A stretch of 64,000 bases of DNA, taken from assembly GCA_035575515.1 (NCBI GenBank), contig DATLXU010000127.1, positions 97,356 to 161,355 of the forward strand, read 5' to 3'. The DNA is from Blastocatellia bacterium (lineage in GTDB: Bacteria; Acidobacteriota; Blastocatellia; UBA7656). The translations under genes were made by a program, and so were the position numbers. Below the pieces are notes generated by a model that saw only the letters and a list, made by a program, of their open reading frames with translations, did not search any database and had not been told where the DNA came from. Positions 1-64,000 of this stretch are shown one piece after another (within the stretch, counting starts at the first letter, position 1; every line of letters starts with the position of its first letter).

Positions 1-528
1 TCCGACCGTGTGTGTGCCGGGCATATAACCTGCGCGCGTGCTCGACGTTGGCACTTCGCGGTTGTATTCAGCTTCGACTATTCGCTTCAAAAAAATCGCC
101 GTGCCCGACGGCGCGTCCTTCTTGAATTTGTGATGAGCTTCTTCAATGAACGGATCGTGCGACTGAAAGCGGCTGAACAAGCGAGCGGCGCACTCGACTA
201 TCTTGAACATCAGGTTCACGCCGATGGAAAAGTTCGAGCCGTAAACGAACCCGATCTCGCTTTCATTAACGATGCGGCGAGCTTCATCAATCCGGTCGTA
301 CCAGCCCGTTGTGCCGACAACCATCGAAACGCCCGCAGCCGCCGCTTTCCGAATGTTCTCAATTACTGCCGCAGGCTCTGAAAAATCTATGCACACGTCG
401 GCGTCGCTCAACTCTCCGCGCGAGCCTGCAACAGGATCAATCACGCAGACAACTTCCATCGCGTCGCGCTGAGCCGCCTGCTCAACCATATGCCCCATCT
501 TTCCGTAGCCGAGTAAAGCGATTTTCAT
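1..528 (-). CDS. dapB: 4-hydroxy-tetrahydrodipicolinate reductase, C-terminally truncated by window edge
   Basis: Reverse-strand translation from ATG at 528 gives MKIALLGYGKMGHMVEQAA...VGTTGW..., the DapB N-terminal Rossmann motif and core; the ORF runs off the window start. Confidence 0.8.
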   Translation of the reverse strand, partial: MKIALLGYGKMGHMVEQAAQRDAMEVVCVIDPVAGSRGELSDADVCIDFSEPAAVIENIRKAAAAGVSMVVGTTGWYDRIDEARRIVNESEIGFVYGSNFSIGVNLMFKIVECAARLFSRFQSHDPFIEEAHHKFKKDAPSGTAIFLKRIVEAEYNREVPTSSTRAGYMPGTHTVG

Positions 529-530
529 AA

Positions 531-612
531 TCAGGGGTCGGGGGTCAGGGGTCGGGGTCAGGGCAAGGTGAATTGCATCAGTGCAAATCCCCTGACCCCT
601 GATTCCTGACCA
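531..612. repeat. Intergenic imperfect palindrome built from tandem heptamers (caggggt)n ... (cccctga)n
   Basis: caggggtcgggggtcaggggtcggggtcaggg ... cccctgacccctgattcctgacc; the arms are reverse complements. Confidence 0.7.
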
Positions 613-616
613 CTGT

Positions 617-1174
617 TCAAAACACGCATTCAGTATTGACGGCGAGCCGTTGTACTTCGGCGCGCGTCGGCTGATAGATTATCGTTTCAAGGCCGTCATC
701 CGAGCGGCGCAGTTGATAAGCCACGCCTGCGCTGCTCACGAAATAATAATAGCTTCGGCTCATCTCTTCCGTGCATCGCTTGAAATCAGCCGCGAGCTTC
801 AAATCAGCGCGCGACATCACAGCATCGGGTTTGAAATAGATCGTGAATACTTTGCCGACCATCGAGCGAGGCGCGCGGTAAATCTTCGCAAGGCTCGGCG
901 TGAGGTACGAGAAAGTGACTTCGCCGTCTTCGACCTTGAACGGCCCGACAGGCGTCTCTTCTTCGTAGCCAAGCTCGATGCCTAAGGCTTGCGCCACGTC
1001 AGCCGCCGTCGAGCGCAGCGGCGTGATGCCTCGCCATGAATTCCTGCTCGCTGCGGCCTTCGGTCTCGCCGGACGAGCTGCCTGAGACGGAACGATTATT
1101 AAAAACAACCCGACCATTGCAATCATTCGGGCCGCGTTTGTGTTGTTTCGCAGTATCGTTGGAATAAAACTCAT
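617..1174 (-). CDS. Hypothetical secreted protein
   Basis: 185-aa ORF with an N-terminal hydrophobic signal-like segment (MIAMVGLFLIIVPSQAA); no recognisable family. Confidence 0.45.
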   Translation of the reverse strand: MSFIPTILRNNTNAARMIAMVGLFLIIVPSQAARPARPKAAASRNSWRGITPLRSTAADVAQALGIELGYEEETPVGPFKVEDGEVTFSYLTPSLAKIYRAPRSMVGKVFTIYFKPDAVMSRADLKLAADFKRCTEEMSRSYYYFVSSAGVAYQLRRSDDGLETIIYQPTRAEVQRLAVNTECVF

Positions 1175-1284
1175 CGCGTCAACCAGAGAACAAAAATAAG
1201 GAGCAACCCTCCAATAATCGGGAACAAACTTATAATCAAAATCCAGATTGCTTCCTGCTTGAAAGAGAATTGCGTAATCTCCAT
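1171..1284 (-). CDS. Possible small single-TM membrane protein
   Basis: 37-aa reading MEITQFSFKQEAIWILIISLFPIIGGLLLIFVLWLTR within the 64-aa ORF, lying between lysC and the upstream gene. Confidence 0.25.
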   Translation of the reverse strand: MEITQFSFKQEAIWILIISLFPIIGGLLLIFVLWLTR

Positions 1285-1321
1285 GCTCTCATCTTCGCGC
1301 CGCGCCTTGCAAGCAGCTTCT

Positions 1322-2725
1322 TTATTCAAACACCTGCGGGTCGAGTTGATTGAAGAAAACTTCATGCAACCGCGCTATCACGCTTCCGACTTCGCCTTCG
1401 CTGACCACAAGATTCAAAGTGATTGGCGACGACCCGTGCAGTATCAGGCCGGGACGGATTTCTTCTATCGCCTGAAAGACTCGGCTCGCAAGTCGCGCAT
1501 CGGTCGGAAGCTGCTCGCCTACGAGCGACACAATGGCCTTGCCCGATTCCGCATTCACGGTTGCGAATGCGGAAATCTCTTCGATTAAATCGCGCTCGCG
1601 GCCATCCACAAGCTCGCGCGAATCAACTGCGAGCGCGACGCTCGAAGCCGAAACAGCCGTGATGAGCGGGCGCACACGTTTTCGCGCAAGCGCGTTGAGC
1701 AGCGTCTTTAGAAAATCTTCCGGCGATACGGCGTGGCCGCTGGCGGCAATCGTTTCACCTTTCACGTTGAAAACGGTCACGGGCCGCTTGTACGCGATGG
1801 ATTTAATAATATTGCTAGATGCAGGCGCGCTTGCGCTGATAAATGTGCCGGTCGCGGCGGGCTGCTTTGAATTATAAATATGAACGGGGATATTTTTTCG
1901 CGCCGCCGGATGAATCGCTTTCGGATGAAGCACCTTCGCGCCGAAGTAAGTCAAATCGGCTGCTTCAGCAAATGTGCAAACCTTAACAGTTCGCGCGCCC
2001 GCGAAAATCTTCGGGTCGCAGGTCATAAGTCCCGAAACGTCTTTCCAGATTTGAATGTCGCTGGCGTCAAGAGCCGCACCGACTATCGCGGCTGTGTAGT
2101 CCGAGCCTTCAAATCCGAGCGTCGTCGTAGCATTTTCGCGCGTCGAGCCGATGAAGCCTTGAAGCACGGCCACCGCGCCGTTCTCCGTGATGGGCGGGAT
2201 GGCTTCTTGCAGGTTGCGGTTCGTGATTTCAAAAAGAGGCGACGCGCCGCCGAATCGGTCATCGGTCTTAATCAACTGCCGCGCGTCCATCAGTCGCGCC
2301 GCAATGCCGCGCTCGATGAGCGCGGCAGTCACGATTGCAGATGAAAGCAATTCGCCGTAAGAGAGAATTTTATCGAGCCCTCGCGGTGGCACTTCGCCGA
2401 GGATAGCTAATCCTTCGAGCAGTTTTTTCAGCTCATCGAAATGGCGTTCGATGAAGCCGAAGACTTCGCGCTCCTGTGTATTTTTGACGAGCCTGCGCGC
2501 TTCGCTTGTATGGCGAGTCTTCAGGTCGGCGACGATTGAAAGCGTCGTTCGACTATCGCCCGCAGCCGAAGCTTCAGCGGCTTGAAGCAGCTTGCGCGTG
2601 GTCTTGCCCATTGCAGACACTACGACAATTGGCCGCAGCTCTAACCGCTCGCGGATAATCTCAGCCACGCGCTCAATGGATGCGGCGTCTTCAACAGAAG
2701 TGCCGCCGAATTTCATCACAATCAT
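1322..2725 (-). CDS. lysC: Aspartate kinase
   Basis: N-terminus MKFGGTSV, a kinase core and C-terminal ACT-like repeats; co-directional with asd and dapB. Confidence 0.9.
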   Translation of the reverse strand: MIVMKFGGTSVEDAASIERVAEIIRERLELRPIVVVSAMGKTTRKLLQAAEASAAGDSRTTLSIVADLKTRHTSEARRLVKNTQEREVFGFIERHFDELKKLLEGLAILGEVPPRGLDKILSYGELLSSAIVTAALIERGIAARLMDARQLIKTDDRFGGASPLFEITNRNLQEAIPPITENGAVAVLQGFIGSTRENATTTLGFEGSDYTAAIVGAALDASDIQIWKDVSGLMTCDPKIFAGARTVKVCTFAEAADLTYFGAKVLHPKAIHPAARKNIPVHIYNSKQPAATGTFISASAPASSNIIKSIAYKRPVTVFNVKGETIAASGHAVSPEDFLKTLLNALARKRVRPLITAVSASSVALAVDSRELVDGRERDLIEEISAFATVNAESGKAIVSLVGEQLPTDARLASRVFQAIEEIRPGLILHGSSPITLNLVVSEGEVGSVIARLHEVFFNQLDPQVFE

Positions 2726-2730
2726 AATTC

Positions 2731-2836
2731 AGTAGGCAGTAGGCAGTAGGCAGTTAGTAGTTGAGTTTCAGTTGCTACAATCCCTTTGAATGAACACGGC
2801 GTACGTCGCAGCTATTAACTGCCTACCGCCTACTGA
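2731..2836. repeat. Intergenic heptamer-repeat palindrome (agtaggc)3 ... (gcctacc)(gcctact)
   Basis: agtaggcagtaggcagtaggcag ... ctgcctaccgcctact between lysC start and asd stop; the right arm overlaps the asd stop codon. Confidence 0.7.
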
Positions 2837-3879
2837 TTCAAGTATCCTTGAACCTTCATCAACTCGGCGTTGAGTATGGCCGCGCCCGCAGCGCCGCGAA
2901 TCGTGTTGTGCGAAAGCACTACGAAGCGAACGTCAAAAACAGGGCATTCACGAATGCGGCCAATTACTGCGCTCATGCCGTTGCCAGCGTCGCGGTCAAA
3001 GCGAGGCTGCGGGCGGTCGCGCTCGCTCATCACTACGACTGGACGCTCAGGCGCGAACGGCAGCTTTAATTCTTGCGGAAGCGACTTGAAATTTGAAAGT
3101 GTTTGCGCGACTTCATCCGGCGACGGCTTCTTTTCAAACTCTACCGACACGCATTCCATGTGACCGTCTTCGACAAAGACGCGATTCGTGTGCGCGCTTA
3201 TTTTGCAATTGGCAAATCGAATATGACCGCCTTCGAGCGCGCCCATGATTTTGCGCGGCTCATCTTCGAGCTTATCCTCTTCGCTGCTGATGTAGGGGAT
3301 GACATTGCCGAGCATGTCAATCGCCGCAGGTCCCGGATAGCCCGCGCCCGACAGCGCCTGCATCGTCGTGACGATTGCTCGCGTGACTCTGAATGCGCGA
3401 TGAAGCGGCGCGAGCGCCATCACGAGTCCTACGGTCGAGCAGTTCGGATTCGTCACAATCGCGCCCGACCACCCGCGCCGCTCGCGTTGCGTCTTAATCA
3501 AGCCAAGATGATCGGGATTGATTTCTGGCACGAGCAGCGGCACATCTTCATCCATTCGATGATTCTTTGAGTTGCTCAAGACGATGTAGCCCGCGCGCGC
3601 GAAGTTCTCTTCGACCTCGCCCGCGACTGATGAATCAAGCCCTGAAAAAACGACGTGGCAATCAAGGTTCGGCTCACACGGCTTCACCATTTTGTCTTTG
3701 ACCGATTCAGGAATCGGCGTGTACTGCCGCCAGATTGTAGCGTCTTTATAAGGTTTGCCCGCCGAGCGGTCCGACGCCGCGAGTTCAGTCAGCTCGAACC
3801 ATGGATGACCATCAAGCAACTTGACGAATTTCTGCCCGACCGCGCCCGTCGCGCCCAATACTCCGACTGGAATCTTCAC
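2830..3879 (-). CDS. asd: Aspartate-semialdehyde dehydrogenase
   Basis: MKIPVGVLGATGAVGQKF NAD-binding N-terminus, active-site Cys region (NPNCSTV) and a C-terminal dimerisation domain. Confidence 0.9.
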   Translation of the reverse strand: MKIPVGVLGATGAVGQKFVKLLDGHPWFELTELAASDRSAGKPYKDATIWRQYTPIPESVKDKMVKPCEPNLDCHVVFSGLDSSVAGEVEENFARAGYIVLSNSKNHRMDEDVPLLVPEINPDHLGLIKTQRERRGWSGAIVTNPNCSTVGLVMALAPLHRAFRVTRAIVTTMQALSGAGYPGPAAIDMLGNVIPYISSEEDKLEDEPRKIMGALEGGHIRFANCKISAHTNRVFVEDGHMECVSVEFEKKPSPDEVAQTLSNFKSLPQELKLPFAPERPVVVMSERDRPQPRFDRDAGNGMSAVIGRIRECPVFDVRFVVLSHNTIRGAAGAAILNAELMKVQGYLNQ

Positions 3880-4937
3880 GATAATGACATCCTTTCTTTC
3901 AATCTCATCGTCATATTCACGTAAGCGTCAACTGCTTCTGCCAACTCTCTCTTTGAGATTTTCTCATGCGGAGTGTGCGCGTCAAGTATCGAGCCGGGAC
4001 CGAACAGCAAAGGTTTTCCCCAGTTCGTCAAAAGCGGAATGTCGGTCGTGAACGCGACTACGCCTGTTTCAAATCCTTCGAGCGGTTCTGCGAATACCGC
4101 GTCACACGCGAACGTGTATTGCACATCAACACGCCCGCCAACTATCTCTTCAATGATGCGCTTGAGCGAGTCGGCGTCCGTGACCACGCGAAACATCAAC
4201 TCGGCTTCGGCGTCGGCGGGGATGACGTTTGCGGCCACGCCGCCTTTAATCACGCCGATATTCATCGTGGTTTCGCCGAGCGTTGAATCAACAGGCAACT
4301 TGGCGCGGCGAAGGTCTGCCAGAACGTCGAGCAGTTTATCAATCGCCGATTCGCCCATGTGCGGGTAGGCCGAATGCGCCGCGCGGCCCGTCGCCTTGAA
4401 AACGGCTCTGAGAGCCCCTTTCGAGCCGAGCGCCAATTTCGATTCCGTAGGCTCGCCGTTAATCAGATAGCGTGAGCGGTTCGGGATTTTGCTGGCCGCG
4501 CGTGCGCCGGGACTGCCTGCTTCTTCGCCTACGACGAATAACAATCCAATGTCGGTGACGTTTGATGCAATCAGTTTTTCGGCGGCTTTAATCATCGCGG
4601 CGATGATGCCTTTAGCGTCGCACGCGCCGCGCCCATAGATGAACTGGTCGTCTTCACTGAACTCGACGTAGGGCGGAACGGTGTCGGTGTGAGACGAAAG
4701 CACAACATCAGGCTCACCGTGCCGCGCATAAACGTTTGGCCGATTCGGCTCGGCATCTTGAAGCTCAACTTCAAAGCCTGCGCTCGTCAGGTAGTCGGCA
4801 AGAAAATCGGCGACATTTTTTTCGTCGCCGCTCGTTGATGGTATGGAGATTAAATGCGTGGTTAATTCGAGTACATCCATGCTGAACTCACGTGGGTCTG
4901 TTCTAGACAGTTTTATATGAAGGCGCTTGCCGAACAT
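3876..4937 (-). CDS. M20-family metallopeptidase (DapE/ArgE-like deacylase); true start may be the internal Met near 4880
   Basis: LISIPSTSGDE, HTDTVP and GRGACDAKG motifs typical of the M20 ArgE/DapE family; sits in the lysine-pathway neighbourhood. Confidence 0.7.
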   Translation of the reverse strand: MFGKRLHIKLSRTDPREFSMDVLELTTHLISIPSTSGDEKNVADFLADYLTSAGFEVELQDAEPNRPNVYARHGEPDVVLSSHTDTVPPYVEFSEDDQFIYGRGACDAKGIIAAMIKAAEKLIASNVTDIGLLFVVGEEAGSPGARAASKIPNRSRYLINGEPTESKLALGSKGALRAVFKATGRAAHSAYPHMGESAIDKLLDVLADLRRAKLPVDSTLGETTMNIGVIKGGVAANVIPADAEAELMFRVVTDADSLKRIIEEIVGGRVDVQYTFACDAVFAEPLEGFETGVVAFTTDIPLLTNWGKPLLFGPGSILDAHTPHEKISKRELAEAVDAYVNMTMRLKERMSLS

Positions 4938-4994
4938 TCAAAGGCAAGCGCGGGCGGATATTATCTTTCATCTACGTGAAGGCGGCCTCCCTCT

Positions 4995-5912
4995 CTAACA
5001 ACAACTATGGATATCTCTTTTTTTATAATCGCCCGGCTTCAGAATTTTTATACGGAGCATTCTCCTATCGCTGCCCGATTCAAGTGTTGCCTCTATATCT
5101 TCAGGTTTCAAATCTGAATACCGGCGAAGCTCTCTCGCCCAATCACGATAACGTTGAGCAAGGAACTCAGCGCCGTTTGAGCGTAGTCTTTCCGATACCT
5201 GCTCGCTCCATTGATCTTCCTTCGTAATCATCGAGCCTTGATTCAGGCTGAAGGCGAGGTCTTCGGCTTCACGTTGCGAGAATGACCCCATGATGCGCCC
5301 TTCGTCTTCTATTCGCGCTTGGATCGTAGCAATTGATCGCACTTCGTTGTTTAAGACTATAGCTAAGGAATCTCCTATGCGCGCGCCCGTGATTTCGGCA
5401 AACCTTTTGCCCCCATCAGGTGTTAGCGTAAAAGCTATCTCATAATTCGAGCCGCCATATTGCGTAGCTCTCGCGCTCGCATTGCGCATATCGAGTCCGG
5501 TCAGGGCAGAATTCTTTTCAAGAATAACCCATCCGCTCTGGCCGTTGCGCTCGTGGTAAGTAAAGACTTCGTACTTGTCAGACCCTAGCTGATTGAGTTC
5601 AGCCTGCGCAGCTTCTTTCGTTGGAAACGTGCCGGCGCCTTTGGCTTGCAGTCTAATCTCCAGCTTGAATTCGGGTCTCAGTGCGCCTCTGTTCTCTTTG
5701 GCTATCTTGACGAGGTTCAGGAAGAAATCTTTCAGTTCGGTCGAGTCTTGCGACTTTGCATTATTCTGCTTACCGGCTTGAGGGCTTAGTTCCACTGTTT
5801 TGGAGCAGGCTGCTGCGAATACAGGCAATAAAAGAATCAAGCTGAGGTGCACCGCACTTCGTTTCACTTGGCCTCTCTTTTGTGAAGATAATCCGATGCC
5901 ATTATTCGACAC
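4995..5912 (-). CDS. Lipoprotein with a SecD/SecF P1-like periplasmic domain and no membrane domain
   Basis: Lipobox LLLPVFAAAC; the C-terminal half (LAIVLNNEVRSIATIQARIEDEGRIMGSFSQREAEDLAFSL) resembles the SecD P1 base (AIVLDG.V.SAP.I...I.G.FT..EA..LA). Confidence 0.5.
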   Translation of the reverse strand: MSNNGIGLSSQKRGQVKRSAVHLSLILLLPVFAAACSKTVELSPQAGKQNNAKSQDSTELKDFFLNLVKIAKENRGALRPEFKLEIRLQAKGAGTFPTKEAAQAELNQLGSDKYEVFTYHERNGQSGWVILEKNSALTGLDMRNASARATQYGGSNYEIAFTLTPDGGKRFAEITGARIGDSLAIVLNNEVRSIATIQARIEDEGRIMGSFSQREAEDLAFSLNQGSMITKEDQWSEQVSERLRSNGAEFLAQRYRDWARELRRYSDLKPEDIEATLESGSDRRMLRIKILKPGDYKKRDIHSCC

Positions 5913-6522
5913 TCAGAGCATCCAGCGCCGCTTCAATCGGTTGCTTGTTGCCATTGTTTGTTACTGCCCGATAAGGTTCGTAGCAGACGCGGCAGCGGGC
6001 TTCATAAGTGTTGTCGCCAATCTCAATCTGTGAATCGCCGCCCGCAACCCTCTGCGTGTAGTGCGCAAGCCCTCCGCATCGGACGCATATCGCGTGCATC
6101 TTCGAGACGTATTCAGCGACGGCAAGCAACTGGGGCATCGGGCCGAAAGGCCGCCGCAGATAATCCTGATCGAGTCCTGCTGCGATGACTCGCACGCCCG
6201 CGTCCGCCAATTCCATGCAGAGATCAACTATCCCGTCGTCGAAGAACTGAGCTTCGTCAATGCCGAGCACCTTCACGCCGAACGTAATGTTCGCGCGAAG
6301 CTCCGACGAGTTCTTTACGGCTATCGCGTCCATGCCGCGATTGTCGCGTGATATGACTCGCTTCAAATCGAAGCGGTTGTCAATTGCAGGTTTGAATAAT
6401 TGCGTGCGCTGGCGAGCAATTTCGGCGCGGCGTATGCGGCGAATCAATTCTTCGCTCTTGCCGCTGAACATCCCGCCTGTGATTACTTCTATCCATCCCC
6501 CTCTGGGGCTGTGTCCATCCAT
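5902..6522 (-). CDS. tdk: Thymidine kinase
   Basis: P-loop GGMFSGKSEEL, GIDEAQFF, and a C-terminal zinc ribbon CVRCG...CRVCY. Confidence 0.9.
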   Translation of the reverse strand: MDGHSPRGGWIEVITGGMFSGKSEELIRRIRRAEIARQRTQLFKPAIDNRFDLKRVISRDNRGMDAIAVKNSSELRANITFGVKVLGIDEAQFFDDGIVDLCMELADAGVRVIAAGLDQDYLRRPFGPMPQLLAVAEYVSKMHAICVRCGGLAHYTQRVAGGDSQIEIGDNTYEARCRVCYEPYRAVTNNGNKQPIEAALDALSVE

Positions 6523-6540
6523 GATTCTCCTTCGTCGGAT

Positions 6541-6650
6541 GTCGGGTGCCGGGTGAGAATAGCCATCGCCTTGAAATCGGCTTTGGCAGCTAGTTTCAGG
6601 GTAGCAACCATTGTTTCCCTGACCCCCGGCCCCTGACCCCTAGTTCAGTT
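6541..6650. repeat. Intergenic heptamer-repeat palindrome (gtcgggt gccgggt ... ccctgac ccccggc ccctgac)
   Basis: Same ggggtca/tgacccc sequence subfamily as the element at 531-612. Confidence 0.55.
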
Positions 6651-7227
6651 TCGCTTGCAGTCTCCTGAAGGCCTTAATTGCGAGCGCGTAATTCGGGTTC
6701 AAATCAATCGCCGCTTTGTATTCGCGGAGCGCGTCAAACAATCTGCCTTGCGCTTCATAAATCCTGCCGAGATTGAAGTGCGGATAAAAATAGCACTCGT
6801 AGCGCGGAGCGTCCATCGCTCGCTTAAGCCAGTTGATTGCGCCGTAGAGATCCCCTTTTTCAATCAGGTACGCGCCGATGTCGTTATAGGGGTTGCCGAA
6901 ATCCGGATCAACTTCAATCGCGCGGTGGCACTCCTCAATCGCTTCGTCGGTCAATCCCATGAAGCTGTATGTCCATCCTAAAAACGTATGCGCTTCGGCG
7001 GTCGGGTAAACGGCGATTGATTCACGGTAAAGGTCAGCCGCTTCATCAAGCTCGCCGCGCATCTGCGCTTCGTAAGCCTGCTTGAAGTATTCAAGAGCCT
7101 CGCGCTTGCGCGCAGCTTCTTCTTCGGTCAGGTATTCCGCTCGCCCGAAGGGCATATCGCCTATGCCAGTGTCTAGCGCGACGAGCGTTTTATTCTCGCT
7201 CTGCTTTGTTTCTGTCCTCTCGGCCAT
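6640..7227 (-). CDS. TPR-repeat protein
   Basis: Multiple 34-aa TPR-like repeats (AYEAQ..., AIEVDPDFGNPYN..., ALREYKAAIDLNPNYA). Confidence 0.75.
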   Translation of the reverse strand: MAERTETKQSENKTLVALDTGIGDMPFGRAEYLTEEEAARKREALEYFKQAYEAQMRGELDEAADLYRESIAVYPTAEAHTFLGWTYSFMGLTDEAIEECHRAIEVDPDFGNPYNDIGAYLIEKGDLYGAINWLKRAMDAPRYECYFYPHFNLGRIYEAQGRLFDALREYKAAIDLNPNYALAIKAFRRLQAKLN

Positions 7228-7323
7228 GTTTTCTAGCTGTCAGCAATCATCGGTCAGCTTTCAGCATAGCAGAAGCGTTGCGCGGCTCGGAAGTCGGCTG
7301 ATTGCGGAACGCTGATAGCTGAT

Positions 7324-9057
7324 TCAATACCCGATTGCCATCCCATCTTTGCGCGGGTCCGACGCGCCTGCGAGCATCCCCGTCGCCGGATCAATCATAA
7401 TCGCCTGACCGCCACCCATCGAAAGCGACCTATCGCTCATTCGCTCGTGACCTTTTTCAATCAATCGCTTGATGACCGCGTCACCCATCGCATCTTCCAT
7501 TATAACTCGCCTGCCGCTCACAAAACGAAATCGAGGCGCTTCAATCGCCTGCTGCAGATTCATCTTCAAATCAATCAGGTTCACAAGCACCTGCGTGTGG
7601 CCCTGCGGCTGGATGCCTCCGCCCATCACGCCGAACGACATGAAAAGTTTTCCGTCACGGAATACCATCGCCGGAATGATTGTATGAAAAGGTCGTTTGC
7701 CCGGCTCAAGCCTGTTGGGATGATTTGGATCGAGCGAGAATCCCGCGCCGCGATCATGAAGCACAATGCCCGTATCGCCCGCGACTATGCCTGAGCCGAA
7801 TGATTCGTAAAGGCTGTTGATGAACGAGACGGCGTTTCGGTCCTTATCAACGACGGTGAAATAAGTCGTGTCGCTGTGATTCGGAACAAGGCCCGGCTCG
7901 GCTTCGTCCATCGCGCGGTCAGAGTTGATGAGCTTGCGCCGCTCGGCTGCATATTGTTTCGAGAGCAGCTCGGCGACGGGAACCTTTGCGAAAGCCGGAT
8001 CAGCAATGTAGCGGTTGCGGTCTGCGAACGCCAGCTTCATCGCTTCGATCATCGTGTGATAATAAAGCTCAGGCTGCGCAGCCATCTTTGCAATATCAAA
8101 GCCTTCAAGGATGTTCAATGCTATCAGCGCCGCGAGTCCTTGCCCGTTCGGCGGGCATTCGTAAACCGTGTAGCCGCGATAGTCGGTTGAAATCGGCTCG
8201 ACCCACTCGGATCTGTGCTCAGCGAAATCCTGCATCGAAAGGAAGCCGCCGTTCTTCTGGCAGTAATCAACGATGGCGCGGGCGATCTCGCCTTTGTAGA
8301 AAGCATCGCGCCCGCCGCGAGCAAGCACACGAAAAGTGCGCGCGAGATTTTTCTGGCGGAAAACTTCGCCAGCGCGCGGCGCGCGTCCGTCAATCAAATA
8401 ATTCGCCGCAGCGGCAGGAGTCTTCTTGAGCTTATCAACTTCTGCGGCCCAATCCGCTGCGGCTTTTTCCATCACGGGAAAGCCGTTCTCGGCGTACTCG
8501 ATTGCGGGCTGAAGCAGGTCGCTCAATTTCATCGTGCCGTATTTTTCCAGCAGCGTCACCCATCCGTCGAATGCGCCGGGCACGGTGATTGGTTCCATGC
8601 CTGTGATCGGCATCTGTTTGATGCCGCGCTTTTTGAAATAGTCGAGCGTGAGCGCGCGAGGCGCTCGCCCGCTGGCGTTCAATGCTTTTAGCTCTTTCGT
8701 CTTCGACCAGTAGACGAGCATGAAAGCATCGCCGCCGATGCCTGTCATCATCGGCTCGGTGACGTTCAGCATCGCAGCCATCGCGATTGATGCATCAACG
8801 GCATTGCCGCCGCGCTTTAAGATTTCAAGCCCCACCTGTGAAGCGAGCGGCTGGCTCGACGCAACCATCCCGTGCTCGGCGCGCACGATTGAGCGGCCTG
8901 CTTTGACCCGCGCGGCAAGAGGCTTGTCGTCAGACGATTCGAGATGTGCTTCAACGCGGCGCAATTGCAGATTCATCATCAGCATTATAATCGCGAGCGC
9001 GATTGACAGGCTTGTGCGAGCGGCGTTTCGATTGAGCGATTTTCTGATATACGACAT
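7324..9057 (-). CDS. ggt: Gamma-glutamyltranspeptidase
   Basis: Signal peptide plus the catalytic Thr region TTYFTVVD and GGGIQ..GHTQV motifs of the GGT family. Confidence 0.9.
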   Translation of the reverse strand: MSYIRKSLNRNAARTSLSIALAIIMLMMNLQLRRVEAHLESSDDKPLAARVKAGRSIVRAEHGMVASSQPLASQVGLEILKRGGNAVDASIAMAAMLNVTEPMMTGIGGDAFMLVYWSKTKELKALNASGRAPRALTLDYFKKRGIKQMPITGMEPITVPGAFDGWVTLLEKYGTMKLSDLLQPAIEYAENGFPVMEKAAADWAAEVDKLKKTPAAAANYLIDGRAPRAGEVFRQKNLARTFRVLARGGRDAFYKGEIARAIVDYCQKNGGFLSMQDFAEHRSEWVEPISTDYRGYTVYECPPNGQGLAALIALNILEGFDIAKMAAQPELYYHTMIEAMKLAFADRNRYIADPAFAKVPVAELLSKQYAAERRKLINSDRAMDEAEPGLVPNHSDTTYFTVVDKDRNAVSFINSLYESFGSGIVAGDTGIVLHDRGAGFSLDPNHPNRLEPGKRPFHTIIPAMVFRDGKLFMSFGVMGGGIQPQGHTQVLVNLIDLKMNLQQAIEAPRFRFVSGRRVIMEDAMGDAVIKRLIEKGHERMSDRSLSMGGGQAIMIDPATGMLAGASDPRKDGMAIGY

Positions 9058-9188
9058 AGCGATTCACCTGCTTTGCGATTGGCTCCCGGTGAGATGATTT
9101 TACCGAAGCGCGATTATCGCACGATTATCTGAGGTGTCAACCGGATTGCGTCGGCTCGCTATGTTCACCTCTGCGCCCTCGTCGTATA

Positions 9189-10400
9189 ATGCAGACTATG
9201 CGAGCGGTAAAGGAGCAGAAGAGCAAAGCCGGATACATCATAGCGACGCTCTCAATCGCAGCCGCGACCGCCGCGCTTAAATTGTTCGGCAGCCATATCA
9301 ATTCAACAACAGTCGCGCTCGCGCTGCTGTTGATTGTTCTGTTCGTTGCAACTCGATGGGGATCGCGCCCCGCCGTCGTCGCTTCATTGCTCAGCATGGT
9401 TTGCTTCAACTATTTCTTCCTTCCGCCGGTGGGCACGTTGACCATAGCGACGCCCGACAACTGGGTTGCGCTCGCCGCGTTCTTAATCACCGCCGTCACC
9501 GCCGGAGAGCTTTCGGCTCGCGCAAGGCGGCGCGCCGAAGAGGCCGAAGCCGGACGGCGCGAGATCGAGCGTTTATACAGTGAGCTTCAAGACGCATTCG
9601 AGCGCGCAAGCTATGCGGAAGCTCTCAAACGTAGCGAGCGGTTGAAATCGGCTTTGTTAGACGCCGTGACGCATGACATTCGCACGCCGCTCACTTCCAT
9701 CAAAGCGTCCGTTACGACACTGCTCGACGAGTTGCGCGCAATGACAGGTGAAGCGGTCGCGCTCGACGCGGAAGGCCGCAGAGAGATGCTTGAAATAATT
9801 AACGAGGAAGCGGATCGGTTGAATCGTTTTGTCGAAAACCTTCTGGAGCTTGCGCGCATAGAAGCAGGCGAGATGCATCTCAGGCGCAGGTGGGGAGCGA
9901 TTGACGAGATAGTGCTTGCGGCGCTTGAGCGAGCCGAGCCGCTCACACGCCGTCACCGGATTGAAGCGGCTGTCGAGAACGAATTGCCGCTGGCGCGCGT
10001 TGACGGGCGAGCCGTTGCTGAAGTCCTTTATACTCTCATTGACAACGCCGCGAAGTATTCTCCGGCGGGCACGCGCATACGGGTTACGGCCAGTCGAGTT
10101 GATGAGAAGCTATTGCAGCTGTCGGTTGAAGATGAAGGGCCGGGCATTCCCGTTGAGATGCGCGAGCGCGCCTTCGATAAATTCTTTCGCGCAATGCGTG
10201 ACGGCGACTCAGGCGCGGGCCGCGCTTCGGGCGTAGGGATGGGACTGGCAATTGCGCGAGGCATTATCGAGGCGCACGGTGGGCGCATCTGGATTGAAGA
10301 TGGAGAGAACGGGCGCGGGACTCGCGTCGCGTTCACGTTGCCGGTGGGCAATGAAGAAGAAATTGCTCTGGAAGAATTGAAGCAGATCAGCTCCCGATGA
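9189..10400 (+). CDS. kdpD: KdpD C-terminal half: four-TM domain plus HisKA/HATPase sensor kinase; no KdpD N-terminal or Usp domain
   Basis: N-terminal TM bundle typical of the KdpD membrane domain, then H-box THDIRTPL and N/G boxes (GTRVAFTLP); adjacent to kdpE. Confidence 0.75.
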
Positions 10401-10520
10401 ATCGCAGGCAATTTTTGGAGCGATGCTTCACGCTTGCAGCCTTCAAAGAAGGTTTTCAAAAGAGCGGGCAAACCGCCGCACTCTGAAACTATTCAGAAAT
10501 CGCAAACGCGCGATTAGCGC

Positions 10521-11222
10521 ATGAACGAAAAGAAGCGCATTCTAATCGTCGACGACGAGCCGCAGATCACGCGCGTGCTCAGGCGCAGCCTGACCACGCA
10601 CGGCTACGACGTGCGCAGCGCCGCCGACGGTGAAAGCGCGCTTGAAACGTTCGGCGATTGGCCCGCCGATCTTGTCGTCACTGACCTTGCGATGCCGAAT
10701 GTCAATGGCATTGAGCTATGCCGACGATTGCGCGCTTTGTCGCGGGTTCCGATCATCGTGCTCTCGGTTCGCGGCGAAGAGCAGATGAAGGTTGAAGCGC
10801 TGGATGCGGGCGCGGATGATTATGTGACGAAGCCCTTTGGCATGGACGAGTTGCTTGCGCGCATCCGGGCGGCGCTGCGCCGCGCGCCTGAGGCTCACGC
10901 CGATGGCGAAGCTCTAACGATTTTGAAAGCGGGCGATTTTCGCGTTGACCTCGCAGCGCGCATCGTCACGGTCCAAGGCCGCGAAGTTCGCCTCACGCCG
11001 AAGGAATTCGACCTGCTGGTTTATATGATCGGCCACAGCGGAAGAGTTTTGACGCACCGCGCGCTGCTTGCCGCCGTGTGGGGCGGCAACTACGTCGAAC
11101 AGCACGAATATCTGCGTGTTTTCGTCGGGCAACTGAGAAAAAAGATTGAGCCAGACCCGGCCTCGCCGCGCTACATCCTGACAGAGCCGTGGATAGGTTA
11201 TCGGTTCAATCCCGGCGCGTGA
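10521..11222 (+). CDS. kdpE: OmpR-family response regulator KdpE
   Basis: Receiver domain (ILIVDDEP...DLAMP) plus winged-helix (LTPKEFDLL...GYRF); lies between the kdpD kinase half and the kdpFABC operon. Confidence 0.85.
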   Translation: MNEKKRILIVDDEPQITRVLRRSLTTHGYDVRSAADGESALETFGDWPADLVVTDLAMPNVNGIELCRRLRALSRVPIIVLSVRGEEQMKVEALDAGADDYVTKPFGMDELLARIRAALRRAPEAHADGEALTILKAGDFRVDLAARIVTVQGREVRLTPKEFDLLVYMIGHSGRVLTHRALLAAVWGGNYVEQHEYLRVFVGQLRKKIEPDPASPRYILTEPWIGYRFNPGA

Positions 11223-11261
11223 AACTCTCCTGTTTGTCCCGCATCAATCCTTACGAACTTT

Positions 11262-11292
11262 TTATAATCATTTTACTCCACCCTTACGCGCC
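11262..11292 (+). promoter_or_regulatory. Candidate KdpE operator (TTTATA-N5-TTTACT direct repeat) and promoter for the porin-kdpFABC operon
   Basis: TTTATAatcatTTTACTcc mirrors the E. coli kdpFABC KdpE box TTTATActtttTTTACAcc; followed by ccttacgcgc, which is also conserved at the second site at 21875. Confidence 0.5.
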
Positions 11293-11294
11293 CG

Positions 11295-12884
11295 GTGCTA
11301 GCCTGTGAATGTGACGAGGTCCTGCAAGGAACTGCGGCCAGCCGACGCGCTGGGGAGATGAAAATGGGGATAAAATTGTTGGCAGCAGCTTTCGCCATCG
11401 CGATGGTTGTTTTGTTGTGGCTGCGCGAATTCATCCTCAGCATTGGAAAAAAGAAGAAAGCTGGCAGTGTCCACGAGGTGCTCGTCGTGCGCGCAGAGGA
11501 TGAAAGAAGACCGCCAGAGCGCGCAGATGTGGAAGAGAGTCCAGACGAAGTTCAGCCCGACGCTTCATCGGTTGAGATTGAAGAGTTTCTTGCCGAGCTT
11601 CGCGCGAAGGCGCAAGACAAGCCGCGCAAGAATAACTCTCTTTTCTTGATAGCCATCCCGGCTCTAGTTGCAAGCTGGTTGCCTGCTGCGGCTTCAATCT
11701 GTCGCGCTCAAAGCTCTAGCATCAAGATAGGCCCGGTCGTTTCTGACAAGACTAATTCCGGCAAGTCGTTACTCGATAATGCGGTCGCTGAGGAAGTAGC
11801 GTCTCAAGAACCGCAGAAACAGCAGTCGAAGCCTGAATGGAACTATGGTGGCTTCGTGGATGTTGGCTACTCGCTCGATTTCAACCATCCGGCAAATCTG
11901 TTTTTCCGAAGTCGCGGTACCGCTTGGCACGTCGATAACTTGTATCTGAATATAGCGGGCGCATATGTGAAGAAAGATCCCTCCGAATCTTCACGATGGG
12001 GCGGTCAATTGACAGTCCAAGGGGGGAAAGATTCCGAGGTTTTTGGGTTCTCCGCAACGGCTCCAAACATCGGAGGTTTCAAAGTCCTTCGCCACCTCGG
12101 TCCAACAAATGTGTCTTATCTTGCGCCTGTGGGCAAGGGACTCACTGTGCAGGGTGGAATCTTCGGCAGTTTGATCGGCTACGACTCGCTCTACGCCAAG
12201 GATAATTTAGAATATACCAGACCGTGGGGAGCCGACTTCACGCCGTATTTGATGATGGGCGTCAACGCGAGTTATCCCTTCAACGAGAAGCTCACCGGCG
12301 CGTTCTTCGTGATCAATGGATACTGGCATCTGGCCAACGCGAACAGTGTCCCTAGTTCGGGTGGCCAACTTGCCTATAAGGCAAGCCCGCGCGTGACAGT
12401 GAAGGAAACGGTTCTTTGGGGGCCTCATCAGTCGAACACCTCATTCAAGTTCTGGCGCTTCCTTACGGACACCATTGTCGAATGCAAGACAGATCGAGTT
12501 ACTTTTGCATTTGAATACATCTACTCGTCGGAACGTGTTGACGCTCTTGGAACGCCCCGCGCCTTGATGATGGCTGGCCAGTTGCCGGTGCATTTTGCTT
12601 TGAACAAACGGTGGAGTGCAACCGTTCGACCTGAGGTTTTCTGGGATCGCAATGGCCGGTGGACCTTAGCCAGGCAGACCGTCAAAGCCATCACGACTAC
12701 GCTCGAATATCGCATCCCGTACCGACAAACCAATACGATCCTGCGGCTGGAGCACCGGTATGACGATTCGCGGGGGCCAGATGGAGGCTTCTTCAGAGGT
12801 GCTGAAGTACAGCCAGGCATGGTCGGCTTGACGCCAACCCAGCACCTTTTGATTTTCGGGCTGCTCTTCACGTTCGACCGCTAA
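11295..12884 (+). CDS. Predicted outer-membrane beta-barrel porin co-transcribed with kdpFABC; start codon uncertain (11364 preferred)
   Basis: C-terminal ~380 aa show alternating amphipathic beta-strand patterns ending in the aromatic terminus LLFTFDR; the N-terminus is unusual (TM-like segment, acidic linker, second hydrophobic segment). Confidence 0.5.
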   Translation: MLACECDEVLQGTAASRRAGEMKMGIKLLAAAFAIAMVVLLWLREFILSIGKKKKAGSVHEVLVVRAEDERRPPERADVEESPDEVQPDASSVEIEEFLAELRAKAQDKPRKNNSLFLIAIPALVASWLPAAASICRAQSSSIKIGPVVSDKTNSGKSLLDNAVAEEVASQEPQKQQSKPEWNYGGFVDVGYSLDFNHPANLFFRSRGTAWHVDNLYLNIAGAYVKKDPSESSRWGGQLTVQGGKDSEVFGFSATAPNIGGFKVLRHLGPTNVSYLAPVGKGLTVQGGIFGSLIGYDSLYAKDNLEYTRPWGADFTPYLMMGVNASYPFNEKLTGAFFVINGYWHLANANSVPSSGGQLAYKASPRVTVKETVLWGPHQSNTSFKFWRFLTDTIVECKTDRVTFAFEYIYSSERVDALGTPRALMMAGQLPVHFALNKRWSATVRPEVFWDRNGRWTLARQTVKAITTTLEYRIPYRQTNTILRLEHRYDDSRGPDGGFFRGAEVQPGMVGLTPTQHLLIFGLLFTFDR

Positions 12885-12895
12885 GGATCCGGGTA

Positions 12896-13096
12896 GTGGA
12901 GGTGACAGAACTTTACACAGAGCTTAAAGCGCGACACGAGGCCGGCATATCGGAGTGGTCTCTGGTAAAGCGAATGGCGGAGGTCTTCGTCAAAGACCTT
13001 CGTTACTACATAGATTTCCTTATGGCTTGCTTTCTAGTCTGGCGTGAATTGCGCCGCGAGAGGGAAAGCGCAAAGAACAAGGATATTGCGGGGTAG
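12896..13096 (+). CDS. Hypothetical small protein between porin and kdpF
   Basis: 66-aa ORF with no recognisable family; coding status uncertain. Confidence 0.2.
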   Translation: MEVTELYTELKARHEAGISEWSLVKRMAEVFVKDLRYYIDFLMACFLVWRELRRERESAKNKDIAG

Positions 13097-13190
13097 ACAT
13101 GGGAGACATCATCTTCATCGCGCTGACAATTGTTTTCTTCGCCTTGTCCGTCTGGTACGTCCGATTCTGCGAAAAGGTGTAGGAGCCAAG

Positions 13191-13283
13191 ATGACGAATA
13201 TCGAATACATAATCAGCGGAGTAATTGCCCTGCTGTTGCTCTTTTATCTGATGTACGCGCTACTCAAGCCAGAGAGGTTTTAG
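13191..13283 (+). CDS. kdpF: Potassium-transporting ATPase subunit F
   Basis: [30 protein letters not shown], cf. E. coli KdpF MSAGVITGVLLVFLLLGYLVYALINAEAF; missed by the 60-aa ORF cutoff. Confidence 0.8.
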
Positions 13284-14155
13284 AGCGTGTTGAGAAATTA
13301 GAGGAGAGGCAGTGGAAATGGGTAAACTGTCATTGCCATGAACCGCACAACCCTATCCATCTGACCTCTCCGATGAGCAGTGGAAACTGCTCGAACCTAT
13401 GTTACCACCTGCGGTTCCTGCGCGGTCGCAAGCGAACGGTGGATTTGCGCGAAATTGTCAACGCTATCCTTTACCTGCTGCGGACGGGTTGTGCTTGGCG
13501 TTATTTGCCTCACGAGTTCCCCGAGTGGACGACCGTTTATTATTACTTGCGGTTGCTGGCGCGACTTAGACTGGTTCGCCAAACTCAACGGCGAATTACG
13601 CAGCCCGCATCCGCAGGGCTTACGGACGCGACCGTAGACCCTAGCGCCGCCATCATCGATTCGCAATCGGTAAAGACGACCGAGCACGGGCGGCGAAAAA
13701 GGCTATGACGCGGGCAAGAAAGTCAATTGGCGCAAGCGTCATATCCTGGTCGATACCTTGGGCTTGTTGCTCTCGGTCAAAGTCTTGGCAGCCAATATCC
13801 AAGACCGCGGGGAGCGCGAAAGCCTTACTCGATGAAGTCAAAGAACGACCCCCGCGCCTCCACTTGATCTGGGCCGATGGCGGCTATGGCGGCAAGTTGA
13901 TTACTTGGGTAGCGACGAAGCGGTTTGTGGTTATTGCAAGTCGTCAAGCGCACAGATGACGTCAAAGGCTTCGTGGTTTTGCCCAGACGATGGGTCGTTG
14001 AACTTGCCCTTCGGCTGGCTGGGTCGCCCGCCGACGATTGAGCAAAGACTATGAGCGGCATTGTGAATCCTCCGAGTCGTTTGTTTATCTGGCGATGATT
14101 CACCTGATGCTCAAGCGGTTGAAGCCTATGCGAACTTAATTTCTCAACACGCTCT
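13284..14155 (+). mobile_element. Decayed IS5-family insertion sequence with perfect 19-bp terminal inverted repeats, inserted between kdpF and kdpA
   Basis: Left IR AGAGCGTGTTGAGAAATTA (13282-13300) and right-end reverse complement TAATTTCTCAACACGCTCT (14137-14155); internal reading frames encode transposase fragments. Confidence 0.8.
13363..14133 (+). pseudogene. IS5-family (DDE) transposase disrupted by at least four frameshifts
   Basis: [16 protein letters not shown] / [30 protein letters not shown] / [14 protein letters not shown] / [24 protein letters not shown] / LIWADGGYGGKLI / [18 protein letters not shown] lie in three different frames. Confidence 0.8.
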
Positions 14156-14160
14156 TAGAT

Positions 14161-15936
14161 ATGACTATCAACGGTTGGTTGCAAATCCTGTTATTCCTCG
14201 CGGCAATCTTGCTGGTCACAAAGCCGCTCGGTGTCTATATGGCGCGAGTGTTTAATCGCGAGAAAACGTTTCTCGATAGGGTGTTGCGCCCAATCGAACA
14301 ACTTATCTATCGCCTGACTCGCGTTGACGAATCGCGCGAGATGCGCTGGACCGAGTACGCCGTCGCGATGCTACTGTTCAGTGCCGTCTCGATGGTGGTG
14401 CTATACCTACTTCAGCGGCTTCAAGGTGTGCTGCCTTTCAACCCACAGAACCTGTCAGGCGTCGGAGATCATTCATCTTTCAACACAGCCGCGTCGTTCA
14501 CGACAAACACCAACTGGCAAAGCTACGTGCCAGAAACGACGATGAGCTACCTGACGCAGATGGCCGGGCTCGCTTATCACAATTTCGTCTCTGCCGCGGT
14601 CGGCATCGCACTCGCCATTGCCTTCATTCGTGGCATCGCCCGGCGCGAGAAAGACACAATCGGCAACTTCTGGGTTGACTTTGTGCGCTGCACCCTCTGG
14701 GTGCTTGTCCCGTTCTGCGTAATCGGCGCGCTCGCGCTCGTCTCGCAGGGCGTCGTACAAAACCTCAAACCTTATGACACGGCGAAGCTCGTCGAGCCGC
14801 TGACGGTAGAAAAAGAGTTGGAGGATGGCAGGAAAACTACGGAGACAGTCATCGAGCAGGTGATAGCTCAAGGGCCTGTCGCGTCGCAGGAGATAATCAA
14901 AGAGTTGGGCACAAACGGTGGAGGGTTCTTCAACGCCAATAGTGCGCACCCGTTTGAAAATCCCACGCCGCTTGCGAACTTCATAGAACTGTTTGCCATC
15001 TTCGCCATCTCTTCGGGGCTTACTTACACGCTAGGGCGAATGACCGGCTCGCAGCGACACGGTTGGGCCGTGTGGGGAGCGATGGCCGCGCTGTTTCTGG
15101 TCGGAGTCGCAGTCAGCTACTGGTCAGAAGCGCGAGGCAACCCGCTGCTTGCGGGCACTGACCAGACCGTAAGCGCGATGCAATCGGGCGGCAACATGGA
15201 AGGCAAAGAAGTCCGCTTCGGCATTGCCAACTCTGCGCTGTTTGCAACCGTCACGACCGACGCATCGTGCGGTGCGGTCAACTCGATGCTTGACTCATAC
15301 ACGCCGCTCGGCGGGCTTGTGCCGCTTACAAATATGATGCTCGGCGAAGTCATATTCGGCGGCGTCGGCGCTGGTATGTACGGCATTCTGATTTTCGTAA
15401 TACTTTCAGTCTTCATCGCGGGATTGATGGTCGGTCGCACGCCTGAATACTTGGGCAAGAAGATTGAAAGCTATGACGTGAAGATGGCGATGCTCGCCGT
15501 GCTGATCTTCCCTCTGACAATTCTCATACTGGCGGGCATATCGGCAATCTCGCCGTCGTTTGGCACATCGAGCATCTTAAATCCCGGCCCGCATGGGCTT
15601 TCAGAGATTCTTTACGCTTACACTTCCGGCACTGGCAACAACGGCTCTGCGTTCGCAGGGATTTCTGCCAACACGCCCTGGTACAACACGACAATTGGGC
15701 TGGCGATGCTTATCGGGCGATTCCTGATAATCATCCCGATGCTTGCTGTCGCGGGCAATCTCGGTCGCAAGAAGATAGTGCCGCCATCGCTCGGAACGTT
15801 TCCCGTAACGACGCCGCTGTTCACGGCGCTGCTCGTCTCGGTGATCGTGATTGTTGGTGCATTGACTTTCTTTCCTGCGCTGAGCCTTGGCCCCATTGTT
15901 GAACACTTGCTGATGGGAGCGGGACAAAGTTTCTGA
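14161..15936 (+). CDS. kdpA: Potassium-transporting ATPase subunit A
   Basis: [32 protein letters not shown]-terminus and selectivity-filter-like regions; 591 aa. Confidence 0.9.
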
Positions 15937-15944
15937 GGTCGAAC

Positions 15945-18004
<2,060 letters not shown>

Positions 18005-18008
<4 letters not shown>

Positions 18009-18562
18009 AAAACTTTGTGACGGCTATATTGATGGCGATAGTGACGACGATTTTGCTTGGTCTGGTTTATCCGCTCGTCGTAACGGGACTCGCGCAGGTC
18101 ATATTCCCTGACAAAGCCAACGGGCAGTTGATCGTGCGCTATGGCACGGTCATAGGCTCGCGCATCATTGGCCAGCCTTTCGCATCGCCGCGCTACTTTC
18201 ATTCGCGGCCTTCTGCGGCGGGCGCGGGCTATGACGCGGGCGCGTCTTCAGGCTCGAATCTCGGCCCGACCAATAACGCTTTGATCGAGCGCGTGAAGAC
18301 GGATGTCGAAAGCCGACAAAAAGAGAATCCTAACGCGCCCGTGCCGATTGATCTGGTGACGGCTTCGGCTTCTGGGCTCGACCCGCACATCTCACCGGCA
18401 GCGGCAGAATTTCAGGTGCCGCGAGTGGCGCAAGCGCGCGGATTGAGTGTTGATGAGGTGCGCCGTCTTGTGCAAGAGCATACCGAAGGCAGGACGTTCG
18501 GGATATTAGGCGAGCCGCGCGTCAACGTGCTCGAATTGAACCTGGCGCTGGATAAAAAGTGA
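18005..18562 (+). CDS. kdpC: Potassium-transporting ATPase subunit C
   Basis: Single N-terminal TM helix plus [14 protein letters not shown], the KdpC signature; overlaps the kdpB stop. Confidence 0.88.
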
Positions 18563-18632
18563 AAAGTGAAAAGTGGATAACAGCGAGAAGCTTGCCTTAA
18601 CACTATTCACTATTCGCTTTTCACTATTCGAT
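18563..18632. repeat. Intergenic heptamer-repeat palindrome (aaaagtg)3 ... (cactatt)3
   Basis: aaaagtgaaaagtgaaaagtg ... cactattcactattcgcttttcactattc between kdpC and the downstream kinase. Confidence 0.6.
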
Positions 18633-20525
18633 ATGAATAGCCTGAGACAAAAGCTGGCACTGAGCTACGGGTTGCTGATAATCATTATCTTCGCCGTCAG
18701 CGCGTGGAGCATCTATCATCTTGTGACGCTTGGCCGGGCGATTGATGTAATACTGGTTAATAACTACAAGAGCATCGTCGCAGCCGAGAATATGAAAGAA
18801 GCTCTTGAGCGACAGGATTCCGCAGCGATGTTTTTCATCGCCAGCCACGCCGACAAGGCTCGCCAGCAATTTGAAGCGAACAGCCAAAAGTTTTCTCAGG
18901 AATTTGAAATCGCCGCAAATAACATCACCGAAAAAGGCGAGCCGGAAATCATCAACGACATAAACGCGAAGTATCAGGCTTACCGAAGCGAGCTTGAAAG
19001 TTTTCTCAACCCGGCAGCGACTCTAACAGCAGCCAAGCAGTCCAACATCTACTTTGAAAGGCTTGAGCCGCAGTTCATCGCAATCAAAGACAAGCTGGAC
19101 GACTTGCTGCGCCTCAACCAGCAGGCTATGGTCGCGGCCAACGACCGCGCCATTTCCGTATCGCAACGCGCGGAGATTTCGACCGCAGTAACGGCGGCGC
19201 TCGCGCTTGCTCTGGCTTTGATATTCGCGTGGCAATTCACGCGCTACGTCGTCACGCCAATTTCAACTCTCAGCCAGAAGGCACGGCTGATAGGTGAAGG
19301 CGACCTGGATCAGCGCATAAGCGTTTCATCAAAAGATGAGATAGGCGTGCTTGCTGCGGAGTTCAACCGTATGCTTTTACGATTGCGCGAGGCGCGCAAA
19401 TTCGATTATGGGCGATTGCTTATCGAGCAGAAAAAATCGGATGCGGTGATTGATTCTCTCTACGAGCCGGTGATAGTGACCGATGCGCGCGGCCACGTTA
19501 TTAAGATCAATCGCGCGGCCAGCCAGTTGTTCAGCAACGGCAATAAAGGCGACTTGGATTTTTCACTGTCGCAATTCACGGGGGGCGAGCGCATACTGCG
19601 CGTGGTGCGCGATGTTGTTGCGATGCAGCGGCCCGTCGCCGCCGAAGGCGAGGCTGCGCTTGTGCCAATCGAGGTAGGCGGAGCCGAGCGCAGCTTTCGA
19701 CTGCGCGCAACTCCCATGCGCGACTCTGACGGGCGATTGCTTGGCGCAGTCACGGTACTTGAAGATGTCACAGCCATAACAGAGGTTGACAGGCTGAAAA
19801 CAGAATTCATCTCCGTCGCATCGGGCAAGCTGCGCGAGCCGCTTCATTCGCTTCAACTCGCGCTTCATGCAGTCATCGGAGGCTACGCAGGCGAGTTGAA
19901 CGATCAACAAGCGGATATGCTCGTGACAGCGCAGGAGAATGCAGAGAAGCTCGAAGAGATGATGAATGACCTGCTTCAGTTGGCAGAGATTGAATCGGGC
20001 GCGCGACGGCTTTCAATTCAACGGCTCCGCCCCGTTGATCTGGCGCGCGCTTGCGTTGAGAGGTTTCGCCCTCTAGCTGAAAGCAAACAGATTAAACTTG
20101 AAAACAATGTCTGGCCTGACCTGCCGTGGGTTGTTGGCGACCGCGAAGCTGTCGCGCGCGTCTTTGATAACTTGCTGTCGAATGCTATACGCCACACAGG
20201 GCGCGGCGGGCGCGTCACGATTGAAGCAAGAGAGCGCGCTGGGCGAGTCTTTTTCAGCGTGCGCGATACGGGCGAGGGCATACCTGAAGAGCACCTGCCC
20301 GTTTTATTCAGTCGCTTCGCTCGCGTTGGCAATAAAGCGGGCAGCACTGGGTTAGGGCTGGCTCTGGTGAAACGATTGGTGGAAGCGCAGGGAGGGCAAG
20401 TCAGCGTCGAAAGTCGCGTGGGCGAAGGCTCGACCTTTACTTTCACGATGCTCGAAGGCGGCCCTGCAAGCGTCAGGAGCACTGACCAGACGCGGGGACG
20501 CGGAGACGCGGAGACGCGACGATGA
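18633..20525 (+). CDS. Sensor histidine kinase (TM-periplasmic-TM, HAMP, PAS, HisKA, HATPase); the ORF track allows an earlier start at 18573
   Basis: Two TM segments, HAMP (EFNRMLLRLREA), PAS-like region, H-box, N/G boxes (HTGRGG, GLGLALVK); 3' end encodes RGRGDAETRR from GC-rich tandem repeats. Confidence 0.8.
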   Translation: MNSLRQKLALSYGLLIIIIFAVSAWSIYHLVTLGRAIDVILVNNYKSIVAAENMKEALERQDSAAMFFIASHADKARQQFEANSQKFSQEFEIAANNITEKGEPEIINDINAKYQAYRSELESFLNPAATLTAAKQSNIYFERLEPQFIAIKDKLDDLLRLNQQAMVAANDRAISVSQRAEISTAVTAALALALALIFAWQFTRYVVTPISTLSQKARLIGEGDLDQRISVSSKDEIGVLAAEFNRMLLRLREARKFDYGRLLIEQKKSDAVIDSLYEPVIVTDARGHVIKINRAASQLFSNGNKGDLDFSLSQFTGGERILRVVRDVVAMQRPVAAEGEAALVPIEVGGAERSFRLRATPMRDSDGRLLGAVTVLEDVTAITEVDRLKTEFISVASGKLREPLHSLQLALHAVIGGYAGELNDQQADMLVTAQENAEKLEEMMNDLLQLAEIESGARRLSIQRLRPVDLARACVERFRPLAESKQIKLENNVWPDLPWVVGDREAVARVFDNLLSNAIRHTGRGGRVTIEARERAGRVFFSVRDTGEGIPEEHLPVLFSRFARVGNKAGSTGLGLALVKRLVEAQGGQVSVESRVGEGSTFTFTMLEGGPASVRSTDQTRGRGDAETRR

Positions 20526-20586
20526 AACTTTCTAAACGAACCATTGCCGCATCTCAGATATAGGGCAGTTAGTTCAGTAATAAACA

Positions 20587-21732
20587 ATGAGCCAGGTTGT
20601 TGACACACGACCGAAAGCAGAGTCGCTGCTTGCACGGCAGCAACAGGCGCGGCGCGCGTGGCTGCGATTGTATATCGGCGCGGCTCCTGGCGTCGGCAAG
20701 ACTTATCAAATGCTCGAAGAGGCGCATCTTCTCAGGCGACAGGGCGTAGATATAGTCATCGGCCTCATCGAGCCGCATGGCCGCGCTGAAACCATAGCTT
20801 TGATAGACGAACTTGAGCGCGTTCCGCTGCGCCGAATAGAGTATCGCGGCGTCACGCTTGAAGAGATGGACGTTGAGCGTGTCATTGCGCGCAAGCCCGA
20901 AGTGGTCATCGTTGACGAGCTGGCGCACACGAACGTTCCCGGCTCGAAACATCACAAGCGATATGAAGATGTGCTGGAAATACTTGACGCAGGAATCTCT
21001 TGTATCACCGCATTCAATGTACAGCACATAGAATCGCTCAACGATACCATCGCGCGCATAACGGGCGTTCGCGTGCGCGAGACGATACCGGATTATTTCC
21101 TGCGCCGCGCCGATGAAGTGGTTAACATTGATGTATCGGTTGACACGCTGCGCACGCGGCTTCGTCAGGGAAAGATTTACAGCATAGAAAAGATCGAGCA
21201 GGCGCTTGCCAACTTCTTTCGCAAGGGCAATCTATCTGCGCTGCGCGAGCTTGCGCTGCGCCAGGTTGCCGAAGATCAGGCTGCAAAGGCGCACGACTAC
21301 CGCGAGCGCGAGGGACTAGAGCAGGCGGCAATTCCTGAAAAAGTCATGGTCTGCATGTCATCGCGTAGCAGCGCAAAAAAACTCCTGCGCACAGGCTCGC
21401 GCATTGCCGGACGGTTTGCTTCGGACTGGTACGCGGTCTATGTCGAAACGCCTCGCGAGGAGCCTAGCCGTATCAAGCCAGAAGACCATGCGGCGCTGAT
21501 GGAAAACATCCGATTTGCCGAAGAACTGGGCGCGAAAGTGGTACAGCTCAAAGCGCGCTGGGTTGCCGACGCGCTCATCGAATTTGCGCGGCGCGAAGGC
21601 GTCACGCACGTTGTCTTCGGCCAATCGGCCCGCTCCCGCTGGGACATACTGCTACGCGGTTCGGTAATAAATCGCTTTCTGAACGAGGTGCGCGACGCGA
21701 CTGTGCAAGTCGTCCCGCTTTCTGAAGGATGA
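20587..21732 (+). CDS. kdpD: KdpD N-terminal sensor domain plus Usp domain as a stand-alone protein; no TM or kinase
   Basis: GAAPGVGKTYQML Walker-A-like motif of the KdpD N-domain, then a Usp-like C-terminal half (KVMVCMSSRSS...HVVFGQS). Confidence 0.8.
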   Translation: MSQVVDTRPKAESLLARQQQARRAWLRLYIGAAPGVGKTYQMLEEAHLLRRQGVDIVIGLIEPHGRAETIALIDELERVPLRRIEYRGVTLEEMDVERVIARKPEVVIVDELAHTNVPGSKHHKRYEDVLEILDAGISCITAFNVQHIESLNDTIARITGVRVRETIPDYFLRRADEVVNIDVSVDTLRTRLRQGKIYSIEKIEQALANFFRKGNLSALRELALRQVAEDQAAKAHDYREREGLEQAAIPEKVMVCMSSRSSAKKLLRTGSRIAGRFASDWYAVYVETPREEPSRIKPEDHAALMENIRFAEELGAKVVQLKARWVADALIEFARREGVTHVVFGQSARSRWDILLRGSVINRFLNEVRDATVQVVPLSEG

Positions 21733-21863
21733 AAAAGAGACGCGGCGACCCGAAGATGCGATAATATATTTGTGTCAAGCGCGCTGTCGCCGCGTCGCCC
21801 TATCGCCGCGTCTACGTGTCCACGCGTCTCCGCGTCGTTTCTTCCATTTACCTCGTCGCAATC

Positions 21864-21905
21864 TTTATGAAAACTTTATAAACTTTTTACGCCATCCTTA
21901 CGCGC
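21864..21905 (+). promoter_or_regulatory. Candidate KdpE operator: TTTATG-N5-TTTATA-N5-TTTACG direct repeats, upstream of small ORFs and the KimA-like gene
   Basis: TTTATAaacttTTTACGcc, then atccttacgcgc, nearly identical to the site at 11262-11292. Confidence 0.5.
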
Positions 21906-22027
21906 GAAGTCTTACCGTGATTATTTGAGAGACTGTATGAACCGCAAATCGCGCTCGCCTATTTTGCCTGCCATCATCTCTTTGTTGTGGAGATCGGGAT
22001 CAACTTTAACTGAAAAGAGTAACTGCT

Positions 22028-22201
22028 ATGGACCCGTTTGTAATTATATTTGCCGCGCTTCTGCTCATCGCATGGCTCGTAGCTGATGCTCACGATAGGC
22101 GCGCGAAGAGGAAGATTGAAAATGCGACGACAACGTCGCACAACCGCTCGGATGGGCAAGAGAAAAGCAAGCGCGCAGATAGAGCAACGCGAGACTCATG
22201 A
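22028..22201 (+). CDS. Possible small membrane protein (57 aa)
   Basis: MDPFVIIFAALLLIAWLVADAH... single TM then a basic tail; below the ORF-track length cutoff. Confidence 0.25.
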   Translation: MDPFVIIFAALLLIAWLVADAHDRRAKRKIENATTTSHNRSDGQEKSKRADRATRDS

Positions 22202-22219
22202 AACGGACTTTGAAAACCG

Positions 22220-22525
22220 ATGCTATCAATAGGTCGTGAAATCAACATAAGTCAAAAAGAAGTCGTTTGCCGCAAATGCCATTGGGAAGGCGCGGGCAGC
22301 CAGCTTTCAATCGGGTTGATTGAGATTGCCCACACGCAGATGTACCTTGCGGCCTATCGCTGCCCACAGTGCCACAGCTTCGATGTAAATCGCAAAGGCA
22401 AGCTGCTTGAGTTTCGTTTGCCCCGCGCGCTCGATTATCAGCAAACGGACGCAGCCACACGCGATGAAAACAGCAACGAAAACGAATCGCGAAAAGATAG
22501 AGGGACGACTCCTTTATGGAGATAG
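22220..22525 (+). CDS. Small zinc-ribbon protein (CxxC...CxxC)
   Basis: CRKCHWEG and CPQCHSFD Cys pairs; lies in the leader region of the KimA-like gene. Confidence 0.35.
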   Translation: MLSIGREINISQKEVVCRKCHWEGAGSQLSIGLIEIAHTQMYLAAYRCPQCHSFDVNRKGKLLEFRLPRALDYQQTDAATRDENSNENESRKDRGTTPLWR

Positions 22526-24939
22526 ACAGTATGGAGATAGACAGCCTTACGCCTAAGACTCCAACAACTCAGAATCGCGTCAGGGTAGTCGTCGCCACGA
22601 CCGTTATGCTTTCGTTCATTTCATTCTGGCGAGCGGCGGCTATTGTCTTAAACGATCTCGGCTCGTCTGCTTTTTATGTCGGCGGAATTGCAGAAAAAGC
22701 TGTGGGGCGAGCGGCTCCTTGGTTCATTCTCGGCGTGATGCTTTTCTCTTACGCCGTGCGCGCCGTTTACGTCGAATCGTGCGCGATGTTCACGCGCGGC
22801 GGCGTTTATCGCGTAGTGAAAGAAGCAATGGGCGGCACGCTCGCAAAGCTTAGTGTCTCGGCTTTGATGTTCGATTACATCCTGACCGGGCCGATTTCCG
22901 GCGTATCAGCAGGCCAGTATATAGTCGGCCTTGCCGCGCAAACCTTAACTTATCTCGGCCATCCGTTGAGTCCCCCTCAATCAACCGTCAATGCAATCGC
23001 GGCTGGTATAGCAGTTTTGATAACCATTTATTTCTGGTGGCGAAATACTAAAGGGCTGCACGAATCATCAGGCGACGCGCTGCGAATAATGTACGTCACG
23101 ACGGCTATGATCGTGATGCTGATAGTGTGGTCAGGCCTGACCATTCTCACCCAGCCCGATAAACGGAGATTACCACCCGCGCCCGTTGCCGAAAATCTTA
23201 GTTTCAATCGCGACGCCGTCGGCTGGCTGCCCAGTATCGCGCCCGGCGCATTGCGAGAGTTGCCGCAGGAAGCCGCACCCGCCGATTCGCCCGCGCCTGA
23301 CCAAACTGCAACTGAGCCGCGCTACGGCATCATCGAGAACGCGGGCGCGCTCTTGGGACTGATCGGAATCCTTATGGCTTTCGGCCATGCGTTTCTCGCA
23401 ATGAGCGGCGAAGAATCGCTCGCGCAGGTCTATCGCGAGCTTGAATACCCGAAGCATAAAAACCTGATGCGAGCCGGGCTTGTGATATTTGTCTACTCAC
23501 TGCTGTTCACATCGCTCGTATCGTTTTTCGCTTACGCAATCATCCCTGACGATGTGAGACCTCAGTATCTTGATAATCTCATCAGCGGCATCTCGATTTA
23601 TCTGATAGGCCCTATGCCGCTGAAGCTGTTGTTTCAAGCCTTCATCGTAATAGTAGGTTTTCTGATGCTTGCGGGCGCGATCAATACTTCGATCATCGGA
23701 TCGAACGGCGTGTTGAATCGTGTGTCGGAAGACGGCGTGCTGACGGACTGGTTTCGTGCGCCGCATCGCAAATACGGTACGACACACCGGATCATTAACC
23801 TGATAGTCGTCCTGCAACTTGTCGCCATCGTCGCCTCGCGCGGAAATACTTACACGCTCGGCGAGGCCTACGCGTTCGGCGTGATATGGTCGTTTGCATT
23901 CAAGGCGCTCGCCGTGCTTGTGCTTCGATTCAAAGACCGCTCGGGCCGCGAGTGGAAAGTCCCTTTCAACATTCGCCTCGACGGCAACGAGCTTCCAATC
24001 GGACTTGGCGTAATCACGACGCTGTTGTTTTCGGTCGCGGGAATAAACCTGATAACGAAAGAGGTGGCGACCGTAGCAGGCGTCGCTTTCACAATAGTCT
24101 TTTTCGTCATCTTCACAATCTCGGAGCGAATCAACCAGCGAAAGCTCGACCGATCAATTGCGGCGCTCGACCAGTTCAAGCTGCACTACGAGCAGAACGT
24201 GAGCATTGATACTGTGAACGTGCGACCCGGCAATGTGCTTGTCGCCGCGCGAGACTATAACACGCTCTCGCATCTCGACCTCGCGCTTGAGCGCATTGAC
24301 ACAGACGAGCAGGACATCGTTGTGATGACGGTAATGGTGATACGTGGGCGCGGGCGCGGGCGAGCGCGATTTGTACGATGCGAACCTGTTCACAGATTAT
24401 GAGCAGCGATTGTTTACGCGAGTCGTTGCGCTGGCCGAGCGACACGGCAAGCCCGTCAACCTGCTCGTCGTGCCGTCAACGAACGTCTTCGACGCAGTGG
24501 CGCAGACCGCGTTGCGATTGGATTCAGCCGAGATAATCACAGGGCTGTCGGCAAAGATGAGCGCCGCCACGAGCTTTCGCGCCGATTGGGCCAGGCGTGG
24601 GAGCGGTTGCCTGAAAAGCCTCGCCGCCAGGTTAAATACACCGTTGTAGAGCCGAGCGGTCACGAGCGCGTCTTTTATCTCGGAGCGCACGCGCCCCAGC
24701 TTACGGAAGAAGACATAAATCTGATTCACAAGATATGGCTTGAGGTGAGCAAGCTGCCGGCCCGCCGCAAGGTGCATCATCGCGACGTTGTGCGTGTGGC
24801 ATTAGAGCGGCTCGCGCGCGATCTGCGCGGGCAGACGGACGTGATGCTGGACTTTTACAGGCTGGAGCACAACGAGGGAAAAAAGATTGGCAGCCGGGTT
24901 GATCGGTCTGACAATAGCGATGCTGGCGGCAGAAAATAG
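22516..24939 (+). pseudogene. kimA: KimA-like APC-superfamily K+ transporter gene with two frameshifts in the cytoplasmic C-terminal domain
   Basis: The N-terminal 12-TM domain aligns by eye to B. subtilis KimA (GGVYRVVKEAMG...FDYILT vs GGAYIVSKENLG...VDYILT; NTKGLHES vs NLRGLSES). The intact frame ends at 24402, but the homologous domain continues in two other frames to 24939. Confidence 0.6.
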
Positions 24940-25017
24940 CGGAAGCAATAACGGCATTCATAACTATTCAATCCCGATAGCCATGAATGCCGTTGTTCCG
25001 AGCGCAAGAGCGGCGCG

Positions 25018-25512
25018 CTATTCGATGTCGGTGACTTTGCCTTTCACCAGAGTGACTTTCAGTTTTAAAGCGGAGTAGATGAGTATCTCTTTCGATCCGG
25101 CGCTGATGGTTCTGTCAGGCTCGCCGAATTTCGCAATCACGTCTTTGCGCTCGATGCCGGGTTTCAATTCTACATTCTTGCCAGACTGCGCGCCGCTTTG
25201 AGCCTGCGATGCGCCCGCGTGAACATCGTCTGAAGGCGCGGTCGCGCCACCGTGAATGGCATCGTTTGGCGGCATCGCGCCTTCGGGCAACGGGCCTGCC
25301 GGAATAGTCTCGCCGGGCTTGATTGGCGGATGACCTTCGGGAAGCTGCGGCGCGCTCGTTTGAGTGCCGCTGTTGACGGATTCCGATTTCGGCCTGCCCT
25401 CTTCTACAACCTGCGAACCGGCTTTGCTCGTCGTCCAATTTCCTACGAGAAAGCCGAGCACGAGACCGGCGACTATGCCTATGATTCCATAACTTATGTA
25501 TTGCCTCTTCAT
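25018..25512 (-). CDS. Hypothetical membrane-anchored protein with a Pro/Gly-rich linker
   Basis: N-terminal TM (IIGIVAGLVLGFLVG), low-complexity linker, small C-terminal domain. Confidence 0.5.
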   Translation of the reverse strand: MKRQYISYGIIGIVAGLVLGFLVGNWTTSKAGSQVVEEGRPKSESVNSGTQTSAPQLPEGHPPIKPGETIPAGPLPEGAMPPNDAIHGGATAPSDDVHAGASQAQSGAQSGKNVELKPGIERKDVIAKFGEPDRTISAGSKEILIYSALKLKVTLVKGKVTDIE

Positions 25513-25741
25513 TGTTAAATGCTCCAGGTTTTAATTGATTGGTGAGATGCTCAAAATAACTGCATCAAGCCAGCAATTATTCTAGCACAGCGCGCGGTAT
25601 AAATCGAACGCGCGGCAGCAGAAGCGCGAGGCGTTTTACAGGGAACACAAGCGTCTCACCCACATGGAGTCAGAATGCAAGCGAATTATAAAGTCGCAGG
25701 CAAGACGTCTGTGTTCCAAGCCCTTCTCAGGTTCACCGAGC

Positions 25742-25936
25742 TTACATCAGTGTTCCGAAAGCGACGAAGCACGCAACGGCCAGAACTAAAAGAATCAGAC
25801 TGAGTCCGGCAGCGAATGCAGCCAAAGGCAAATCCCTCAGCCTCAGTATTTTCATGGTACCCACGCCCGCAAAGACCGCTGATGATAAACAGAACAGACC
25901 GATGACTATGATAATTGCAGCGACAAGAAGCGTCAT
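25742..25936 (-). CDS. Small two-TM membrane protein
   Basis: Two hydrophobic helices in 64 aa. Confidence 0.4.
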   Translation of the reverse strand: MTLLVAAIIIVIGLFCLSSAVFAGVGTMKILRLRDLPLAAFAAGLSLILLVLAVACFVAFGTLM

Positions 25937-26087
25937 ATTAAGCCCACCTCCCTCAGGTTCAGTTTGCTCCGCTCGCCTTGAAGCGACTTGCTACTTCAAA
26001 AGTATAGGCGAGTCTGCGAAGAATCTAAGTGACTGGTGTCACTTCGTTTGCGAGTGATAGAAGAGGGCCAGACGCAACGCGCAAGTG

Positions 26088-26882
26088 TCATCCTTTATCG
26101 CGCCTGAGCGTCAATCCGCCGTCGACGGTTATGACCTGACCTGTGATGTAATTGTCAGGCTCGACGAGCAATCGGACGACGCGGGCCACATCTTCGGGCC
26201 GCCCAAATCGCGGAATGATTTTTTGTTCTATGTAGAAATCGTACTTGCCTGACTCGATTGACTTCACGGCCATACCTGCGCGATTGACTCCCGGAGCCAC
26301 GACGTTCACGCGAATGGAGGGTCCCCATTGCTTCGCCATTATTCTCGCGGCTTGAATCAAAGCGGTCTTCGGCCCGGCGTAGTTGATGCTCGATTCAAAG
26401 ACGGCTACGGCCTGCATCGTTGAAATCAACACGATTGCGCCTGCGGTCTTGCGCTCCTGCATACGGCGAGCGGCTTCGCGCGCAAGCAACACGGGCGCGA
26501 CGTAATTCTTCTCGAAAGAGTCATGAAGGTCTGCGTCGGTCACTTCATCGAATTTGACGCGCGCCGGGTCGCCCGTGAAGCAGACCAGAGCGTAAAGCCC
26601 TTCGCCAATCGCATCGGCTGTCTCAACATAACGCTTTCTTGTCTCAGCGTCCGCGATGTCGCCTTCGACCAGATGCACATCCGCCTTGAAACCGGCTCCC
26701 AGAGCCTGTTTCAGGGCTTCAGCCCGCTTGCGGTTATGCGCGTAACCGGCGACAACCCTTGCGCCGTCGCGCACAAAGATCGCCGCCGCCGCGCTGCCAA
26801 GCCCGCCCGTCGCGCCCGCGACCAGTATCACGCGGCCCGCAAGCCCTCGCTCGTTGAAATCGAAATCAAAGGTGTCGCTCAT
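26088..26882 (-). CDS. Short-chain dehydrogenase/reductase (SDR) family oxidoreductase
   Basis: ILVAGATGGLGSAAA cofactor motif; YxxxK region present. Confidence 0.8.
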   Translation of the reverse strand: MSDTFDFDFNERGLAGRVILVAGATGGLGSAAAAIFVRDGARVVAGYAHNRKRAEALKQALGAGFKADVHLVEGDIADAETRKRYVETADAIGEGLYALVCFTGDPARVKFDEVTDADLHDSFEKNYVAPVLLAREAARRMQERKTAGAIVLISTMQAVAVFESSINYAGPKTALIQAARIMAKQWGPSIRVNVVAPGVNRAGMAVKSIESGKYDFYIEQKIIPRFGRPEDVARVVRLLVEPDNYITGQVITVDGGLTLRRDKG

Positions 26883-27252
26883 ATTATCTCAAGGCGCGGG
26901 TGATCTTTTAACAATCTTGCCCGCACGTTTATCGCCTTTCGGCGCAAAGTATCCTTTGCGTGCGATGATGGCTATTTTGCCTTCGCATTTTTCAACGTCG
27001 GGCAATAGAGCGAAGATAGTTTTTACCATATTTGCGAAAGCTCCTCTGTGCCGTGTGGCGCGGTTGTTATTAGACACCAAAATGGCTGCGCTGTTCCACC
27101 AATATTTGGCGGAACAAATACCGCGCACAAACGTCTAACAGAGCAGAGCGCCGCACCGGGCGCGGTTGAAATCGCAAGCCGCGCGCGCAGCCGCGTTCTA
27201 GCAACAGATAGATTCTGCCAGCCGTGCTTCAATCTCCCTTTAGGAGGCTCAC

Positions 27253-28449
27253 ATGAGAACTCGAATCGGCCTGCTCGCGGGCGTGCTCTTTACAGGACTC
27301 GCGCTGGCCTGCTTTTCATTGCTTTACACATCTCAAGCTCGAACAGAAAAACCGGCACACGAGCAAATACCCAGCACAATCACCGGCACAACTACGAAAC
27401 CGGCAGCGACTACGGCGCACTCCGCCTGGCGAGTCGGCGCGCCCGTCACTTTCGAGAAGTTGACCATCTTTCCCGTAATAACCGACGAGCCTGCCGCAAC
27501 AGATGATTTCATCACGCTTGATGAAGGATTGCGCGCGGGCACGGTCACGGTGACAGAAATCAGTTCCAGCCCGCGAACGGTCAGACCGGTTGCGCCGCCC
27601 AATCCGCGCAATCAACGGGCGCAGCAGAATCAGATTCCAAATCAGGTCGCGCAGATTTCGGATGGCGCGCGCGTGAACACGCTCGCGCTGACGAACAAGT
27701 CGGGCAGGAAGCTGATACTCATCGCAGGCGAAATGGTCATAGGCGGCAAGCAGGATCGCATAGTCGGCCACGATTGCATCGTCGCATCGTCTGACACGCC
27801 CGTGCCGCTTGACGTCTTTTGCGTCGAGCACGGTCGCTGGTCGGGAAGCAGCTTGTCATTCGGCCAGAGCAGCCGCAGTGAAAGCGTCACCGTATCGGGC
27901 GAGGCAAGCGGCTATGGCGTGATGGCTTCGCCGAAGGTGCGCGAGAAAGCGCAGGCGAAAAAACAGCAGACTGAAGTCTGGGATGAAGTTTCAAAGATGG
28001 TTCAGGAAAACCGCGTCGCAACGGCGACGGGCGACCTCAAGAGCGTTTACGAAGACAGGCGCGTGAACTCTTCGCTTGAAAGCTACGAGCGCGCGTTCAA
28101 GGACAACGTGACGGGCGCGAACGTCGTCGGCGTGGTCGTCGCAGTCGGCGGAAAGATAATCTCTGCCGATGTGTTCGCAAGCCCGCGACTGTTTCGAGCC
28201 TACTGGCCGAAGATGCTCAGGTCATACGCGCTCGAAGCAATCAACGCGACTGCAAGCAAGCAGACGGTTGGCGCGCGCGCGGCTGAGGCTTTCCTTGCTC
28301 GCGTCGAAGGCGAGAAAGCAGCTTCGGGTCAGGAAGGCGTTTATCGTTTGACCGAGCATCAATCTGAAAAGGGCGCAAGCTTCGAGCTTGAGAGCGCGGC
28401 GAAGGCTGCGCCCGTGCTCCTTCATTTCAACCGCGTAAACAAACAGTAG
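27253..28449 (+). CDS. Hypothetical secreted protein
   Basis: Signal peptide MRTRIGLLAGVLFTGLALACFS; no family recognised. Confidence 0.55.
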   Translation: MRTRIGLLAGVLFTGLALACFSLLYTSQARTEKPAHEQIPSTITGTTTKPAATTAHSAWRVGAPVTFEKLTIFPVITDEPAATDDFITLDEGLRAGTVTVTEISSSPRTVRPVAPPNPRNQRAQQNQIPNQVAQISDGARVNTLALTNKSGRKLILIAGEMVIGGKQDRIVGHDCIVASSDTPVPLDVFCVEHGRWSGSSLSFGQSSRSESVTVSGEASGYGVMASPKVREKAQAKKQQTEVWDEVSKMVQENRVATATGDLKSVYEDRRVNSSLESYERAFKDNVTGANVVGVVVAVGGKIISADVFASPRLFRAYWPKMLRSYALEAINATASKQTVGARAAEAFLARVEGEKAASGQEGVYRLTEHQSEKGASFELESAAKAAPVLLHFNRVNKQ

Positions 28450-28503
28450 AACGGATTCGGGCAAGGGGGATTGGGAGCAAGTTTCACTCAAGCGTTGAAT
28501 GAT

Positions 28504-28541
28504 GGCCCGCATCACACGGTGCGGGCTTTTGTCTTGAAAAT
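28504..28541 (+). terminator. Rho-independent terminator
   Basis: gcccgcatcacacggtgcgggc hairpin followed by ttttgtcttg. Confidence 0.6.
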
Positions 28542-28665
28542 CTAATTTCGCCCCAAGAGAAATGAGGATAAGCGCGGCGCTAACGAAATAAGAATCGGCC
28601 TCGCGCCGCGCGTCTTTGCAAGCTGTCGCCTGATGCGCTAGGATTCACAGGCGAGGAGAACCATC

Positions 28666-30309
28666 TTGCGCAAGATAGTTGAATGCATTCCTAATTTCAG
28701 CGAAGGCCGCAATAGCGAAATCATTGATCAGATCGTCGCTGCAATAAAAACGGTTCCCGGCGCGGTTCTGCTCGACCGCGAATCAGACCCGAATCATAAT
28801 CGCTCCGTCATAACATTCGTCGCAGAACCAGATCGTGTCGTTGATGCAGCAATCGCCGCCGCTCGCAAAGCCGCAGAGCTGATTGACCTCAACCGCCACA
28901 CAGGCGAACACCCGCGAATGGGCGCAACAGATGTCATTCCATTCGTTCCAATCGCGGGCGTTACGATGGATGATTGCGTAGAGCTTGCGCGCAAATGCGG
29001 CGAGCGGATGTGGCGCGAGCTTGGCGTCCCTGTTTATCTCTACGAAAAGGCTGCGGCGCGGCCCGAACGCGAGAATCTCGCCAACCTGCGACGAGGACAG
29101 TTCGAGGGCATTCGCGACGAGATTGCTACAAACGAAGCGCGGTGGCCCGATTACGGCGAAGCGCGCGTTCATCCGACAGCAGGCATAACGGCTGTCGGCG
29201 CGCGGCCTCCGCTCATCGCTTATAACGTCAACCTCAACACTTCAAACATTGAAATCGCAAATCGTATAGCTCGCGCCGTCCGTCACCTGTCGGGCGGATT
29301 GCGTTACGTCAAAGCATTAGGGTTCGCGCTCAGCGATAGGGGGATCGTTCAGGTCTCGATGAACATGGTCAACTACGAAGGGACGCCGCTGTTTCGCGCC
29401 TTCGAGATGGTAAAGCGCGAAGCTGAACGCTATGGTGTGACGGTCGCAGGTTCGGAGATTGTCGGACTCGTGCCGCAGCGGGCATTGAACGACTGCGCAG
29501 ATTTTTATCTTCAACTCGAAAACTTCAGCGAGAGTCAGATTCTCGAACAGCGACTCATCGCCGCGCTCGAAGAAGACACGGCGACACAGGGGCACGCAGA
29601 CGCGGCGACCGTTGAATCGCCAACCGCACCGTCGCAGTCAGCGTCTGAAACCTCAAACGAATCTCTCGCCGCGTCGCCTCATCCGCGCGTTGCGGTGATG
29701 AATCTTTCAGATTCTGTGGGTCTGTTTCCTGAGCTTGTCGCCGCGAACACGCCAACGCCGGGAGGCGGAAGCGTTGCGGCTCATAGCGGGATGCTTGCGG
29801 CTGCGCTCGGCCAGATGGTCTGCAACCTGACAATTGGCAAAAAGAAATTCGCCGATGCGGAGCTGCGAATCAAAGAGATAAGAAGCGAGCTTGAACGCGC
29901 GGGCGCGCGGCTGCGCGAGCTTATAGCCGAAGACGCCGAGAGCTTTGAAGCGGTGATGGCGGCTTATCGCCTGCCGAAAGATACGGATGAGCAAAAAGCC
30001 GAGCGCGCGGCCCGCATAGAGAAAGCAACGCGCGGGGCAATTGATGTGCCTGTTGAAACTGCTCGCCGCGCATTTGAAGTGTTGAAGCTCGTGCGCGAGC
30101 TTGCCGATATTGGCAACCCGAACGCAATTTCTGATGTAGCAGTCGCCGCGCAACTGGCAGCGACGGCCATCAAAGGCGCATACTACAACGTGCGCATTAA
30201 CCTCAACTCGCTTTCAGACGGCGAGCGGGCGGCGCAATTAGAGCAGCAGGTGACGGGTCTTATTGACGAAGCGCGCAGCATCGCCGGTGAAGTTGAAGCC
30301 AAGATATAG
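28666..30309 (+). CDS. Bifunctional glutamate formimidoyltransferase / formiminotetrahydrofolate cyclodeaminase (FTCD-like)
   Basis: N-terminal MRKIVECIPNFSEGRN formiminotransferase signature; C-terminal cyclodeaminase domain (PTPGGGSVAAHSGMLAAALGQMV). Confidence 0.85.
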   Translation: MRKIVECIPNFSEGRNSEIIDQIVAAIKTVPGAVLLDRESDPNHNRSVITFVAEPDRVVDAAIAAARKAAELIDLNRHTGEHPRMGATDVIPFVPIAGVTMDDCVELARKCGERMWRELGVPVYLYEKAAARPERENLANLRRGQFEGIRDEIATNEARWPDYGEARVHPTAGITAVGARPPLIAYNVNLNTSNIEIANRIARAVRHLSGGLRYVKALGFALSDRGIVQVSMNMVNYEGTPLFRAFEMVKREAERYGVTVAGSEIVGLVPQRALNDCADFYLQLENFSESQILEQRLIAALEEDTATQGHADAATVESPTAPSQSASETSNESLAASPHPRVAVMNLSDSVGLFPELVAANTPTPGGGSVAAHSGMLAAALGQMVCNLTIGKKKFADAELRIKEIRSELERAGARLRELIAEDAESFEAVMAAYRLPKDTDEQKAERAARIEKATRGAIDVPVETARRAFEVLKLVRELADIGNPNAISDVAVAAQLAATAIKGAYYNVRINLNSLSDGERAAQLEQQVTGLIDEARSIAGEVEAKI

Positions 30310-30446
30310 GAGTCGAGGCGAAAAGGATGAGGGATGAAGACGGAAGGATGAATAAGAGTTATTGAATCTCGCATTTCAGGTTTGAGGTTTGAGATTTGAA
30401 ATCTGTTTCATCCTTATCCTTGCACGACCCCTGCCCCCTGAAGCCA
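30310..30446. repeat. Intergenic heptamer-repeat palindrome (aaggatg/agggatg)n ... (catcctt/atcctt)
   Basis: aaaaggatgagggatgaagacggaaggatgaa ... tttcatccttatccttg, plus an aggtttgaggtttgagatttgaaatct sub-repeat; same ggatga subfamily as 58070-58173. Confidence 0.6.
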
Positions 30447-31219
30447 TGCCATACAAAGACATTCAATTCGCCGTGACGGACCGGGTGGCGCGGATAACGT
30501 TCGCGCGACCTCCGTTGAACATCCTCACAATCTCGATGATGAAAGAGGCAGCCGATGCCGTTAATCGCGTGAGCGCGATGTCGGACGTGTGCGCGATTGC
30601 GTTTGCGGCTGCGCCGAGCACGCGCGCTTTTTCGGCGGGCGTCTCCATCGAAGAGCACAGGCCCGAAACGGTCTTTCAAATGCTCGATACTTTCCATTCA
30701 ATCTTTCGCGCGCTCAACAGTGTGTCGAAGCCAGTGGTTGCGATTGTCACAGGCGCGGCGCTCGGCGGCGGGTGCGAGCTTGCCGCGTTCGCCGATATAG
30801 TCATTGCTGCGCAGTCGGCTCGCTTCGGCCAGCCTGAAATCAAGCTGGCGGTCTTCCCGCCGGTTGCGGCTGTAGTGCTCCCGCGCGTCGTTGGCGAAAA
30901 GAAGGCGCGCGAGATGATACTCACGGGCGAGCTTGTCACAGCCGAGCAGGCGCTCGCGATGGGACTGGTTAACTATGTCGTGGGCGAGCAGGAGGTTGAG
31001 TCGAAGGCCGAAGAGATTTTCAACGTGCTCAGGCAGATGAGCGCGCCCGCGCTTGAGATGGCCCGCCGCGCGATTACGCAGTCGGATGGACTCAGCTTCG
31101 ACGAGGCGCTCAAGCGCACCGAAGACATTTATCTCAATCAACTGATGGCGTTCAAAGACCCGCAGGAAGGCGTCGAGGCGTTCACGGCCAAGCGCCCGCC
31201 GCGCTGGAAGCATAAGTAA
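30389..31219 (+). CDS. Enoyl-CoA hydratase/isomerase (crotonase) family protein; probable start at 30447
   Basis: ITFARPPLN...AAGVSIEEH...GGGCELAAFADIVIAAQSARFGQPE crotonase-fold motifs. Confidence 0.8.
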   Translation: MRFEICFILILARPLPPEAMPYKDIQFAVTDRVARITFARPPLNILTISMMKEAADAVNRVSAMSDVCAIAFAAAPSTRAFSAGVSIEEHRPETVFQMLDTFHSIFRALNSVSKPVVAIVTGAALGGGCELAAFADIVIAAQSARFGQPEIKLAVFPPVAAVVLPRVVGEKKAREMILTGELVTAEQALAMGLVNYVVGEQEVESKAEEIFNVLRQMSAPALEMARRAITQSDGLSFDEALKRTEDIYLNQLMAFKDPQEGVEAFTAKRPPRWKHK

Positions 31220-31582
31220 AAGTTGTTGCGCTCAGCCGAGTCAAAGCGCGCGTTTTCAACGATGATGAATTGATTACAGATTTCGTTGAAGCGGCGCGGG
31301 CGTTGTGATATATTGCGAAACCTCATACGAAGTACGGATTCATATCTCGATTGATTTCAACTGGCTTGATTTTTTGCCATAAGCAGAACGCGGGCTAAGG
31401 AAACCGCAGCCGCAGAGTTGAAGCGAAGGCAGGCCGAATAAACAGTCAAATCCTCACCATTCCGGCTGTCCCTGTTTGCCTTTGCTGTCCGTGCTCGCAG
31501 GCATTGCGGCAAGCCCATCCGCTCACCAGAAGACAGATCGCTGATTCAGGCGATGAAAAACGCTTTAGTGGAGGCAACCGTC

Positions 31583-32440
31583 ATGAGGAGAACTTTCGCT
31601 TCTGTTCTGTTGGTCGGTTTAACATTCGCTTCTGCGGCCTGGCTGATGATGCCGACAGCCAAAGCCGAAACCATAATCTTTACCGCCCAGTTGCTGGCTT
31701 CCAACGAAGTCCCGCCGGTAGCCGTCGCTCCGTCGGAAGCGGGCGCAAACGGATTTGCTACGGTCACACTCGACGTGACCAGAGATTCGGGAGGAAACAT
31801 CACCGCCGCCACAGCGAGGTTCGATGTCAGCATAAGCGGCATGGCGGCAAACTCCTCAATCATACTTGCCCACATTCACGAAGGCGGCGCGACCGTCAAC
31901 GGTCCCGTTAGAGTTGATTCGGGCATAACGCCCGCCGCGCCGATTGCAGCGCCGCTCGGCGCTGCCACTTTCACCCGCTCGAACCTGACGGTCGCGCCCG
32001 CGCTCGCGCAGTCAATCATAAACAATCCGGGCGGGTTCTATTTCAACGTCCACACGGCCCTGAGTCCCAACGGCGTTGCGCGCGGACAGCTCTCTCGCCA
32101 GCAGCAGACGACTCCGGGAATCACAGCGCCGACGCTTTCAGAGTGGGGCGCGATACTGATGACACTCTTGATAATCGCCGCCTGCACGTTCTTCCTGCTC
32201 GGGCGCGCTCGCGCGGTTATGGCGACGGCCAATGCTGATAGCTCCGCTCCGCTCGATGCTTCTTTGAAGGCGGTTGATTGGAAGCTGCTGGCGCGCGTCG
32301 CCTTCTACATCGAAGCGGCAATCGCGATTGCGCTGTTTGCCATCGCGCCCGGTGTTGTTGACGCGATAGGCGCGCTCGTCGCGGGTTTGATTGTGGCGTT
32401 CATCGCACACCTGTTCGCAGCAAACGCGCGGCTACGCTGA
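31583..32440 (+). CDS. Secreted CHRD-domain protein with an IPTL-CTERM-like segment followed by an unusual ~65-aa hydrophobic extension
   Basis: Signal peptide; CHRD-like body (FTAQL..NEVPP...GFYFNVHT..NGVARGQL); TAPTLSEWGAILMTLLIIAACTFFLLGRARA resembles the IPTL-CTERM consensus; the ORF continues with two more TM-like helices. Confidence 0.6.
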   Translation: MRRTFASVLLVGLTFASAAWLMMPTAKAETIIFTAQLLASNEVPPVAVAPSEAGANGFATVTLDVTRDSGGNITAATARFDVSISGMAANSSIILAHIHEGGATVNGPVRVDSGITPAAPIAAPLGAATFTRSNLTVAPALAQSIINNPGGFYFNVHTALSPNGVARGQLSRQQQTTPGITAPTLSEWGAILMTLLIIAACTFFLLGRARAVMATANADSSAPLDASLKAVDWKLLARVAFYIEAAIAIALFAIAPGVVDAIGALVAGLIVAFIAHLFAANARLR

Positions 32441-32558
32441 ACGCGTGCAAGTTGAATCTTAAATTGAATGGCGAGTGATGCGCCGACGATGATTAAACTA
32501 TAATTATCGCGCGGGCATCGCTCGCCGTCGTTTAAGCGCGGGCGATTGAATAAAGCTG

Positions 32559-33095
32559 ATGGGGGTAGCCGAACAAGCCATTTCTTTCGTGAGCGCGAAC
32601 CGCAAAGCTCTGCGTTTTCTCGCGCTGTTCGCGCTCGCGTTCGGCGTGTGCTATTTTGTGTTCGGGATAGCGCCGGGCGTGCGGCGCGGACTGATCAAGC
32701 CGTACACGGAGTTATTAGCGAAAGCGGTCGCTGCGATAATCAACCTGTTCGGCGCGGGCGCAACCGCTGATGGAACAATCGTTGGGTCGCCTGAGTTTTC
32801 CGTCAACATTGCAATGGGCTGCGACGGCGTGGAAGCGTCGAGCCTCTTTCTGGCCGGAGTGCTTGCGTTTCCGACTACGCGGCGAGCGAAGCTTTTAGGA
32901 TTAGCGATTGGCGTTCCGCTCATTCAAGTGATTAATCTCGCGCGCCTTGTCGGGTTATACTACGCGGGCCTGATAGTGCCGTCGGCGATTGAAGGAATAC
33001 ATGTCTATGTCGCCCAAACCGTCGTCATCCTCCTGTCGACAGCCATCCTTATCGTCTGGCTCGAACGATTTGCCATTCGAGCCGGGAAAACATAA
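32559..33095 (+). CDS. Short exosortase/archaeosortase-family transmembrane protein
   Basis: Polytopic membrane protein with a Cys-containing motif AMGCDGVEASS (cf. exosortase CSGLRS) and IQVINLARLVGLY (cf. the conserved N-x-x-R); immediately follows the IPTL-CTERM-like substrate gene. Confidence 0.55.
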   Translation: MGVAEQAISFVSANRKALRFLALFALAFGVCYFVFGIAPGVRRGLIKPYTELLAKAVAAIINLFGAGATADGTIVGSPEFSVNIAMGCDGVEASSLFLAGVLAFPTTRRAKLLGLAIGVPLIQVINLARLVGLYYAGLIVPSAIEGIHVYVAQTVVILLSTAILIVWLERFAIRAGKT

Positions 33096-33735
33096 ATGGC
33101 TGCGGCTCGTGCTGCTGGCCATTGGCCTGTATCTTATCTTCATTCCAGTATGGCTCCTCACGCTCAATGCCATTGCATGGTTTGCCGCAACCGTCGCGCA
33201 GTGGATTTATCTGCTGTTAGACCCGCTCATCTCAATCAAAGCTAACGGCAACACGGTTGATGTAGTCGTGATGGCATCTGCTCAGAGCGGCTTCGGCGGG
33301 CAGGTCTATTCGCAGCCGCTGAGAGTCGACACGGTGACTTACGGACTGCCCGTGATAGCGGCGCTCGTTCTGGTCACGCGCGCCGATTCGACTCGCGCGA
33401 AGCTGCGCGCGCTTGCAATCGGAATGATCGTAATGCTTGTGACGAGCGTGCCTGCTGTGATGATGTGGGCGAAGCTTACGAGCCTTCAACTTGAAGAGCA
33501 GCTGGCGCGAGCAGCGATGAGCACAAGCGGCGACCGTTCGAGCTTTTTCTATTACGCATTTCACGGCTACGCATTCTCGCAGCCGGTCATCGCTGTTGCG
33601 GTGTGGCTCGCGCTCTTGATGTTCGGATTATTCAAAGATAAAAAGAAGCAGCCTTTGTCGCAAGCAATCGCCCGCAACGTGCCCTGCCCCTGCGGCAGCG
33701 GGAGGAAGTATAAGCGATGCTGCGGGCGCGCGTGA
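32989..33735 (+). CDS. Polytopic membrane protein ending in a SEC-C metal-binding motif; start uncertain, may be frame-linked to the upstream exosortase gene
   Basis: Several TM helices; C-terminus [14 protein letters not shown] is a SEC-C motif; the N-terminal ~35 codons overlap the 3' end of the exosortase-family gene. Confidence 0.45.
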
Positions 33736-33742
33736 CGACTCG

Positions 33743-34573
33743 TTGTCGGAAGCGATTTCATCAGAAATAGACAATCTCAACGCGGAGGCAAACTTGAACT
33801 GGCAAGATTTATTGAAGCTCGGCGGCATTGCAATCGTTGTCGTAGGGCTTGCGCTCAGGTGGCGCACGACCGTCGTTGTACTTGTGGCGGCGCTCGTGAC
33901 GGGCATCGCTGCGGGGCTGCCGCTGTTTTCCGATCAGGGAGTTTTTCATTCAATTCCGTTCCTGACAAAGCCCGGACAGGAAGGAATCATAAACACGCTC
34001 GGCAAGGAGTTCGTGAAGAATCGGCTGATGACGCTCTTTATCATCACGCTTCCGGCCATAGGACTGTCGGAACGCTTCGGGCTGCAGGAGCAATCAGCCG
34101 CGCTCATTCGCCGCATCAGCGCGGCAACCGTCGGGCGACTCCAGATCGTCTATCAGTTCTTTCGCGTGCTGATTGGAATCACGGGCATAAGGGTCAACGG
34201 TCATCCGTCGTTCGTTCGCCCGATGGTCTTTCCGATGTCTGTTGGCGCAGCCGAAGCTGCGCTCGAAGTTAAGAGCGCCGATGATGTGCCGGAAGAGTTG
34301 GTCGAGGAGATCAAAGCGGCAAACGCGGCGAGCGAGAACTACGGGAATTTTTATGGCCAGAACCTCAACCCTGTTCAGGCGGGCATTCTTCTCGTTCTTA
34401 CGAACCTGAACGGGGTGATGGAAAAGGTCGGCTACGACAAGCGAGTTGACGCTTTTACGCTTGTGCTGTTCGCCATACCCATCACAAGTATATCGGTCAT
34501 TTTAGGAGCGGCTCAATTCCTGCTCTTTGACAGGCGGATCAAAAGAAGAAAAGCGGCTGGCAATAGGTCATGA
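33743..34573 (+). CDS. DUF969-family membrane protein
   Basis: Polytopic membrane protein; a gene pair with the downstream DUF979-like protein, and the stop overlaps its start. Confidence 0.55.
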
Positions 34574-35547
34574 TGTTTGCAACTATTCTTTCATCGCTGG
34601 CGAAAGCGGTCTTCAGCCTCGAAGCGGTTTACATAATGACGGGCGCGGTGCTGCTCGTCTTTGCCGCGATGACTTTTCGCGACCGTCAGAACCCGCGACG
34701 ACTTGGCAGCGCGCTTTTCTGGCTCATACTCGGATTGATATTCGCGCTTGGCAGCCTGCTTGAGTCATGGATAGTCGGATTGCTCATCATCGCGATGGTC
34801 GCGCTCGACGGCGCGGGCCGCGTCACTCGCGGCAGCCACAAAGAAGCCACAAAGCAAGAGCAGATCGCGAACGCGAGCCGATTGCGATACAAAATCTTTC
34901 TGCCCGTGCTGGCCATCCCTGTTGTCACCTTTGCGTTTGCGATTGCGTTTCTAAGTCTCGGCCTCAACGTCACGGACGGCGCGCTAGTCGGACTCGGCTT
35001 CGGAGGCGTCGCAGCAATGATCGTTTGCCTGAGGCTCACGGGCAGCAGCGCGCGACTGATGATGCAGGATGGCCGGCGGCTCAACGATGCGATGGGCACG
35101 CTGAACATATTGCCTCAGTTGCTCGCGTCGCTCGGAGTCATCTTCACCGCCGCAGGCGTTGGCAACTTGATAGCGAAAGGAATCATTCAGGTAGTCCCGG
35201 CGAATAACCTGTTCCTGCTCGTGCTCGCGAATTGTCTCGGCATGGCGATGTTCACGATAGTGACAGGCAATTCGTTTGCGGCTTTTCCTGTGATTGCTTC
35301 GGGCGTGCTTGTGCCGCTGCTCATCGTGCCGTATGACGTGAATCCGGCTATGGTCGGAATCATCACGCTGACGGCAGGCTCAAGCGGGACGCTGATGACT
35401 CCAATGGCGGCGAATTTTAATATAGTGCCTGCGGCGCTACTGGATATGCGCGATCAGTATGGCGTTATAAAATTTCAACTGCCGTTCGCGCTCGTAATCT
35501 GGTCATTGCACGTCGTGCTGATGTGGCTGATGATAAAACTGTTTTAG
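34570..35547 (+). CDS. DUF979-family membrane protein
   Basis: Polytopic membrane protein typical of the DUF969/DUF979 paired families. Confidence 0.55.
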
Positions 35548-35832
35548 GTTTCGGGTTCCGGCTTCAGGGTTCGGGAGTAAGAGCTCTTGTATTAATCAGC
35601 TTTCCCTGAATGTGAAACTCGGAGTCAGATTTTATTTGATTACTTCCGAGCGATGTTGTATAACGAAGTTGTCACGTCTATCGGTCTTGGAAATCCCTGT
35701 GCCAAGTTCTGATTGATTCGATGGCGAGGTTCGAGCCTGTCTCGGACGCGACAGACGAATTACGTCAACCAAAGGCTGCCTTCACAGTCTCAAAAAGAAT
35801 AAATACGCTTGCTGTTTATGAGAGGAGATTCT

Positions 35833-36249
35833 ATGTCAGACAGAAAATACAAACAACGCGGCTATCAGGATGAAGAGAGAGAGCAAAAGCCGCGCCCGGC
35901 AAATACGCAAAAGAGCGATGTGCGCTCGCCGAAGATGCCCGCCTTTCACGAAGTGACTCGGTGCGCGCTTTGCGGCACGCCTATAAATATCGAAGTCGGA
36001 GGCATCGCGCTCGATGCGCAGTGCCCGAAGTGCCACAGCGATCTGCATTCGTGCAAGAACTGCATAAGCTTCGATCCCGGCGCGCGTTTCCAGTGCCGCA
36101 AGCCTGTCACCGAGCGCATAGCGAAAAAAGATATCAGAAACGAGTGCGCGCTTTTCGAGCCGCGAAAGACTATCGAGCGCGAGACTACGGCTGCGACCGT
36201 GAGCGCAAAAGACCCCCGCTCGGCATTCGACAAGCTCTTCAAGATTTAA
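35833..36249 (+). CDS. Hypothetical zinc-ribbon protein
   Basis: CALCG...CPKCHSDLHSCKNC...C Cys clusters; N-terminal basic region. Confidence 0.45.
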   Translation: MSDRKYKQRGYQDEEREQKPRPANTQKSDVRSPKMPAFHEVTRCALCGTPINIEVGGIALDAQCPKCHSDLHSCKNCISFDPGARFQCRKPVTERIAKKDIRNECALFEPRKTIERETTAATVSAKDPRSAFDKLFKI

Positions 36250-36379
36250 TCATCTCCCGCTTCGGTCGCGCGGCCCGAATGGCTTGAGCGCAGTAATCGC
36301 CCCACGCTGCGCTCTCGGCGTTTAACCACATTCAAGAATCAACCCGAGCTTGTTGCGCGAGAGATTGCTGCGCGCGTCG

Positions 36380-37273
36380 TCAATCGGCGGCTGGGATGAA
36401 CCTGCGCACCAAAAGCCGGTACGCCGCCGCGCCGATGAGCGCGCCCACAATTGGCGCAACGATGTAGAGCCACCACTCGTTGCCGCGCGGGCCGGGAAAT
36501 GCGATTGAACCAAAGCCCGCAAGATAAGCGAACAGGCGCGGGCCGAAATCGCGCACGGGGTTCACGGCATCCATAGTGAGCGCCCCGCCCATCCCAACTA
36601 TCGCGGTGACCGTCAGGCCAATAAAAATCGGGCCAAGCCCCGCTTGCGGGAGCGCGGGGCTTTTCGGTTCGGTCAGCGCAAAGATCATCAGCAGCAGAAA
36701 GATCGTAAGCACTGCTTCAATAAAAAAAGCCGTGCCTGCGCTGACCGTCGCCATTGCCGCTGCGTCCGTGCCTACGCCGCCGGGATTAGGATAGAAGCAC
36801 GAAAAGACCATCATCAATTTCTGGCTGCCCGCCGCGCCGATTTCAACATTGAGCTTCTGAGCCGCATTCGCCCAGAAGCCCGACCACATCGCATAGACCG
36901 CAGCCGCGCCAGCGAACGCGCCCGCCGTCTGGCTGATGATGTAAGGCGCAACTCTCTTCAACGGAAAGCCGCGAAACGCAGTCATCGCAATCGTGACCGC
37001 AGGGTTGAAATGCGCGCCCGAAGAAGGCGCGGCGACATATATGCCGAATGTGACGGCGAGTCCCCACATCACGGCAACCCCCCATCCATCAATCGCGCCC
37101 GTAAAGACCGCAGCCGCGACAGCTCCATCGCCTACGAGGATAACTATGAACGTGCCAATGAATTCTGCAAGGCACGCGCCCGTGAGCGACGTGGCGAGTA
37201 TATCGTTTCCCTTCTCGCTTGCTTCTTCAACGGTCTTTGTTTCGATTGCAGCCTGTGCCATCAATAACCTCAC
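36380..37273 (-). CDS. Aquaporin / glycerol-uptake facilitator (MIP family)
   Basis: Two NPA-box regions: SGAHFNPAVT and NPVRDFGPR. Confidence 0.85.
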   Translation of the reverse strand: MRLLMAQAAIETKTVEEASEKGNDILATSLTGACLAEFIGTFIVILVGDGAVAAAVFTGAIDGWGVAVMWGLAVTFGIYVAAPSSGAHFNPAVTIAMTAFRGFPLKRVAPYIISQTAGAFAGAAAVYAMWSGFWANAAQKLNVEIGAAGSQKLMMVFSCFYPNPGGVGTDAAAMATVSAGTAFFIEAVLTIFLLLMIFALTEPKSPALPQAGLGPIFIGLTVTAIVGMGGALTMDAVNPVRDFGPRLFAYLAGFGSIAFPGPRGNEWWLYIVAPIVGALIGAAAYRLLVRRFIPAAD

Positions 37274-37359
37274 AACGGTTTAGGATTTTAGATTTTGGAT
37301 TGGCGGAGTTGGATCGTATTTAAGTGCAGAGGCTCTGCTTCTTCGATCCAAAATCCAAG
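37274..37359. repeat. Intergenic heptamer-repeat palindrome (ttggatt)n ... (aatccaa)n
   Basis: taggattttagattttggattggcggagttggatcg ... cgatccaaaatccaag; same heptamer subfamily as 56370-56479 and 62940-63051. Confidence 0.7.
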
Positions 37360-39846
37360 TCAGATGATTTTTTGTGCCACTTGAAGCACGCGCCAGTATG
37401 CGCGGCGAGCAACGCCGGGCCAGCTTCCGTTCAACACGGGCGTGGCGCGCGTCGCCGCTGATTCGTTCCAGCGGTTAGACCAGCCCGATAAATCCCACAG
37501 CAGGTCTGCGCCCTTCAAACCTAAATTTGTTAATTGCTCAGTCGGGCTGCGACCATTGGGCGGATAGCGATCCGCGTCTTTTTCGTCGCCGAATTTATTA
37601 TCGTGAATCCAGTTGTTTTCGGGCGTGGGACCGACATCGAAAGCCGTCCCCTTCGGAAAGATTATTTCGAGACTCACGACCGCGACGCCGAAGCTGTTGT
37701 TGCCGCAGACCGTGTTAGCGGTGACTTCGGTATTGTCTGCGGCCATTATCAAAATGCCCGTGCCCGGCTGAACGTTCGACACGATGGCGTTCGGATTGCC
37801 GAAGTTGACATGGTTATTAGCAATCACTCGATTGTTGCGAACGATGCAATCGCGCCCGACCTTCGAGACGTTGTTCGGCAGCACGAAAACCAGTATGCCG
37901 CCCGTGTTGTTCGTGACTTCGTTTTCTTCGACGACAGCGTTGATTGAGTTTTCAATCTCGATGCCGGTGACGCTGTCGTGAGCTTTGCATCTTCTGACAG
38001 CAATATCGCGCGACTGGCCAACGTAAATCGCGGCGTCGGCTATGCCTGACGCTTCAACATCTTCGATCGTCACGCCCGTGCAGCTCACGGGATAAACGCC
38101 GTACAGCCCCGTCTTATCAACTCGCAAATTGCGAAAGAGAGGGCGGAAGGCGTGCTGCACGACAACGCCGTTTGCGGTGTAGTTCTTCACGTCGAAGTTT
38201 TCGATGTGAAAATCGCTGCCCGTCGCAATCACCGCGTCGGACAAAATATCCTTCCCGTCGAAGACTGGCCGCGATGGATTTGATTGCGCATCGGTCGCTC
38301 CGATCAAAGTTATGCGGTCAAGATCAACGCTGATTGATTCGTGATAAACACCGGGCATGACGCGGATCGTATCGCCGGGTATCGCGCGATTGACCGCATC
38401 TTGAATTGACTCGCCCGACTTCACAGTGATCGTCTGCGGCTCGCTGCGGTTGGCGAACTGCTCGGCGGGCGAACCTGTGTTGAATTGCCGGGCAAGCTCG
38501 CGCGCAGGATTGTTCAATCGTGGCACGACGACGAGGCCCGAAGGCACGCGGTCGGGAATCTGCGGCAGATTCGATTCATCCGTGAGCGCGTAGAGGAACG
38601 CAATCAAATCCTGCTTCTCTTCTTTGGTGATCGTGTAGGTGTGAATCTTGTCGTCAATGCGAATCGTTTTTGCCTCAAGCCCGCGTTTGAATTCGTCGGA
38701 AAGCTCGCTTTTGAACGGCTCGCCTGAGCCTCCACCTGCGGCGTAAAAATCGAGCACCTCTTCGAGAGTCTTAAAGCGACCGTTGTGCATGTAAGGCGCG
38801 TTGAGCGCGACGTTGCGGAGCGTCGGCACTTTGAAGGCGAACTTGTTGCCTTCGCCCTTTGTCACGTCGAAGCGACCGAGATCGGGTTGCTTCGCATCGG
38901 TATCGGGCACGCCAATTATTTTGAAATCGCGGTTGGCAAACGTCGGCAGCCCGTGACACTCAAAGCAGCGCGTGCGGCCTGATCGAAACAGGTTGAAGCC
39001 GCGAATCTGCGACGCAGTGAGCGCCGTGCGGTCACCATTGACGTAGCGATCAAAGGGCGAATTGTTGGCCGTAAGCGTCCGCTCGAACGCGGCTATCGCT
39101 TTGACGACGTTATCGAACGTTACGCCTGCGCCGTCGCTTGCGCCGAAAGCTGAGTCGAACGCTTTCGCGTATTCAGGGATGGCTTTGAGTTCGCGAACGA
39201 GGTTGTCGGGGTCTTCGGCCATCTCGTCGGCGCTTGTGATCGGGCCTCTGGCCTGTTCTTCGAGGTCTGCGGCACGGCCATCCCAGAATTGCATGTGATT
39301 ATAAGCCGCGTTCCAGATAGTCGGCGCGCTGCGACGTATCGCGGTTCCGCCCGCGCGCTCAGGCCCAAGCCCGCGCCCGCCTCTGCCCATCGAGAGCGGG
39401 CGCGCGTCTGTGAATCCAAGGTCGGGATGATGACACGTCGCGCAGGAGATGTCATTTGCGCCCGAAAGAATTGGATCGAAGAATAACAAGCGGCCAAGCG
39501 CGACGCGCTCGTTGAACTTTGGATTATTGATGTCGTTGTCTGCGCGAACGACCATCGCGGGGAACGGGCGGCGAAGCCCGCCGCCGCCTTCCGCAACGCC
39601 CGCCGTGCCTTCATCGCCCACGAAGTCTTTCGGCATAGGCCACAGACCAAGAGCGAGCAGCGTGGCGAAGATAAGGGCGAGCGGTATGAAAATCCATTTC
39701 ATCCAGCGGCGTCGCGACCGGGCGCGCGGCTGGCTTTCTTCCATCTCGATTTGTTGCGCAGATGCGGTCATAGGGTTCGTGCCTCCGTGATGAATCGAAA
39801 GAAAGCTGAGAAGCGGCCAAGCGATTATATTGAACGCGCCGCGCAA
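37360..39846 (-). CDS. Di-heme cytochrome c peroxidase (CCP/MauG family) fused to a C-terminal right-handed parallel beta-helix (NosD/pectin-lyase-like) domain
   Basis: Two CxxCH motifs (CATCHH, CFECHG) in a CCP-like fold with PYMHNG; C-terminal ~350 aa of 22-25-residue beta-helix repeats ([29 protein letters not shown]). Confidence 0.75.
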
Positions 39847-40042
39847 GTCAAAGCGATTAACGCTCAGGTTAAGAGTCCGGCCTTCAGGCTATTCGTAAGC
39901 ACGCTAATGCGTGAACTCTGAGCTTCGCTCCGCGCATAACGGAGCAATAACACAAATGGTACTTTTCGGCATACTGGAATCGGGTTAGAATCTCTGTCGC
40001 CATCGAAGCAATCAATCGCACTTTTATGATTTAGAGAGCGGA

Positions 40043-40447
40043 ATGAATAATAGAAGAGAACTGAAGAGCGAGTACAAACAAACCCATACAAGGATGGGCG
40101 TCTATCAAATACGCAGCCTCGTCAACGGCAAAGTATTGATAGGCGTCGCGCTCAATCTGACGGGTATTCTCAACAGCAATAGATTCCAGCTTGAGATGGG
40201 AAGCCACGCGAACCGAAAGCTCCAAGCTGAGTGGAAAGAATTTGGCAGCGAAAATTTCGCATTTGAAGCGCTGGACGAACTCGCGGCGACCGAAGGAGCA
40301 GATTACGATTATAAGCCTGACCCGGCGTTCCTTGAGGAGATGTGGCTTGGGAAGTTGGAGCCTTACGGCGAGCGCGGGTATAACGAAAAGAAAAAAGGTA
40401 GAGAAGAAAAACTGAGGCAGATAGCGCGGAATCGCATGAGCAATTAA
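40043..40447 (+). CDS. Stand-alone GIY-YIG nuclease-domain protein
   Basis: GVYQIRSLVNGKVLIGVALNL...RF...H.NRKLQAEWKEFG matches the GIY-YIG catalytic core (cf. I-TevI GIYQIKN..NKVYVGSA...R...H); low-GC neighbourhood. Confidence 0.6.
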   Translation: MNNRRELKSEYKQTHTRMGVYQIRSLVNGKVLIGVALNLTGILNSNRFQLEMGSHANRKLQAEWKEFGSENFAFEALDELAATEGADYDYKPDPAFLEEMWLGKLEPYGERGYNEKKKGREEKLRQIARNRMSN

Positions 40448-40487
40448 CAAGGTGTGGAGCGCGCTAATGAAATAAATCGCGCTCAGG

Positions 40488-42065
40488 TTGATGCAGGTAT
40501 CAAAGCGCAGTAAGAAGTTTGATTTTATGTTGAAGAAATTTTTCGCTCTACTGTTTATCGCAGCCGCCTTTGGTTTCGTCGCGTTCAACGCGCGCACGAT
40601 GAGCGCGGCTGCCGCTGATGCGCCAACGTTCAGTAACGAAGTCGTTCGCATCTTTCAACGCAACTGCCAGGTCTGCCATCACGCGGGCGACATCGCGCCG
40701 TTTTCGCTGATGAGCTATCAGGAGGCGCGGCCCTACGCTTCGCGCATAAAAGAAAAAACCGCATCGCGTGAGATGCCGCCGTGGAAACCTGTACCCGGGT
40801 GCGGCGAGTTTGAAGGCGAGCGAAGATTAACCGACGAAGAGATTGACACCGTCGCGCGATGGGTTAATGCGGGCGCGCCCGAAGGCAACTCATCGGATTT
40901 GCCTGAGCCTTTACGGTTCGATGGCGGGTGGACCATCGGCCAGCCCGATTTGGTATTGCAGCCTGACGCGGACTACACGGTGAAACCGGGCAATGATGTT
41001 TATCGCTGCTTCTCGATTCCGACAGACCTGCGCGGCGACCGCTACGTTTCTGCGGTTGAAATCAAGCCGGGCAATCGCGAGGTTGTTCATCACGTCATCA
41101 TCTATCTCGACACGACGGGCGAATCAAAGCGGCTCGACGACGCAGACCCTGAGCCGGGCTACACTTCATTCGGCGGGCCGGGCTTTGCCGCGACGGGCAC
41201 GCTCGGCGGTTGGGCTCCCGGCGCTCGCGCGCGGTACGAACCCGACGGCAACGGTTGGCTTCTGCCCAAAGATGCGCGCGTCGTGATTCAGGTTCACTAT
41301 CATCCGCACACGGCTGATTCGGAAACTGATCGCACGCAGATAGGTCTTTACTTCGCGCGCAAGCCCATTGTTAAAGACATTCAGGTGCTGCCGCTCATCA
41401 ACACAAACTTTTCGATTCCGGCGGGCGACCCGCACTATCGAGTCACGGCTTTGGCCATCATCCCGCCCGGCGCAAACGCTCACATTCTCGGAATCGCGCC
41501 ACACATGCACCTGCTCGGACGCGAAATGAATGTCGAAGCGCGATTGCCGAATGGTACGACCGAGTGTCTCATCAACATTGACGATTGGGACTTTCACTGG
41601 CAGGGAGTTTATTACTACAAAGAGCCTGTCGCGATCACGCCGTTCACGCAGTTGAGCCTCACAGCTTATTACGACAACTCTGTGAACAATCCGCGAAACC
41701 CGAATTATCCTCCGAAGACTGTTACGTGGGGCGAGCAGACTACGGATGAGATGTGCATCGCATTTTTCCTTTTCACACTCGACGGGCTGAACCATACGCC
41801 ATCATTGCCGCAACTCAACGACGTTTCAGTTGATACGAATGGCAGGTTGATTGTGAGCGGCAGAGGATTTTCGGCGGGCGCGGATATTTTGATTGACGGC
41901 GAGCGCGTACGCGACACCGTGAATCATAAAAAGAAGAAGAAAGCCGAAAAGCAACTCATCTCGAAAGAGGACTGGCAGCGGCTGGCTCCGCCCGGAAAGC
42001 AGGTTATGGTGAGCGTTCTAAACACCGACGGCGTGACGACTGCGACTCTGTCGTTTATGCGATAG
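40488..42065 (+). CDS. Secreted mono-heme cytochrome c domain fused to a PHM/DBH-like copper type II monooxygenase (paralog 1); probable start at 40527
   Basis: N-terminal CQVCHH...MPPW heme-c module (planctomycete-cytochrome-like); His/Met ligand pattern HH(VIIY) - HYHPH - HMH - TTDEMC with PHM-like ~65-75-aa spacing. Confidence 0.65.
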   Translation: MMQVSKRSKKFDFMLKKFFALLFIAAAFGFVAFNARTMSAAAADAPTFSNEVVRIFQRNCQVCHHAGDIAPFSLMSYQEARPYASRIKEKTASREMPPWKPVPGCGEFEGERRLTDEEIDTVARWVNAGAPEGNSSDLPEPLRFDGGWTIGQPDLVLQPDADYTVKPGNDVYRCFSIPTDLRGDRYVSAVEIKPGNREVVHHVIIYLDTTGESKRLDDADPEPGYTSFGGPGFAATGTLGGWAPGARARYEPDGNGWLLPKDARVVIQVHYHPHTADSETDRTQIGLYFARKPIVKDIQVLPLINTNFSIPAGDPHYRVTALAIIPPGANAHILGIAPHMHLLGREMNVEARLPNGTTECLINIDDWDFHWQGVYYYKEPVAITPFTQLSLTAYYDNSVNNPRNPNYPPKTVTWGEQTTDEMCIAFFLFTLDGLNHTPSLPQLNDVSVDTNGRLIVSGRGFSAGADILIDGERVRDTVNHKKKKKAEKQLISKEDWQRLAPPGKQVMVSVLNTDGVTTATLSFMR

Positions 42066-42217
42066 AGTGTGGAGTTCATCATCGCGCTATTGAAAACGAG
42101 TCATGGCTGGTTTATTCTCAGGCGGAAATTATTAGCGATCATAATCAATCATAGCGGTGGGGCCTGATCCTTCATCATCTCAGGTTGGGCAAGAAAAAAA
42201 TCAAACAGGAGGCTTTT

Positions 42218-42475
42218 ATGAAGAGCAAGATTTCTCGTCGCTCAGTTGTAGGCGCAATACTCCCCGCAGCAGCTTTGGGATTGGCTTTGCCAAAGAGGGC
42301 CAGAGCCGCAGACCAACCTCACATGCAGGCTGCGCTCGATGCATTGAAGACTGCTCGCCGCGAACTGGAAGAAGCTACGTCGGACAAGGGAGGACACAGA
42401 GCGAACGCGCTGAAACTGGTCAATCAAGCAATTAATCAGGTCGAAAGAGGCATAGCATTCGACAGACGGCACTGA
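42218..42475 (+). CDS. Small secreted protein with a Tat-like signal (SRRSVVGAILPAAALGLA)
   Basis: Twin-Arg motif plus a hydrophobic region; helical mature part. Confidence 0.4.
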   Translation: MKSKISRRSVVGAILPAAALGLALPKRARAADQPHMQAALDALKTARRELEEATSDKGGHRANALKLVNQAINQVERGIAFDRRH

Positions 42476-42558
42476 CGCCGGCTAAAACTTTCTGACGAAC
42501 AAACGGTGATTCACGCGGTTTGACGATTAATTCATTTCTTGGCAAACCGATGAAACTC

Positions 42559-42603
42559 GGCCCGCCGCTTACTTTCACGTTTTCGGCGGGCCAAAGATTT
42601 TTT
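42559..42603. terminator. Bidirectional terminator hairpin between convergent genes; the psuG stop codon lies in the loop
   Basis: ggcccgccg-N16-cggcgggcc followed by aaagatttttt. Confidence 0.5.
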
Positions 42604-43528
42604 GCGCGAGGCTCACAGAGATTTGCGCTGCGACTTCGGCGTTGTTGATTAATAGCGCGCGATTGGTTTCGAGCGTTCGCCCTCCGCTCAACTCTTTCAA
42701 TTGAGTAAGCAGGAACGGCGTGAGGGCTTTGCCGCGAATCCCAAGCCGAGTGGCTTGGCGAAGCGATTCATCAACTGCGCGCTCCACTTCATCAATTGGT
42801 ATCTCGAACTCTTCAGGAACAGGAACGCACACCAGCACAGATGTCTGGCCGCCCATCCGCCAGTGGCACATAGCTATCTCGGCTGCTTCATCCGCGCTCT
42901 GCACGGTTGCATCAACACGCAGGCCGCACGTGCGAGAGTAAAACGCGGGAAACTCTTCCGTGCGATAGCCGATGACTGGTACGCCGAGCGTTTCAAGATA
43001 CTCCAAAGTCTTCGGCAAGTCGAGAATCGCTTTCGCGCCTGCGCAGACGCAAATCATCTGCGTCGCGGCAAGCGCCGTCAGGTCTGCCGACACATCGAAA
43101 GAATCAAATGCGCCCCTGTGCACGCCGCCGATCCCGCCTGTCGAAAAAACCTTTAATCCTGCGAGTGAGGCCAGCTTCAATGTTGCTGCAACCGTTGTGG
43201 CCCCGCTCGCATGCCGCGCCGTGACTGCGGCGAGGTTGTTGAGACCAACTTTTTCAATTGCGCTCCCGTCGCTGGCTCGCCCGGTTGCGAAGATTTTTAA
43301 TTCGTCTTCGTTTAAGCCGATTACCGCCGCGCCGTCAACGATGCCGATGGTTGCTGGCACGGCCCCAAGTCGCCGAACGGCCTCTTCGCACGCACGAGCG
43401 GTTTCCAAGTTTAGCGGCTGCGGCAAGCCGTGAGCGATGACGGTTGATTCGAGCGCGACGATTGCTTGAGCCTTATCCATAGCGCGGCGCATGCTGTCGG
43501 CTATGCGGATTTCGCTTTGCGCTGTCAT
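42575..43528 (-). CDS. psuG: Pseudouridine-5'-phosphate glycosidase
   Basis: IVALESTVIAHGLP...GIGGVHRGA...DVSADL signature of the PsuG/IndA family. Confidence 0.85.
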   Translation of the reverse strand: MTAQSEIRIADSMRRAMDKAQAIVALESTVIAHGLPQPLNLETARACEEAVRRLGAVPATIGIVDGAAVIGLNEDELKIFATGRASDGSAIEKVGLNNLAAVTARHASGATTVAATLKLASLAGLKVFSTGGIGGVHRGAFDSFDVSADLTALAATQMICVCAGAKAILDLPKTLEYLETLGVPVIGYRTEEFPAFYSRTCGLRVDATVQSADEAAEIAMCHWRMGGQTSVLVCVPVPEEFEIPIDEVERAVDESLRQATRLGIRGKALTPFLLTQLKELSGGRTLETNRALLINNAEVAAQISVSLAQKIFGPPKT

Positions 43529-43696
43529 AAGAGCAATTATGAACTATGAATGATGAATGATGAACCCTGATCGGTTTTTTCTTGTTCATCGCTAAATGGT
43601 CATACTGCTCCGCGAGGGTTTCATAGCGGGCGGGCTGACGGTTATACTTTTGCCTGCGGTGGGCGCAAGGAATCGTTCTTTATCACAAGGAGCGCA

Positions 43697-44989
43697 TTGA
43701 TGGCGGATGAGAAAGTGCTGGCAGTGATACTGGGCGGAGGCGCGGGGCAGCGCCTTTATCCTCTCACAAAGCAGCGGGCTAAACCTGCGGTGCCGCTCGG
43801 TGGCAAGTACAGGCTCATTGATATACCGGTTTCCAACTGCATCAACTCCGACATAGTTCGCATATTCATTCTCACGCAATACAATTCTGCTTCGCTCAAT
43901 CGCCACATCACGCGGACCTACCGCTTCACTCAATTTACGAACGGCTTCGTCGAGATACTTGCGGCGGAGATAACGCCTGAGCGGCCCGACTGGTTTCAGG
44001 GTACAGCCGACGCCGTGCGCCAGAGCTTCACGCACCTTGATGATTACAAGGGCGACCTGATACTCGTGCTATCGGGCGACCATCTCTATCGCATGGATTA
44101 TCGCGAGTTCATCGCGCGGCACGAAAACACTCGCGCGGATATTACCATCTCGGTCACGGCTGCGCGCACGGAAGATGCTTCGGGATTTGGATTGATGAAG
44201 ATTGACGACACGGGGCGCGTCGTTGAGTTCAGCGAAAAGCCGAAGGGCGAGGCGCTCGAAAAGATGCGCGTTGATACGACAAAGCTTGGACTATCGCCTG
44301 AGCAGGCAGAGCGGCGGCCCTTCCTGGCTTCGATGGGGATTTACGTTTTTCATAAAGAAGTGTTAAGGCGATTGCTTCAGGAAGAGATGCCGAATGCGGT
44401 TGATTTCGGCAAAGAGATCATCCCGCAGGCGCTTTCGCGTTACAACGTGCAGGCGCACCTGTTTGACGGTTACTGGGAAGACATCGGAACTATAGGCTCT
44501 TTCTATCGCGCGAATATGGAAATGACCTTGCCGCTGCCCCCGTTTAATTTCTTCGACGCGGAAGCCCCGATGTACACGCGCCCGCGATACCTGCCCGGCT
44601 CGAAGCTTCTGGATTGCCAGATACAAAGCTCGATCATCACCGAAGGGTGCATAATCAACGGCGCGACCGTCAAGGATTCCATAATTGGGATTCGCAGCCG
44701 CATAGAACATGGGTCGCGGCTCGAAGGCGTGTTGATGATGGGCGCGGATCTTTACCAGACGATAGACGAGATGCAGGCCGACATAGAGCGAGGCTACCCG
44801 CGCGTGGGCGTTGGAGCCAACACGTTCATCCGCCGTGCAATCATAGACAAGAACGCGCGTATAGGCTCAGGCGTGAGGATAGTAAACGAGCAAGGGATTC
44901 AAGAGCATGAAGGGGACGGCTATTTCATCCGCGACGGCATAGTCATCATTCCCAAGAACGGTGTGATAGCTGACGGAACCGTGATTTAG
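43697..44989 (+). CDS. glgC: Glucose-1-phosphate adenylyltransferase
   Basis: [45 protein letters not shown]-terminus; C-terminal left-handed beta-helix. Confidence 0.9.
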
Positions 44990-45082
44990 TGAGGCGTTGG
45001 CAGGGACCGCAAGAGTTTTGCAATTGCGCAAGCGGCGCAAGTCACGCTATCATTTCTTTTGCGCTTTTTGATGAATTTGTGT

Positions 45083-45157
45083 GGCGGCTATAGTTCAGTT
45101 GGTTAGAACGCCTGACTGTGGATCAGGAGGTCGTCGGTTCAAGTCCGACTAGCCGCC
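45083..45157 (+). tRNA. tRNA-His (anticodon GTG) with encoded G-1
   Basis: Hand-folded cloverleaf: G-1 opposite discriminator C, acceptor GCGGCTA/TAGCCGC, anticodon loop CTGTGGA, T-arm GTCGG-TTCAAGT-CCGAC. Confidence 0.8.
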
Positions 45158-45189
45158 CTTCATCGGCTCGATTATAATCAACCTTTTGC

Positions 45190-45263
45190 GGCGGGGTAGC
45201 TCAGTTGGTGAGAGCGTGGGATTCATAACCCCAAGGTCGGGAGTTCAAGTCTCCCCCCCGCTA
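45190..45263 (+). tRNA. tRNA with CAT anticodon (Met, or Ile2 if lysidine-modified)
   Basis: Acceptor GGCGGGG/CCCCGCT (G1-U72), D-arm GCTC-AGTTGGTGA-GAGC, anticodon loop TTCATAA, T-arm GGGAG-TTCAAGT-CTCCC. Confidence 0.75.
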
Positions 45264-45358
45264 TTAATATCTTACTTTACAAAGCGGCAGAGTCAGTACA
45301 ATGACCTGCCTTTTTCTTTATTGTTCCAGCTTCGAATCCTTATGACGGGAGAGAAACT

Positions 45359-46030
45359 TTGAAGTCCACGCGATACAGTTGCACAATCGCTCTTTTAGTC
45401 GCGCTTTCGCTTTCGCCCGCCTTTAGCTTCCCGCAGGATCAGCCTCCGAAAGAGACAGGGCAGTTTCGCAAGCCTGAGCTTGTCGAATTGAAGAAGCTCG
45501 ACCCGACCATCAGATTAGATATTCGATATGCGACTTCAAATAATTTCTTGGGTCGGCCTGTTTATACAGAAGCACGCGCGTTCCTTCAACGCCCGGCGGC
45601 GAAAGCTCTAGCGCGAGTGAACAAAGCGCTGCGGAAGAAAGGCTACGGGATCGTCGTCTTCGATGGCTATCGCCCGTGGTCGGTGACGAAGATATTCTGG
45701 GACGCGACGCCCGAAGACAAGAAGCAATTCGTGGCCGACCCCGCGCAAGGCTCGCGCCACAATCGCGGCTGCGCGGTCGACCTCTCAATTTTCGAGTTGA
45801 AAACCGGCAAGCTGGTCGAAATGCCGTCAGGCTATGACGAGATGACCGAACGCTCACATATCAACTATACAGGCGGGACGGATGAGCAACGACGCTTGCG
45901 CGACATGCTGCGCGCGGCGATGGAAGCCGAGGGCTTTGCGGTTTACGAGCCTGAGTGGTGGCATTACGATTATAAAGACTGGCGCGAGTATCCGATTCTC
46001 AATATCCCATTCTCGGCCATTAAGAATTAA
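45359..46030 (+). CDS. D-alanyl-D-alanine dipeptidase (M15/VanX family), secreted
   Basis: Signal peptide; SRHNRGCAVDLS and EWWHYD zinc-ligand motifs of the VanX/DdpX family. Confidence 0.8.
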   Translation: MKSTRYSCTIALLVALSLSPAFSFPQDQPPKETGQFRKPELVELKKLDPTIRLDIRYATSNNFLGRPVYTEARAFLQRPAAKALARVNKALRKKGYGIVVFDGYRPWSVTKIFWDATPEDKKQFVADPAQGSRHNRGCAVDLSIFELKTGKLVEMPSGYDEMTERSHINYTGGTDEQRRLRDMLRAAMEAEGFAVYEPEWWHYDYKDWREYPILNIPFSAIKN

Positions 46031-46099
46031 TCCACGAATTCACTCAAAGAATCACTAATGAGACCTTGAAAAAATTCGCGCAGATTCGCGGATCGCTCT

Positions 46100-47461
46100 C
46101 TATTTCAGCTTAAAGCTCTCAAGCATTCGCCGGAAGGTCGGCTCGTACTGGCGAAACTCGCGGTCGGGCGCAATGAACAGAATGTAGACGACGCTCTGGC
46201 CGACGGGTTGCGCCACAACCCACACGCGCTCTTTATATCCTTGAGCCGTCCTGCCTGTAAGATAAGTCGCCATCGCCTGTTCCCCGTCAAGTTCCGTTTC
46301 GCGACGCTCGCTTCTTTCTTCGCGCAGGTAAGTATTCACCTGTAAGAGTTGCGCAATGATAGCGTCGAGGGCCTGACCCGTCGACATCGAGCGGCGCGGG
46401 CCGGCCTCGAGGTGACCGATTATAGCGCCGTGCGTCACGTCGTTTCCGTCAACGGCCCAATCGGGCGCAAACGTCACGGTCGCGCCTTCATCATTCACTT
46501 CCCAATTAGATGGATAGCCTACGCGAACGCCGCCGTCCGGCGAACGATAAGTCTGAAAATCGTGGCTCGGCGCTTCGCCCGTCTGCGAGCTTGTGCGCGC
46601 CGACGCGCGGCGCGGCGAAACGTTTGGCGCAGGAACCATCGAGCGCAAACGGCTCTTGGCCTGCAAGTAAAGATTCGAGTTTCCAATCGGATTGCGCGGC
46701 ACCTGAACCAAGCTTATCTCTTGCTGGATTCGCTTGATGCGGTTTTCAGGATTCGGATGATCGGATAAAAACTGCGGGCCGTTCCCGCCTTCGCGCTGGA
46801 GCTTCTCGAATATTGTCGTCATCCCGCGCGGGTCGTAGCCGGCGCGAGTCATCGTTTGCACACCGAGAATGTCTGCGTTCTGTTCCGCGCTGCGGCTGAA
46901 CTTCAAAAACGCCAGCGACATCCCGACCAGACCGATTTTGCCGATGACACCGGCTGTGCCCTTCATCTGGCCAAGTACCGCGAGCGGCAGTTGCAGCAAC
47001 AACGCTTTGGTCAACTGATTCGTCCCGTGCCTGAGCGTTACGTGCGCCATCTCGTGCCCCAACACTCCGGCAAGCTCGCTTTCGTCGTTCGTTATTTCAA
47101 TCAGGCCGCGATTGACATAGACGAATCCGCCGGGCAGCGCAAACGCGTTTATCTCGCGCGAGTTCGTGACATGAAATTGCCAGGGCAGATTCGGCATCGA
47201 GGTCTTTGATGAAAGCCTGTGACCGAGTTCATCAATCCACCCCTGCACAATGGGGTCGCGCACGAGCGGCATCTGCTTTTCGACTTCTCTGGACGCCTCG
47301 CGGCCAAACTCAACGTCGTCTTTTATCGAAAAGAAATTCCATCCGGGTTTTACTCTGGTCTGAGCGATGGAGGCGACTGGCAAAAACATTATCACGACAA
47401 GCGCGAGCGCGCTCAGGTAAGCTACAGGCTTTCTGATGTTATTCATGAGAATACTCCTCAA
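46100..47461 (-). CDS. M48-family zinc metalloprotease with a C-terminal extension
   Basis: Signal peptide; HEMAH motif (GVLGHEMAHVTLRHG). Confidence 0.8.
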   Translation of the reverse strand: MRSILMNNIRKPVAYLSALALVVIMFLPVASIAQTRVKPGWNFFSIKDDVEFGREASREVEKQMPLVRDPIVQGWIDELGHRLSSKTSMPNLPWQFHVTNSREINAFALPGGFVYVNRGLIEITNDESELAGVLGHEMAHVTLRHGTNQLTKALLLQLPLAVLGQMKGTAGVIGKIGLVGMSLAFLKFSRSAEQNADILGVQTMTRAGYDPRGMTTIFEKLQREGGNGPQFLSDHPNPENRIKRIQQEISLVQVPRNPIGNSNLYLQAKSRLRSMVPAPNVSPRRASARTSSQTGEAPSHDFQTYRSPDGGVRVGYPSNWEVNDEGATVTFAPDWAVDGNDVTHGAIIGHLEAGPRRSMSTGQALDAIIAQLLQVNTYLREERSERRETELDGEQAMATYLTGRTAQGYKERVWVVAQPVGQSVVYILFIAPDREFRQYEPTFRRMLESFKLK

Positions 47462-47725
47462 AGATCACCCGTGTCGGGCGAACGCCATAAAGACGCAATC
47501 GCGGCGCAAGCGGGTTGCCTGTGGAATGATTAATTCACAGGCTGTGTTCGCAACTGCGGCCAGACGGATTAGAATCGCAATTCAACAGAAAGTCAACATT
47601 GCGGCTGCGCTTGAAACCATCTGCCTGATTCAAACGTAAAAAGTTTGGGATTTGCCTCATCGCTTTCAGGTCATTATCCTATTGAACGTTGCCTGCGACG
47701 ACGCTCAGGTTGAAATGGAGGATTT

Positions 47726-48280
47726 ATGCCCGCATCAAAAAAGATTCAAGAGATTGTTGACGCGATTTCAAATCATCGCCGCGCCGTGCTCGATGCAATT
47801 TCAGGTTTGAGCGAAACTCAACTGGGCTACAAGCCTTCCGACAGCAACTGGTCAATCACGGATGTTCTTCATCACCTTGCTTTGACCGAAGAGGCAAATC
47901 TAAAACTGGCATCGCGCATGCTCAAGCAGGCTCAGGCTCTGAATCTTCCGCCCGACCCGACGCCCGACGGTTCTGAAATCAATTGCCTTGAGCCGTTCGC
48001 GGAAAAGCTCGGCAGCACAAGGGCGCAAGCGCCCGATTTTGTCGCGCCTCAATCTCACCTGCCCGTCGAGGAGTCGCTTGCGCGGCTTGAGGCGTCGCGC
48101 CAGAGGTTTTTAGAAGTTATAGAAGGGTTGGGCCAGTATGACCTGAGCCTTTTGAAATACCCGCACCCGATTCTCGGAGAGTTAAATATGTACCAGTGGC
48201 TCGTGATCGCAGGCGGACACGAGCGAAGACATGCCGCGCAGATTGAGCGAATGAAAGCTCAGTTTGATTTCCCGAAGTAA
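47726..48280 (+). CDS. DinB/YfiT-like (DinB_2) superfamily protein
   Basis: Four-helix-bundle metal-binding family features (HH..L.E, HERRH). Confidence 0.6.
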   Translation: MPASKKIQEIVDAISNHRRAVLDAISGLSETQLGYKPSDSNWSITDVLHHLALTEEANLKLASRMLKQAQALNLPPDPTPDGSEINCLEPFAEKLGSTRAQAPDFVAPQSHLPVEESLARLEASRQRFLEVIEGLGQYDLSLLKYPHPILGELNMYQWLVIAGGHERRHAAQIERMKAQFDFPK

Positions 48281-48386
48281 GATGACCGGAACTCTGCTCG
48301 TTGAATCTCGAAGGCCGATTAACCGCGCCCGCTCGTTTCGAGCGCGGCCACGACATAGTTACTGAATGAAAACCAGGAGGTGTTAA

Positions 48387-48884
48387 ATGGGACTGAATGA
48401 AATAATCATCGGAGAACTGAAGCATGAAGCAAATACAACAAGAAAACTGCTTGAGCGTGTGCCGGAACCGGCTCTCGGCTGGAAGCCGCACGAGAAATCA
48501 ATGTCGTTGGGAAGGCTCGCAGGCCACGTCGCAGAGCTTCCCGGATTGATCGTTCCAATAGTCAACCAGGATGAACTTGATTTCGCTTCGGGCGATTACA
48601 AGCCATTCACACCGACCAGCAGATTCGAGTTGTTGGAGGTGTTCGACAAAGCTCTCTCAATGGCCGTTGATGCATTGCAAACGGCGACCGACGAACAGCT
48701 ACAAAAAACTTGGCGGCTGAGAAGCGGTGATAAAGTTTTCGGCGAGTTGCCACGAATAGCGATGATTCGCGGGCTGGTGCTGAACCACATTATTCACCAT
48801 CGCGGGCAGCTTTCGGTTTACCTGCGCTTGCAGGACGTGCCGCTGCCTTCTATCTACGGCCCTTCGGCTGACGAGCCGATGTAA
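48387..48884 (+). CDS. DinB/YfiT-like (DinB_2) superfamily protein, tandem paralog
   Basis: [10 protein letters not shown]...[14 protein letters not shown] features. Confidence 0.6.
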
Positions 48885-50273
48885 TGGCAGTAATCTAACG
48901 ATTTTCGGATGAGTGACCGCGATTGCGGCAACATTCGATTCGCAATAAAATGGCGAGCCGCGTTCGAGCGCCTCGCCATTCTGTTTTTGAGAGAGCGGCG
49001 CTGCTTGAAGATTCTGACGGTCTAGCGTGAAGCCGACGAAACCTATCATCATCTCTTCCCAAGTCTGCTGGCCCCATCGAACTGTCTTCGTAGGATCAGG
49101 ATTCCACTTGTTCTTTGCAGAATTGTCAAAGTGCGCGAGGCATTCGAGCCGACTGCCCTTCGGAGCCGCAATCGGCTCTTTCAGTTCATAACGAGTTTGC
49201 CAGTTGAAATCATATCGCGGCACTTTCAAGATGATTTTCGATGTGCCGTCGGGATAAACGAGGCGGTACTCGAAATCTTTTCCGCGAAGGTGCATATGCG
49301 GCATCAACGAAAAGATGTGCGCGTCTTCTTTGAACGTATAGCTTGAGCGCGCTTCGTAGTTTTCATCTCCCGGCGGAATTGCGAACCAGCGATTGATAGC
49401 CGCGCCGCCGCGCGCTTCTTTCGCGACGGGCTTGCGGCTGAAAATAATCCCTATCGAAGTGCGGTCTTTTTGCGGCGTTCCGTTCGGCGTGTAGTGCATT
49501 TGAAGCACAAGCATCGAGCCTGCTTTGATGAGCCTCCCTACGCCGTCCGGCAAAATCACAGGCTCCTCTCCGGGAGCCGTGCCTACGAGAGCATCAATTC
49601 CGCCCTCGTTTGAAAAGACGCGCGGCCTTCCTTTGAATGCGTCAGGGCTTACGACAAAGACGATGACGTGATGAACGACTGCCGAGTTGCCGGGTCGCAC
49701 CTCTGCGGCTTGCACCCAGCGGTCTTCGGTGAAGTTCGTCGGCACGAAGAAGTATTGATAGCGCACCGTGCCTTCAGCGGGAACCGAGTACTCCTGCGCC
49801 ATGCTCAACACGACGTCGGGCTTGCCTATACGCCAGCCTTCGGTGAATTGCGGCGCTGGCGGCAAGTCTTTCGGGTTGCCTTCTTTTGCGCCCGCGTCAA
49901 CCCACGCGACTATCGTGTCAATCTCTGTCTTTGTGAGGCGGCGGTCATTTTTGAAATTGCCATAGCGCGGGTCGGCGTGCCATGGAGGCATCACTCCGTC
50001 GAGGACTTTTTCGCGGATTGACTTGGCCCATGGGCGCGCGTCCTTGTAAGTCATAAGCGACATCGGCGCGATGCTGCCCGCGCGGTGGCACTCGACGCAG
50101 TGCTTATAAAATATCGGCGCAACGTCTTTCGTGAAAGTGACGGGCGATTTTGAAGCCCCAGTGCTGCTTCCCGAAACGCCAAGCGCGGTAAACGCGAAAA
50201 CAACCGCCGCGCCTATCGTTAATCGAAGAGCGCTTTTCATGGACTCGCCTCCTTTTCGCTTTATCGCATTCAT
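48699..50273 (-). CDS. Cytochrome c::PHM/DBH-like copper monooxygenase fusion (paralog 2); probable start at 50240; the 3' end likely aberrant, since the ORF reads through the terminator into the antisense DinB gene
   Basis: CVECHRAG...MPPW heme module; HHVIVFV, HYTPNG, PHMHLRG, TWEEMM ligand pattern collinear with paralog 1; the last ~100 codons have no counterpart in paralog 1. Confidence 0.6.
48948..48995. terminator. Bidirectional Rho-independent terminator
   Basis: aaaatggcgag-ccgcgttcgagcgc-ctcgccatt followed by ctgttttt; A-run on the opposite side. Confidence 0.65.
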
Positions 50274-50382
50274 TAAGACTACGGCTTTAGCCTGCGAGTT
50301 TCAATTTTCTTCGAGGCGTCGTAGGCTTTGAGGCTCGCAGCCGCGCTCTTTTCATGTGATACAATTCAAGCGCAACGAAACG

Positions 50383-50811
50383 ATGAGCATTCAAGCGAGC
50401 GAAAAGATTATTCATATAACCCAAGCCGTGCGGCGCGCGATTGAAGAGCACGCGCTTAGGTCGCGCCCGGCGGAATGCTGCGGCCTGCTCAGCGGGCGAA
50501 ACGGCACGGTCACAGATATTCACCCGCTGCGCAACTGCGCTGATAATCCTGAGACGAGATACTTCGCTTCGCCCGAAGATTTGTTTGCCGCGATGCGGCG
50601 CATACGCGAGTCGAACCAGATGCTTTTGGGAATCTATCATTCGCATCCGCGCACGGCACCTTATCCATCGGCGTCAGACATCGGTATGGCTTTCTACCCG
50701 GAAGCCGTCTACTTTATCATATCGCTTGAGCCGCAAATTGAACTGCGAGCTTTCAAAATCGAAAGCTCGCGCGTGGAAGATGTACAGGTGTCCGTGGTCC
50801 GAAGTCCGTAG
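50383..50811 (+). CDS. JAMM/MPN+ metalloprotease (Mec+/QbsD-like)
   Basis: E...HSHPRTAPYPSASD JAMM zinc motif; ~140 aa single-domain form. Confidence 0.75.
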   Translation: MSIQASEKIIHITQAVRRAIEEHALRSRPAECCGLLSGRNGTVTDIHPLRNCADNPETRYFASPEDLFAAMRRIRESNQMLLGIYHSHPRTAPYPSASDIGMAFYPEAVYFIISLEPQIELRAFKIESSRVEDVQVSVVRSP

Positions 50812-50885
50812 TCCGGTGTCTGCGAAACAGCGAGCGAAACAGATGGCTTCGAACATCGGACTACGAGCTTCTATCTAAAATTGTC

Positions 50886-51584
50886 ATGTCAACTGCGAAT
50901 AGAATAAATATCACAGCATTGCTATTCGGCCAGGCGCGCGAGATGATCGGAGCCGAATCGGTCGCGCTTGAGCTTGATGAGCCTGCAACGGTTGAAAGCG
51001 CGTTCGCTGCGCTCAAATCGAATCATCCGAAACTGGCTGAGATGGAACGCAGCCTGCTTTTCGCCATCAACGAAGAGTACGCGACGCGCGCAAGCCGATT
51101 GAAAGAGAACGACCGGTTGGCGATACTTCCGCCCGTAAGCGGCGGCGAGGAAGAAGATGTTTTCGAGATCACGCGCGAGCCGATAGACATCGCGGGGCTG
51201 AGAGCGCGAGTGCTTACGCCTGATTCGGGCGCGGTAGTCATCTTCGATGGAGTCGCGCGCAATAACACGAAAGGCCGTCGCACGCTTTATCTGGAATACG
51301 AAGGCTACACGGAGATGGCCATCAAGATGCTCCGGCAGATTGGCCGCGAGGCGCGCGAGCAGTGGCCGATAAATCGAATAGGGATCATTCACCGGCTTGG
51401 CCGCATAGAGATTAGCGAATCGAGCGTCGTCATCGTCGTTGCGTCGGCTCACCGCCGCGTCGCATTTGAAGCGTGCCGATACGCGATTGACCGTTTGAAG
51501 AAGATAGTTCCGATCTGGAAGAAAGAATATTTTGAAGACGGCGCGATTTGGGTCGAAGGCGAAGGCGCTCCGCCTCAGTGTTAA
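50886..51584 (+). CDS. moaDE: MoaD-MoaE fusion (molybdopterin synthase sulfur-carrier fused to the catalytic subunit) with an internal Gly-Gly processing site
   Basis: N-terminal ~85 aa ubiquitin-like MoaD ending PPVSGG, then an acidic linker and a MoaE domain (AVVIFDGVARN...LEYEGY...IVPIWKKE). Confidence 0.75.
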   Translation: MSTANRINITALLFGQAREMIGAESVALELDEPATVESAFAALKSNHPKLAEMERSLLFAINEEYATRASRLKENDRLAILPPVSGGEEEDVFEITREPIDIAGLRARVLTPDSGAVVIFDGVARNNTKGRRTLYLEYEGYTEMAIKMLRQIGREAREQWPINRIGIIHRLGRIEISESSVVIVVASAHRRVAFEACRYAIDRLKKIVPIWKKEYFEDGAIWVEGEGAPPQC

Positions 51585-51652
51585 ATCAATTCGTCAGACT
51601 GCAAAGCGACTTGATGTGAGAAAGTTGTCTACTCCTTTAATCAGGGAGAGGC

Positions 51653-52084
51653 TCATTCAAAAATCGCTGGCGGCGCTTTGTACTTTTTATCCCAACCGAT
51701 GTAAGGCACATCTGTTGCGCCTATGACGAACGCAACGACCTGCCACTTGCTGCCCTGCTTGCGAAGCAGAGCGCAAATCCCATCATCAAACGCGCCCTGT
51801 TTTATTGCCGTTTCGTATTCCGTGCCGCGATAATCCATAGCCCTGCCGTTTGGCTGTTGAGGCACGCCCAGCATGAATGCCCATCCGTTTTGAACTTTCA
51901 GGTGATCAACTTTAAAGACCGTCGGTTTGAAAAGTTTGCGTTCAACTGGAACGCGCAGAGCGTCCATTATCGCTTTGCGTTCGGCGCTTCCGTGTTTGGG
52001 CGCGTAAGGCTCGCTTTGCGCTCGCGCCGCTGTGCTGAATGAAAGGATTATGAGGAGCAGAGCGAAGTATTTCGGTCGCGACAT
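51653..52084 (-). CDS. Hypothetical secreted protein
   Basis: Signal peptide MSRPKYFALLLIILSFSTAARAQ; no family recognised. Confidence 0.45.
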   Translation of the reverse strand: MSRPKYFALLLIILSFSTAARAQSEPYAPKHGSAERKAIMDALRVPVERKLFKPTVFKVDHLKVQNGWAFMLGVPQQPNGRAMDYRGTEYETAIKQGAFDDGICALLRKQGSKWQVVAFVIGATDVPYIGWDKKYKAPPAIFE

Positions 52085-52171
52085 GATTAGCGTCTCCGTT
52101 TTGTGACGTCGTTTCAGTTTTGGAGAAGTCACTGCTTTATCGAACCGTTCGAAAGCGCTGATGAGTCCGCG

Positions 52172-52927
52172 CTACAGCGGCCTGATCCATATATTTCGGT
52201 AGCGTACATGGTTGCCATGATCTTGCAACTTCAGCGATGCGGGTCCGTGCGCGATATAAAGCGCCGCCCTGTCGTGCCACGTATTGCCGTATATCTCGAC
52301 GTTGTTTTGAATCAGCACTCCATTATGCAACACGGTCACTCGCGCTCGCTCTGTAACCTTGCCCTGCTCGTCAAACTTCGGAGCCTTGAAGATAATGTCG
52401 TAAGTCTGCCACTCGCCGGGCTTGCGGCTGGCGTTTACGAGCGGCGCGTATTGATTGTAGATCGCTCCGGCCTGCCCGTGATAATAAGTTTTGTTGTTGT
52501 AGGAATCGAGCACCTGCACTTCGTATCGTTCCATCAGAAAGACGCCGCTGTTGCCGCGCTCCTGCCCTTCGCCTTTGACTTCAGCGGGCGTTGCCCATTC
52601 AATGTGAAGCTGGCAATCGCCGAATTCTTCTTTCGTTGCGATATCGCCCGTGCCCGGCACGACTTCCACATAGCCGTCTGCGACTTTCCATTTAGCCGGG
52701 CCGCTGCCGTTCGCGCTGCGCCAGCGTGATAAATCTTTGCCGTCGAATAAGACTATCGCGTCCGACGGCGGGTCGCTGTTCGTTTTGCCCGGAGTGACAA
52801 TGGGCGGCTCGCGTTTTGGCGGAGGGAACGGTCCCGGATCCTGCGTGGTCTGACTTGAAGCGATTACTTTGAGAGTTGAAATGACAACAATCGTAGTTAA
52901 GCTCAAAAGCGTCCAGAGTCGTTTCAT
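52172..52927 (-). CDS. Secreted DUF1080-family (3-keto-disaccharide hydrolase-like, concanavalin-fold) protein
   Basis: Signal peptide; LFDGKDLS.W...W.V.DG...[15 protein letters not shown]...[15 protein letters not shown] pattern typical of DUF1080. Confidence 0.6.
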
Positions 52928-53002
52928 AGAATCAATTTCTCCGCGAGTAGTGTACTACCAATAGGTTTGATCCAAAACCGCTTCGCGTAACAGCGCAGTC
53001 TG

Positions 53003-53611
53003 TCAAAGGGCGCCTTCTTTTACGAATCGCTCAAAGTCGCTGATCGTCTTCACGCCACGATCAAAAACCGCGCGATAGATCATGTCGCTCGTGATTGTGT
53101 CACGGTACTCGGGCCGCCGCCAGTAAGCCTCTTTGATTGCAAGAATGATGGCTCTGCTCTCCGGCGTTAGCTTTTCGCGCATATTAAAGCAGTAAGCCGC
53201 GTGCTCGTCGTAGCCCGCCTGATCTAAAAACCACAGATCAATTTTCCATGCGCATTGTCGCGCGTCTCCCAGCCGGATTCCCCAGTATAGCCCGTTAGGC
53301 TCGCCGCCGACGTTGTTTGTAAAACGCGATTTCACAGCGCCGAGTCGCCGGGTCAGTTCATAAGCGATTTCAAAACATCGTTTCAAATCGCGCGCCGGGT
53401 CGAGAACGTACATATTGAGGTCGCGCCAGCACATAAGGTCATAGCTGTAGCTGCCGCCGATGAACCATCTCGCGTAGGGGGCCAGCAATTCCGCTAGCCT
53501 GCAATCGGCAATTAATCGGTCTGCCTCTTTCTTCAATTCTTCGTTTTTCATATCAGAGAAAGACGATTTGTTCTCCTCGCCATAGCAGGACGTAAGAAGC
53601 TCAGGAAGCAA
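53003..53611 (-). CDS. Hypothetical protein, possibly a minimal nucleotidyltransferase fold
   Basis: GGSYSYDL...RDLNMYV resembles the G[GS]x-D.D NTase motif; lower-GC gene. Confidence 0.3.
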   Translation of the reverse strand: MLPELLTSCYGEENKSSFSDMKNEELKKEADRLIADCRLAELLAPYARWFIGGSYSYDLMCWRDLNMYVLDPARDLKRCFEIAYELTRRLGAVKSRFTNNVGGEPNGLYWGIRLGDARQCAWKIDLWFLDQAGYDEHAAYCFNMREKLTPESRAIILAIKEAYWRRPEYRDTITSDMIYRAVFDRGVKTISDFERFVKEGAL

Positions 53612-53713
53612 ATCGTTTTCAGTCCCATTTTGATAACGTATTGATGAATCGCATCTGACACATTACGAACTGCGTTGCAATCTCGTATTGAACCTCAGCT
53701 ATAATCTTCAGGC

Positions 53714-54106
53714 ATGAGAATACCTTTCGACAAATGGCCGAAGCTTGTTTTCATTTTTGTTCCCGCAGCTATCACGATCATCGCCGCCGCAGTGCTTGCG
53801 GTTGAATACTTCCAACCCGATACGGCGAAAGCCATACGCCTCGTGAAAGAAAGCTCGTCGCGCAAAGAGAACTTCACCGTGCAACAATACCTCTACTCGA
53901 CTCTCTATCATTATAAGAACAATGGCGAAGCGATAGAGATAAACGGATGGCGCGCCGAGCCGTCAACAGACGAGCGCGCTCCGATTGTCGTGGAGTTCAG
54001 CTATACGGACGCAATCGGCCTTCACATCGCCCGATGGGGGGCTGATGTCAAACGCGGCGTTGTGATTCCGCTCAATGAAATAGCAAGCGACCTGTCGTGG
54101 CATTGA
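53714..54106 (+). CDS. Hypothetical membrane-anchored protein
   Basis: N-terminal TM (LVFIFVPAAITIIAAAVLAV), small extracytoplasmic domain. Confidence 0.4.
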   Translation: MRIPFDKWPKLVFIFVPAAITIIAAAVLAVEYFQPDTAKAIRLVKESSSRKENFTVQQYLYSTLYHYKNNGEAIEINGWRAEPSTDERAPIVVEFSYTDAIGLHIARWGADVKRGVVIPLNEIASDLSWH

Positions 54107-54134
54107 GTCTAAACGATGACTCACGTTTGAATCT

Positions 54135-54596
54135 GTGATTAGAAACGAGAAAGCAAAAGATCATTTTGGTCGGTTCACGACGCGTTCGTCTGAAGAGACT
54201 TTCGAGCTTGCGCGACGAATCGGCGAACAACTCAACAGCCGAGCAATCTTTTTGCTTAGCGGCGATCTCGGCGCGGGCAAAACCGTATTCGCAAAAGGAA
54301 TCGCCGCAGGACTCAAGATTGACCCTGTGGATGTCACAAGCCCGTCGTTTACGCTCATCAATGTTCACGAAGGCCGCTTGCGCCTTTATCACATTGACCT
54401 CTACCGGCTAGGCGAAGGCGCGTGCCCTGAGCTTGGGCTTGATGAAATCTTTGAAGATGAAAAAGCAATTACGATAATCGAATGGGCCGAAGCGTTGGGA
54501 TTTACGCCCGAAGGCGCAATTCGAGTCGAGATTCGATACCTTTCAGACACCGACCGCGAAATCAACATTCAACCTCCCGCGAGCGCGGCATCGTAA
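54135..54596 (+). CDS. tsaE: tRNA threonylcarbamoyladenosine biosynthesis protein TsaE
   Basis: P-loop LSGDLGAGKTVFAKG and HIDLYRL motifs. Confidence 0.85.
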   Translation: MIRNEKAKDHFGRFTTRSSEETFELARRIGEQLNSRAIFLLSGDLGAGKTVFAKGIAAGLKIDPVDVTSPSFTLINVHEGRLRLYHIDLYRLGEGACPELGLDEIFEDEKAITIIEWAEALGFTPEGAIRVEIRYLSDTDREINIQPPASAAS

Positions 54597-54742
54597 TTGC
54601 GATAAGAGTTCTCAGACACAAACCGGATGATTGTGAGCGCGCCTAAATTCTGGCAATCGGGCGCGTAACACGCAGTCTCGTATCGTTTCCGAACTTCAAT
54701 GTTCTTCGATAGAGCAAAGGCTCGTGCCGGCGGTGTAACGAT

Positions 54743-55702
54743 ATGGCAGCGCTTAAAGACAAGATCACGAACGCGCTCAACGAAGCGCGCATACTGATAC
54801 TGGGCGCGCACGTTCTGCTCGGCTTTCAGTTCCGCTCCGTCTTTGAACAAGGCTTCGAGTCGCTGCCCGAACACACAAAGTCTCTCAAGCTCGCAGCGCT
54901 CGCGTTGATGATAATCGCAGTCGCCCTGCTTATGACGCCGAGCGCGTATCACAGAATTGCTAATGAAGGCGAAGATACTAAAGATATGCATTCCATCACA
55001 TCGGTCTTTATAACGCTGGCGCTGATGCCTTTCGCGCTGGGGCTGGGCATAGACTTTTTCGTTGCGACAGAAAAACTCTTTGGCACAGCCATCGGCGCAA
55101 TGTCGGGCGTGGCGGCCAGCCTCGTCGCGCTGTTTTTCTGGTATGGACTTGAACTATTTGCTAAGGGAAAACCCGCGCGCAAGGGGGAGCAGTCAATGAG
55201 CAAGAAAGAGCAAGCATCAACCGGGACCAGGCTCAAAGACAAGATAAAGCATGTGCTTACTGAGGCAAGGACAGTGCTGCCTGGCGCTCAGGCGCTGCTG
55301 GGATTTCAATTCGCCACGATGCTTGTCGAGAGCTTCGACAAGCTGCCCGATTCGTCAAAATACATCCATCTGGCGAGCCTCGCGCTCGTGGCGTTGAGCA
55401 CAGTGTTGCTGATGACTCCTGCGGCTTATCATCGCATCGTTGAAGAGGGCGAGGACACAAAACACTTCCACAACTTTTCGAGTCGCGTGCTGTTAGCGGC
55501 CATGATCCCGCTCGCTTTAGGCATCTGCGGGGATTTCTTTGTCGTTGCGCGCAAGATCAGCGATTCGGTCTCTTTCTCTTTGATCGCTTCAATAGTTTTG
55601 ATGGCTATATTCTTCGGCCTGTGGTTCGGCTTCACTGCATATCGCAGAGAGCAGCGCGAAGAAATTCTCGAACGGCACAGGCGACAGGAGGCGGCGGATT
55701 GA
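54743..55702 (+). CDS. Membrane protein made of two ~150-aa internal repeats
   Basis: Both halves share LKDKI..L.EAR..LPGAQ.LLGFQF...LP...K...LA.LAL...LLMTP.AYHRI.EGEDTK...ALG...DFFV. Confidence 0.6.
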   Translation: MAALKDKITNALNEARILILGAHVLLGFQFRSVFEQGFESLPEHTKSLKLAALALMIIAVALLMTPSAYHRIANEGEDTKDMHSITSVFITLALMPFALGLGIDFFVATEKLFGTAIGAMSGVAASLVALFFWYGLELFAKGKPARKGEQSMSKKEQASTGTRLKDKIKHVLTEARTVLPGAQALLGFQFATMLVESFDKLPDSSKYIHLASLALVALSTVLLMTPAAYHRIVEEGEDTKHFHNFSSRVLLAAMIPLALGICGDFFVVARKISDSVSFSLIASIVLMAIFFGLWFGFTAYRREQREEILERHRRQEAAD

Positions 55703-55808
55703 AGAAGGCAGAAGTAAAAACGCAAAAGGTAAAGTTTAGGAGAAGCGTAGAAATCAAAGTGTATCCTCGCTTCCCACTTTTACCTATTGCATTTTTACTT
55801 CTGCCTTA

Positions 55809-56369
55809 TCAAACCGTCATCACTTCTTTTTCTTTGTGCTCTGAAAGCTCGTTGATTCGAGCAATGTGCTGGTCGGTAAGTTTTTGAATCTGATCGAGAC
55901 CGTCTTTTTCAACGTCTTCGGAAATCTCTTTGTCCTTGAGCATCTTCTTGAGGTGATCGTTCGCGTCGCGGCGGATGTTGCGAACCGCAGTGCGATGCTC
56001 TTCCGCAATCTCGTGAACGACTTTCACCATCTGCTTGCGGCGCTCTTCGGTGAGCGGTGGAATCGGCACGCGGATCAGCTTGCCGTCATTTGAAGGATTA
56101 AGCCCAAGCTCGGAAGCGCGAATCGCTTTTTCGATGTTGCCGAGTTGCGTCGGATCAAAAGGCTGAACGGTCAGCAGCGTCGCTTCCGGCGCGTGAATAG
56201 TCGCAACCTGATTGAGCGGCATCTCCGTGCCGTAGTATTCAACCGTCACGTTGTCGAGCAGGCTCACCGATGCCCGTCCTGTTCGCACAGCCGCAAGCTT
56301 TTTTCTCACATCATCAACCGCAGCGTCCATCCGCCTGCGCGCGTCGTTGATTATCTCTTTGACTTCCAT
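55809..56369 (-). CDS. frr: Ribosome recycling factor
   Basis: Full-length RRF signature ([11 protein letters not shown]...[13 protein letters not shown]). Confidence 0.92.
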
Positions 56370-56479
56370 TCAACTCCTCCACCATTTCGATTTTCGATTT
56401 TGGATTGCGTAGATTGGATTCCCAGATGAACGCGAGTATGACGCTCCTTCAATCCAAAATCCAGCACTAAAATCCAGAA
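56370..56479. repeat. Intergenic heptamer-repeat palindrome (cgatttt/ggattgc)n ... (caatcca/aaatcca)n
   Basis: cgattttcgattttggattgcgtagattggattcc ... caatccaaaatccagcactaaaatccag between pyrH and frr. Confidence 0.7.
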
Positions 56480-57241
56480 TCAGGAAGGTTGCGCAGCCGA
56501 CTCCAGGAGAGATTCGTCAGCGCACACGACCGAGCCGACTCTTTCGCCGCGCACGACGCGGGCGATGTTGCCGTGCTTGTAGAGATTGAAAACGTGAATC
56601 GGTATGCCTCGCTCGCGGCACAGGCTGATTGCTGACGTATCCATCACCTGAAGGTCGCGCTGAATCACGTCCAGGTAAGTTAATCTCTCAAGCATCGTCG
56701 CCGTTTCGTCCTTCGTCGGGTCGGCGGTGTAAATGCCTTCGACTTTCGTGGCCTTGAGTATGGCATCGGCGCGAATCTCAAGCGCGCGAAGCGCGGCAGC
56801 CGAATCCGTTGTGAAATATGGATTGCCCGTGCCTGCTGCGAATATGACGACGCGCCCCTTTTCGACGTGGCGAATGGCGCGGCGGCGGATGAACGGCTCG
56901 GCTATCTTGTTCATTTCGATTGCAGACATGACGCGCGTGAAGACGCCCTGCTTTTCGAGCGCGTCCTGAAGCGCCAGCGCATTAATCACAGTCGCAAGCA
57001 TCCCCATCGAATCAGCCGATGCGCGGTCCATTCCTTTGGCCGACAGCGCGACCCCGCGAAAGATGTTCCCTCCGCCGACAACTATCGCAACCTCGACGCC
57101 AAGATCGTGAACGTCTTTGATCTCTTGAGCGATGCGCGTAATGGTCGCAGGGTCAATGCCGTAACCTTGATCGCCCATCAGCGCTTCGCCCGACAGCTTC
57201 AGCAGTATTCGCTTGTAAACCGGTTTTTGATCCGCAGACAT
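56480..57241 (-). CDS. pyrH: UMP kinase
   Basis: [11 protein letters not shown]...[10 protein letters not shown] signature. Confidence 0.92.
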
Positions 57242-57342
57242 AAATAGCTATCAGCTTTCAGCCATCAGCTTTCAGCAAGAAGTTTAATTAGTCTGCAATC
57301 AGGCTTTCAATAACTCTTCTGGTTGCTGACCGCTGAATGCTG

Positions 57343-57378
57343 GTGGCAATAATAAAAAAGCCTCTCTTGCGAGAGGCT
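57343..57378 (-). terminator. Rho-independent terminator downstream of tsf
   Basis: Minus strand: agaagcctctcgcaagagaggc hairpin followed by ttttttattatt. Confidence 0.7.
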
Positions 57379-57389
57379 TCTGTAGCTCG

Positions 57390-58061
57390 TTACTTGTTGC
57401 CGCCGAGCAGGTCTTGAACTTCGGCTCCGAGATCGGTGCTGCGTTTCTCCAGACCTTCGCCCATTTTGAAGCGAACGAAGCGGCGCACCTTGATGTTCTC
57501 GCCTGTCTTCGAGATCATCTGATTCACAAGATCGCCTACGGTAATGTTCTGGTCTTTCACGAAGGGCTGCTCCATCAGGCAAGTCTCCTGATAGAACTTG
57601 CTCAAGCGGCCTTCGACTATTTTATCGAGCACCTGCTGAGGCTTGTTAACGTTTTTCGGATCATTCTTCGCCTGCTCAAGCGCTATCTCGCGCTCTTTAG
57701 CAAGCACGTCTTCCGGCACGTCTTCTTTGGTGACATAGCGAGGCTCCGCCGCCGTCACGTGCATTGCGAGGTCGTGAACGAAGCGACGGAAATCATCCGT
57801 GCGCGCGACGAAATCCGATTCGCAATTGACTTCAATCAGCACGCCGACTTTTCCGCCCGCGTGTATGTATGAATCAACAAGCCCTTCGGCTGCGATGCGG
57901 CCCGATTTCTTGGTTGCCGTCGCAAGCCCTCGCTTGCGCAAAATCTCAATGGCTTTCTCTTCGTTGCCGCCGGCTTCGGTGAGAGCAGACTTGCACTCCA
58001 TCATTCCCGCGCCGGTCTTCTCTCTAAGAGCTTTGATTGCTGCTGGTGTTATTGTTCCCAT
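57390..58061 (-). CDS. tsf: Elongation factor Ts (short form)
   Basis: [30 protein letters not shown]-like N-terminus. Confidence 0.9.
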
Positions 58062-58069
58062 TACTGCTT

Positions 58070-58173
58070 GATCTCCCTATTGCAAGGGATGAGGGATGAA
58101 GGATGAAAAGGATGAATCAGAGAACTAAGGCTTCTCCGTTTCATCCCTCATCCCTCATCCCTCATCCTTAGAT
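58070..58173. repeat. Intergenic heptamer-repeat palindrome (gggatga)n ... (ctcatcc)n
   Basis: agggatgagggatgaaggatgaaaaggatgaa ... tttcatccctcatccctcatccctcatcc between rpsB and tsf. Confidence 0.8.
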
Positions 58174-59361
58174 TTATTCTGCTTCCGCTTTCTCTGCTTT
58201 CGGAGCGTCTTCTGCCGGAGCGGGAGCCATCTGGCCCGGCGTCGCCTCGGCGCCAGAGGGTGACTGCTCGCCTTCGCGCCCGAAGGCCCCCGGCACGTGC
58301 TGCGCCGCAGGCACAGTCTCTGCCGGTACGCTTTCACGTTCAGCGTCAAACGATTCGTGATGGCCGCGATGGCCCGGCTGCGACATCTGAACATCCGACT
58401 GCGTCACGGTTGCGGCCAAGTCTGCGCCTGACGGAGCGGCGGCTCCGGTCTCAGGCGGGACAGGAGCGAGCGGCTCCGGGATAGGAGGCGCTCCGGGCGG
58501 CACGTAAGTCGTGCGACGGCGCTCGCCGCGCTTGCGACCGCCGCGCTCGCGTCGTTCACCGCGCTCAGGTCTTTCGGCGCGCGGCGCGGCTTCCGCCCCG
58601 GCTGCTGCGGCAGCGACTTCGGCGCCTTCTGCAGCCTCGCCGATTTCAGCCGCGCCCTCTTTCATCATCTGCTGGCCTTCGATTATCGCGTCGGCCATCT
58701 TCGCCGCGAAAAGTCTCACGGCGCGAAGCGCGTCGTCGTTGCCGGGCACGATGTAATCAATGCCGTCAGGATTGCAGTTCGTGTCAACTATCGCCACGGT
58801 CGTGATGCCGAGCTTGTTGGCTTCGCGGACCGCGATCTCTTCTTTGTTGGAATCAATAATGAAGATCACGTCGGGCAATCGCTTCATGTCGCGAATGCCT
58901 GCGAGGTTCTTCTCAAGTGAAGCGTGCTCGCGCTCAAGGTGCAACCGCTCTTTCTTGGTGAGCGTATCGAAGCGGCCATCGGTTCTCATGGCCTCGATGT
59001 CTTTCATCCGCTGGATTGATTTTTGAACCGTCTGGAAGTTCGTGAGCAGCCCGCCGAGCCACCGCTGATTGACGTAGAACTGACCGCAGCGTTTCGCTTC
59101 TTCTTCGACTGCATCCTGCGCCTGCCGCTTTGTGCCTACGAAGAGGAAGCTCGCGCCTTCCATCGCTTTCTGCGTTACAAATTTGACTGCTTCTTTGAAA
59201 AGCCGCTGGGTCTTCTGAAGATCAATTATGTAGATTCCGTTGCGCTCGCCGAAGATGTACTCTTTCATCTTCGGATTCCACCGCTTGACCTGGTGCCCGA
59301 AATGAACGCCAGCCTCAAGCAGTTCTTTCATTGTTACGGTAGCCAATCGTTCCTCCTTCAA
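58174..59361 (-). CDS. rpsB: 30S ribosomal protein S2 with a long Ala/Pro/Glu-rich C-terminal extension
   Basis: [11 protein letters not shown]...RWNPKM S2 signature; ~140 aa low-complexity acidic tail. Confidence 0.9.
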
Positions 59362-59496
59362 TGCTGAATTGGTTTATGTACTCACTGGCCCGCGTCCCCT
59401 GATGTCCTGCCGGGACAACCAATCACGAGAGCCAGCAATGGACTATTGGTCATTTGTCTTTCGTCCCTTGTGAAAATAACAAATGACCAAAACGCT

Positions 59497-59892
59497 TTAG
59501 CGTTTTGAAAACTGGAAGCGCTTGCGTGCGCCCTTCTGGCCGTACTTCTTGCGCTCCTTCGCGCGCGGATCGCGCGTGATGAAACCGGCCTTTTTCAGTC
59601 TAACTCTGAATTCAGGGTTGAGGTCCACAAGCGCGCGCGTGATGCCGTGACGCACCGCGCCCGCCTGGCCCGCTATGCCGCCGCCGTCGACGTTTACGAG
59701 TATGTCGAACTTGCCTACTGAATCTGTTAAGTGAAGCGGCTGGCGGATGACCATTCTGTGCACTTCGTTCTTGAAATAGTCCTCGAATTTGCGCTTGTTG
59801 ACAATAATCTCTCCGGTACCGGGCTTGATAAACACGCGCGCCGTTGCGCTCTTGCGGCGGCCCGTTCCGTAATTCTGAATCGCTTCTGCCAC
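59497..59892 (-). CDS. rpsI: 30S ribosomal protein S9
   Basis: [12 protein letters not shown]...[16 protein letters not shown]. Confidence 0.92.
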
Positions 59893-59949
59893 TATCGAAT
59901 CTCCTTCAAATCACACAATCGGCGCTTCGGTGCAGCCGGACTTGTGGTT

Positions 59950-60393
59950 TTACTTCTTTCCGATCTCAAAAACTTCGGGCTGCTGCGCCTGATGCGGGTG
60001 ATCTGTGCCGACATAGACCTTCAGCTTCTTGCCCATCTTGCGACCGAGCTTGTTCTTTGGAAGCATCCCTAAAATTGCCGACTGAAGTATGCGTTCCGGG
60101 TGCTTCTGCAATTGCTTCTGCGCCGTGACCTCTTTGAGTCCGCCGGGCCAGCCCGTGTGATGGCGATAGACTTTGTCCTGCCACTTGTTGCCCGTGAAGA
60201 CCACCTTCTCGGCGTTGATGACGATGACGTGATCGCCGACGTCTAAGAATGGCGTGTAGGTGGGCTTGTTCTTTCCCATCAATAGACGCGCGGCCTCAGT
60301 TGCGAGGCGACCGACGGTTTTGCCGTCCGCGTCAATGATAAACCACTTGCGGTTCTGCTCAAGGTTCTTACCGCTTGGAACGAATGTGCTCAT
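59950..60393 (-). CDS. rplM: 50S ribosomal protein L13; start taken at the internal Met of the 160-aa ORF
   Basis: [17 protein letters not shown]...[14 protein letters not shown]13 signature. Confidence 0.9.
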
Positions 60394-60925
60394 GATACGA
60401 ATCTCCAAATTTTTCGTAAAGAAGACGAACAAAAAGAATACGAGATGGGATATACATTGTCAAGGCGCGCATAAAGTTAAAAATCATGGCTTATTTGCGC
60501 TCGCGCGATGAATAAAAAATGGCTGCGACATAAGAAAGAAGTTGACACGCGAGCGCGGCCTGGTTTATCTTGGGTCATCCGCCAACGCGCGGTTTTGCTA
60601 TTGTTGCTTGCGAAAAATTTTTGAACCTGCAAACGGGCAGCGCGCGTAGTTCATAGAGTCAAGCGGAGAGAGTTTAATGAAAAGCGCACACGAAAAATTC
60701 ATAGCTGATCCGGTCGGCGTTGTCGGCCTGGCTGCGCTTGAAGACTGCCTTGCGCTTTACCCGACGGCGCAGCCCGTCCCGATGCCTTTTACCGGAATGC
60801 AACAGGATACTCGTAACGGACCATAACAATTTTACCAGCGTCAAGCGCGACAGCCGCCAGCGTCAAGTTTGACGTTGGCGGCTTTTGATTTTTACGGCAG
60901 CAATTAGGCTGCAACGGAGCCAATC

Positions 60926-62332
60926 ATGTCATCAGCAACATACGGCGAGCTGATAAAAGGCAATCGCAACTTTCGCAGGCTCTGGACGGGCCAGGTAATA
61001 AGCGAGCTTGGCACCTGGTTTTCCTTCATTGCCGAGCTTGGGCTTATCAGGATGTTTTCAGGCTCGCCGCTCGCAACGACCGCGCTGCTTGTCGCAAGGC
61101 TGCTCCCGTTTCTGATGGTCGCGCCGTTTGCTGGCGTCTTTGTTGACCGCCTTTCTCGCAAACGGATAATGATTGCGACAGATATCATTCGCGCCGCAGT
61201 TGCGCTCCTGTATCTTGCGGCTGCTGCGGCTGGCTCGGTCTGGGCCGTCTGCTTGTGCAGCGCATTGATGTCATCGCTTGCGGTCTTCTTCGAAGCGGCA
61301 AAGAACGCTGCGATGCCGAATCTGGTGGCGCCGCGCGAGCTGCTCACGGCGAACATACTGATGTACTCGACGCGCTTTCTTCAATTCACGCTGGGCGCTG
61401 CGCTCGGCGGAGTCACGGCGGCGCGATTCGGTTACAACATAGCCTTTGTCGTGGATTCGGCATCGTTCGTCGCGTCGGCGCTCTACGTCGCGCTGATACC
61501 TGCTGCGACAATGAAGAGGCAGGCGAAGGCTCAAAGCTCAACGGTTGCCGCAGCCGCTTCATCAGCAAGCGAGTTGCAGGTTGATAAAGAAACGAGCTTA
61601 GTTGATGTGCTTGCTGCTGAAGAAGTGTGCGGCGCGACTGTTCACGCAAGCGAGCAGGTGGTGCAATCGCCCGCGCGATTCACATCGGATTTGCGCGAAG
61701 GGCTTCATTACATCTGGACGACGCCGTTCGTTCGCGGGGTGATACTCGTGAACATCGGATGGGCGATGGGCGGCGGGATGCATAGCGTCCTGTTCGATCA
61801 GATAGGCGGCCACCTCTTCGCTCAAGGCGAGCGAGGCGACTGGAGCGTGGCCATGCTGTTCACGGCAAGCGGCGTAGGTCTCTTTATCGGCATGGCTATG
61901 GCGCGGCGCATTGGCGGATGGATGAGCAAGGAAAGGCGCGCGAGTCATTTTGTCGGCTGGTCGCTCATCGCGCACGGCTTGATCTTTTCAGCGGGCGGAT
62001 TGATGCCGTCGCTGGCGCTCGTCGCGCTGTGCATAGGCATGAGTCGGCTTGTAATCGCAGCCGAGTTCGGCGTGCAGGAGACGATGGTGATGCGCGTGAT
62101 ACCTGACGAGTATCGCGGGCGCGTGTTCACAACGGACCGCGCGCTTGAGCTTGGGATGATGACGATTTCAATGATCATCGGCGGGTGGATGCTCAAAGCG
62201 ATGAGTCCGCTCACGGTGATGATAGTTTCGGGATTGCTATCGGCGATTCCCGGCATTGCGTGGCTGCTTGCGGTGAAGTTTGCGGAGTTCCGCATCCCTG
62301 CGCGGGCGGTGCGCGAAAGCTACGGTGATTAG
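60926..62332 (+). CDS. MFS transporter
   Basis: 12-14 TM helices with MFS-type loop motifs (GVFVDRLSRKR). Confidence 0.8.
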   Translation: MSSATYGELIKGNRNFRRLWTGQVISELGTWFSFIAELGLIRMFSGSPLATTALLVARLLPFLMVAPFAGVFVDRLSRKRIMIATDIIRAAVALLYLAAAAAGSVWAVCLCSALMSSLAVFFEAAKNAAMPNLVAPRELLTANILMYSTRFLQFTLGAALGGVTAARFGYNIAFVVDSASFVASALYVALIPAATMKRQAKAQSSTVAAAASSASELQVDKETSLVDVLAAEEVCGATVHASEQVVQSPARFTSDLREGLHYIWTTPFVRGVILVNIGWAMGGGMHSVLFDQIGGHLFAQGERGDWSVAMLFTASGVGLFIGMAMARRIGGWMSKERRASHFVGWSLIAHGLIFSAGGLMPSLALVALCIGMSRLVIAAEFGVQETMVMRVIPDEYRGRVFTTDRALELGMMTISMIIGGWMLKAMSPLTVMIVSGLLSAIPGIAWLLAVKFAEFRIPARAVRESYGD

Positions 62333-62592
62333 TTGCAAGGAAGGAGACACGGCGAAATTTTGCAGCTTGGATTCGCGCGGAGGAATGACTATGAACTTGC
62401 TCTGGACAATTTTCTTGATGTGCCTGAGCGTAGGGATAGTCGCCGTGTCGCTGCGTCTCAGAGAGCCGCGCAAATCAAGTGCTGATGCGCCGCCGCGGCC
62501 ATAACTTTCTTGCAACCACCGTAGCTTTGAAGTACCATTTTGGCAGGTAACGAAACTGGTCTTTTATTAACCATACAAGGAGGAATATTCCT

Positions 62593-62835
62593 ATGAGCTA
62601 CTCTGAGACCGAAGCGCTCAAGCAGCAGCTTTTGTCGACCGACGCACACTTTGCGGAGCTTGCGCACCAACACAGCGAGTACGAGAAGAGGTTGAGCGAG
62701 CTGGCCGCGCTGCATTATCCGAGCGCTGAGGAACAGATGGAAGAAGCCACGTTGAAAAAGAAGAAGTTATACTTAAAAGACCAGATGGAAGAAATCCTGC
62801 GCAGCTACAAGCAAAAGCAGGCGGCAGGGCATTAA
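62593..62835 (+). CDS. DUF465 (YdcH-like) small coiled-coil protein
   Basis: 80-aa helical protein (HFAELAHQHSEYEKRLSELA...) typical of DUF465. Confidence 0.55.
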   Translation: MSYSETEALKQQLLSTDAHFAELAHQHSEYEKRLSELAALHYPSAEEQMEEATLKKKKLYLKDQMEEILRSYKQKQAAGH

Positions 62836-62939
62836 TTTTTAGAGCGAGAGCCGAAAGCGCGCCATTATAGAAAAGAGAATCGCTGGTTGCCTACGAGCGG
62901 AAAATGTTCGCGCACCCGTTGCGCGCTTGCTGCGCTCGT

Positions 62940-63051
62940 CGTGGGTGACCAGCGCTTTTTATTTTGGATTTTGGATCGAAGAACCATTGTGTTTTTGCCC
63001 GTCCGAAATCCTTTCGTAATCCAAAATTTAAAATCCAAAATCTAAAATCGC
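62940..63051. repeat. Intergenic heptamer-repeat palindrome (attttgg)n ... (aaaatcc)n
   Basis: tattttggattttggatcg ... cgtaatccaaaatttaaaatccaaaatctaaaatcg upstream of psd. Confidence 0.7.
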
Positions 63052-63672
63052 ATGGCAAAAGAAGGCATCCCATTCATTATTCTATTTATAATCCCGGCGG
63101 CAATCTTTGCTGCGCTCGGATGGTGGATTGCTGCGGGCATATGCTTCGCGCTCGCTGCGTTTATGGCCTTCTTCTTCCGCGACCCTGAGCGTAACTGCCC
63201 GACCGATGAAGCTTTGATTCTCTCTCCGGCGGATGGCCGCGTCGTCGTTGTCGCTCCGCTTGAGCCTGACGCGAAAGATTCTCCCACGCAGATTTCGATA
63301 TTTCTTTCGCCGATGGATGTTCACATCAACCGCTCGCCGATTGCGGGCGAGATAGTTGACTTCGTTCACAAGCCGGGCGCATTTCACATCGCGTCGCGCG
63401 ACATTGCATCTGTAGAGAACGAGCAGAACATCGCCACGATTCGCGGGCGATTCGTCACCGTTCAGATTCGCCAGATTGCGGGCGTGCTGGCCCGCCGCGT
63501 CGTCTTCTGGAAAAAGATAGGCGACCGAGTTCAGGCGGGCGAGCGCGTCGGGCTGATGAAATTCGGCTCGCGCATGGACGTTTTAGTGCCTGCGGAAGTC
63601 GAAGTGCTTGCGCGCAAAGGCGACCGCGTCACGGGCGGCATCACGGTGATAGCTCGCGTGCGCTGCGATTGA
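63052..63672 (+). CDS. psd: Phosphatidylserine decarboxylase proenzyme (short form)
   Basis: N-terminal TM helices; FLSPMDVH; self-cleavage LMKFGS-R site. Confidence 0.85.
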   Translation: MAKEGIPFIILFIIPAAIFAALGWWIAAGICFALAAFMAFFFRDPERNCPTDEALILSPADGRVVVVAPLEPDAKDSPTQISIFLSPMDVHINRSPIAGEIVDFVHKPGAFHIASRDIASVENEQNIATIRGRFVTVQIRQIAGVLARRVVFWKKIGDRVQAGERVGLMKFGSRMDVLVPAEVEVLARKGDRVTGGITVIARVRCD

Positions 63673-63717
63673 CTTCCATGCATTCCGGCGAGTCTAATGC
63701 TTTCATGGGAGAAAGCG

Positions 63718-64000
63718 ATGGCTGACAAAACATCAAACGCATTGCCGGGTGATATTCAGGACTCTCGCTTGCGGCGTCGCTTCCGCAAGGGCGTCTTCGT
63801 AGTTCCGAGTCTGCTCACGACGGCAAACATCTTCTGCGGCTTTTATTCAATTATGGAATCGCTCGCAGGGACGCGCGCCATTGAAGGCGGGAATTTCACA
63901 GCCGCCGCAGACCACTTTGACCGCGCCGCGATCAATATAGGCTTTGCCGCGCTGTTTGACCTGCTTGATGGTCGCGTCGCGCGCATGACGAACGCGACGA
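63718..64000 (+). CDS. pssA: CDP-diacylglycerol--serine O-phosphatidyltransferase, 3'-truncated by the window edge
   Basis: CDP-alcohol phosphatidyltransferase motif DLLDGRVAR near the window end; follows psd. Confidence 0.7.
   Translation, partial: MADKTSNALPGDIQDSRLRRRFRKGVFVVPSLLTTANIFCGFYSIMESLAGTRAIEGGNFTAAADHFDRAAINIGFAALFDLLDGRVARMTNAT

Follow-up and report, generated by a model that had tools for sequence, protein, structure and literature searches.

The window, 64,000 nucleotides of DNA from a Blastocatellia soil bacterium, encodes two proteins, here called P1 and P2. They are best explained as paralogs, separated long ago, of an oxidoreductase with three cofactors that is exported to the periplasm or the cell surface. 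For this explanation as a whole, in which the cofactors are predicted ones, we estimate a probability of about 0.6. As the initial annotation had proposed, in both proteins a signal peptide is followed by a class-I-like cytochrome c with one heme site and by a two-domain core of the PHM/DBH type, in which the ligand sets of both copper sites, CuH and CuM, are intact. The tethered cytochrome is most likely a built-in electron donor to CuH. What is new here is an uncharacterised family, not a new fold or principle.

The list of open reading frames contained both frames at the positions originally claimed, 40488-42065 and 48699-50273. The likely true starts, however, are an ATG at 40527 for P1 and an ATG at 50240 for P2. 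The P1 frame is open from a TTG at 40488 (525 aa); read from the ATG at 40527, P1 is 100% identical to a 512-aa NCBI product (P0001, 'ascorbate-dependent monooxygenase [Blastocatellia bacterium]'). Upstream of the P2 ATG at 50240 lies AAAGGAGG, and a 513-aa product identical to P2 (P0270) is present on seven contigs. The features of the two genes are as follows.

40527..42065, forward strand: P1 gene, 512 aa from the ATG at 40527, with the stop codon at 42063-42065
40527..40619, forward strand: Sec-type signal peptide of P1, about residues 1-31 (MLKKFFALLFIAAAFGFVAFNARTMSAAAAD), read from the sequence
40620..40880, forward strand: mono-heme cytochrome c domain of P1, residues ~32-118
40665-40679, forward strand: codons of the P1 CxxCH motif, C47/C50/H51
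40773-40775, forward strand: codon of P1 M83 in MPPW, the presumed distal heme ligand
40944..41366, forward strand: N-terminal beta-sandwich of the P1 copper core, with a CuH-type site
41088-41093 and 41295-41297, forward strand: codons of the P1 CuH ligands, H188 with H189, and H257
41367..41786, forward strand: C-terminal beta-sandwich of the P1 copper core, with a CuM-type site
41502-41510 and 41751-41753, forward strand: codons of the P1 CuM ligands, H326 with H328, and M409
41808..42062, forward strand: C-terminal IPT/TIG-like Ig-fold domain of P1, residues ~428-512
48978..50240, reverse strand: conserved part of P2, residues 1-421 from the ATG at 50240, comprising signal peptide, cytochrome c and copper core
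48699..48977, reverse strand: C-terminal extension of P2, ~92 aa plus stop codon, missing from orthologues

In the numbering of the 525-aa frame, the motifs of P1 are CQVCH (60-64), MPPW (96-99), HH (201-202), HYH (270-272), HMH (339-341) and DEMC (420-423), and the ligand spacings of 68, 69 and 81 residues lie near the approximate values of 65, 65 and 75 noted at the outset. P2 carries CVECH (59-63), MPPW (95-98), HH (201-202), HMH (326-328) and EEMM (406-409) in its 524-aa frame. Counted from the ATG at 50240, the heme residues of P2 are C48/C51/H52 and M84, and its copper ligands are H190/H191/H249 for CuH and H315/H317/M397 for CuM. The H-x-H described for the middle motif of both proteins holds for P1 but not for P2, which has only one His, within QMHYT, as its third CuH residue. 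Across 136 relatives, which were full-length representatives picked from the top matches with ~30-56% identity, the first His of this motif was kept in 135 and the second in 93.

Of the two Cu2_monooxygen profiles suggested for checking the core, the C-terminal model Cu2_monoox_C (PF03712) passed its curated cut-off of 23 with both proteins (29.6 bits for P1 and 24.8 bits for P2), whereas the N-terminal model Cu2_monooxygen (PF01082) stayed below its cut-off of 30 with both (25.0 and 16.3 bits). Among 21 relatives, matches at E ≤ 0.01 were obtained in 18 for the C-terminal and in 13 for the N-terminal model. When a profile of the family was compared with rat PHM, the match (E 6e-16) spanned the two domains and the ligands coincided, VHH/QVHY falling on H107/H108 and H172 of PHM, and PHMH/DEMC on H242/H244 and M314. 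Judging by this E value and by the Cu2_monoox_C scores above the cut-off in both proteins, the motif pattern of P1 and P2 is far beyond chance. An NCBIfam scan gave no meaningful match. Structure prediction, which had also been suggested, yielded AlphaFold2 models, which carry no metals, with two beta-sandwiches of the jelly-roll type that superpose on PHM or DBH; pLDDT and pTM were 94.3 and 0.89 for P1, and the pLDDT of P2 was 85-97 across residues 30-413. Foldseek matches included DBH (E 3.8e-15) and about 30 entries for PHM, the latter with a probability of 1.0.

The copper ligands were almost completely conserved in the 136 relatives, with the three His of CuH kept in 133, 135 and 135, and the two His and the Met of CuM in 135, 134 and 134; both sets are complete in P1 and P2. 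Two polar motifs, WDFxWQxxY and DNSxxNxxNP, were near-invariant across all paralogs, which could mean a common small substrate and not diversified organic ones.

The cytochrome domain was present in all 136 representatives. Its C47/C50/H51 were kept in 135-136 of them and M83 of MPPW in every one. The Met of MPPW is the probable axial heme ligand beside the His of CxxCH. A three-helix cytochrome c fold was found. The planctomycete cytochrome (PSCyt) models recommended in the initial annotation gave no match, and the heme module was instead weakly matched by Cytochrome_CBB3 and Haem_bd. With Cytochrome_CBB3, P1 (18.7 bits) and P2 (20.2 bits) fell below the curated cut-off of 27. Two relatives passed it, P0131 with 37.1 bits and P0121 with 34.1 bits, and a Pfam cytochrome c match at E ≤ 0.01 was found in 16 of the 21 relatives. 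Kinship with hydrazine synthase alpha was rejected, since the weak profile match (E 0.005) covered only the heme segment and reflected generic heme-motif similarity. Near-invariant residues (W112, G116, G120, W135, G138, P140 and D141) lie in the stretch linking the cytochrome to the core, which argues for a fixed cytochrome-core interface and not a loose tether. Attachment of c-type heme happens only outside the cytoplasmic membrane. The signal peptide of P1 was recognised by an n-region that is basic, an h-region that is hydrophobic and a c-region rich in Ala, and AlphaFold2 modelled residues 2-29 as one N-terminal helix.

The two proteins end differently. The extra C-terminal domain ascribed to P1 proved to be a conserved beta-sandwich of ~85 aa; it is Ig-like, superposable on IPT/TIG domains in P1 only, includes a Lys-rich loop of low model confidence, and may serve in polymer or surface binding. 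P2 is similar to P1 in length only because of its unconserved tail of ~92 aa, its conserved part being ~420 aa long. The six aligned orthologues end at about residue 421, and the listed orthologues of ~415-420 aa (61-79% identity) span only about 81% of P2. The tail was modelled at a pLDDT of 20-60 and overlaps the 3' end of a DinB gene (48387-48884, forward strand), which is intact, as its Pfam match extends to profile position 157 of 165.

That P1 and P2 are paralogs was borne out by an identity of 39% over 445 aa (E 1e-96). Seventeen differences were fixed between the two lineages, and eight of them lay at most four residues from a metal ligand (P 0.002). These lineage-specific differences gather around the CuM motifs, and the substrates of P1 and P2 probably differ.

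The family is very large, comprising 17,266 clusters at 50% identity, and was found in Acidobacteriota, Planctomycetota, Armatimonadota and other phyla. A genome may carry multiple diverged paralogs, and four to five copies can stand in tandem. One orthologue belongs to Tundrisphaera sp. TA3 (locus L040), a cultivable host. A monothiol redoxin domain is added in about 40% of the representatives. This AhpC/TSA-Redoxin domain is N-terminal, comprises ~200 aa, mostly does not have CxxC and bears T-x-C-P-x-S; its role is not accounted for by the mechanism proposed below. Examples are P0130, P0132 and P0138, members of the same family that share the cytochrome c and the copper core with P1 and P2 at 40-50% identity, whereas P1 and P2 have only a signal peptide before the cytochrome. 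Public names are inconsistent ('ascorbate-dependent monooxygenase', 'cytochrome c', 'thiol-disulfide isomerase', 'redoxin domain protein' and 'hypothetical'). The domain combination could already be read from Pfam and PGAP annotation. A literature search for a bacterial cytochrome c-PHM/DBH-like family returned no paper.

PHM and DBH are the textbook 'non-coupled binuclear copper' monooxygenases, and to our knowledge all characterised members are eukaryotic and use ascorbate. Compared with PHM (EC 1.14.17.3, the catalytic core of PAM; PDB 1PHM, 1OPM and 1SDW), the HH...H of CuH and the HxH...M of CuM align, including the D-E-M-C context of the Met, and P1 even retains the Cys beside the CuM Met. 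Unlike PHM, the two proteins are bacterial, exported by a signal peptide and preceded by a c-type cytochrome domain, and the invariant motifs WDFxWQxxY and DNSxxNxxNP are specific to the bacterial family, whose electron source is presumably heme and not ascorbate. The layout resembles that of DBH, tyramine beta-monooxygenase and MOXD1 (PDB 4ZEL) in being multidomain, the core being flanked by an additional domain on either side. The N-terminal domain, however, is a predicted covalent-heme cytochrome c instead of DOMON, the C-terminal domain of P1 is IPT/TIG-like instead of a DBH dimerisation domain, and the cytochrome-fused family occurs in bacterial phyla only. Cytochrome c donors tethered to copper centres are found in subunit II of caa3 oxidases and in copper nitrite reductases of the three-domain type, for example the Ralstonia pickettii enzyme. 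In these, too, a class-I cytochrome c is fused to a copper redox enzyme for intramolecular electron delivery. The likeness is a functional analogy only, as the cupredoxin fold is unrelated to the PHM jelly-roll and the chemistry is unrelated as well.

In the mechanism that we propose, the heme would accept single electrons from a periplasmic carrier and hand them to CuH, taking the role that ascorbate has in the animal enzymes. CuH would pass the electrons on to CuM, where O2 would be activated and one oxygen atom inserted into a C-H bond of the substrate. The coupling to the respiratory chain that the initial annotation suggested would be plausible; the gene neighbourhoods showed no tie to a respiratory complex.

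The genes appear to encode a self-contained enzyme. Neighbours were clustered over 85 loci using a crude ORF caller, the related loci having been found from the 21-sequence alignment, and no conserved operon partner was detected across them. The top cluster was rejected as an antisense-ORF artefact of the monooxygenase gene itself, and the strongest genuine cluster, a generic ABC ATPase, was present at 11 of the 85 loci, with varying distances. As a contig search for the exact P1 product found no encoding contigs, the P1-related contexts compared were those of the orthologues P0002, P0010, P0094, P0060, P0004 and P0013. Two candidate partners near P1 were discarded: a divergent CCP_MauG+NosD gene, which adjoins only in the window and at the locus of a 68%-identical orthologue (L001), and a small ORF with an RR signal at 42185-42475, which had no homologue in 88 related loci. 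PsuG and GlgC downstream of P1 represent local Blastocatellia synteny. A promoter and terminator scan around P1 remained at background level.

Among the alternatives, we consider it unlikely, at the upper end of what we would call so, that the proteins are heme-copper oxidoreductases without organic hydroxylation, in which cytochrome electrons would be spent at CuM on a small inorganic molecule (reducing O2 to H2O2 or H2O, or else H2O2 or nitrite), making them periplasmic scavenging or detoxifying enzymes or accessory terminal reductases. Such a role would suit the 85 loci, at which no substrate-related conserved neighbour was found, and the many polar residues that are near-invariant over all paralogs, as for one common small substrate; moreover, entry titles of PHM crystal structures record nitrite, azide, CO and O2 at the copper sites. 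The fusion of about 40% of relatives to a domain of the AhpC/TSA type, whose fold peroxiredoxins share, points the same way, but that domain mostly has no CxxC and its T-x-C-P-x-S is not the canonical peroxiredoxin motif. Against this alternative, the complete His3 and His2Met set is the hallmark of the non-coupled binuclear copper enzymes that hydroxylate, the diverged paralogs and tandem arrays are more readily explained by substrate diversification than by one housekeeping reaction, and the fixed paralog differences gather at CuM. Electron flow in the reverse direction, by which a copper dehydrogenase would oxidise its substrate and release electrons through the cytochrome to the respiratory chain, seems highly improbable. 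A fused His/Met-type cytochrome c could in principle accept electrons, and a periplasmic location would be compatible with this, but both the Met ligand of CuM and the separation of the two copper sites are adapted to activating O2, and the neighbourhoods of P1, P2 and related loci contained no link to a respiratory complex. We know of no PHM/DBH-fold member that works as an electron-exporting dehydrogenase.

The residues that hold the substrate carboxylate in PHM bear on another reading, namely that of a true bacterial peptidylglycine alpha-hydroxylating monooxygenase amidating secreted peptides, which we disfavour and rate as the least probable of all. R240, N316 and Y318, which anchor the carboxylate in PHM, correspond to A324, I411 and F413 in P1 and to M, I and F in P2, in columns that vary across the 136 relatives, and the replacement of all three indicates that the substrate is not a peptidyl-glycine. 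Identity with PHM is only 15-20%, and neither an NHL propeller lyase nor a precursor peptide gene was among the ORFs annotated between 37 and 53 kb; a PAL/NHL propeller was likewise absent from P1 and P2 and from the recurrent neighbours at the 85 loci. Finally, genes that stand alone could also encode non-catalytic proteins that merely keep the fold, for copper binding or buffering or as a redox sensor, although this carries very little probability: between 133 and 136 of the 136 relatives, at about 40% identity, retain the heme motif and the six copper ligands, together with dozens of further near-invariant residues, and such near-perfect conservation is typical of an active enzyme that purifying selection maintains.

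Extending the exported-oxidoreductase reading to the family as a whole gives a bolder proposal, which we offer only tentatively and would not bet on. The >17,000 clusters at 50% identity may form a vast clade of ascorbate-independent PHM-type monooxygenases that are fed by a tethered cytochrome c and hydroxylate extracellular organic matter (polymers, peptides, small aromatics or amines) via many diversified paralogs in Acidobacteriota, Planctomycetota, Armatimonadota and related phyla of soil and water. If true, these enzymes would be to bacteria what the pairing of cellobiose dehydrogenase (CDH) with lytic polysaccharide monooxygenase (LPMO) is to fungi.

How electrons cross the solvent gap of ~11 Å from CuH to CuM in PHM and DBH is still debated (2025 review PMC12164859). 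Were the proposal correct, the family would offer a natural system in which this transfer could be triggered and followed via the heme, whose redox state would give an optical handle and whose position would give a defined electron entry point for studies of intramolecular transfer. The inconsistent public annotation of the family would be corrected as well. A bacterial version with a heme donor would establish PHM/DBH chemistry as widespread among environmental bacteria. It would also indicate that abundant soil phyla have an oxidative activity, periplasmic or at the cell surface, that has gone unrecognised, and the number of paralogs suggests that its substrate range is broad.

Two open reading frames of the window had been described in the initial annotation as encoding exported heme c proteins fused to a copper monooxygenase related to peptidylglycine alpha-hydroxylating monooxygenase (PHM) and dopamine beta-hydroxylase (DBH). 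Both were real in the ORF list, and a family HMM searched against the six-frame translation found exactly these two copies in the 64 kb, designated here as paralog 1 (P1) and paralog 2 (P2), with 39% identity across 445 residues (E 1e-96).

40488-42065, + strand: P1 open reading frame, 525 aa counted from TTG
48699-50273, - strand: P2 open reading frame, 524 aa

The true starts are likely the internal ATGs at 40527 and 50240. From ATG 40527, P1 had 512 aa and was 100% identical to the NCBI protein P0001, 'ascorbate-dependent monooxygenase [Blastocatellia bacterium]', while AAAGGAGG was located upstream of the P2 ATG. With these starts, a typical Sec signal peptide opened both proteins, as had been proposed. 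The motifs of P1 were CQVCH 60-64, MPPW 96-99, HH 201-202, HYH 270-272, HMH 339-341, and DEMC 420-423 in the 525-aa frame, and those of P2 were CVECH 59-63, MPPW 95-98, HH 201-202, HMH 326-328, and EEMM 406-409 in the 524-aa frame. The motifs quoted earlier were thus found in both proteins, except for the middle H-x-H, which in P2 reads 'QMHYT' with one His.

The core of both proteins is of the PHM/DBH type according to four independent lines of evidence. The Pfam model Cu2_monoox_C passed its curated cut-off of 23 with both P1 (29.6 bits) and P2 (24.8 bits), whereas the N-domain model Cu2_monooxygen remained below its cut-off of 30 (25.0 and 16.3 bits). A profile of 136 diverse relatives matched rat PHM across both domains at E 6e-16 and DBH at 1.6e-8, with VHH, QVHY, PHMH, and DEMC falling on PHM H107/H108, H172, H242/H244, and M314, respectively. 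The AlphaFold2 model of P1 was very confident (mean pLDDT 94.3, pTM 0.89), and its best Foldseek match was human DBH (E 3.8e-15), followed by around 30 PHM entries (E 1e-13 to 1e-10, probability 1.0) and then by viral jelly-rolls and PNGase, all at E>1e-6. The P2 model had a pLDDT of ~85-97 for residues 30-413 and the same secondary-structure pattern. In the 136-sequence alignment, whose rows were 30-56% identical to P1, each of the six copper ligands was present in 133-135 relatives. The first His of the middle motif was conserved in 135/136 and the second in 93/136, and the family therefore resembles PHM, in which H172 is the sole ligand at this position; the H-x-H reading stands for its first His alone. 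It is very probable that P1 and P2 each combine heme c with the PHM/DBH fold and keep its two copper sites, CuH and CuM, intact.

The mono-heme module was also conserved, with C47/C50/H51 (512-aa numbering) and M83 of MPPW present in 135-136 of 136 relatives. Pfam Cytochrome_CBB3 was weak on the window proteins (18.7 bits for P1 and 20.2 for P2, cut-off 27), cytochrome models matched 16/21 relatives at E<=0.01, and among the relatives P0131 scored 37.1 bits and P0121 34.1, both above the cut-off. All 136 representatives, which were full-length sequences selected from the top hits, carried the cytochrome. Since the linker to the copper core contained near-invariant residues (W112, G116, G120, W135, G138, P140, D141), the alignment suggests that the interface between the two modules is fixed.

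The family was very large, with 17,266 phmmer matches at E<=1e-3, 10,761 at E<=1e-10, and 3,644 at E<=1e-30 in a database of 1.84 billion representatives at 50% identity. In a scan of GTDB species genomes, the best 80 of at least 600 loci belonged to Acidobacteriota (Thermoanaerobaculia, Blastocatellia, Bryobacterales, Terriglobia), Planctomycetota, Armatimonadota, Rokubacteria, Poribacteria, Verrucomicrobiota, Hydrogenedentota, and Sumerlaeia, and included one cultured isolate, Tundrisphaera sp. TA3. The minimal P1/P2-like architecture accounted for ~41% of the representatives, and ~40% carried an AhpC/TSA-Redoxin domain of ~200 aa before the cytochrome (e.g., P0130, P0131, P0132, P0138, P0139, P0142). 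This domain had no CxxC in 57/59 cases, with the consensus T-x-C-P-x-S and a conserved G-C further on, and is a monothiol thioredoxin-fold domain. Other additions were EF-hands and G8 plus a CEMIP beta-helix. P0121 (1064 aa) and P0131 (1251 aa) each contained two complete cytochrome-copper units, seen as two matched stretches, with EF-hand motifs behind each unit in P0121. Tandem arrays spanning <=17 kb, with five copies in a Blastocatellia MAG (L083) and four in another locus (L085), point to paralog expansion. Public names in the family included 'ascorbate-dependent monooxygenase', 'c-type cytochrome', 'thiol-disulfide isomerase', and 'mono/diheme cytochrome c family protein'.

P2 carried an additional C-terminal tail.

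48699-48977, - strand: P2 C-terminal extension of ~92 aa, non-conserved and absent from the ~415-420-aa orthologues

The P2 orthologues listed (61-79% identical) covered ~81% of P2, and six that were aligned all stopped near residue 421. The tail had a pLDDT of 20-60, and its coding sequence shared 186 nt with a DinB-family gene that runs in the opposite direction (48387-48884, +), is intact, and is overlapped at its 3′ end. Because the extended 513-aa product was recorded on seven contigs, the tail probably reflects a real loss of the stop codon in this lineage, and an assembly error is less likely. The equal length of P1 and P2 is accidental.

The window is ordinary chromosome. Judging by eye from N-terminal sequences, Kdp genes appear to lie at 14-21 kb, and about 56-60 kb seems to contain genes for translation and the ribosome. 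The neighborhood of P1 and P2 comprised the following features:

37360-39846, - strand: di-heme CCP_MauG (Pfam E 2e-59) and NosD/right-handed beta-helix fusion, 828 aa
40043-40447, + strand: 134-aa ORF flanked by the CCP_MauG gene and P1
42185-42475, + strand: 96-aa ORF just 3′ of P1; its N-terminus RRSVVGAILPAAALGLALPKRARA is signal-like and contains RR
around P1/P2: PsuG and GlgC (ORF translations read, backed by orthologous loci)
around P1/P2: two DinB proteins, a JAB domain protein, and a 3-keto-disaccharide hydrolase (Pfam)
around P1/P2: presumably a VanX-like dipeptidase, an M48 peptidase, and MoaD/MoaE (ORF translations read by eye)

The CCP_MauG-NosD gene is divergent from P1, and a MIP channel gene lies on its far side. 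This arrangement was shared with no locus other than that of the closest orthologue, L001, so that the linkage to P1 looks like local synteny, and the gene was rejected as a partner. PsuG and GlgC recurred only in close Blastocatellia relatives, and no conserved partner gene was found in six orthologue contexts or in ORF clustering of 85 loci with a crude ORF caller. The 96-aa ORF had no Pfam match, and the 88 related loci contained no homologue of it. The 134-aa ORF had no Pfam match at E<=1e-3, and its N-terminus 'GVYQIRSLVNGKVLIG' seems, by eye, to resemble a GIY-YIG-type motif.

Separate orthologue groups exist for P1 and for P2, and the duplication is therefore old. In the alignment of these groups, 8/17 fixed differences lay within four residues of a metal ligand (~2.7 expected, hypergeometric P 0.002), mostly at the CuM HxH and Met motifs (P1 positions 323, 324, 330, 410, 412, and others). 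The residue after the CuM Met was Cys in P1-type proteins, as in PHM, whereas it was Met in P2-type proteins.

With an export signal, a heme c attachment site, the complete PHM-type CuH/CuM ligand set, and a confident PHM-like fold in both proteins, we favor a heme-fed hydroxylase, in a reading to which we give, as a whole, a probability of roughly 0.6. A periplasmic carrier would pass electrons to the heme and on to CuH, from which they would reach CuM, where bound O2 would hydroxylate a C-H bond of a substrate other than peptidylglycine. P1 and P2 would act on different substrates, and the IPT/TIG-like domain of P1 might tether it to a polymer or surface. A true PHM is a weak alternative. 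The glycine-carboxylate clamp of PHM (R240/N316/Y318) is A/I/F in P1 and M/I/F in P2 and is variable across the family, and Pfam annotation of P1, P2, and the surrounding ORFs found no lyase-like gene; a peptide-amidating function was therefore rejected. The main rival, in which the enzyme would reduce O2, H2O2, or nitrite and hydroxylate nothing, is unlikely, and draws on the lack of substrate context of any kind, the many invariant polar residues common to all paralogs, and the frequent redoxin fusion. Reverse electron flow and a non-catalytic protein are likewise weak alternatives.

Full-text searches of an incomplete literature collection returned no publication that deals with a bacterial family of cytochrome c-PHM/DBH-like proteins, and a review from 2025 on peptide processing by copper enzymes (PMC12164859) mentions neither prokaryotic homologues nor cytochrome c. 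The combination of cytochrome c and Cu2 monooxygenase domains is already visible in automated annotation. P1 and P2 belong to a bacterial branch of a classic enzyme family that is real, very large, and uncharacterised, and this branch departs from the classic enzymes by a different electron-input module.

Follow-up and report, generated by a model that had tools for sequence, protein, structure and literature searches.

Palindromes of tandem heptamers in the intergenic spacers of a Blastocatellia bacterium

Introduction

In a soil-derived Blastocatellia bacterium of the phylum Acidobacteriota (contig DATLXU010000127.1 of assembly GCA_035575515.1), the short spacer between rpsB and tsf contains tandem copies of a heptamer, followed by tandem copies of its reverse complement. 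This raises the question of what such an element is, how it is generated, and whether it acts in the transcript. An initial annotation of the 64,000-nt stretch analysed here (positions 97,356 to 161,355 of the contig, hereafter the window) described at least ten spacers between co-directional genes with this design, each with its own sequence, and considered either a slippage-based or templated origin or a structure-selected RNA element. The bacterial heptamer excess is said to have gone without an explanation since 1990, when Mazel et al. reportedly described the cyanobacterial STRR heptanucleotides.

Results

The focal element occupies 58085..58169 in the rpsB-tsf spacer (no strand is assigned to this or to the other elements). 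On the + strand it reads AGGGATGAGGGATGAAGGATGAAAAGGATGA, a 25-nt loop and TCATCCCTCATCCCTCATCCCTCATCCTT; the (GGGATGA)n arm spans 58085-58115 and the (TCATCCC)3.9 arm 58141-58169. The stem begins 4 nt past the rpsB stop codon (58174-58176) and ends 23 nt ahead of the tsf ATG (58061-58059), and the tsf Shine-Dalgarno (SD) sequence GGGAG lies outside it. The element is very stable: folding of the RNA from the transcribed (-) strand, a check proposed in the initial annotation, gave -60.9 kcal/mol compared to -32.2 +/- 3.3 kcal/mol in 200 shuffles (z = -8.6). It carries no T-tract.

The initial observation is real, and the period-7 pattern is far beyond chance. Tracts, defined by at least three copies and at least 85% self-match, numbered 13 in the window as against 0.3 in 30 shuffles (maximum 2). 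Runs with exact period 7 over at least 18 nt numbered 4, against 0.0 in 50 shuffles, and TRF reported 18 period-7 arrays in the window. Window tracts at periods 4, 5 and 8-12 showed no excess over shuffles, and those at period 6 a slight one (3 vs 0.13). Across 689 kb, 87 intergenic tracts had period 7, compared to 40, 11, 29, 0 and 7 with periods 5, 6, 8, 9 and 10. Eleven of the 13 window tracts lie in non-coding DNA, which makes up 13% of the window, and the remaining two count as 'coding' because the ORF start was called too far upstream; the proposed enrichment in intergenic over coding DNA is thus borne out by 11 to 13 of the 13. The design is also present in other loci, so that neither outcome named initially as a refutation, similar frequency in shuffled sequence or absence beyond the window, was observed. 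Related loci of Acidobacteriota, 1.02 Mb in all, yielded 184 tracts. In this sampled 1 Mb, it can be excluded that Markov-matched sequence would yield as many tracts and inverted partners.

Fifteen hairpin elements with arms of 7-nt units were catalogued in the window, 12 of them between co-directional genes, in keeping with the 'at least ten' spacers counted initially. The arms have 2-5 units and enclose loops of about 17-70 nt, and together the elements take up about 16% of the window's non-coding DNA. The shared architecture first described, namely a 7-nt array, a spacer and a complementary array, was confirmed, and so was the heptad periodicity, with lag 7 giving the best autocorrelation in nearly every catalogued arm.

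Immediately 3' of tsf there is a classical terminator with a GC stem and a T-tract (57356..57381, - strand; not a heptamer element), which is kept in all close relatives. Downstream of it lies the element of the tsf-pyrH spacer (57249..57345; AGCTNTC/TCAGCNN family), ending 7 nt ahead of the pyrH ATG (57241). The pyrH-frr spacer carries an element of the TTTTGGA family (56396..56481), whose A/C-rich tract reaches 56385, immediately upstream of the frr SD sequence GGAGGAG. Between the convergent frr and DUF6328 genes is a near-perfect palindrome of 112 nt (55700..55811; z = -11), in which period 7 is weak (GTAAAAA/GCAAAAG units); related units were found 3' of frr in three other loci (L010, L014 and L018).

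Elsewhere in the window, a (GGGGTCR)n...(YGACCCC)n hairpin (about 531/532..615) spans its spacer from 1 nt past the stop of ORF 617-1174 to 3 nt ahead of the dapB ATG (528). In the asd-lysC element (2737..2835; the (CAGTAGG)3.6 tract begins at 2730), the 5' arm of the transcript opens with a unit that includes the asd stop codon (TAG, 2832-2830). CAGTAGG is the only unit that contains GTAG, by happenstance. The spacer between the TPR and thymidine kinase genes has an outer stem of (GYCGGGT)n...(GRCCCCY)n with an inner hairpin (6541..6637), and that between the GGT and TPR genes an AGCTNTC-family hairpin (7234..7321) placed 2 nt past the stop and 6 nt ahead of the ATG. Between kdpC and a histidine kinase gene, (AAAAGTG)3...(CACTATT/CGCTTTT)4 (18549..18630) includes the kdpC stop TGA (18560-18562) within its first unit and ends its stem 2 nt ahead of the ATG at 18633; CACTATT of its 3' arm is an imperfect complement of AAAAGTG. 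A composite element (30317..30445) has an outer GGATGAR-family hairpin (about 30324-30421) whose loop houses a further heptamer tract, TTTGAGG (30373-30402), and a lone C-rich tract, CCCCTGN (30425-30445), adjoins the ATG at 30446. A (GGTTYCG)n hairpin with a weakly periodic 3' arm extends from the DUF979 gene stop codon onward (35547..35626), and a TTTTGGA-family hairpin (37284..37361; tract begins at 37279) lies between the genes for cytochrome c peroxidase and aquaporin. The (ATGAATG)n tract of a divergent spacer (43543..43600) has no more than a short complementary partner and qualifies as weak, or as half an element (z = -1.1). In the (GTCCGWR)n...(CGGACTAC) hairpin (50795..50877), the tract also forms the end of the JAB protease gene, namely its final 7 codons and its stop (50809-50811), and the stem end is 8 nt ahead of the ThiS-MoaE ATG (50886). 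Another divergent spacer holds a TTTTGGA-family hairpin (62952..63051), whose A/C-rich arm ends at the phosphatidylserine decarboxylase ATG (63052). The examples cited initially at 531-615 (GGGGTCA), 2730-2836 (CAGTAGG) and 18555-18629 (AAAAGTG, with the imperfect 3' arm) are all present; that at 43529-43600 (ATGAATG) is present but weak.

As a practical matter, the elements mislead gene callers into over-long ORFs and break assemblies. First-start ORF lists stretch into them (the kinase ORF to GTG 18573, the hydratase ORF to TTG 30389), and assemblies break within them.

A typical stem begins at or just past a stop codon and reaches to about 25 nt or less from the following start. Among the 12 co-directional cases, the stem starts at most 7 nt from the upstream stop in 11 and ends at most 11 nt ahead of the start codon in 8. 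The stop codon falls within the first unit at asd, kdpC and JAB, and the A/C-rich arm often takes the place of the SD sequence right ahead of the ATG (elements 532, 7234, 18549, 57249 and 62952). Flanking genes are often functionally unrelated (e.g. GGT/TPR/thymidine kinase and peroxidase/aquaporin), and element density per kb is similar in co-directional (0.53), convergent (0.43) and divergent (0.31) spacers. The initial placement of the elements inside operons was therefore overstated, and their near-equal density in convergent and divergent spacers indicates that a role in operon-internal translation cannot be general.

An inverted partner within 160 nt was found for 106 of 177 tracts (60%) and a direct partner for 11 (6%), where chance gives 1.6%. 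The two arms mirror one another unit by unit: permutation of the unit order in one arm destabilised 64 of 68 hairpins, by a mean of 5 kcal/mol (p = 4e-11), although this test somewhat overstates the mirroring of the repeats because unique loop-proximal pairs are disrupted as well. In the GTTTC family, where each palindrome entered once per strand, the scores of cognate and non-cognate arms mostly reflected the core they share. Single arms are internally periodic and not self-complementary, and have no common tag. The G-rich array comes first, on whichever strand is read, in 45 unit families and the C-rich array in 16 (p = 3e-4). The G-rich arm is also the 5' arm in the transcript (33 vs 8). 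We rejected this as a transcriptional polarity, since A-loop-rc(A) reads alike on both strands, so that the G-first bias is uninformative on transcription.

The initial description of the sequences as locus-specific holds for their diversity, with 103 canonical heptamers among 177 tracts and about 10 unit types in the window alone, but not for their distribution, as units fall into small families that are found again in other genomes and at spacers with no relation to one another. Many units combine a variable position with a 5-6-nt core that is conserved. The TTTTGGA family occurs at three window loci, where the sequence in common extends past the repeat, and GGATGAR and AGCTNTC occur at two window loci each. 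The kdpC-histidine kinase element of the window and the rpsB-tsf element of a relative (L173) belong to one family, the odd 3' arm included. Families in the window have 2-3 copies per 64 kb, and loops differ among the members of one family. Since families recur, the contrast with REP/BIME drawn initially is one of degree.

Heptamer hairpins change very fast between close relatives. Genes in the relatives were called crudely, as greedy longest ORFs, and two further relatives, P0006 and P0008, are not part of the comparison. Relatives with 89-90% identical EF-Ts retain the flanks of the rpsB-tsf spacer. Its contents are four GGATGAG units in the window and two GGATGAA units in the 90% relative L170, which thus has the GGATGAR hairpin in a shorter, two-unit form; L172 has GTGACAR, L173 has AAAAGTG, and L167-L169, L087 and L088 have hairpin remnants or nothing. 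At this orthologous spacer, close relatives therefore differ in unit copy number or swap the hairpin family. The orthologous-spacer comparison suggested initially thus revealed rapid change, and the difference between two and four units agrees with the slippage-type origin that had been proposed. Six contigs from other, independent assemblies showed no copy-number variation, but over the 1.9-6.7 kb compared they match the window at 100% and so are uninformative on instability. Ahead of pyrH and frr, the window has both arms and relatives the A/C-rich one alone. Relatives whose EF-Ts is 78-89% identical lack the hairpins at the corresponding spacers, which argues against an indispensable function. 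Several Terriglobia MAGs have a (GTTTCNR)n hairpin ending 6-9 nt ahead of the tsf ATG. The heptamer-palindrome class is common in Acidobacteriota: elements are present in most acidobacterial loci sampled, and tracts per 10 kb numbered 2.7 and 1.6 in loci labelled Acidobacteriota as against 0.37 in loci labelled as other phyla.

At the RNA level, sense stability was higher than antisense in 23 cases and lower in 24, and G·U pairs numbered 113 on the sense and 106 on the antisense strand, indicating no asymmetry and no strand-specific signal. A search of the whole window with Rfam 15 at the gathering score returned two tRNAs and no family match for the elements. Intrinsic terminators, with their GC-rich stem, 3-8-nt loop and trailing T-tract, were considered and rejected: a scan of 54000-64000 flagged none of the five elements there and did flag 57381-57356 after tsf, in line with the initial view that these are not simple T-tract terminators. 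For the elements beyond 54000-64000, reading the sequences by eye revealed no T-run 3' of the hairpins. The proposal of a structure-selected RNA element fared less well, as there is no strand-specific signal and close relatives are often without the hairpin.

Several other candidates were set aside. Stop codons in three frames do not account for period 7, as stop triplets in the 5' arm exceed those in the 3' arm in 30 elements and fall short of them in 31, and all three frames are closed by stops in just 11 of 73 arms. G-quadruplex formation fails as a general explanation, with a GGG or CCC run in 16 of 184 tracts (9%). The elements do not resemble MITEs, since loops are unrelated within families and neither target-site duplications nor conserved termini were seen at the boundaries, nor integron attC sites, since they are flanked by housekeeping genes (rpsB, tsf, pyrH, frr, asd, lysC) and show no core sites of the R''/R' type RYYYAAC/GTTRRRY and no integrase. 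No Y1/HUH transposase, RAYT or reverse transcriptase was found among the roughly 60 window ORFs scanned, and we know of no mobilising enzyme for heptamer elements.

Discussion

We propose, with moderate confidence, that the elements are REP-like extragenic palindromes made from heptanucleotide simple-sequence repeats, generated at the DNA level and probably acting as intercistronic hairpins. Arrays would expand and contract through slippage of 7-nt units in DNA, and a second arm could form when template switching across the spacer copies an existing array in inverted orientation. Whole elements may also be copied or exchanged among intergenic sites. When the spacer is transcribed, from either strand, a very stable stem-loop would form and might act as a REP or intercistronic hairpin does, shielding and segmenting the mRNA and hiding the C-rich arm. 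It might also tie downstream initiation to the opening of the stem base, which a ribosome terminating upstream could bring about.

The same observations could also be explained if replication or repair prone to 7-nt slippage and template switching seeded arrays and quasi-palindromes in tolerant DNA as a neutral or selfish by-product, the hairpins being functionless and selection merely removing the harmful ones. Rapid gain, loss and replacement among close relatives would follow, as would similar density across spacer types, the lack of strand asymmetry and the many unrelated units; heptamer simple repeats are, as cited in PMC4692102, over-represented in many bacteria and attributed to polymerase slippage. 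We nevertheless think this rather unlikely, because the strong G-first bias would require an extra mutational or selective asymmetry, an rpsB-tsf hairpin of some family persists in four lineages despite total replacement of its sequence, several Terriglobia MAGs have their hairpin 6-9 nt ahead of the tsf ATG, and the elements occupy about 16% of the non-coding DNA of a compact genome. That an architecture is kept at one spacer with unrelated sequences could instead point to a structure-selected RNA, where the hairpin would serve in intercistronic attenuation, cleavage by RNase III or RNase E, or translational coupling, and heptamer arrays would be an easy, mutationally robust route to its construction. 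The stop and start codons that bound the stems fit such a role, and so does the A/C-rich arm in the SD place, which recalls Beggiatoaceae, where TAACTGA arrays end 1 nt ahead of start codons without ribosome-binding sites (MacGregor 2015, PMC4679880). However, the transcribed strand has no excess of G·U pairs or stability, convergent and divergent spacers host elements too, the hairpins are absent at equivalent spacers in the relatives with 78-89% identical EF-Ts, Rfam has no match, and the arms often contain periodic mismatches at the variable unit position; on this evidence we consider the structure-selected RNA unlikely.

Movement of whole elements would account for the idiosyncratic variants shared by one family at different loci and in different genomes, for the cassette-like swap between conserved flanks, and for the heptamer hairpin nested in another's loop at 30317-30445. 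The elements would then be non-autonomous, MITE- or REPIN-like, and moved by a shape-recognising enzyme, for which a Y1/HUH transposase is a candidate; Acidobacteria have a distinct group of Y1 'TIRYT' transposases, and the members of a REP dimer are typically spaced by 20-100 bp (Di Nocera et al. 2013, PMC3733652). Yet loops are not conserved within families, no target-site duplications or conserved termini were seen, each of the dozens of families would have to be recognised, no transposase lies near any window element, and the copy-number series from L170 to the window is accounted for by slippage alone, all of which makes mobility of this kind very unlikely. We judge it quite unlikely that the elements form an architecture-defined mobile or self-copying class, in which structure-guided copying to new sites and family swaps would be joined by co-option as ribosome-gated couplers hiding the C-rich arm from Rho; the copier might be a TIRYT-type Y1/HUH transposase, a reverse transcriptase-like repeat adder or a lineage-specific template-switch pathway. 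Finally, the G-runs of two window families (GGGATGA and GGGGTCA) might suggest non-B DNA, and G-quadruplex or i-motif formation has reportedly been proposed for the G-rich heptamers of Xanthomonas and Nostoc. The 5-6-nt core with a variable position is also what arrays of binding sites look like, for instance for a cold-shock or other DNA- or RNA-binding protein whose footprint is 7 nt; CspB, as reviewed in PMC4679880, binds one heptamer per protein. Either idea is hardly credible here, as few tracts have G- or C-runs, the 103 canonical units make a single sequence-specific binder unlikely, and binding would not need arms that mirror each other unit by unit.

Whichever process generates these REP-like palindromes, their turnover within a genus-level clade offers a natural series, from single arm to short pair, expanded pair and replacement by another family, that lets slippage, template switching and mobility be told apart. 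The elements make up about one sixth of the window's non-coding DNA and occur in most sampled acidobacterial loci, and our literature search found no description of such elements for Acidobacteriota.

Repeats of this kind are known from Xanthomonas and cyanobacteria, and the heptamer hairpins are a variant of them; their architecture matches the convergent GGGAATC pairs of Xanthomonas, and their location matches that of REP/BIME. Intercistronic hairpins that stabilise mRNA or are cut by RNase III occur in phage T7 early mRNA, in E. coli malEFG (a REP) and in Rhodobacter puf. Like these, the elements described here are stable stem-loops between cistrons, with varied sequence, a shared architecture and no terminators, but those hairpins are experimentally defined and lack tandem periodicity. 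With REP, BIME and REPIN sequences they share small size, extragenic location in operons and at 3' ends, the ability to form hairpins, frequent inverted dimers, organisation in families and differences in presence or absence among relatives. A REP unit, however, is an imperfect palindrome of 20-40 bp with a GTAG or CGTC tag, present in hundreds of near-identical copies and often associated with a RAYT, whereas arms here are non-palindromic, periodic and tagless, and families are small and numerous. Roles proposed for REP/BIME include mRNA stabilisation and attenuation (e.g. PMC3733652).

The direct TAACTGA heptamers of Beggiatoaceae, cyanobacteria and Bacteroidetes, found in 2-6 copies upstream of start codons (PMC4679880), resemble our elements in forming arrays near a start codon without a canonical ribosome-binding site, also in ribosomal-protein operons, and in being interrupted by related 7-mers. 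They differ in consisting of one unit, almost never inverted (1 of 170 sets) and oriented to the gene. Cyanobacterial STRR sequences of Calothrix PCC 7601 and Nostoc/Anabaena are reportedly (in part as cited in PMC4692102) non-coding tandem heptanucleotides that occur also in the intercistronic spacers of operons, with several unit types per genome and period 7 specifically over-represented, as is the case here; our elements differ in that 60% of tracts are paired, and in belonging to another phylum and a genome of 55% G+C. Both STRR-type and Xanthomonas-type repeats consist, like ours, of intergenic head-to-tail 7-nt units with period 7 in excess of neighbouring periods, but their units follow one consensus or a few throughout the genome (GGGAATC; STRR1-3), a situation without counterpart here.

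The GGGAATC repeats of Xanthomonas form 70-75 pairs in convergent arrangement (Rehm et al. 2015, PLoS One, PMC4692102). These too are intergenic tandem 7-nt units, mostly in 2-5 copies, with arrays on opposite strands that converge with the G-rich one first and can form a stem-loop, as do our paired tracts. They are transcribed, and between species their single or paired type is usually kept while the length varies (PMC4692102), whereas here close relatives can have one whole family in place of another at the same spacer. In Xanthomonas there is essentially one unit (GGGANTN), which has G-quadruplex potential, as opposed to dozens of unrelated units per genome here, 9% with G-runs. The G-first rule, which holds on both strands and is common to Xanthomonas and the elements described here, is an asymmetry that any mechanism must account for.

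Abundance and architecture of the heptamer elements

The window has a G+C content of 55% and comes from a Blastocatellia-like acidobacterium. The NCBI protein that its EF-Ts matches is labelled 'MAG TPA: Blastocatellia bacterium', and among species-representative genomes those of Pyrinomonadaceae match best (~70%). Tandem Repeats Finder reported 18 period-7 arrays in the 64 kb. Four exact period-7 runs reached 18 nt or more, against none in 50 dinucleotide-type shuffles, and tracts (at least three copies, at least 85% self-match) numbered 13 where 0.3 were expected. Period 6 showed a slight excess (3 vs 0.13), and periods 4, 5 and 8-12 showed none. All tracts, bar two apparent exceptions, are housed in the non-coding 13% of the window. 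We catalogued 15 hairpin elements, totalling 1358 nt or ~16% of the non-coding DNA, and 7 was the best autocorrelation lag in almost all arms. The architecture described in the initial annotation, a heptamer array, a spacer and the complementary array, is thus real; 43529-43600 is a weak example. Mechanical ORF calling ran downstream genes into hairpins (GTG 18573, TTG 30389), where ATG 18633 and ATG 30446 are plausible starts.

A wider sample of 1.02 Mb, comprising genomic and metagenomic tsf loci together with contigs of closer relatives, contained 184 period-7 tracts, and heptamer palindromes are common across Acidobacteriota. Blastocatellia-labelled loci carried 2.7 tracts per 10 kb and other Acidobacteriota-labelled loci 1.6, with 0.37 for the ten loci labelled as other phyla, where all three tracts came from one MAG. 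Among intergenic tracts in an earlier 689-kb subset, 87 had period 7, and periods 5, 6, 8, 9 and 10 had 40, 11, 29, 0 and 7. An inverted partner lay within 160 nt of 106 of 177 tracts (60%), compared with 6% for a direct partner and 1.6% for a random-flank null. Shuffling the order of 7-nt blocks in one arm weakened 64 of 68 hairpins by a mean of 5 kcal/mol (p = 4e-11). The two arms thus match position for position, beyond simply being arrays of one motif, with the caveat that this permutation disrupts unique pairings near the loop as well.

Other repeats and genes were noted in the window. An octamer array, (GGAGACGC)n, at 20488-20518, 3'-terminal in the kdp-linked kinase gene, and its complement (GCGTCTCC/GCCGCGTC) at 21786-21837, 1.3 kb away, bracket the entire KdpD-N/Usp gene (20587-21732), with a local hairpin spanning 21738-21800. 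The arrangement resembles a period-8 relative of the heptamer design whose arms are widely separated. The sole transposase-like ORF found is an IS4/IS5-type fragment (DUF4096) at 13130-13708, between a porin gene and kdpA. Tandem tRNA-His(GTG) and tRNA-Met(CAT) genes (45084-45263) lie within a 369-nt spacer.

The rpsB-tsf hairpin

The element at 58085-58169 occupies the 112-nt spacer between rpsB (59361-58174) and tsf (58061-57390), upstream of pyrH (57241-56480) and frr (56369-55809), all on the minus strand. On the mRNA strand the spacer reads UAA AUCUA (AGGAUGA GGGAUGA GGGAUGA GGGAUGA) AACGGAGAAGCCUUAGUUCUCUGAU (UCAUCCU UUUCAUCC UUCAUCC CUCAUCC CU) UGCAAUAGGGAGAUCAAGCAGUA AUG. It folded as RNA into a single long stem of -60.9 kcal/mol (shuffles -32.2 +/- 3.3; z = -8.6), and as DNA at -26.3 kcal/mol (z = -5.5). 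As had been proposed, it is not a simple terminator: no T-tract follows the stem, which a terminator scan left unflagged. The same scan did call a classical terminator directly 3' of tsf (57356-57381, minus), a GC-stem and T-tract kept nearly base for base in every close relative (L087, L088 and L167-L173), so that the 'rpsB-frr operon' carries an internal attenuator besides the heptamer hairpins.

RpsB itself (58174-59361, minus; 395 aa) has an S2 domain to about residue 250 and then a long low-complexity tail, and its tail length differs among relatives (321-399 aa). The rpsI-rpsB spacer (59362-59496, minus) holds a structured leader, GATTGGTTGTCCCGGCAGGACA ... GAGTACATAAACCAATTCA, kept in L167, L168 and L169; it had no Rfam match at gathering score and may represent an S2 autoregulatory leader not described before. 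Position 1 of L003, the end of a contig from Logan SRR24677604, corresponds to window 58166, and this independent assembly thus breaks inside the focal repeat arm; heptamer elements fragment short-read assemblies.

Turnover and unit families

Six contigs of other assemblies were identical to the window, and turnover was compared in relatives with EF-Ts 89-90% identical. The flanks were kept, with the 3' end of rpsB on one side and the ribosome-binding region AGGGAGAT..GTAATG on the other, and unit number and family differed in the stretch between these flanks. The spacer carries (GGATGAG)4 in the window, (GGATGAA)2 with a different loop in L170, (GTGACAR)3 in L172 and (AAAAGTG)4 in L173; L167 and L168 have only remnants (GATGAAT..TTCATCCTCTCATCC), and L169, L087 and L088 other, non-heptamer structures. 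In the pre-pyrH and pre-frr spacers, relatives have only the start-codon-side arm (GCTGAAAGCTGA in L170; (CAAAATC)n-like tracts in all), which in the window is expanded and joined by an inverted copy beside the upstream stop codon. Spacers were thus seen with a single arm, a short pair or an expanded pair, or with one family replaced by another. The slippage-based origin entertained in the initial annotation holds, and this comparative series reasonably supports a genesis at the DNA level.

The annotation's description of the sequences as locus-specific was only partly upheld. The 177 tracts include 103 canonical heptamers, but some recur, with GAAAC-containing units in 33 tracts and AGCT-based and ACTGA-based units likewise common. 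Three TTTTGGA elements in the window share TGGATTTTGGATYGAAGRA and AATCCAAAAT..AAAATC around unrelated loops, two GGATGAR elements share GGGATGAARACGGAR and two AGCTNTC elements TCAGCTTTCAGCA. Between genomes, the window's kdpC-kinase element matches the rpsB-tsf element of L173, including an imperfect 14-nt-periodic 3' arm (TTCACTATTC..TTTTCACTATTC); GTGACAR, the unit of the L172 hairpin, was found at a different locus in L167, and GGATTTT is present in the L169 rpsI-rpsB spacer. Because such idiosyncratic features are shared between loci and genomes, recurring copies point to common descent and not convergence.

Several Terriglobia MAGs carry a (GTTTCNR)n..(YNGAAAC)n hairpin that stops 6-9 nt short of the tsf AUG, from which an A/U-rich linker separates it. 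Eight Terriglobia rpsB-tsf spacers (L036, L038, L041, L043, L044, L045, L047 and L059; ~3780-3990) are organised in three parts: a lone G-rich heptamer tract after the rpsB stop, a conserved hairpin (GACCCGCGCGGGTC..CCGGCGCGGGTC), and a heptamer hairpin, mostly (GTTTCNR)n, ending 6-9 nt before the tsf ATG.

Tests for transcript-level selection and possible effects on expression

A structure-selected RNA element had been offered as an alternative to a templated or slippage-based mechanism. Arm order is uninformative on transcription polarity, since a palindrome A-loop-rc(A) is identical on both strands. Sense and antisense folding did not differ (23 vs 24), nor did G·U pairs (113 vs 106). Elements were found at 0.53, 0.43 and 0.31 per kb of co-directional, convergent and divergent spacers, and many flanking gene pairs have no functional relation. 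There is thus no positive evidence for selection on one transcript, nor are the elements peculiar to operon interiors. Their placement inside operons was overstated. Of the 15, 12 lie between co-directional genes, two within divergent spacers and one in a convergent gene pair.

As read from sequence, 11 of the 12 co-directional spacers have a stem that starts at most 7 nt from the stop codon of the preceding gene, and in eight the stem stops 0-11 nt short of the start codon. The stop codon falls within the first unit for asd (CAG UAG G), kdpC (AAG UGA) and the JAB gene (CCG UAG). The JAB tract also encodes that gene's last seven codons, and changes in the repeat would thus change the C-terminus of the protein; this JAB/MPN protease gene adjoins a ThiS-MoaE fusion (50356-51584), a sulfur-carrier-type pair. 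Among the eight spacers whose stem stops close to the start codon, a Shine-Dalgarno motif is often absent (elements starting at 532, 7234, 18549 and 57249, an arrangement shared by the divergent-spacer element at 62952); the other co-directional spacers have one between stem and start (6541, 56396, 58085). Translational coupling is a plausible effect of such stems, because a ribosome that halts on the stop codon of the first gene would need to melt the stem base. The G-rich (and T-rich) arm came first on either strand in 45 unit families versus 16 (p = 3e-4); in either transcript, the C-rich arm would emerge only once its partner is available, which may suggest that this order avoids exposing a Rho-loading site. 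A role for the elements as hairpins in mRNA is plausible, though unproven.

Comparison with known systems

Full-text literature searches returned no description of heptamer palindromes in Acidobacteria. The nearest system in architecture is the Xanthomonas GGGAATC heptamer pairs, whose 'convergent' arrangement, reported for all 70-75 pairs (PMC4692102), corresponds to the G-first order seen here; work cited in that study attributes the preference for period 7 to the replicative polymerase footprint. Cyanobacterial STRR heptamers are nearest in composition, REP/BIME dimers in genomic niche and proposed role (PMC3733652), and TAACTGA repeats parallel the start-codon-abutting arrays (PMC4679880). 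The acidobacterial elements differ from these in their many unit families per genome, high paired fraction, low G4 potential (9% of tracts) and replacement of one family by another at one spacer. The best classification for them is a multi-family variant of heptanucleotide-repeat palindromes whose behaviour is REP-like.
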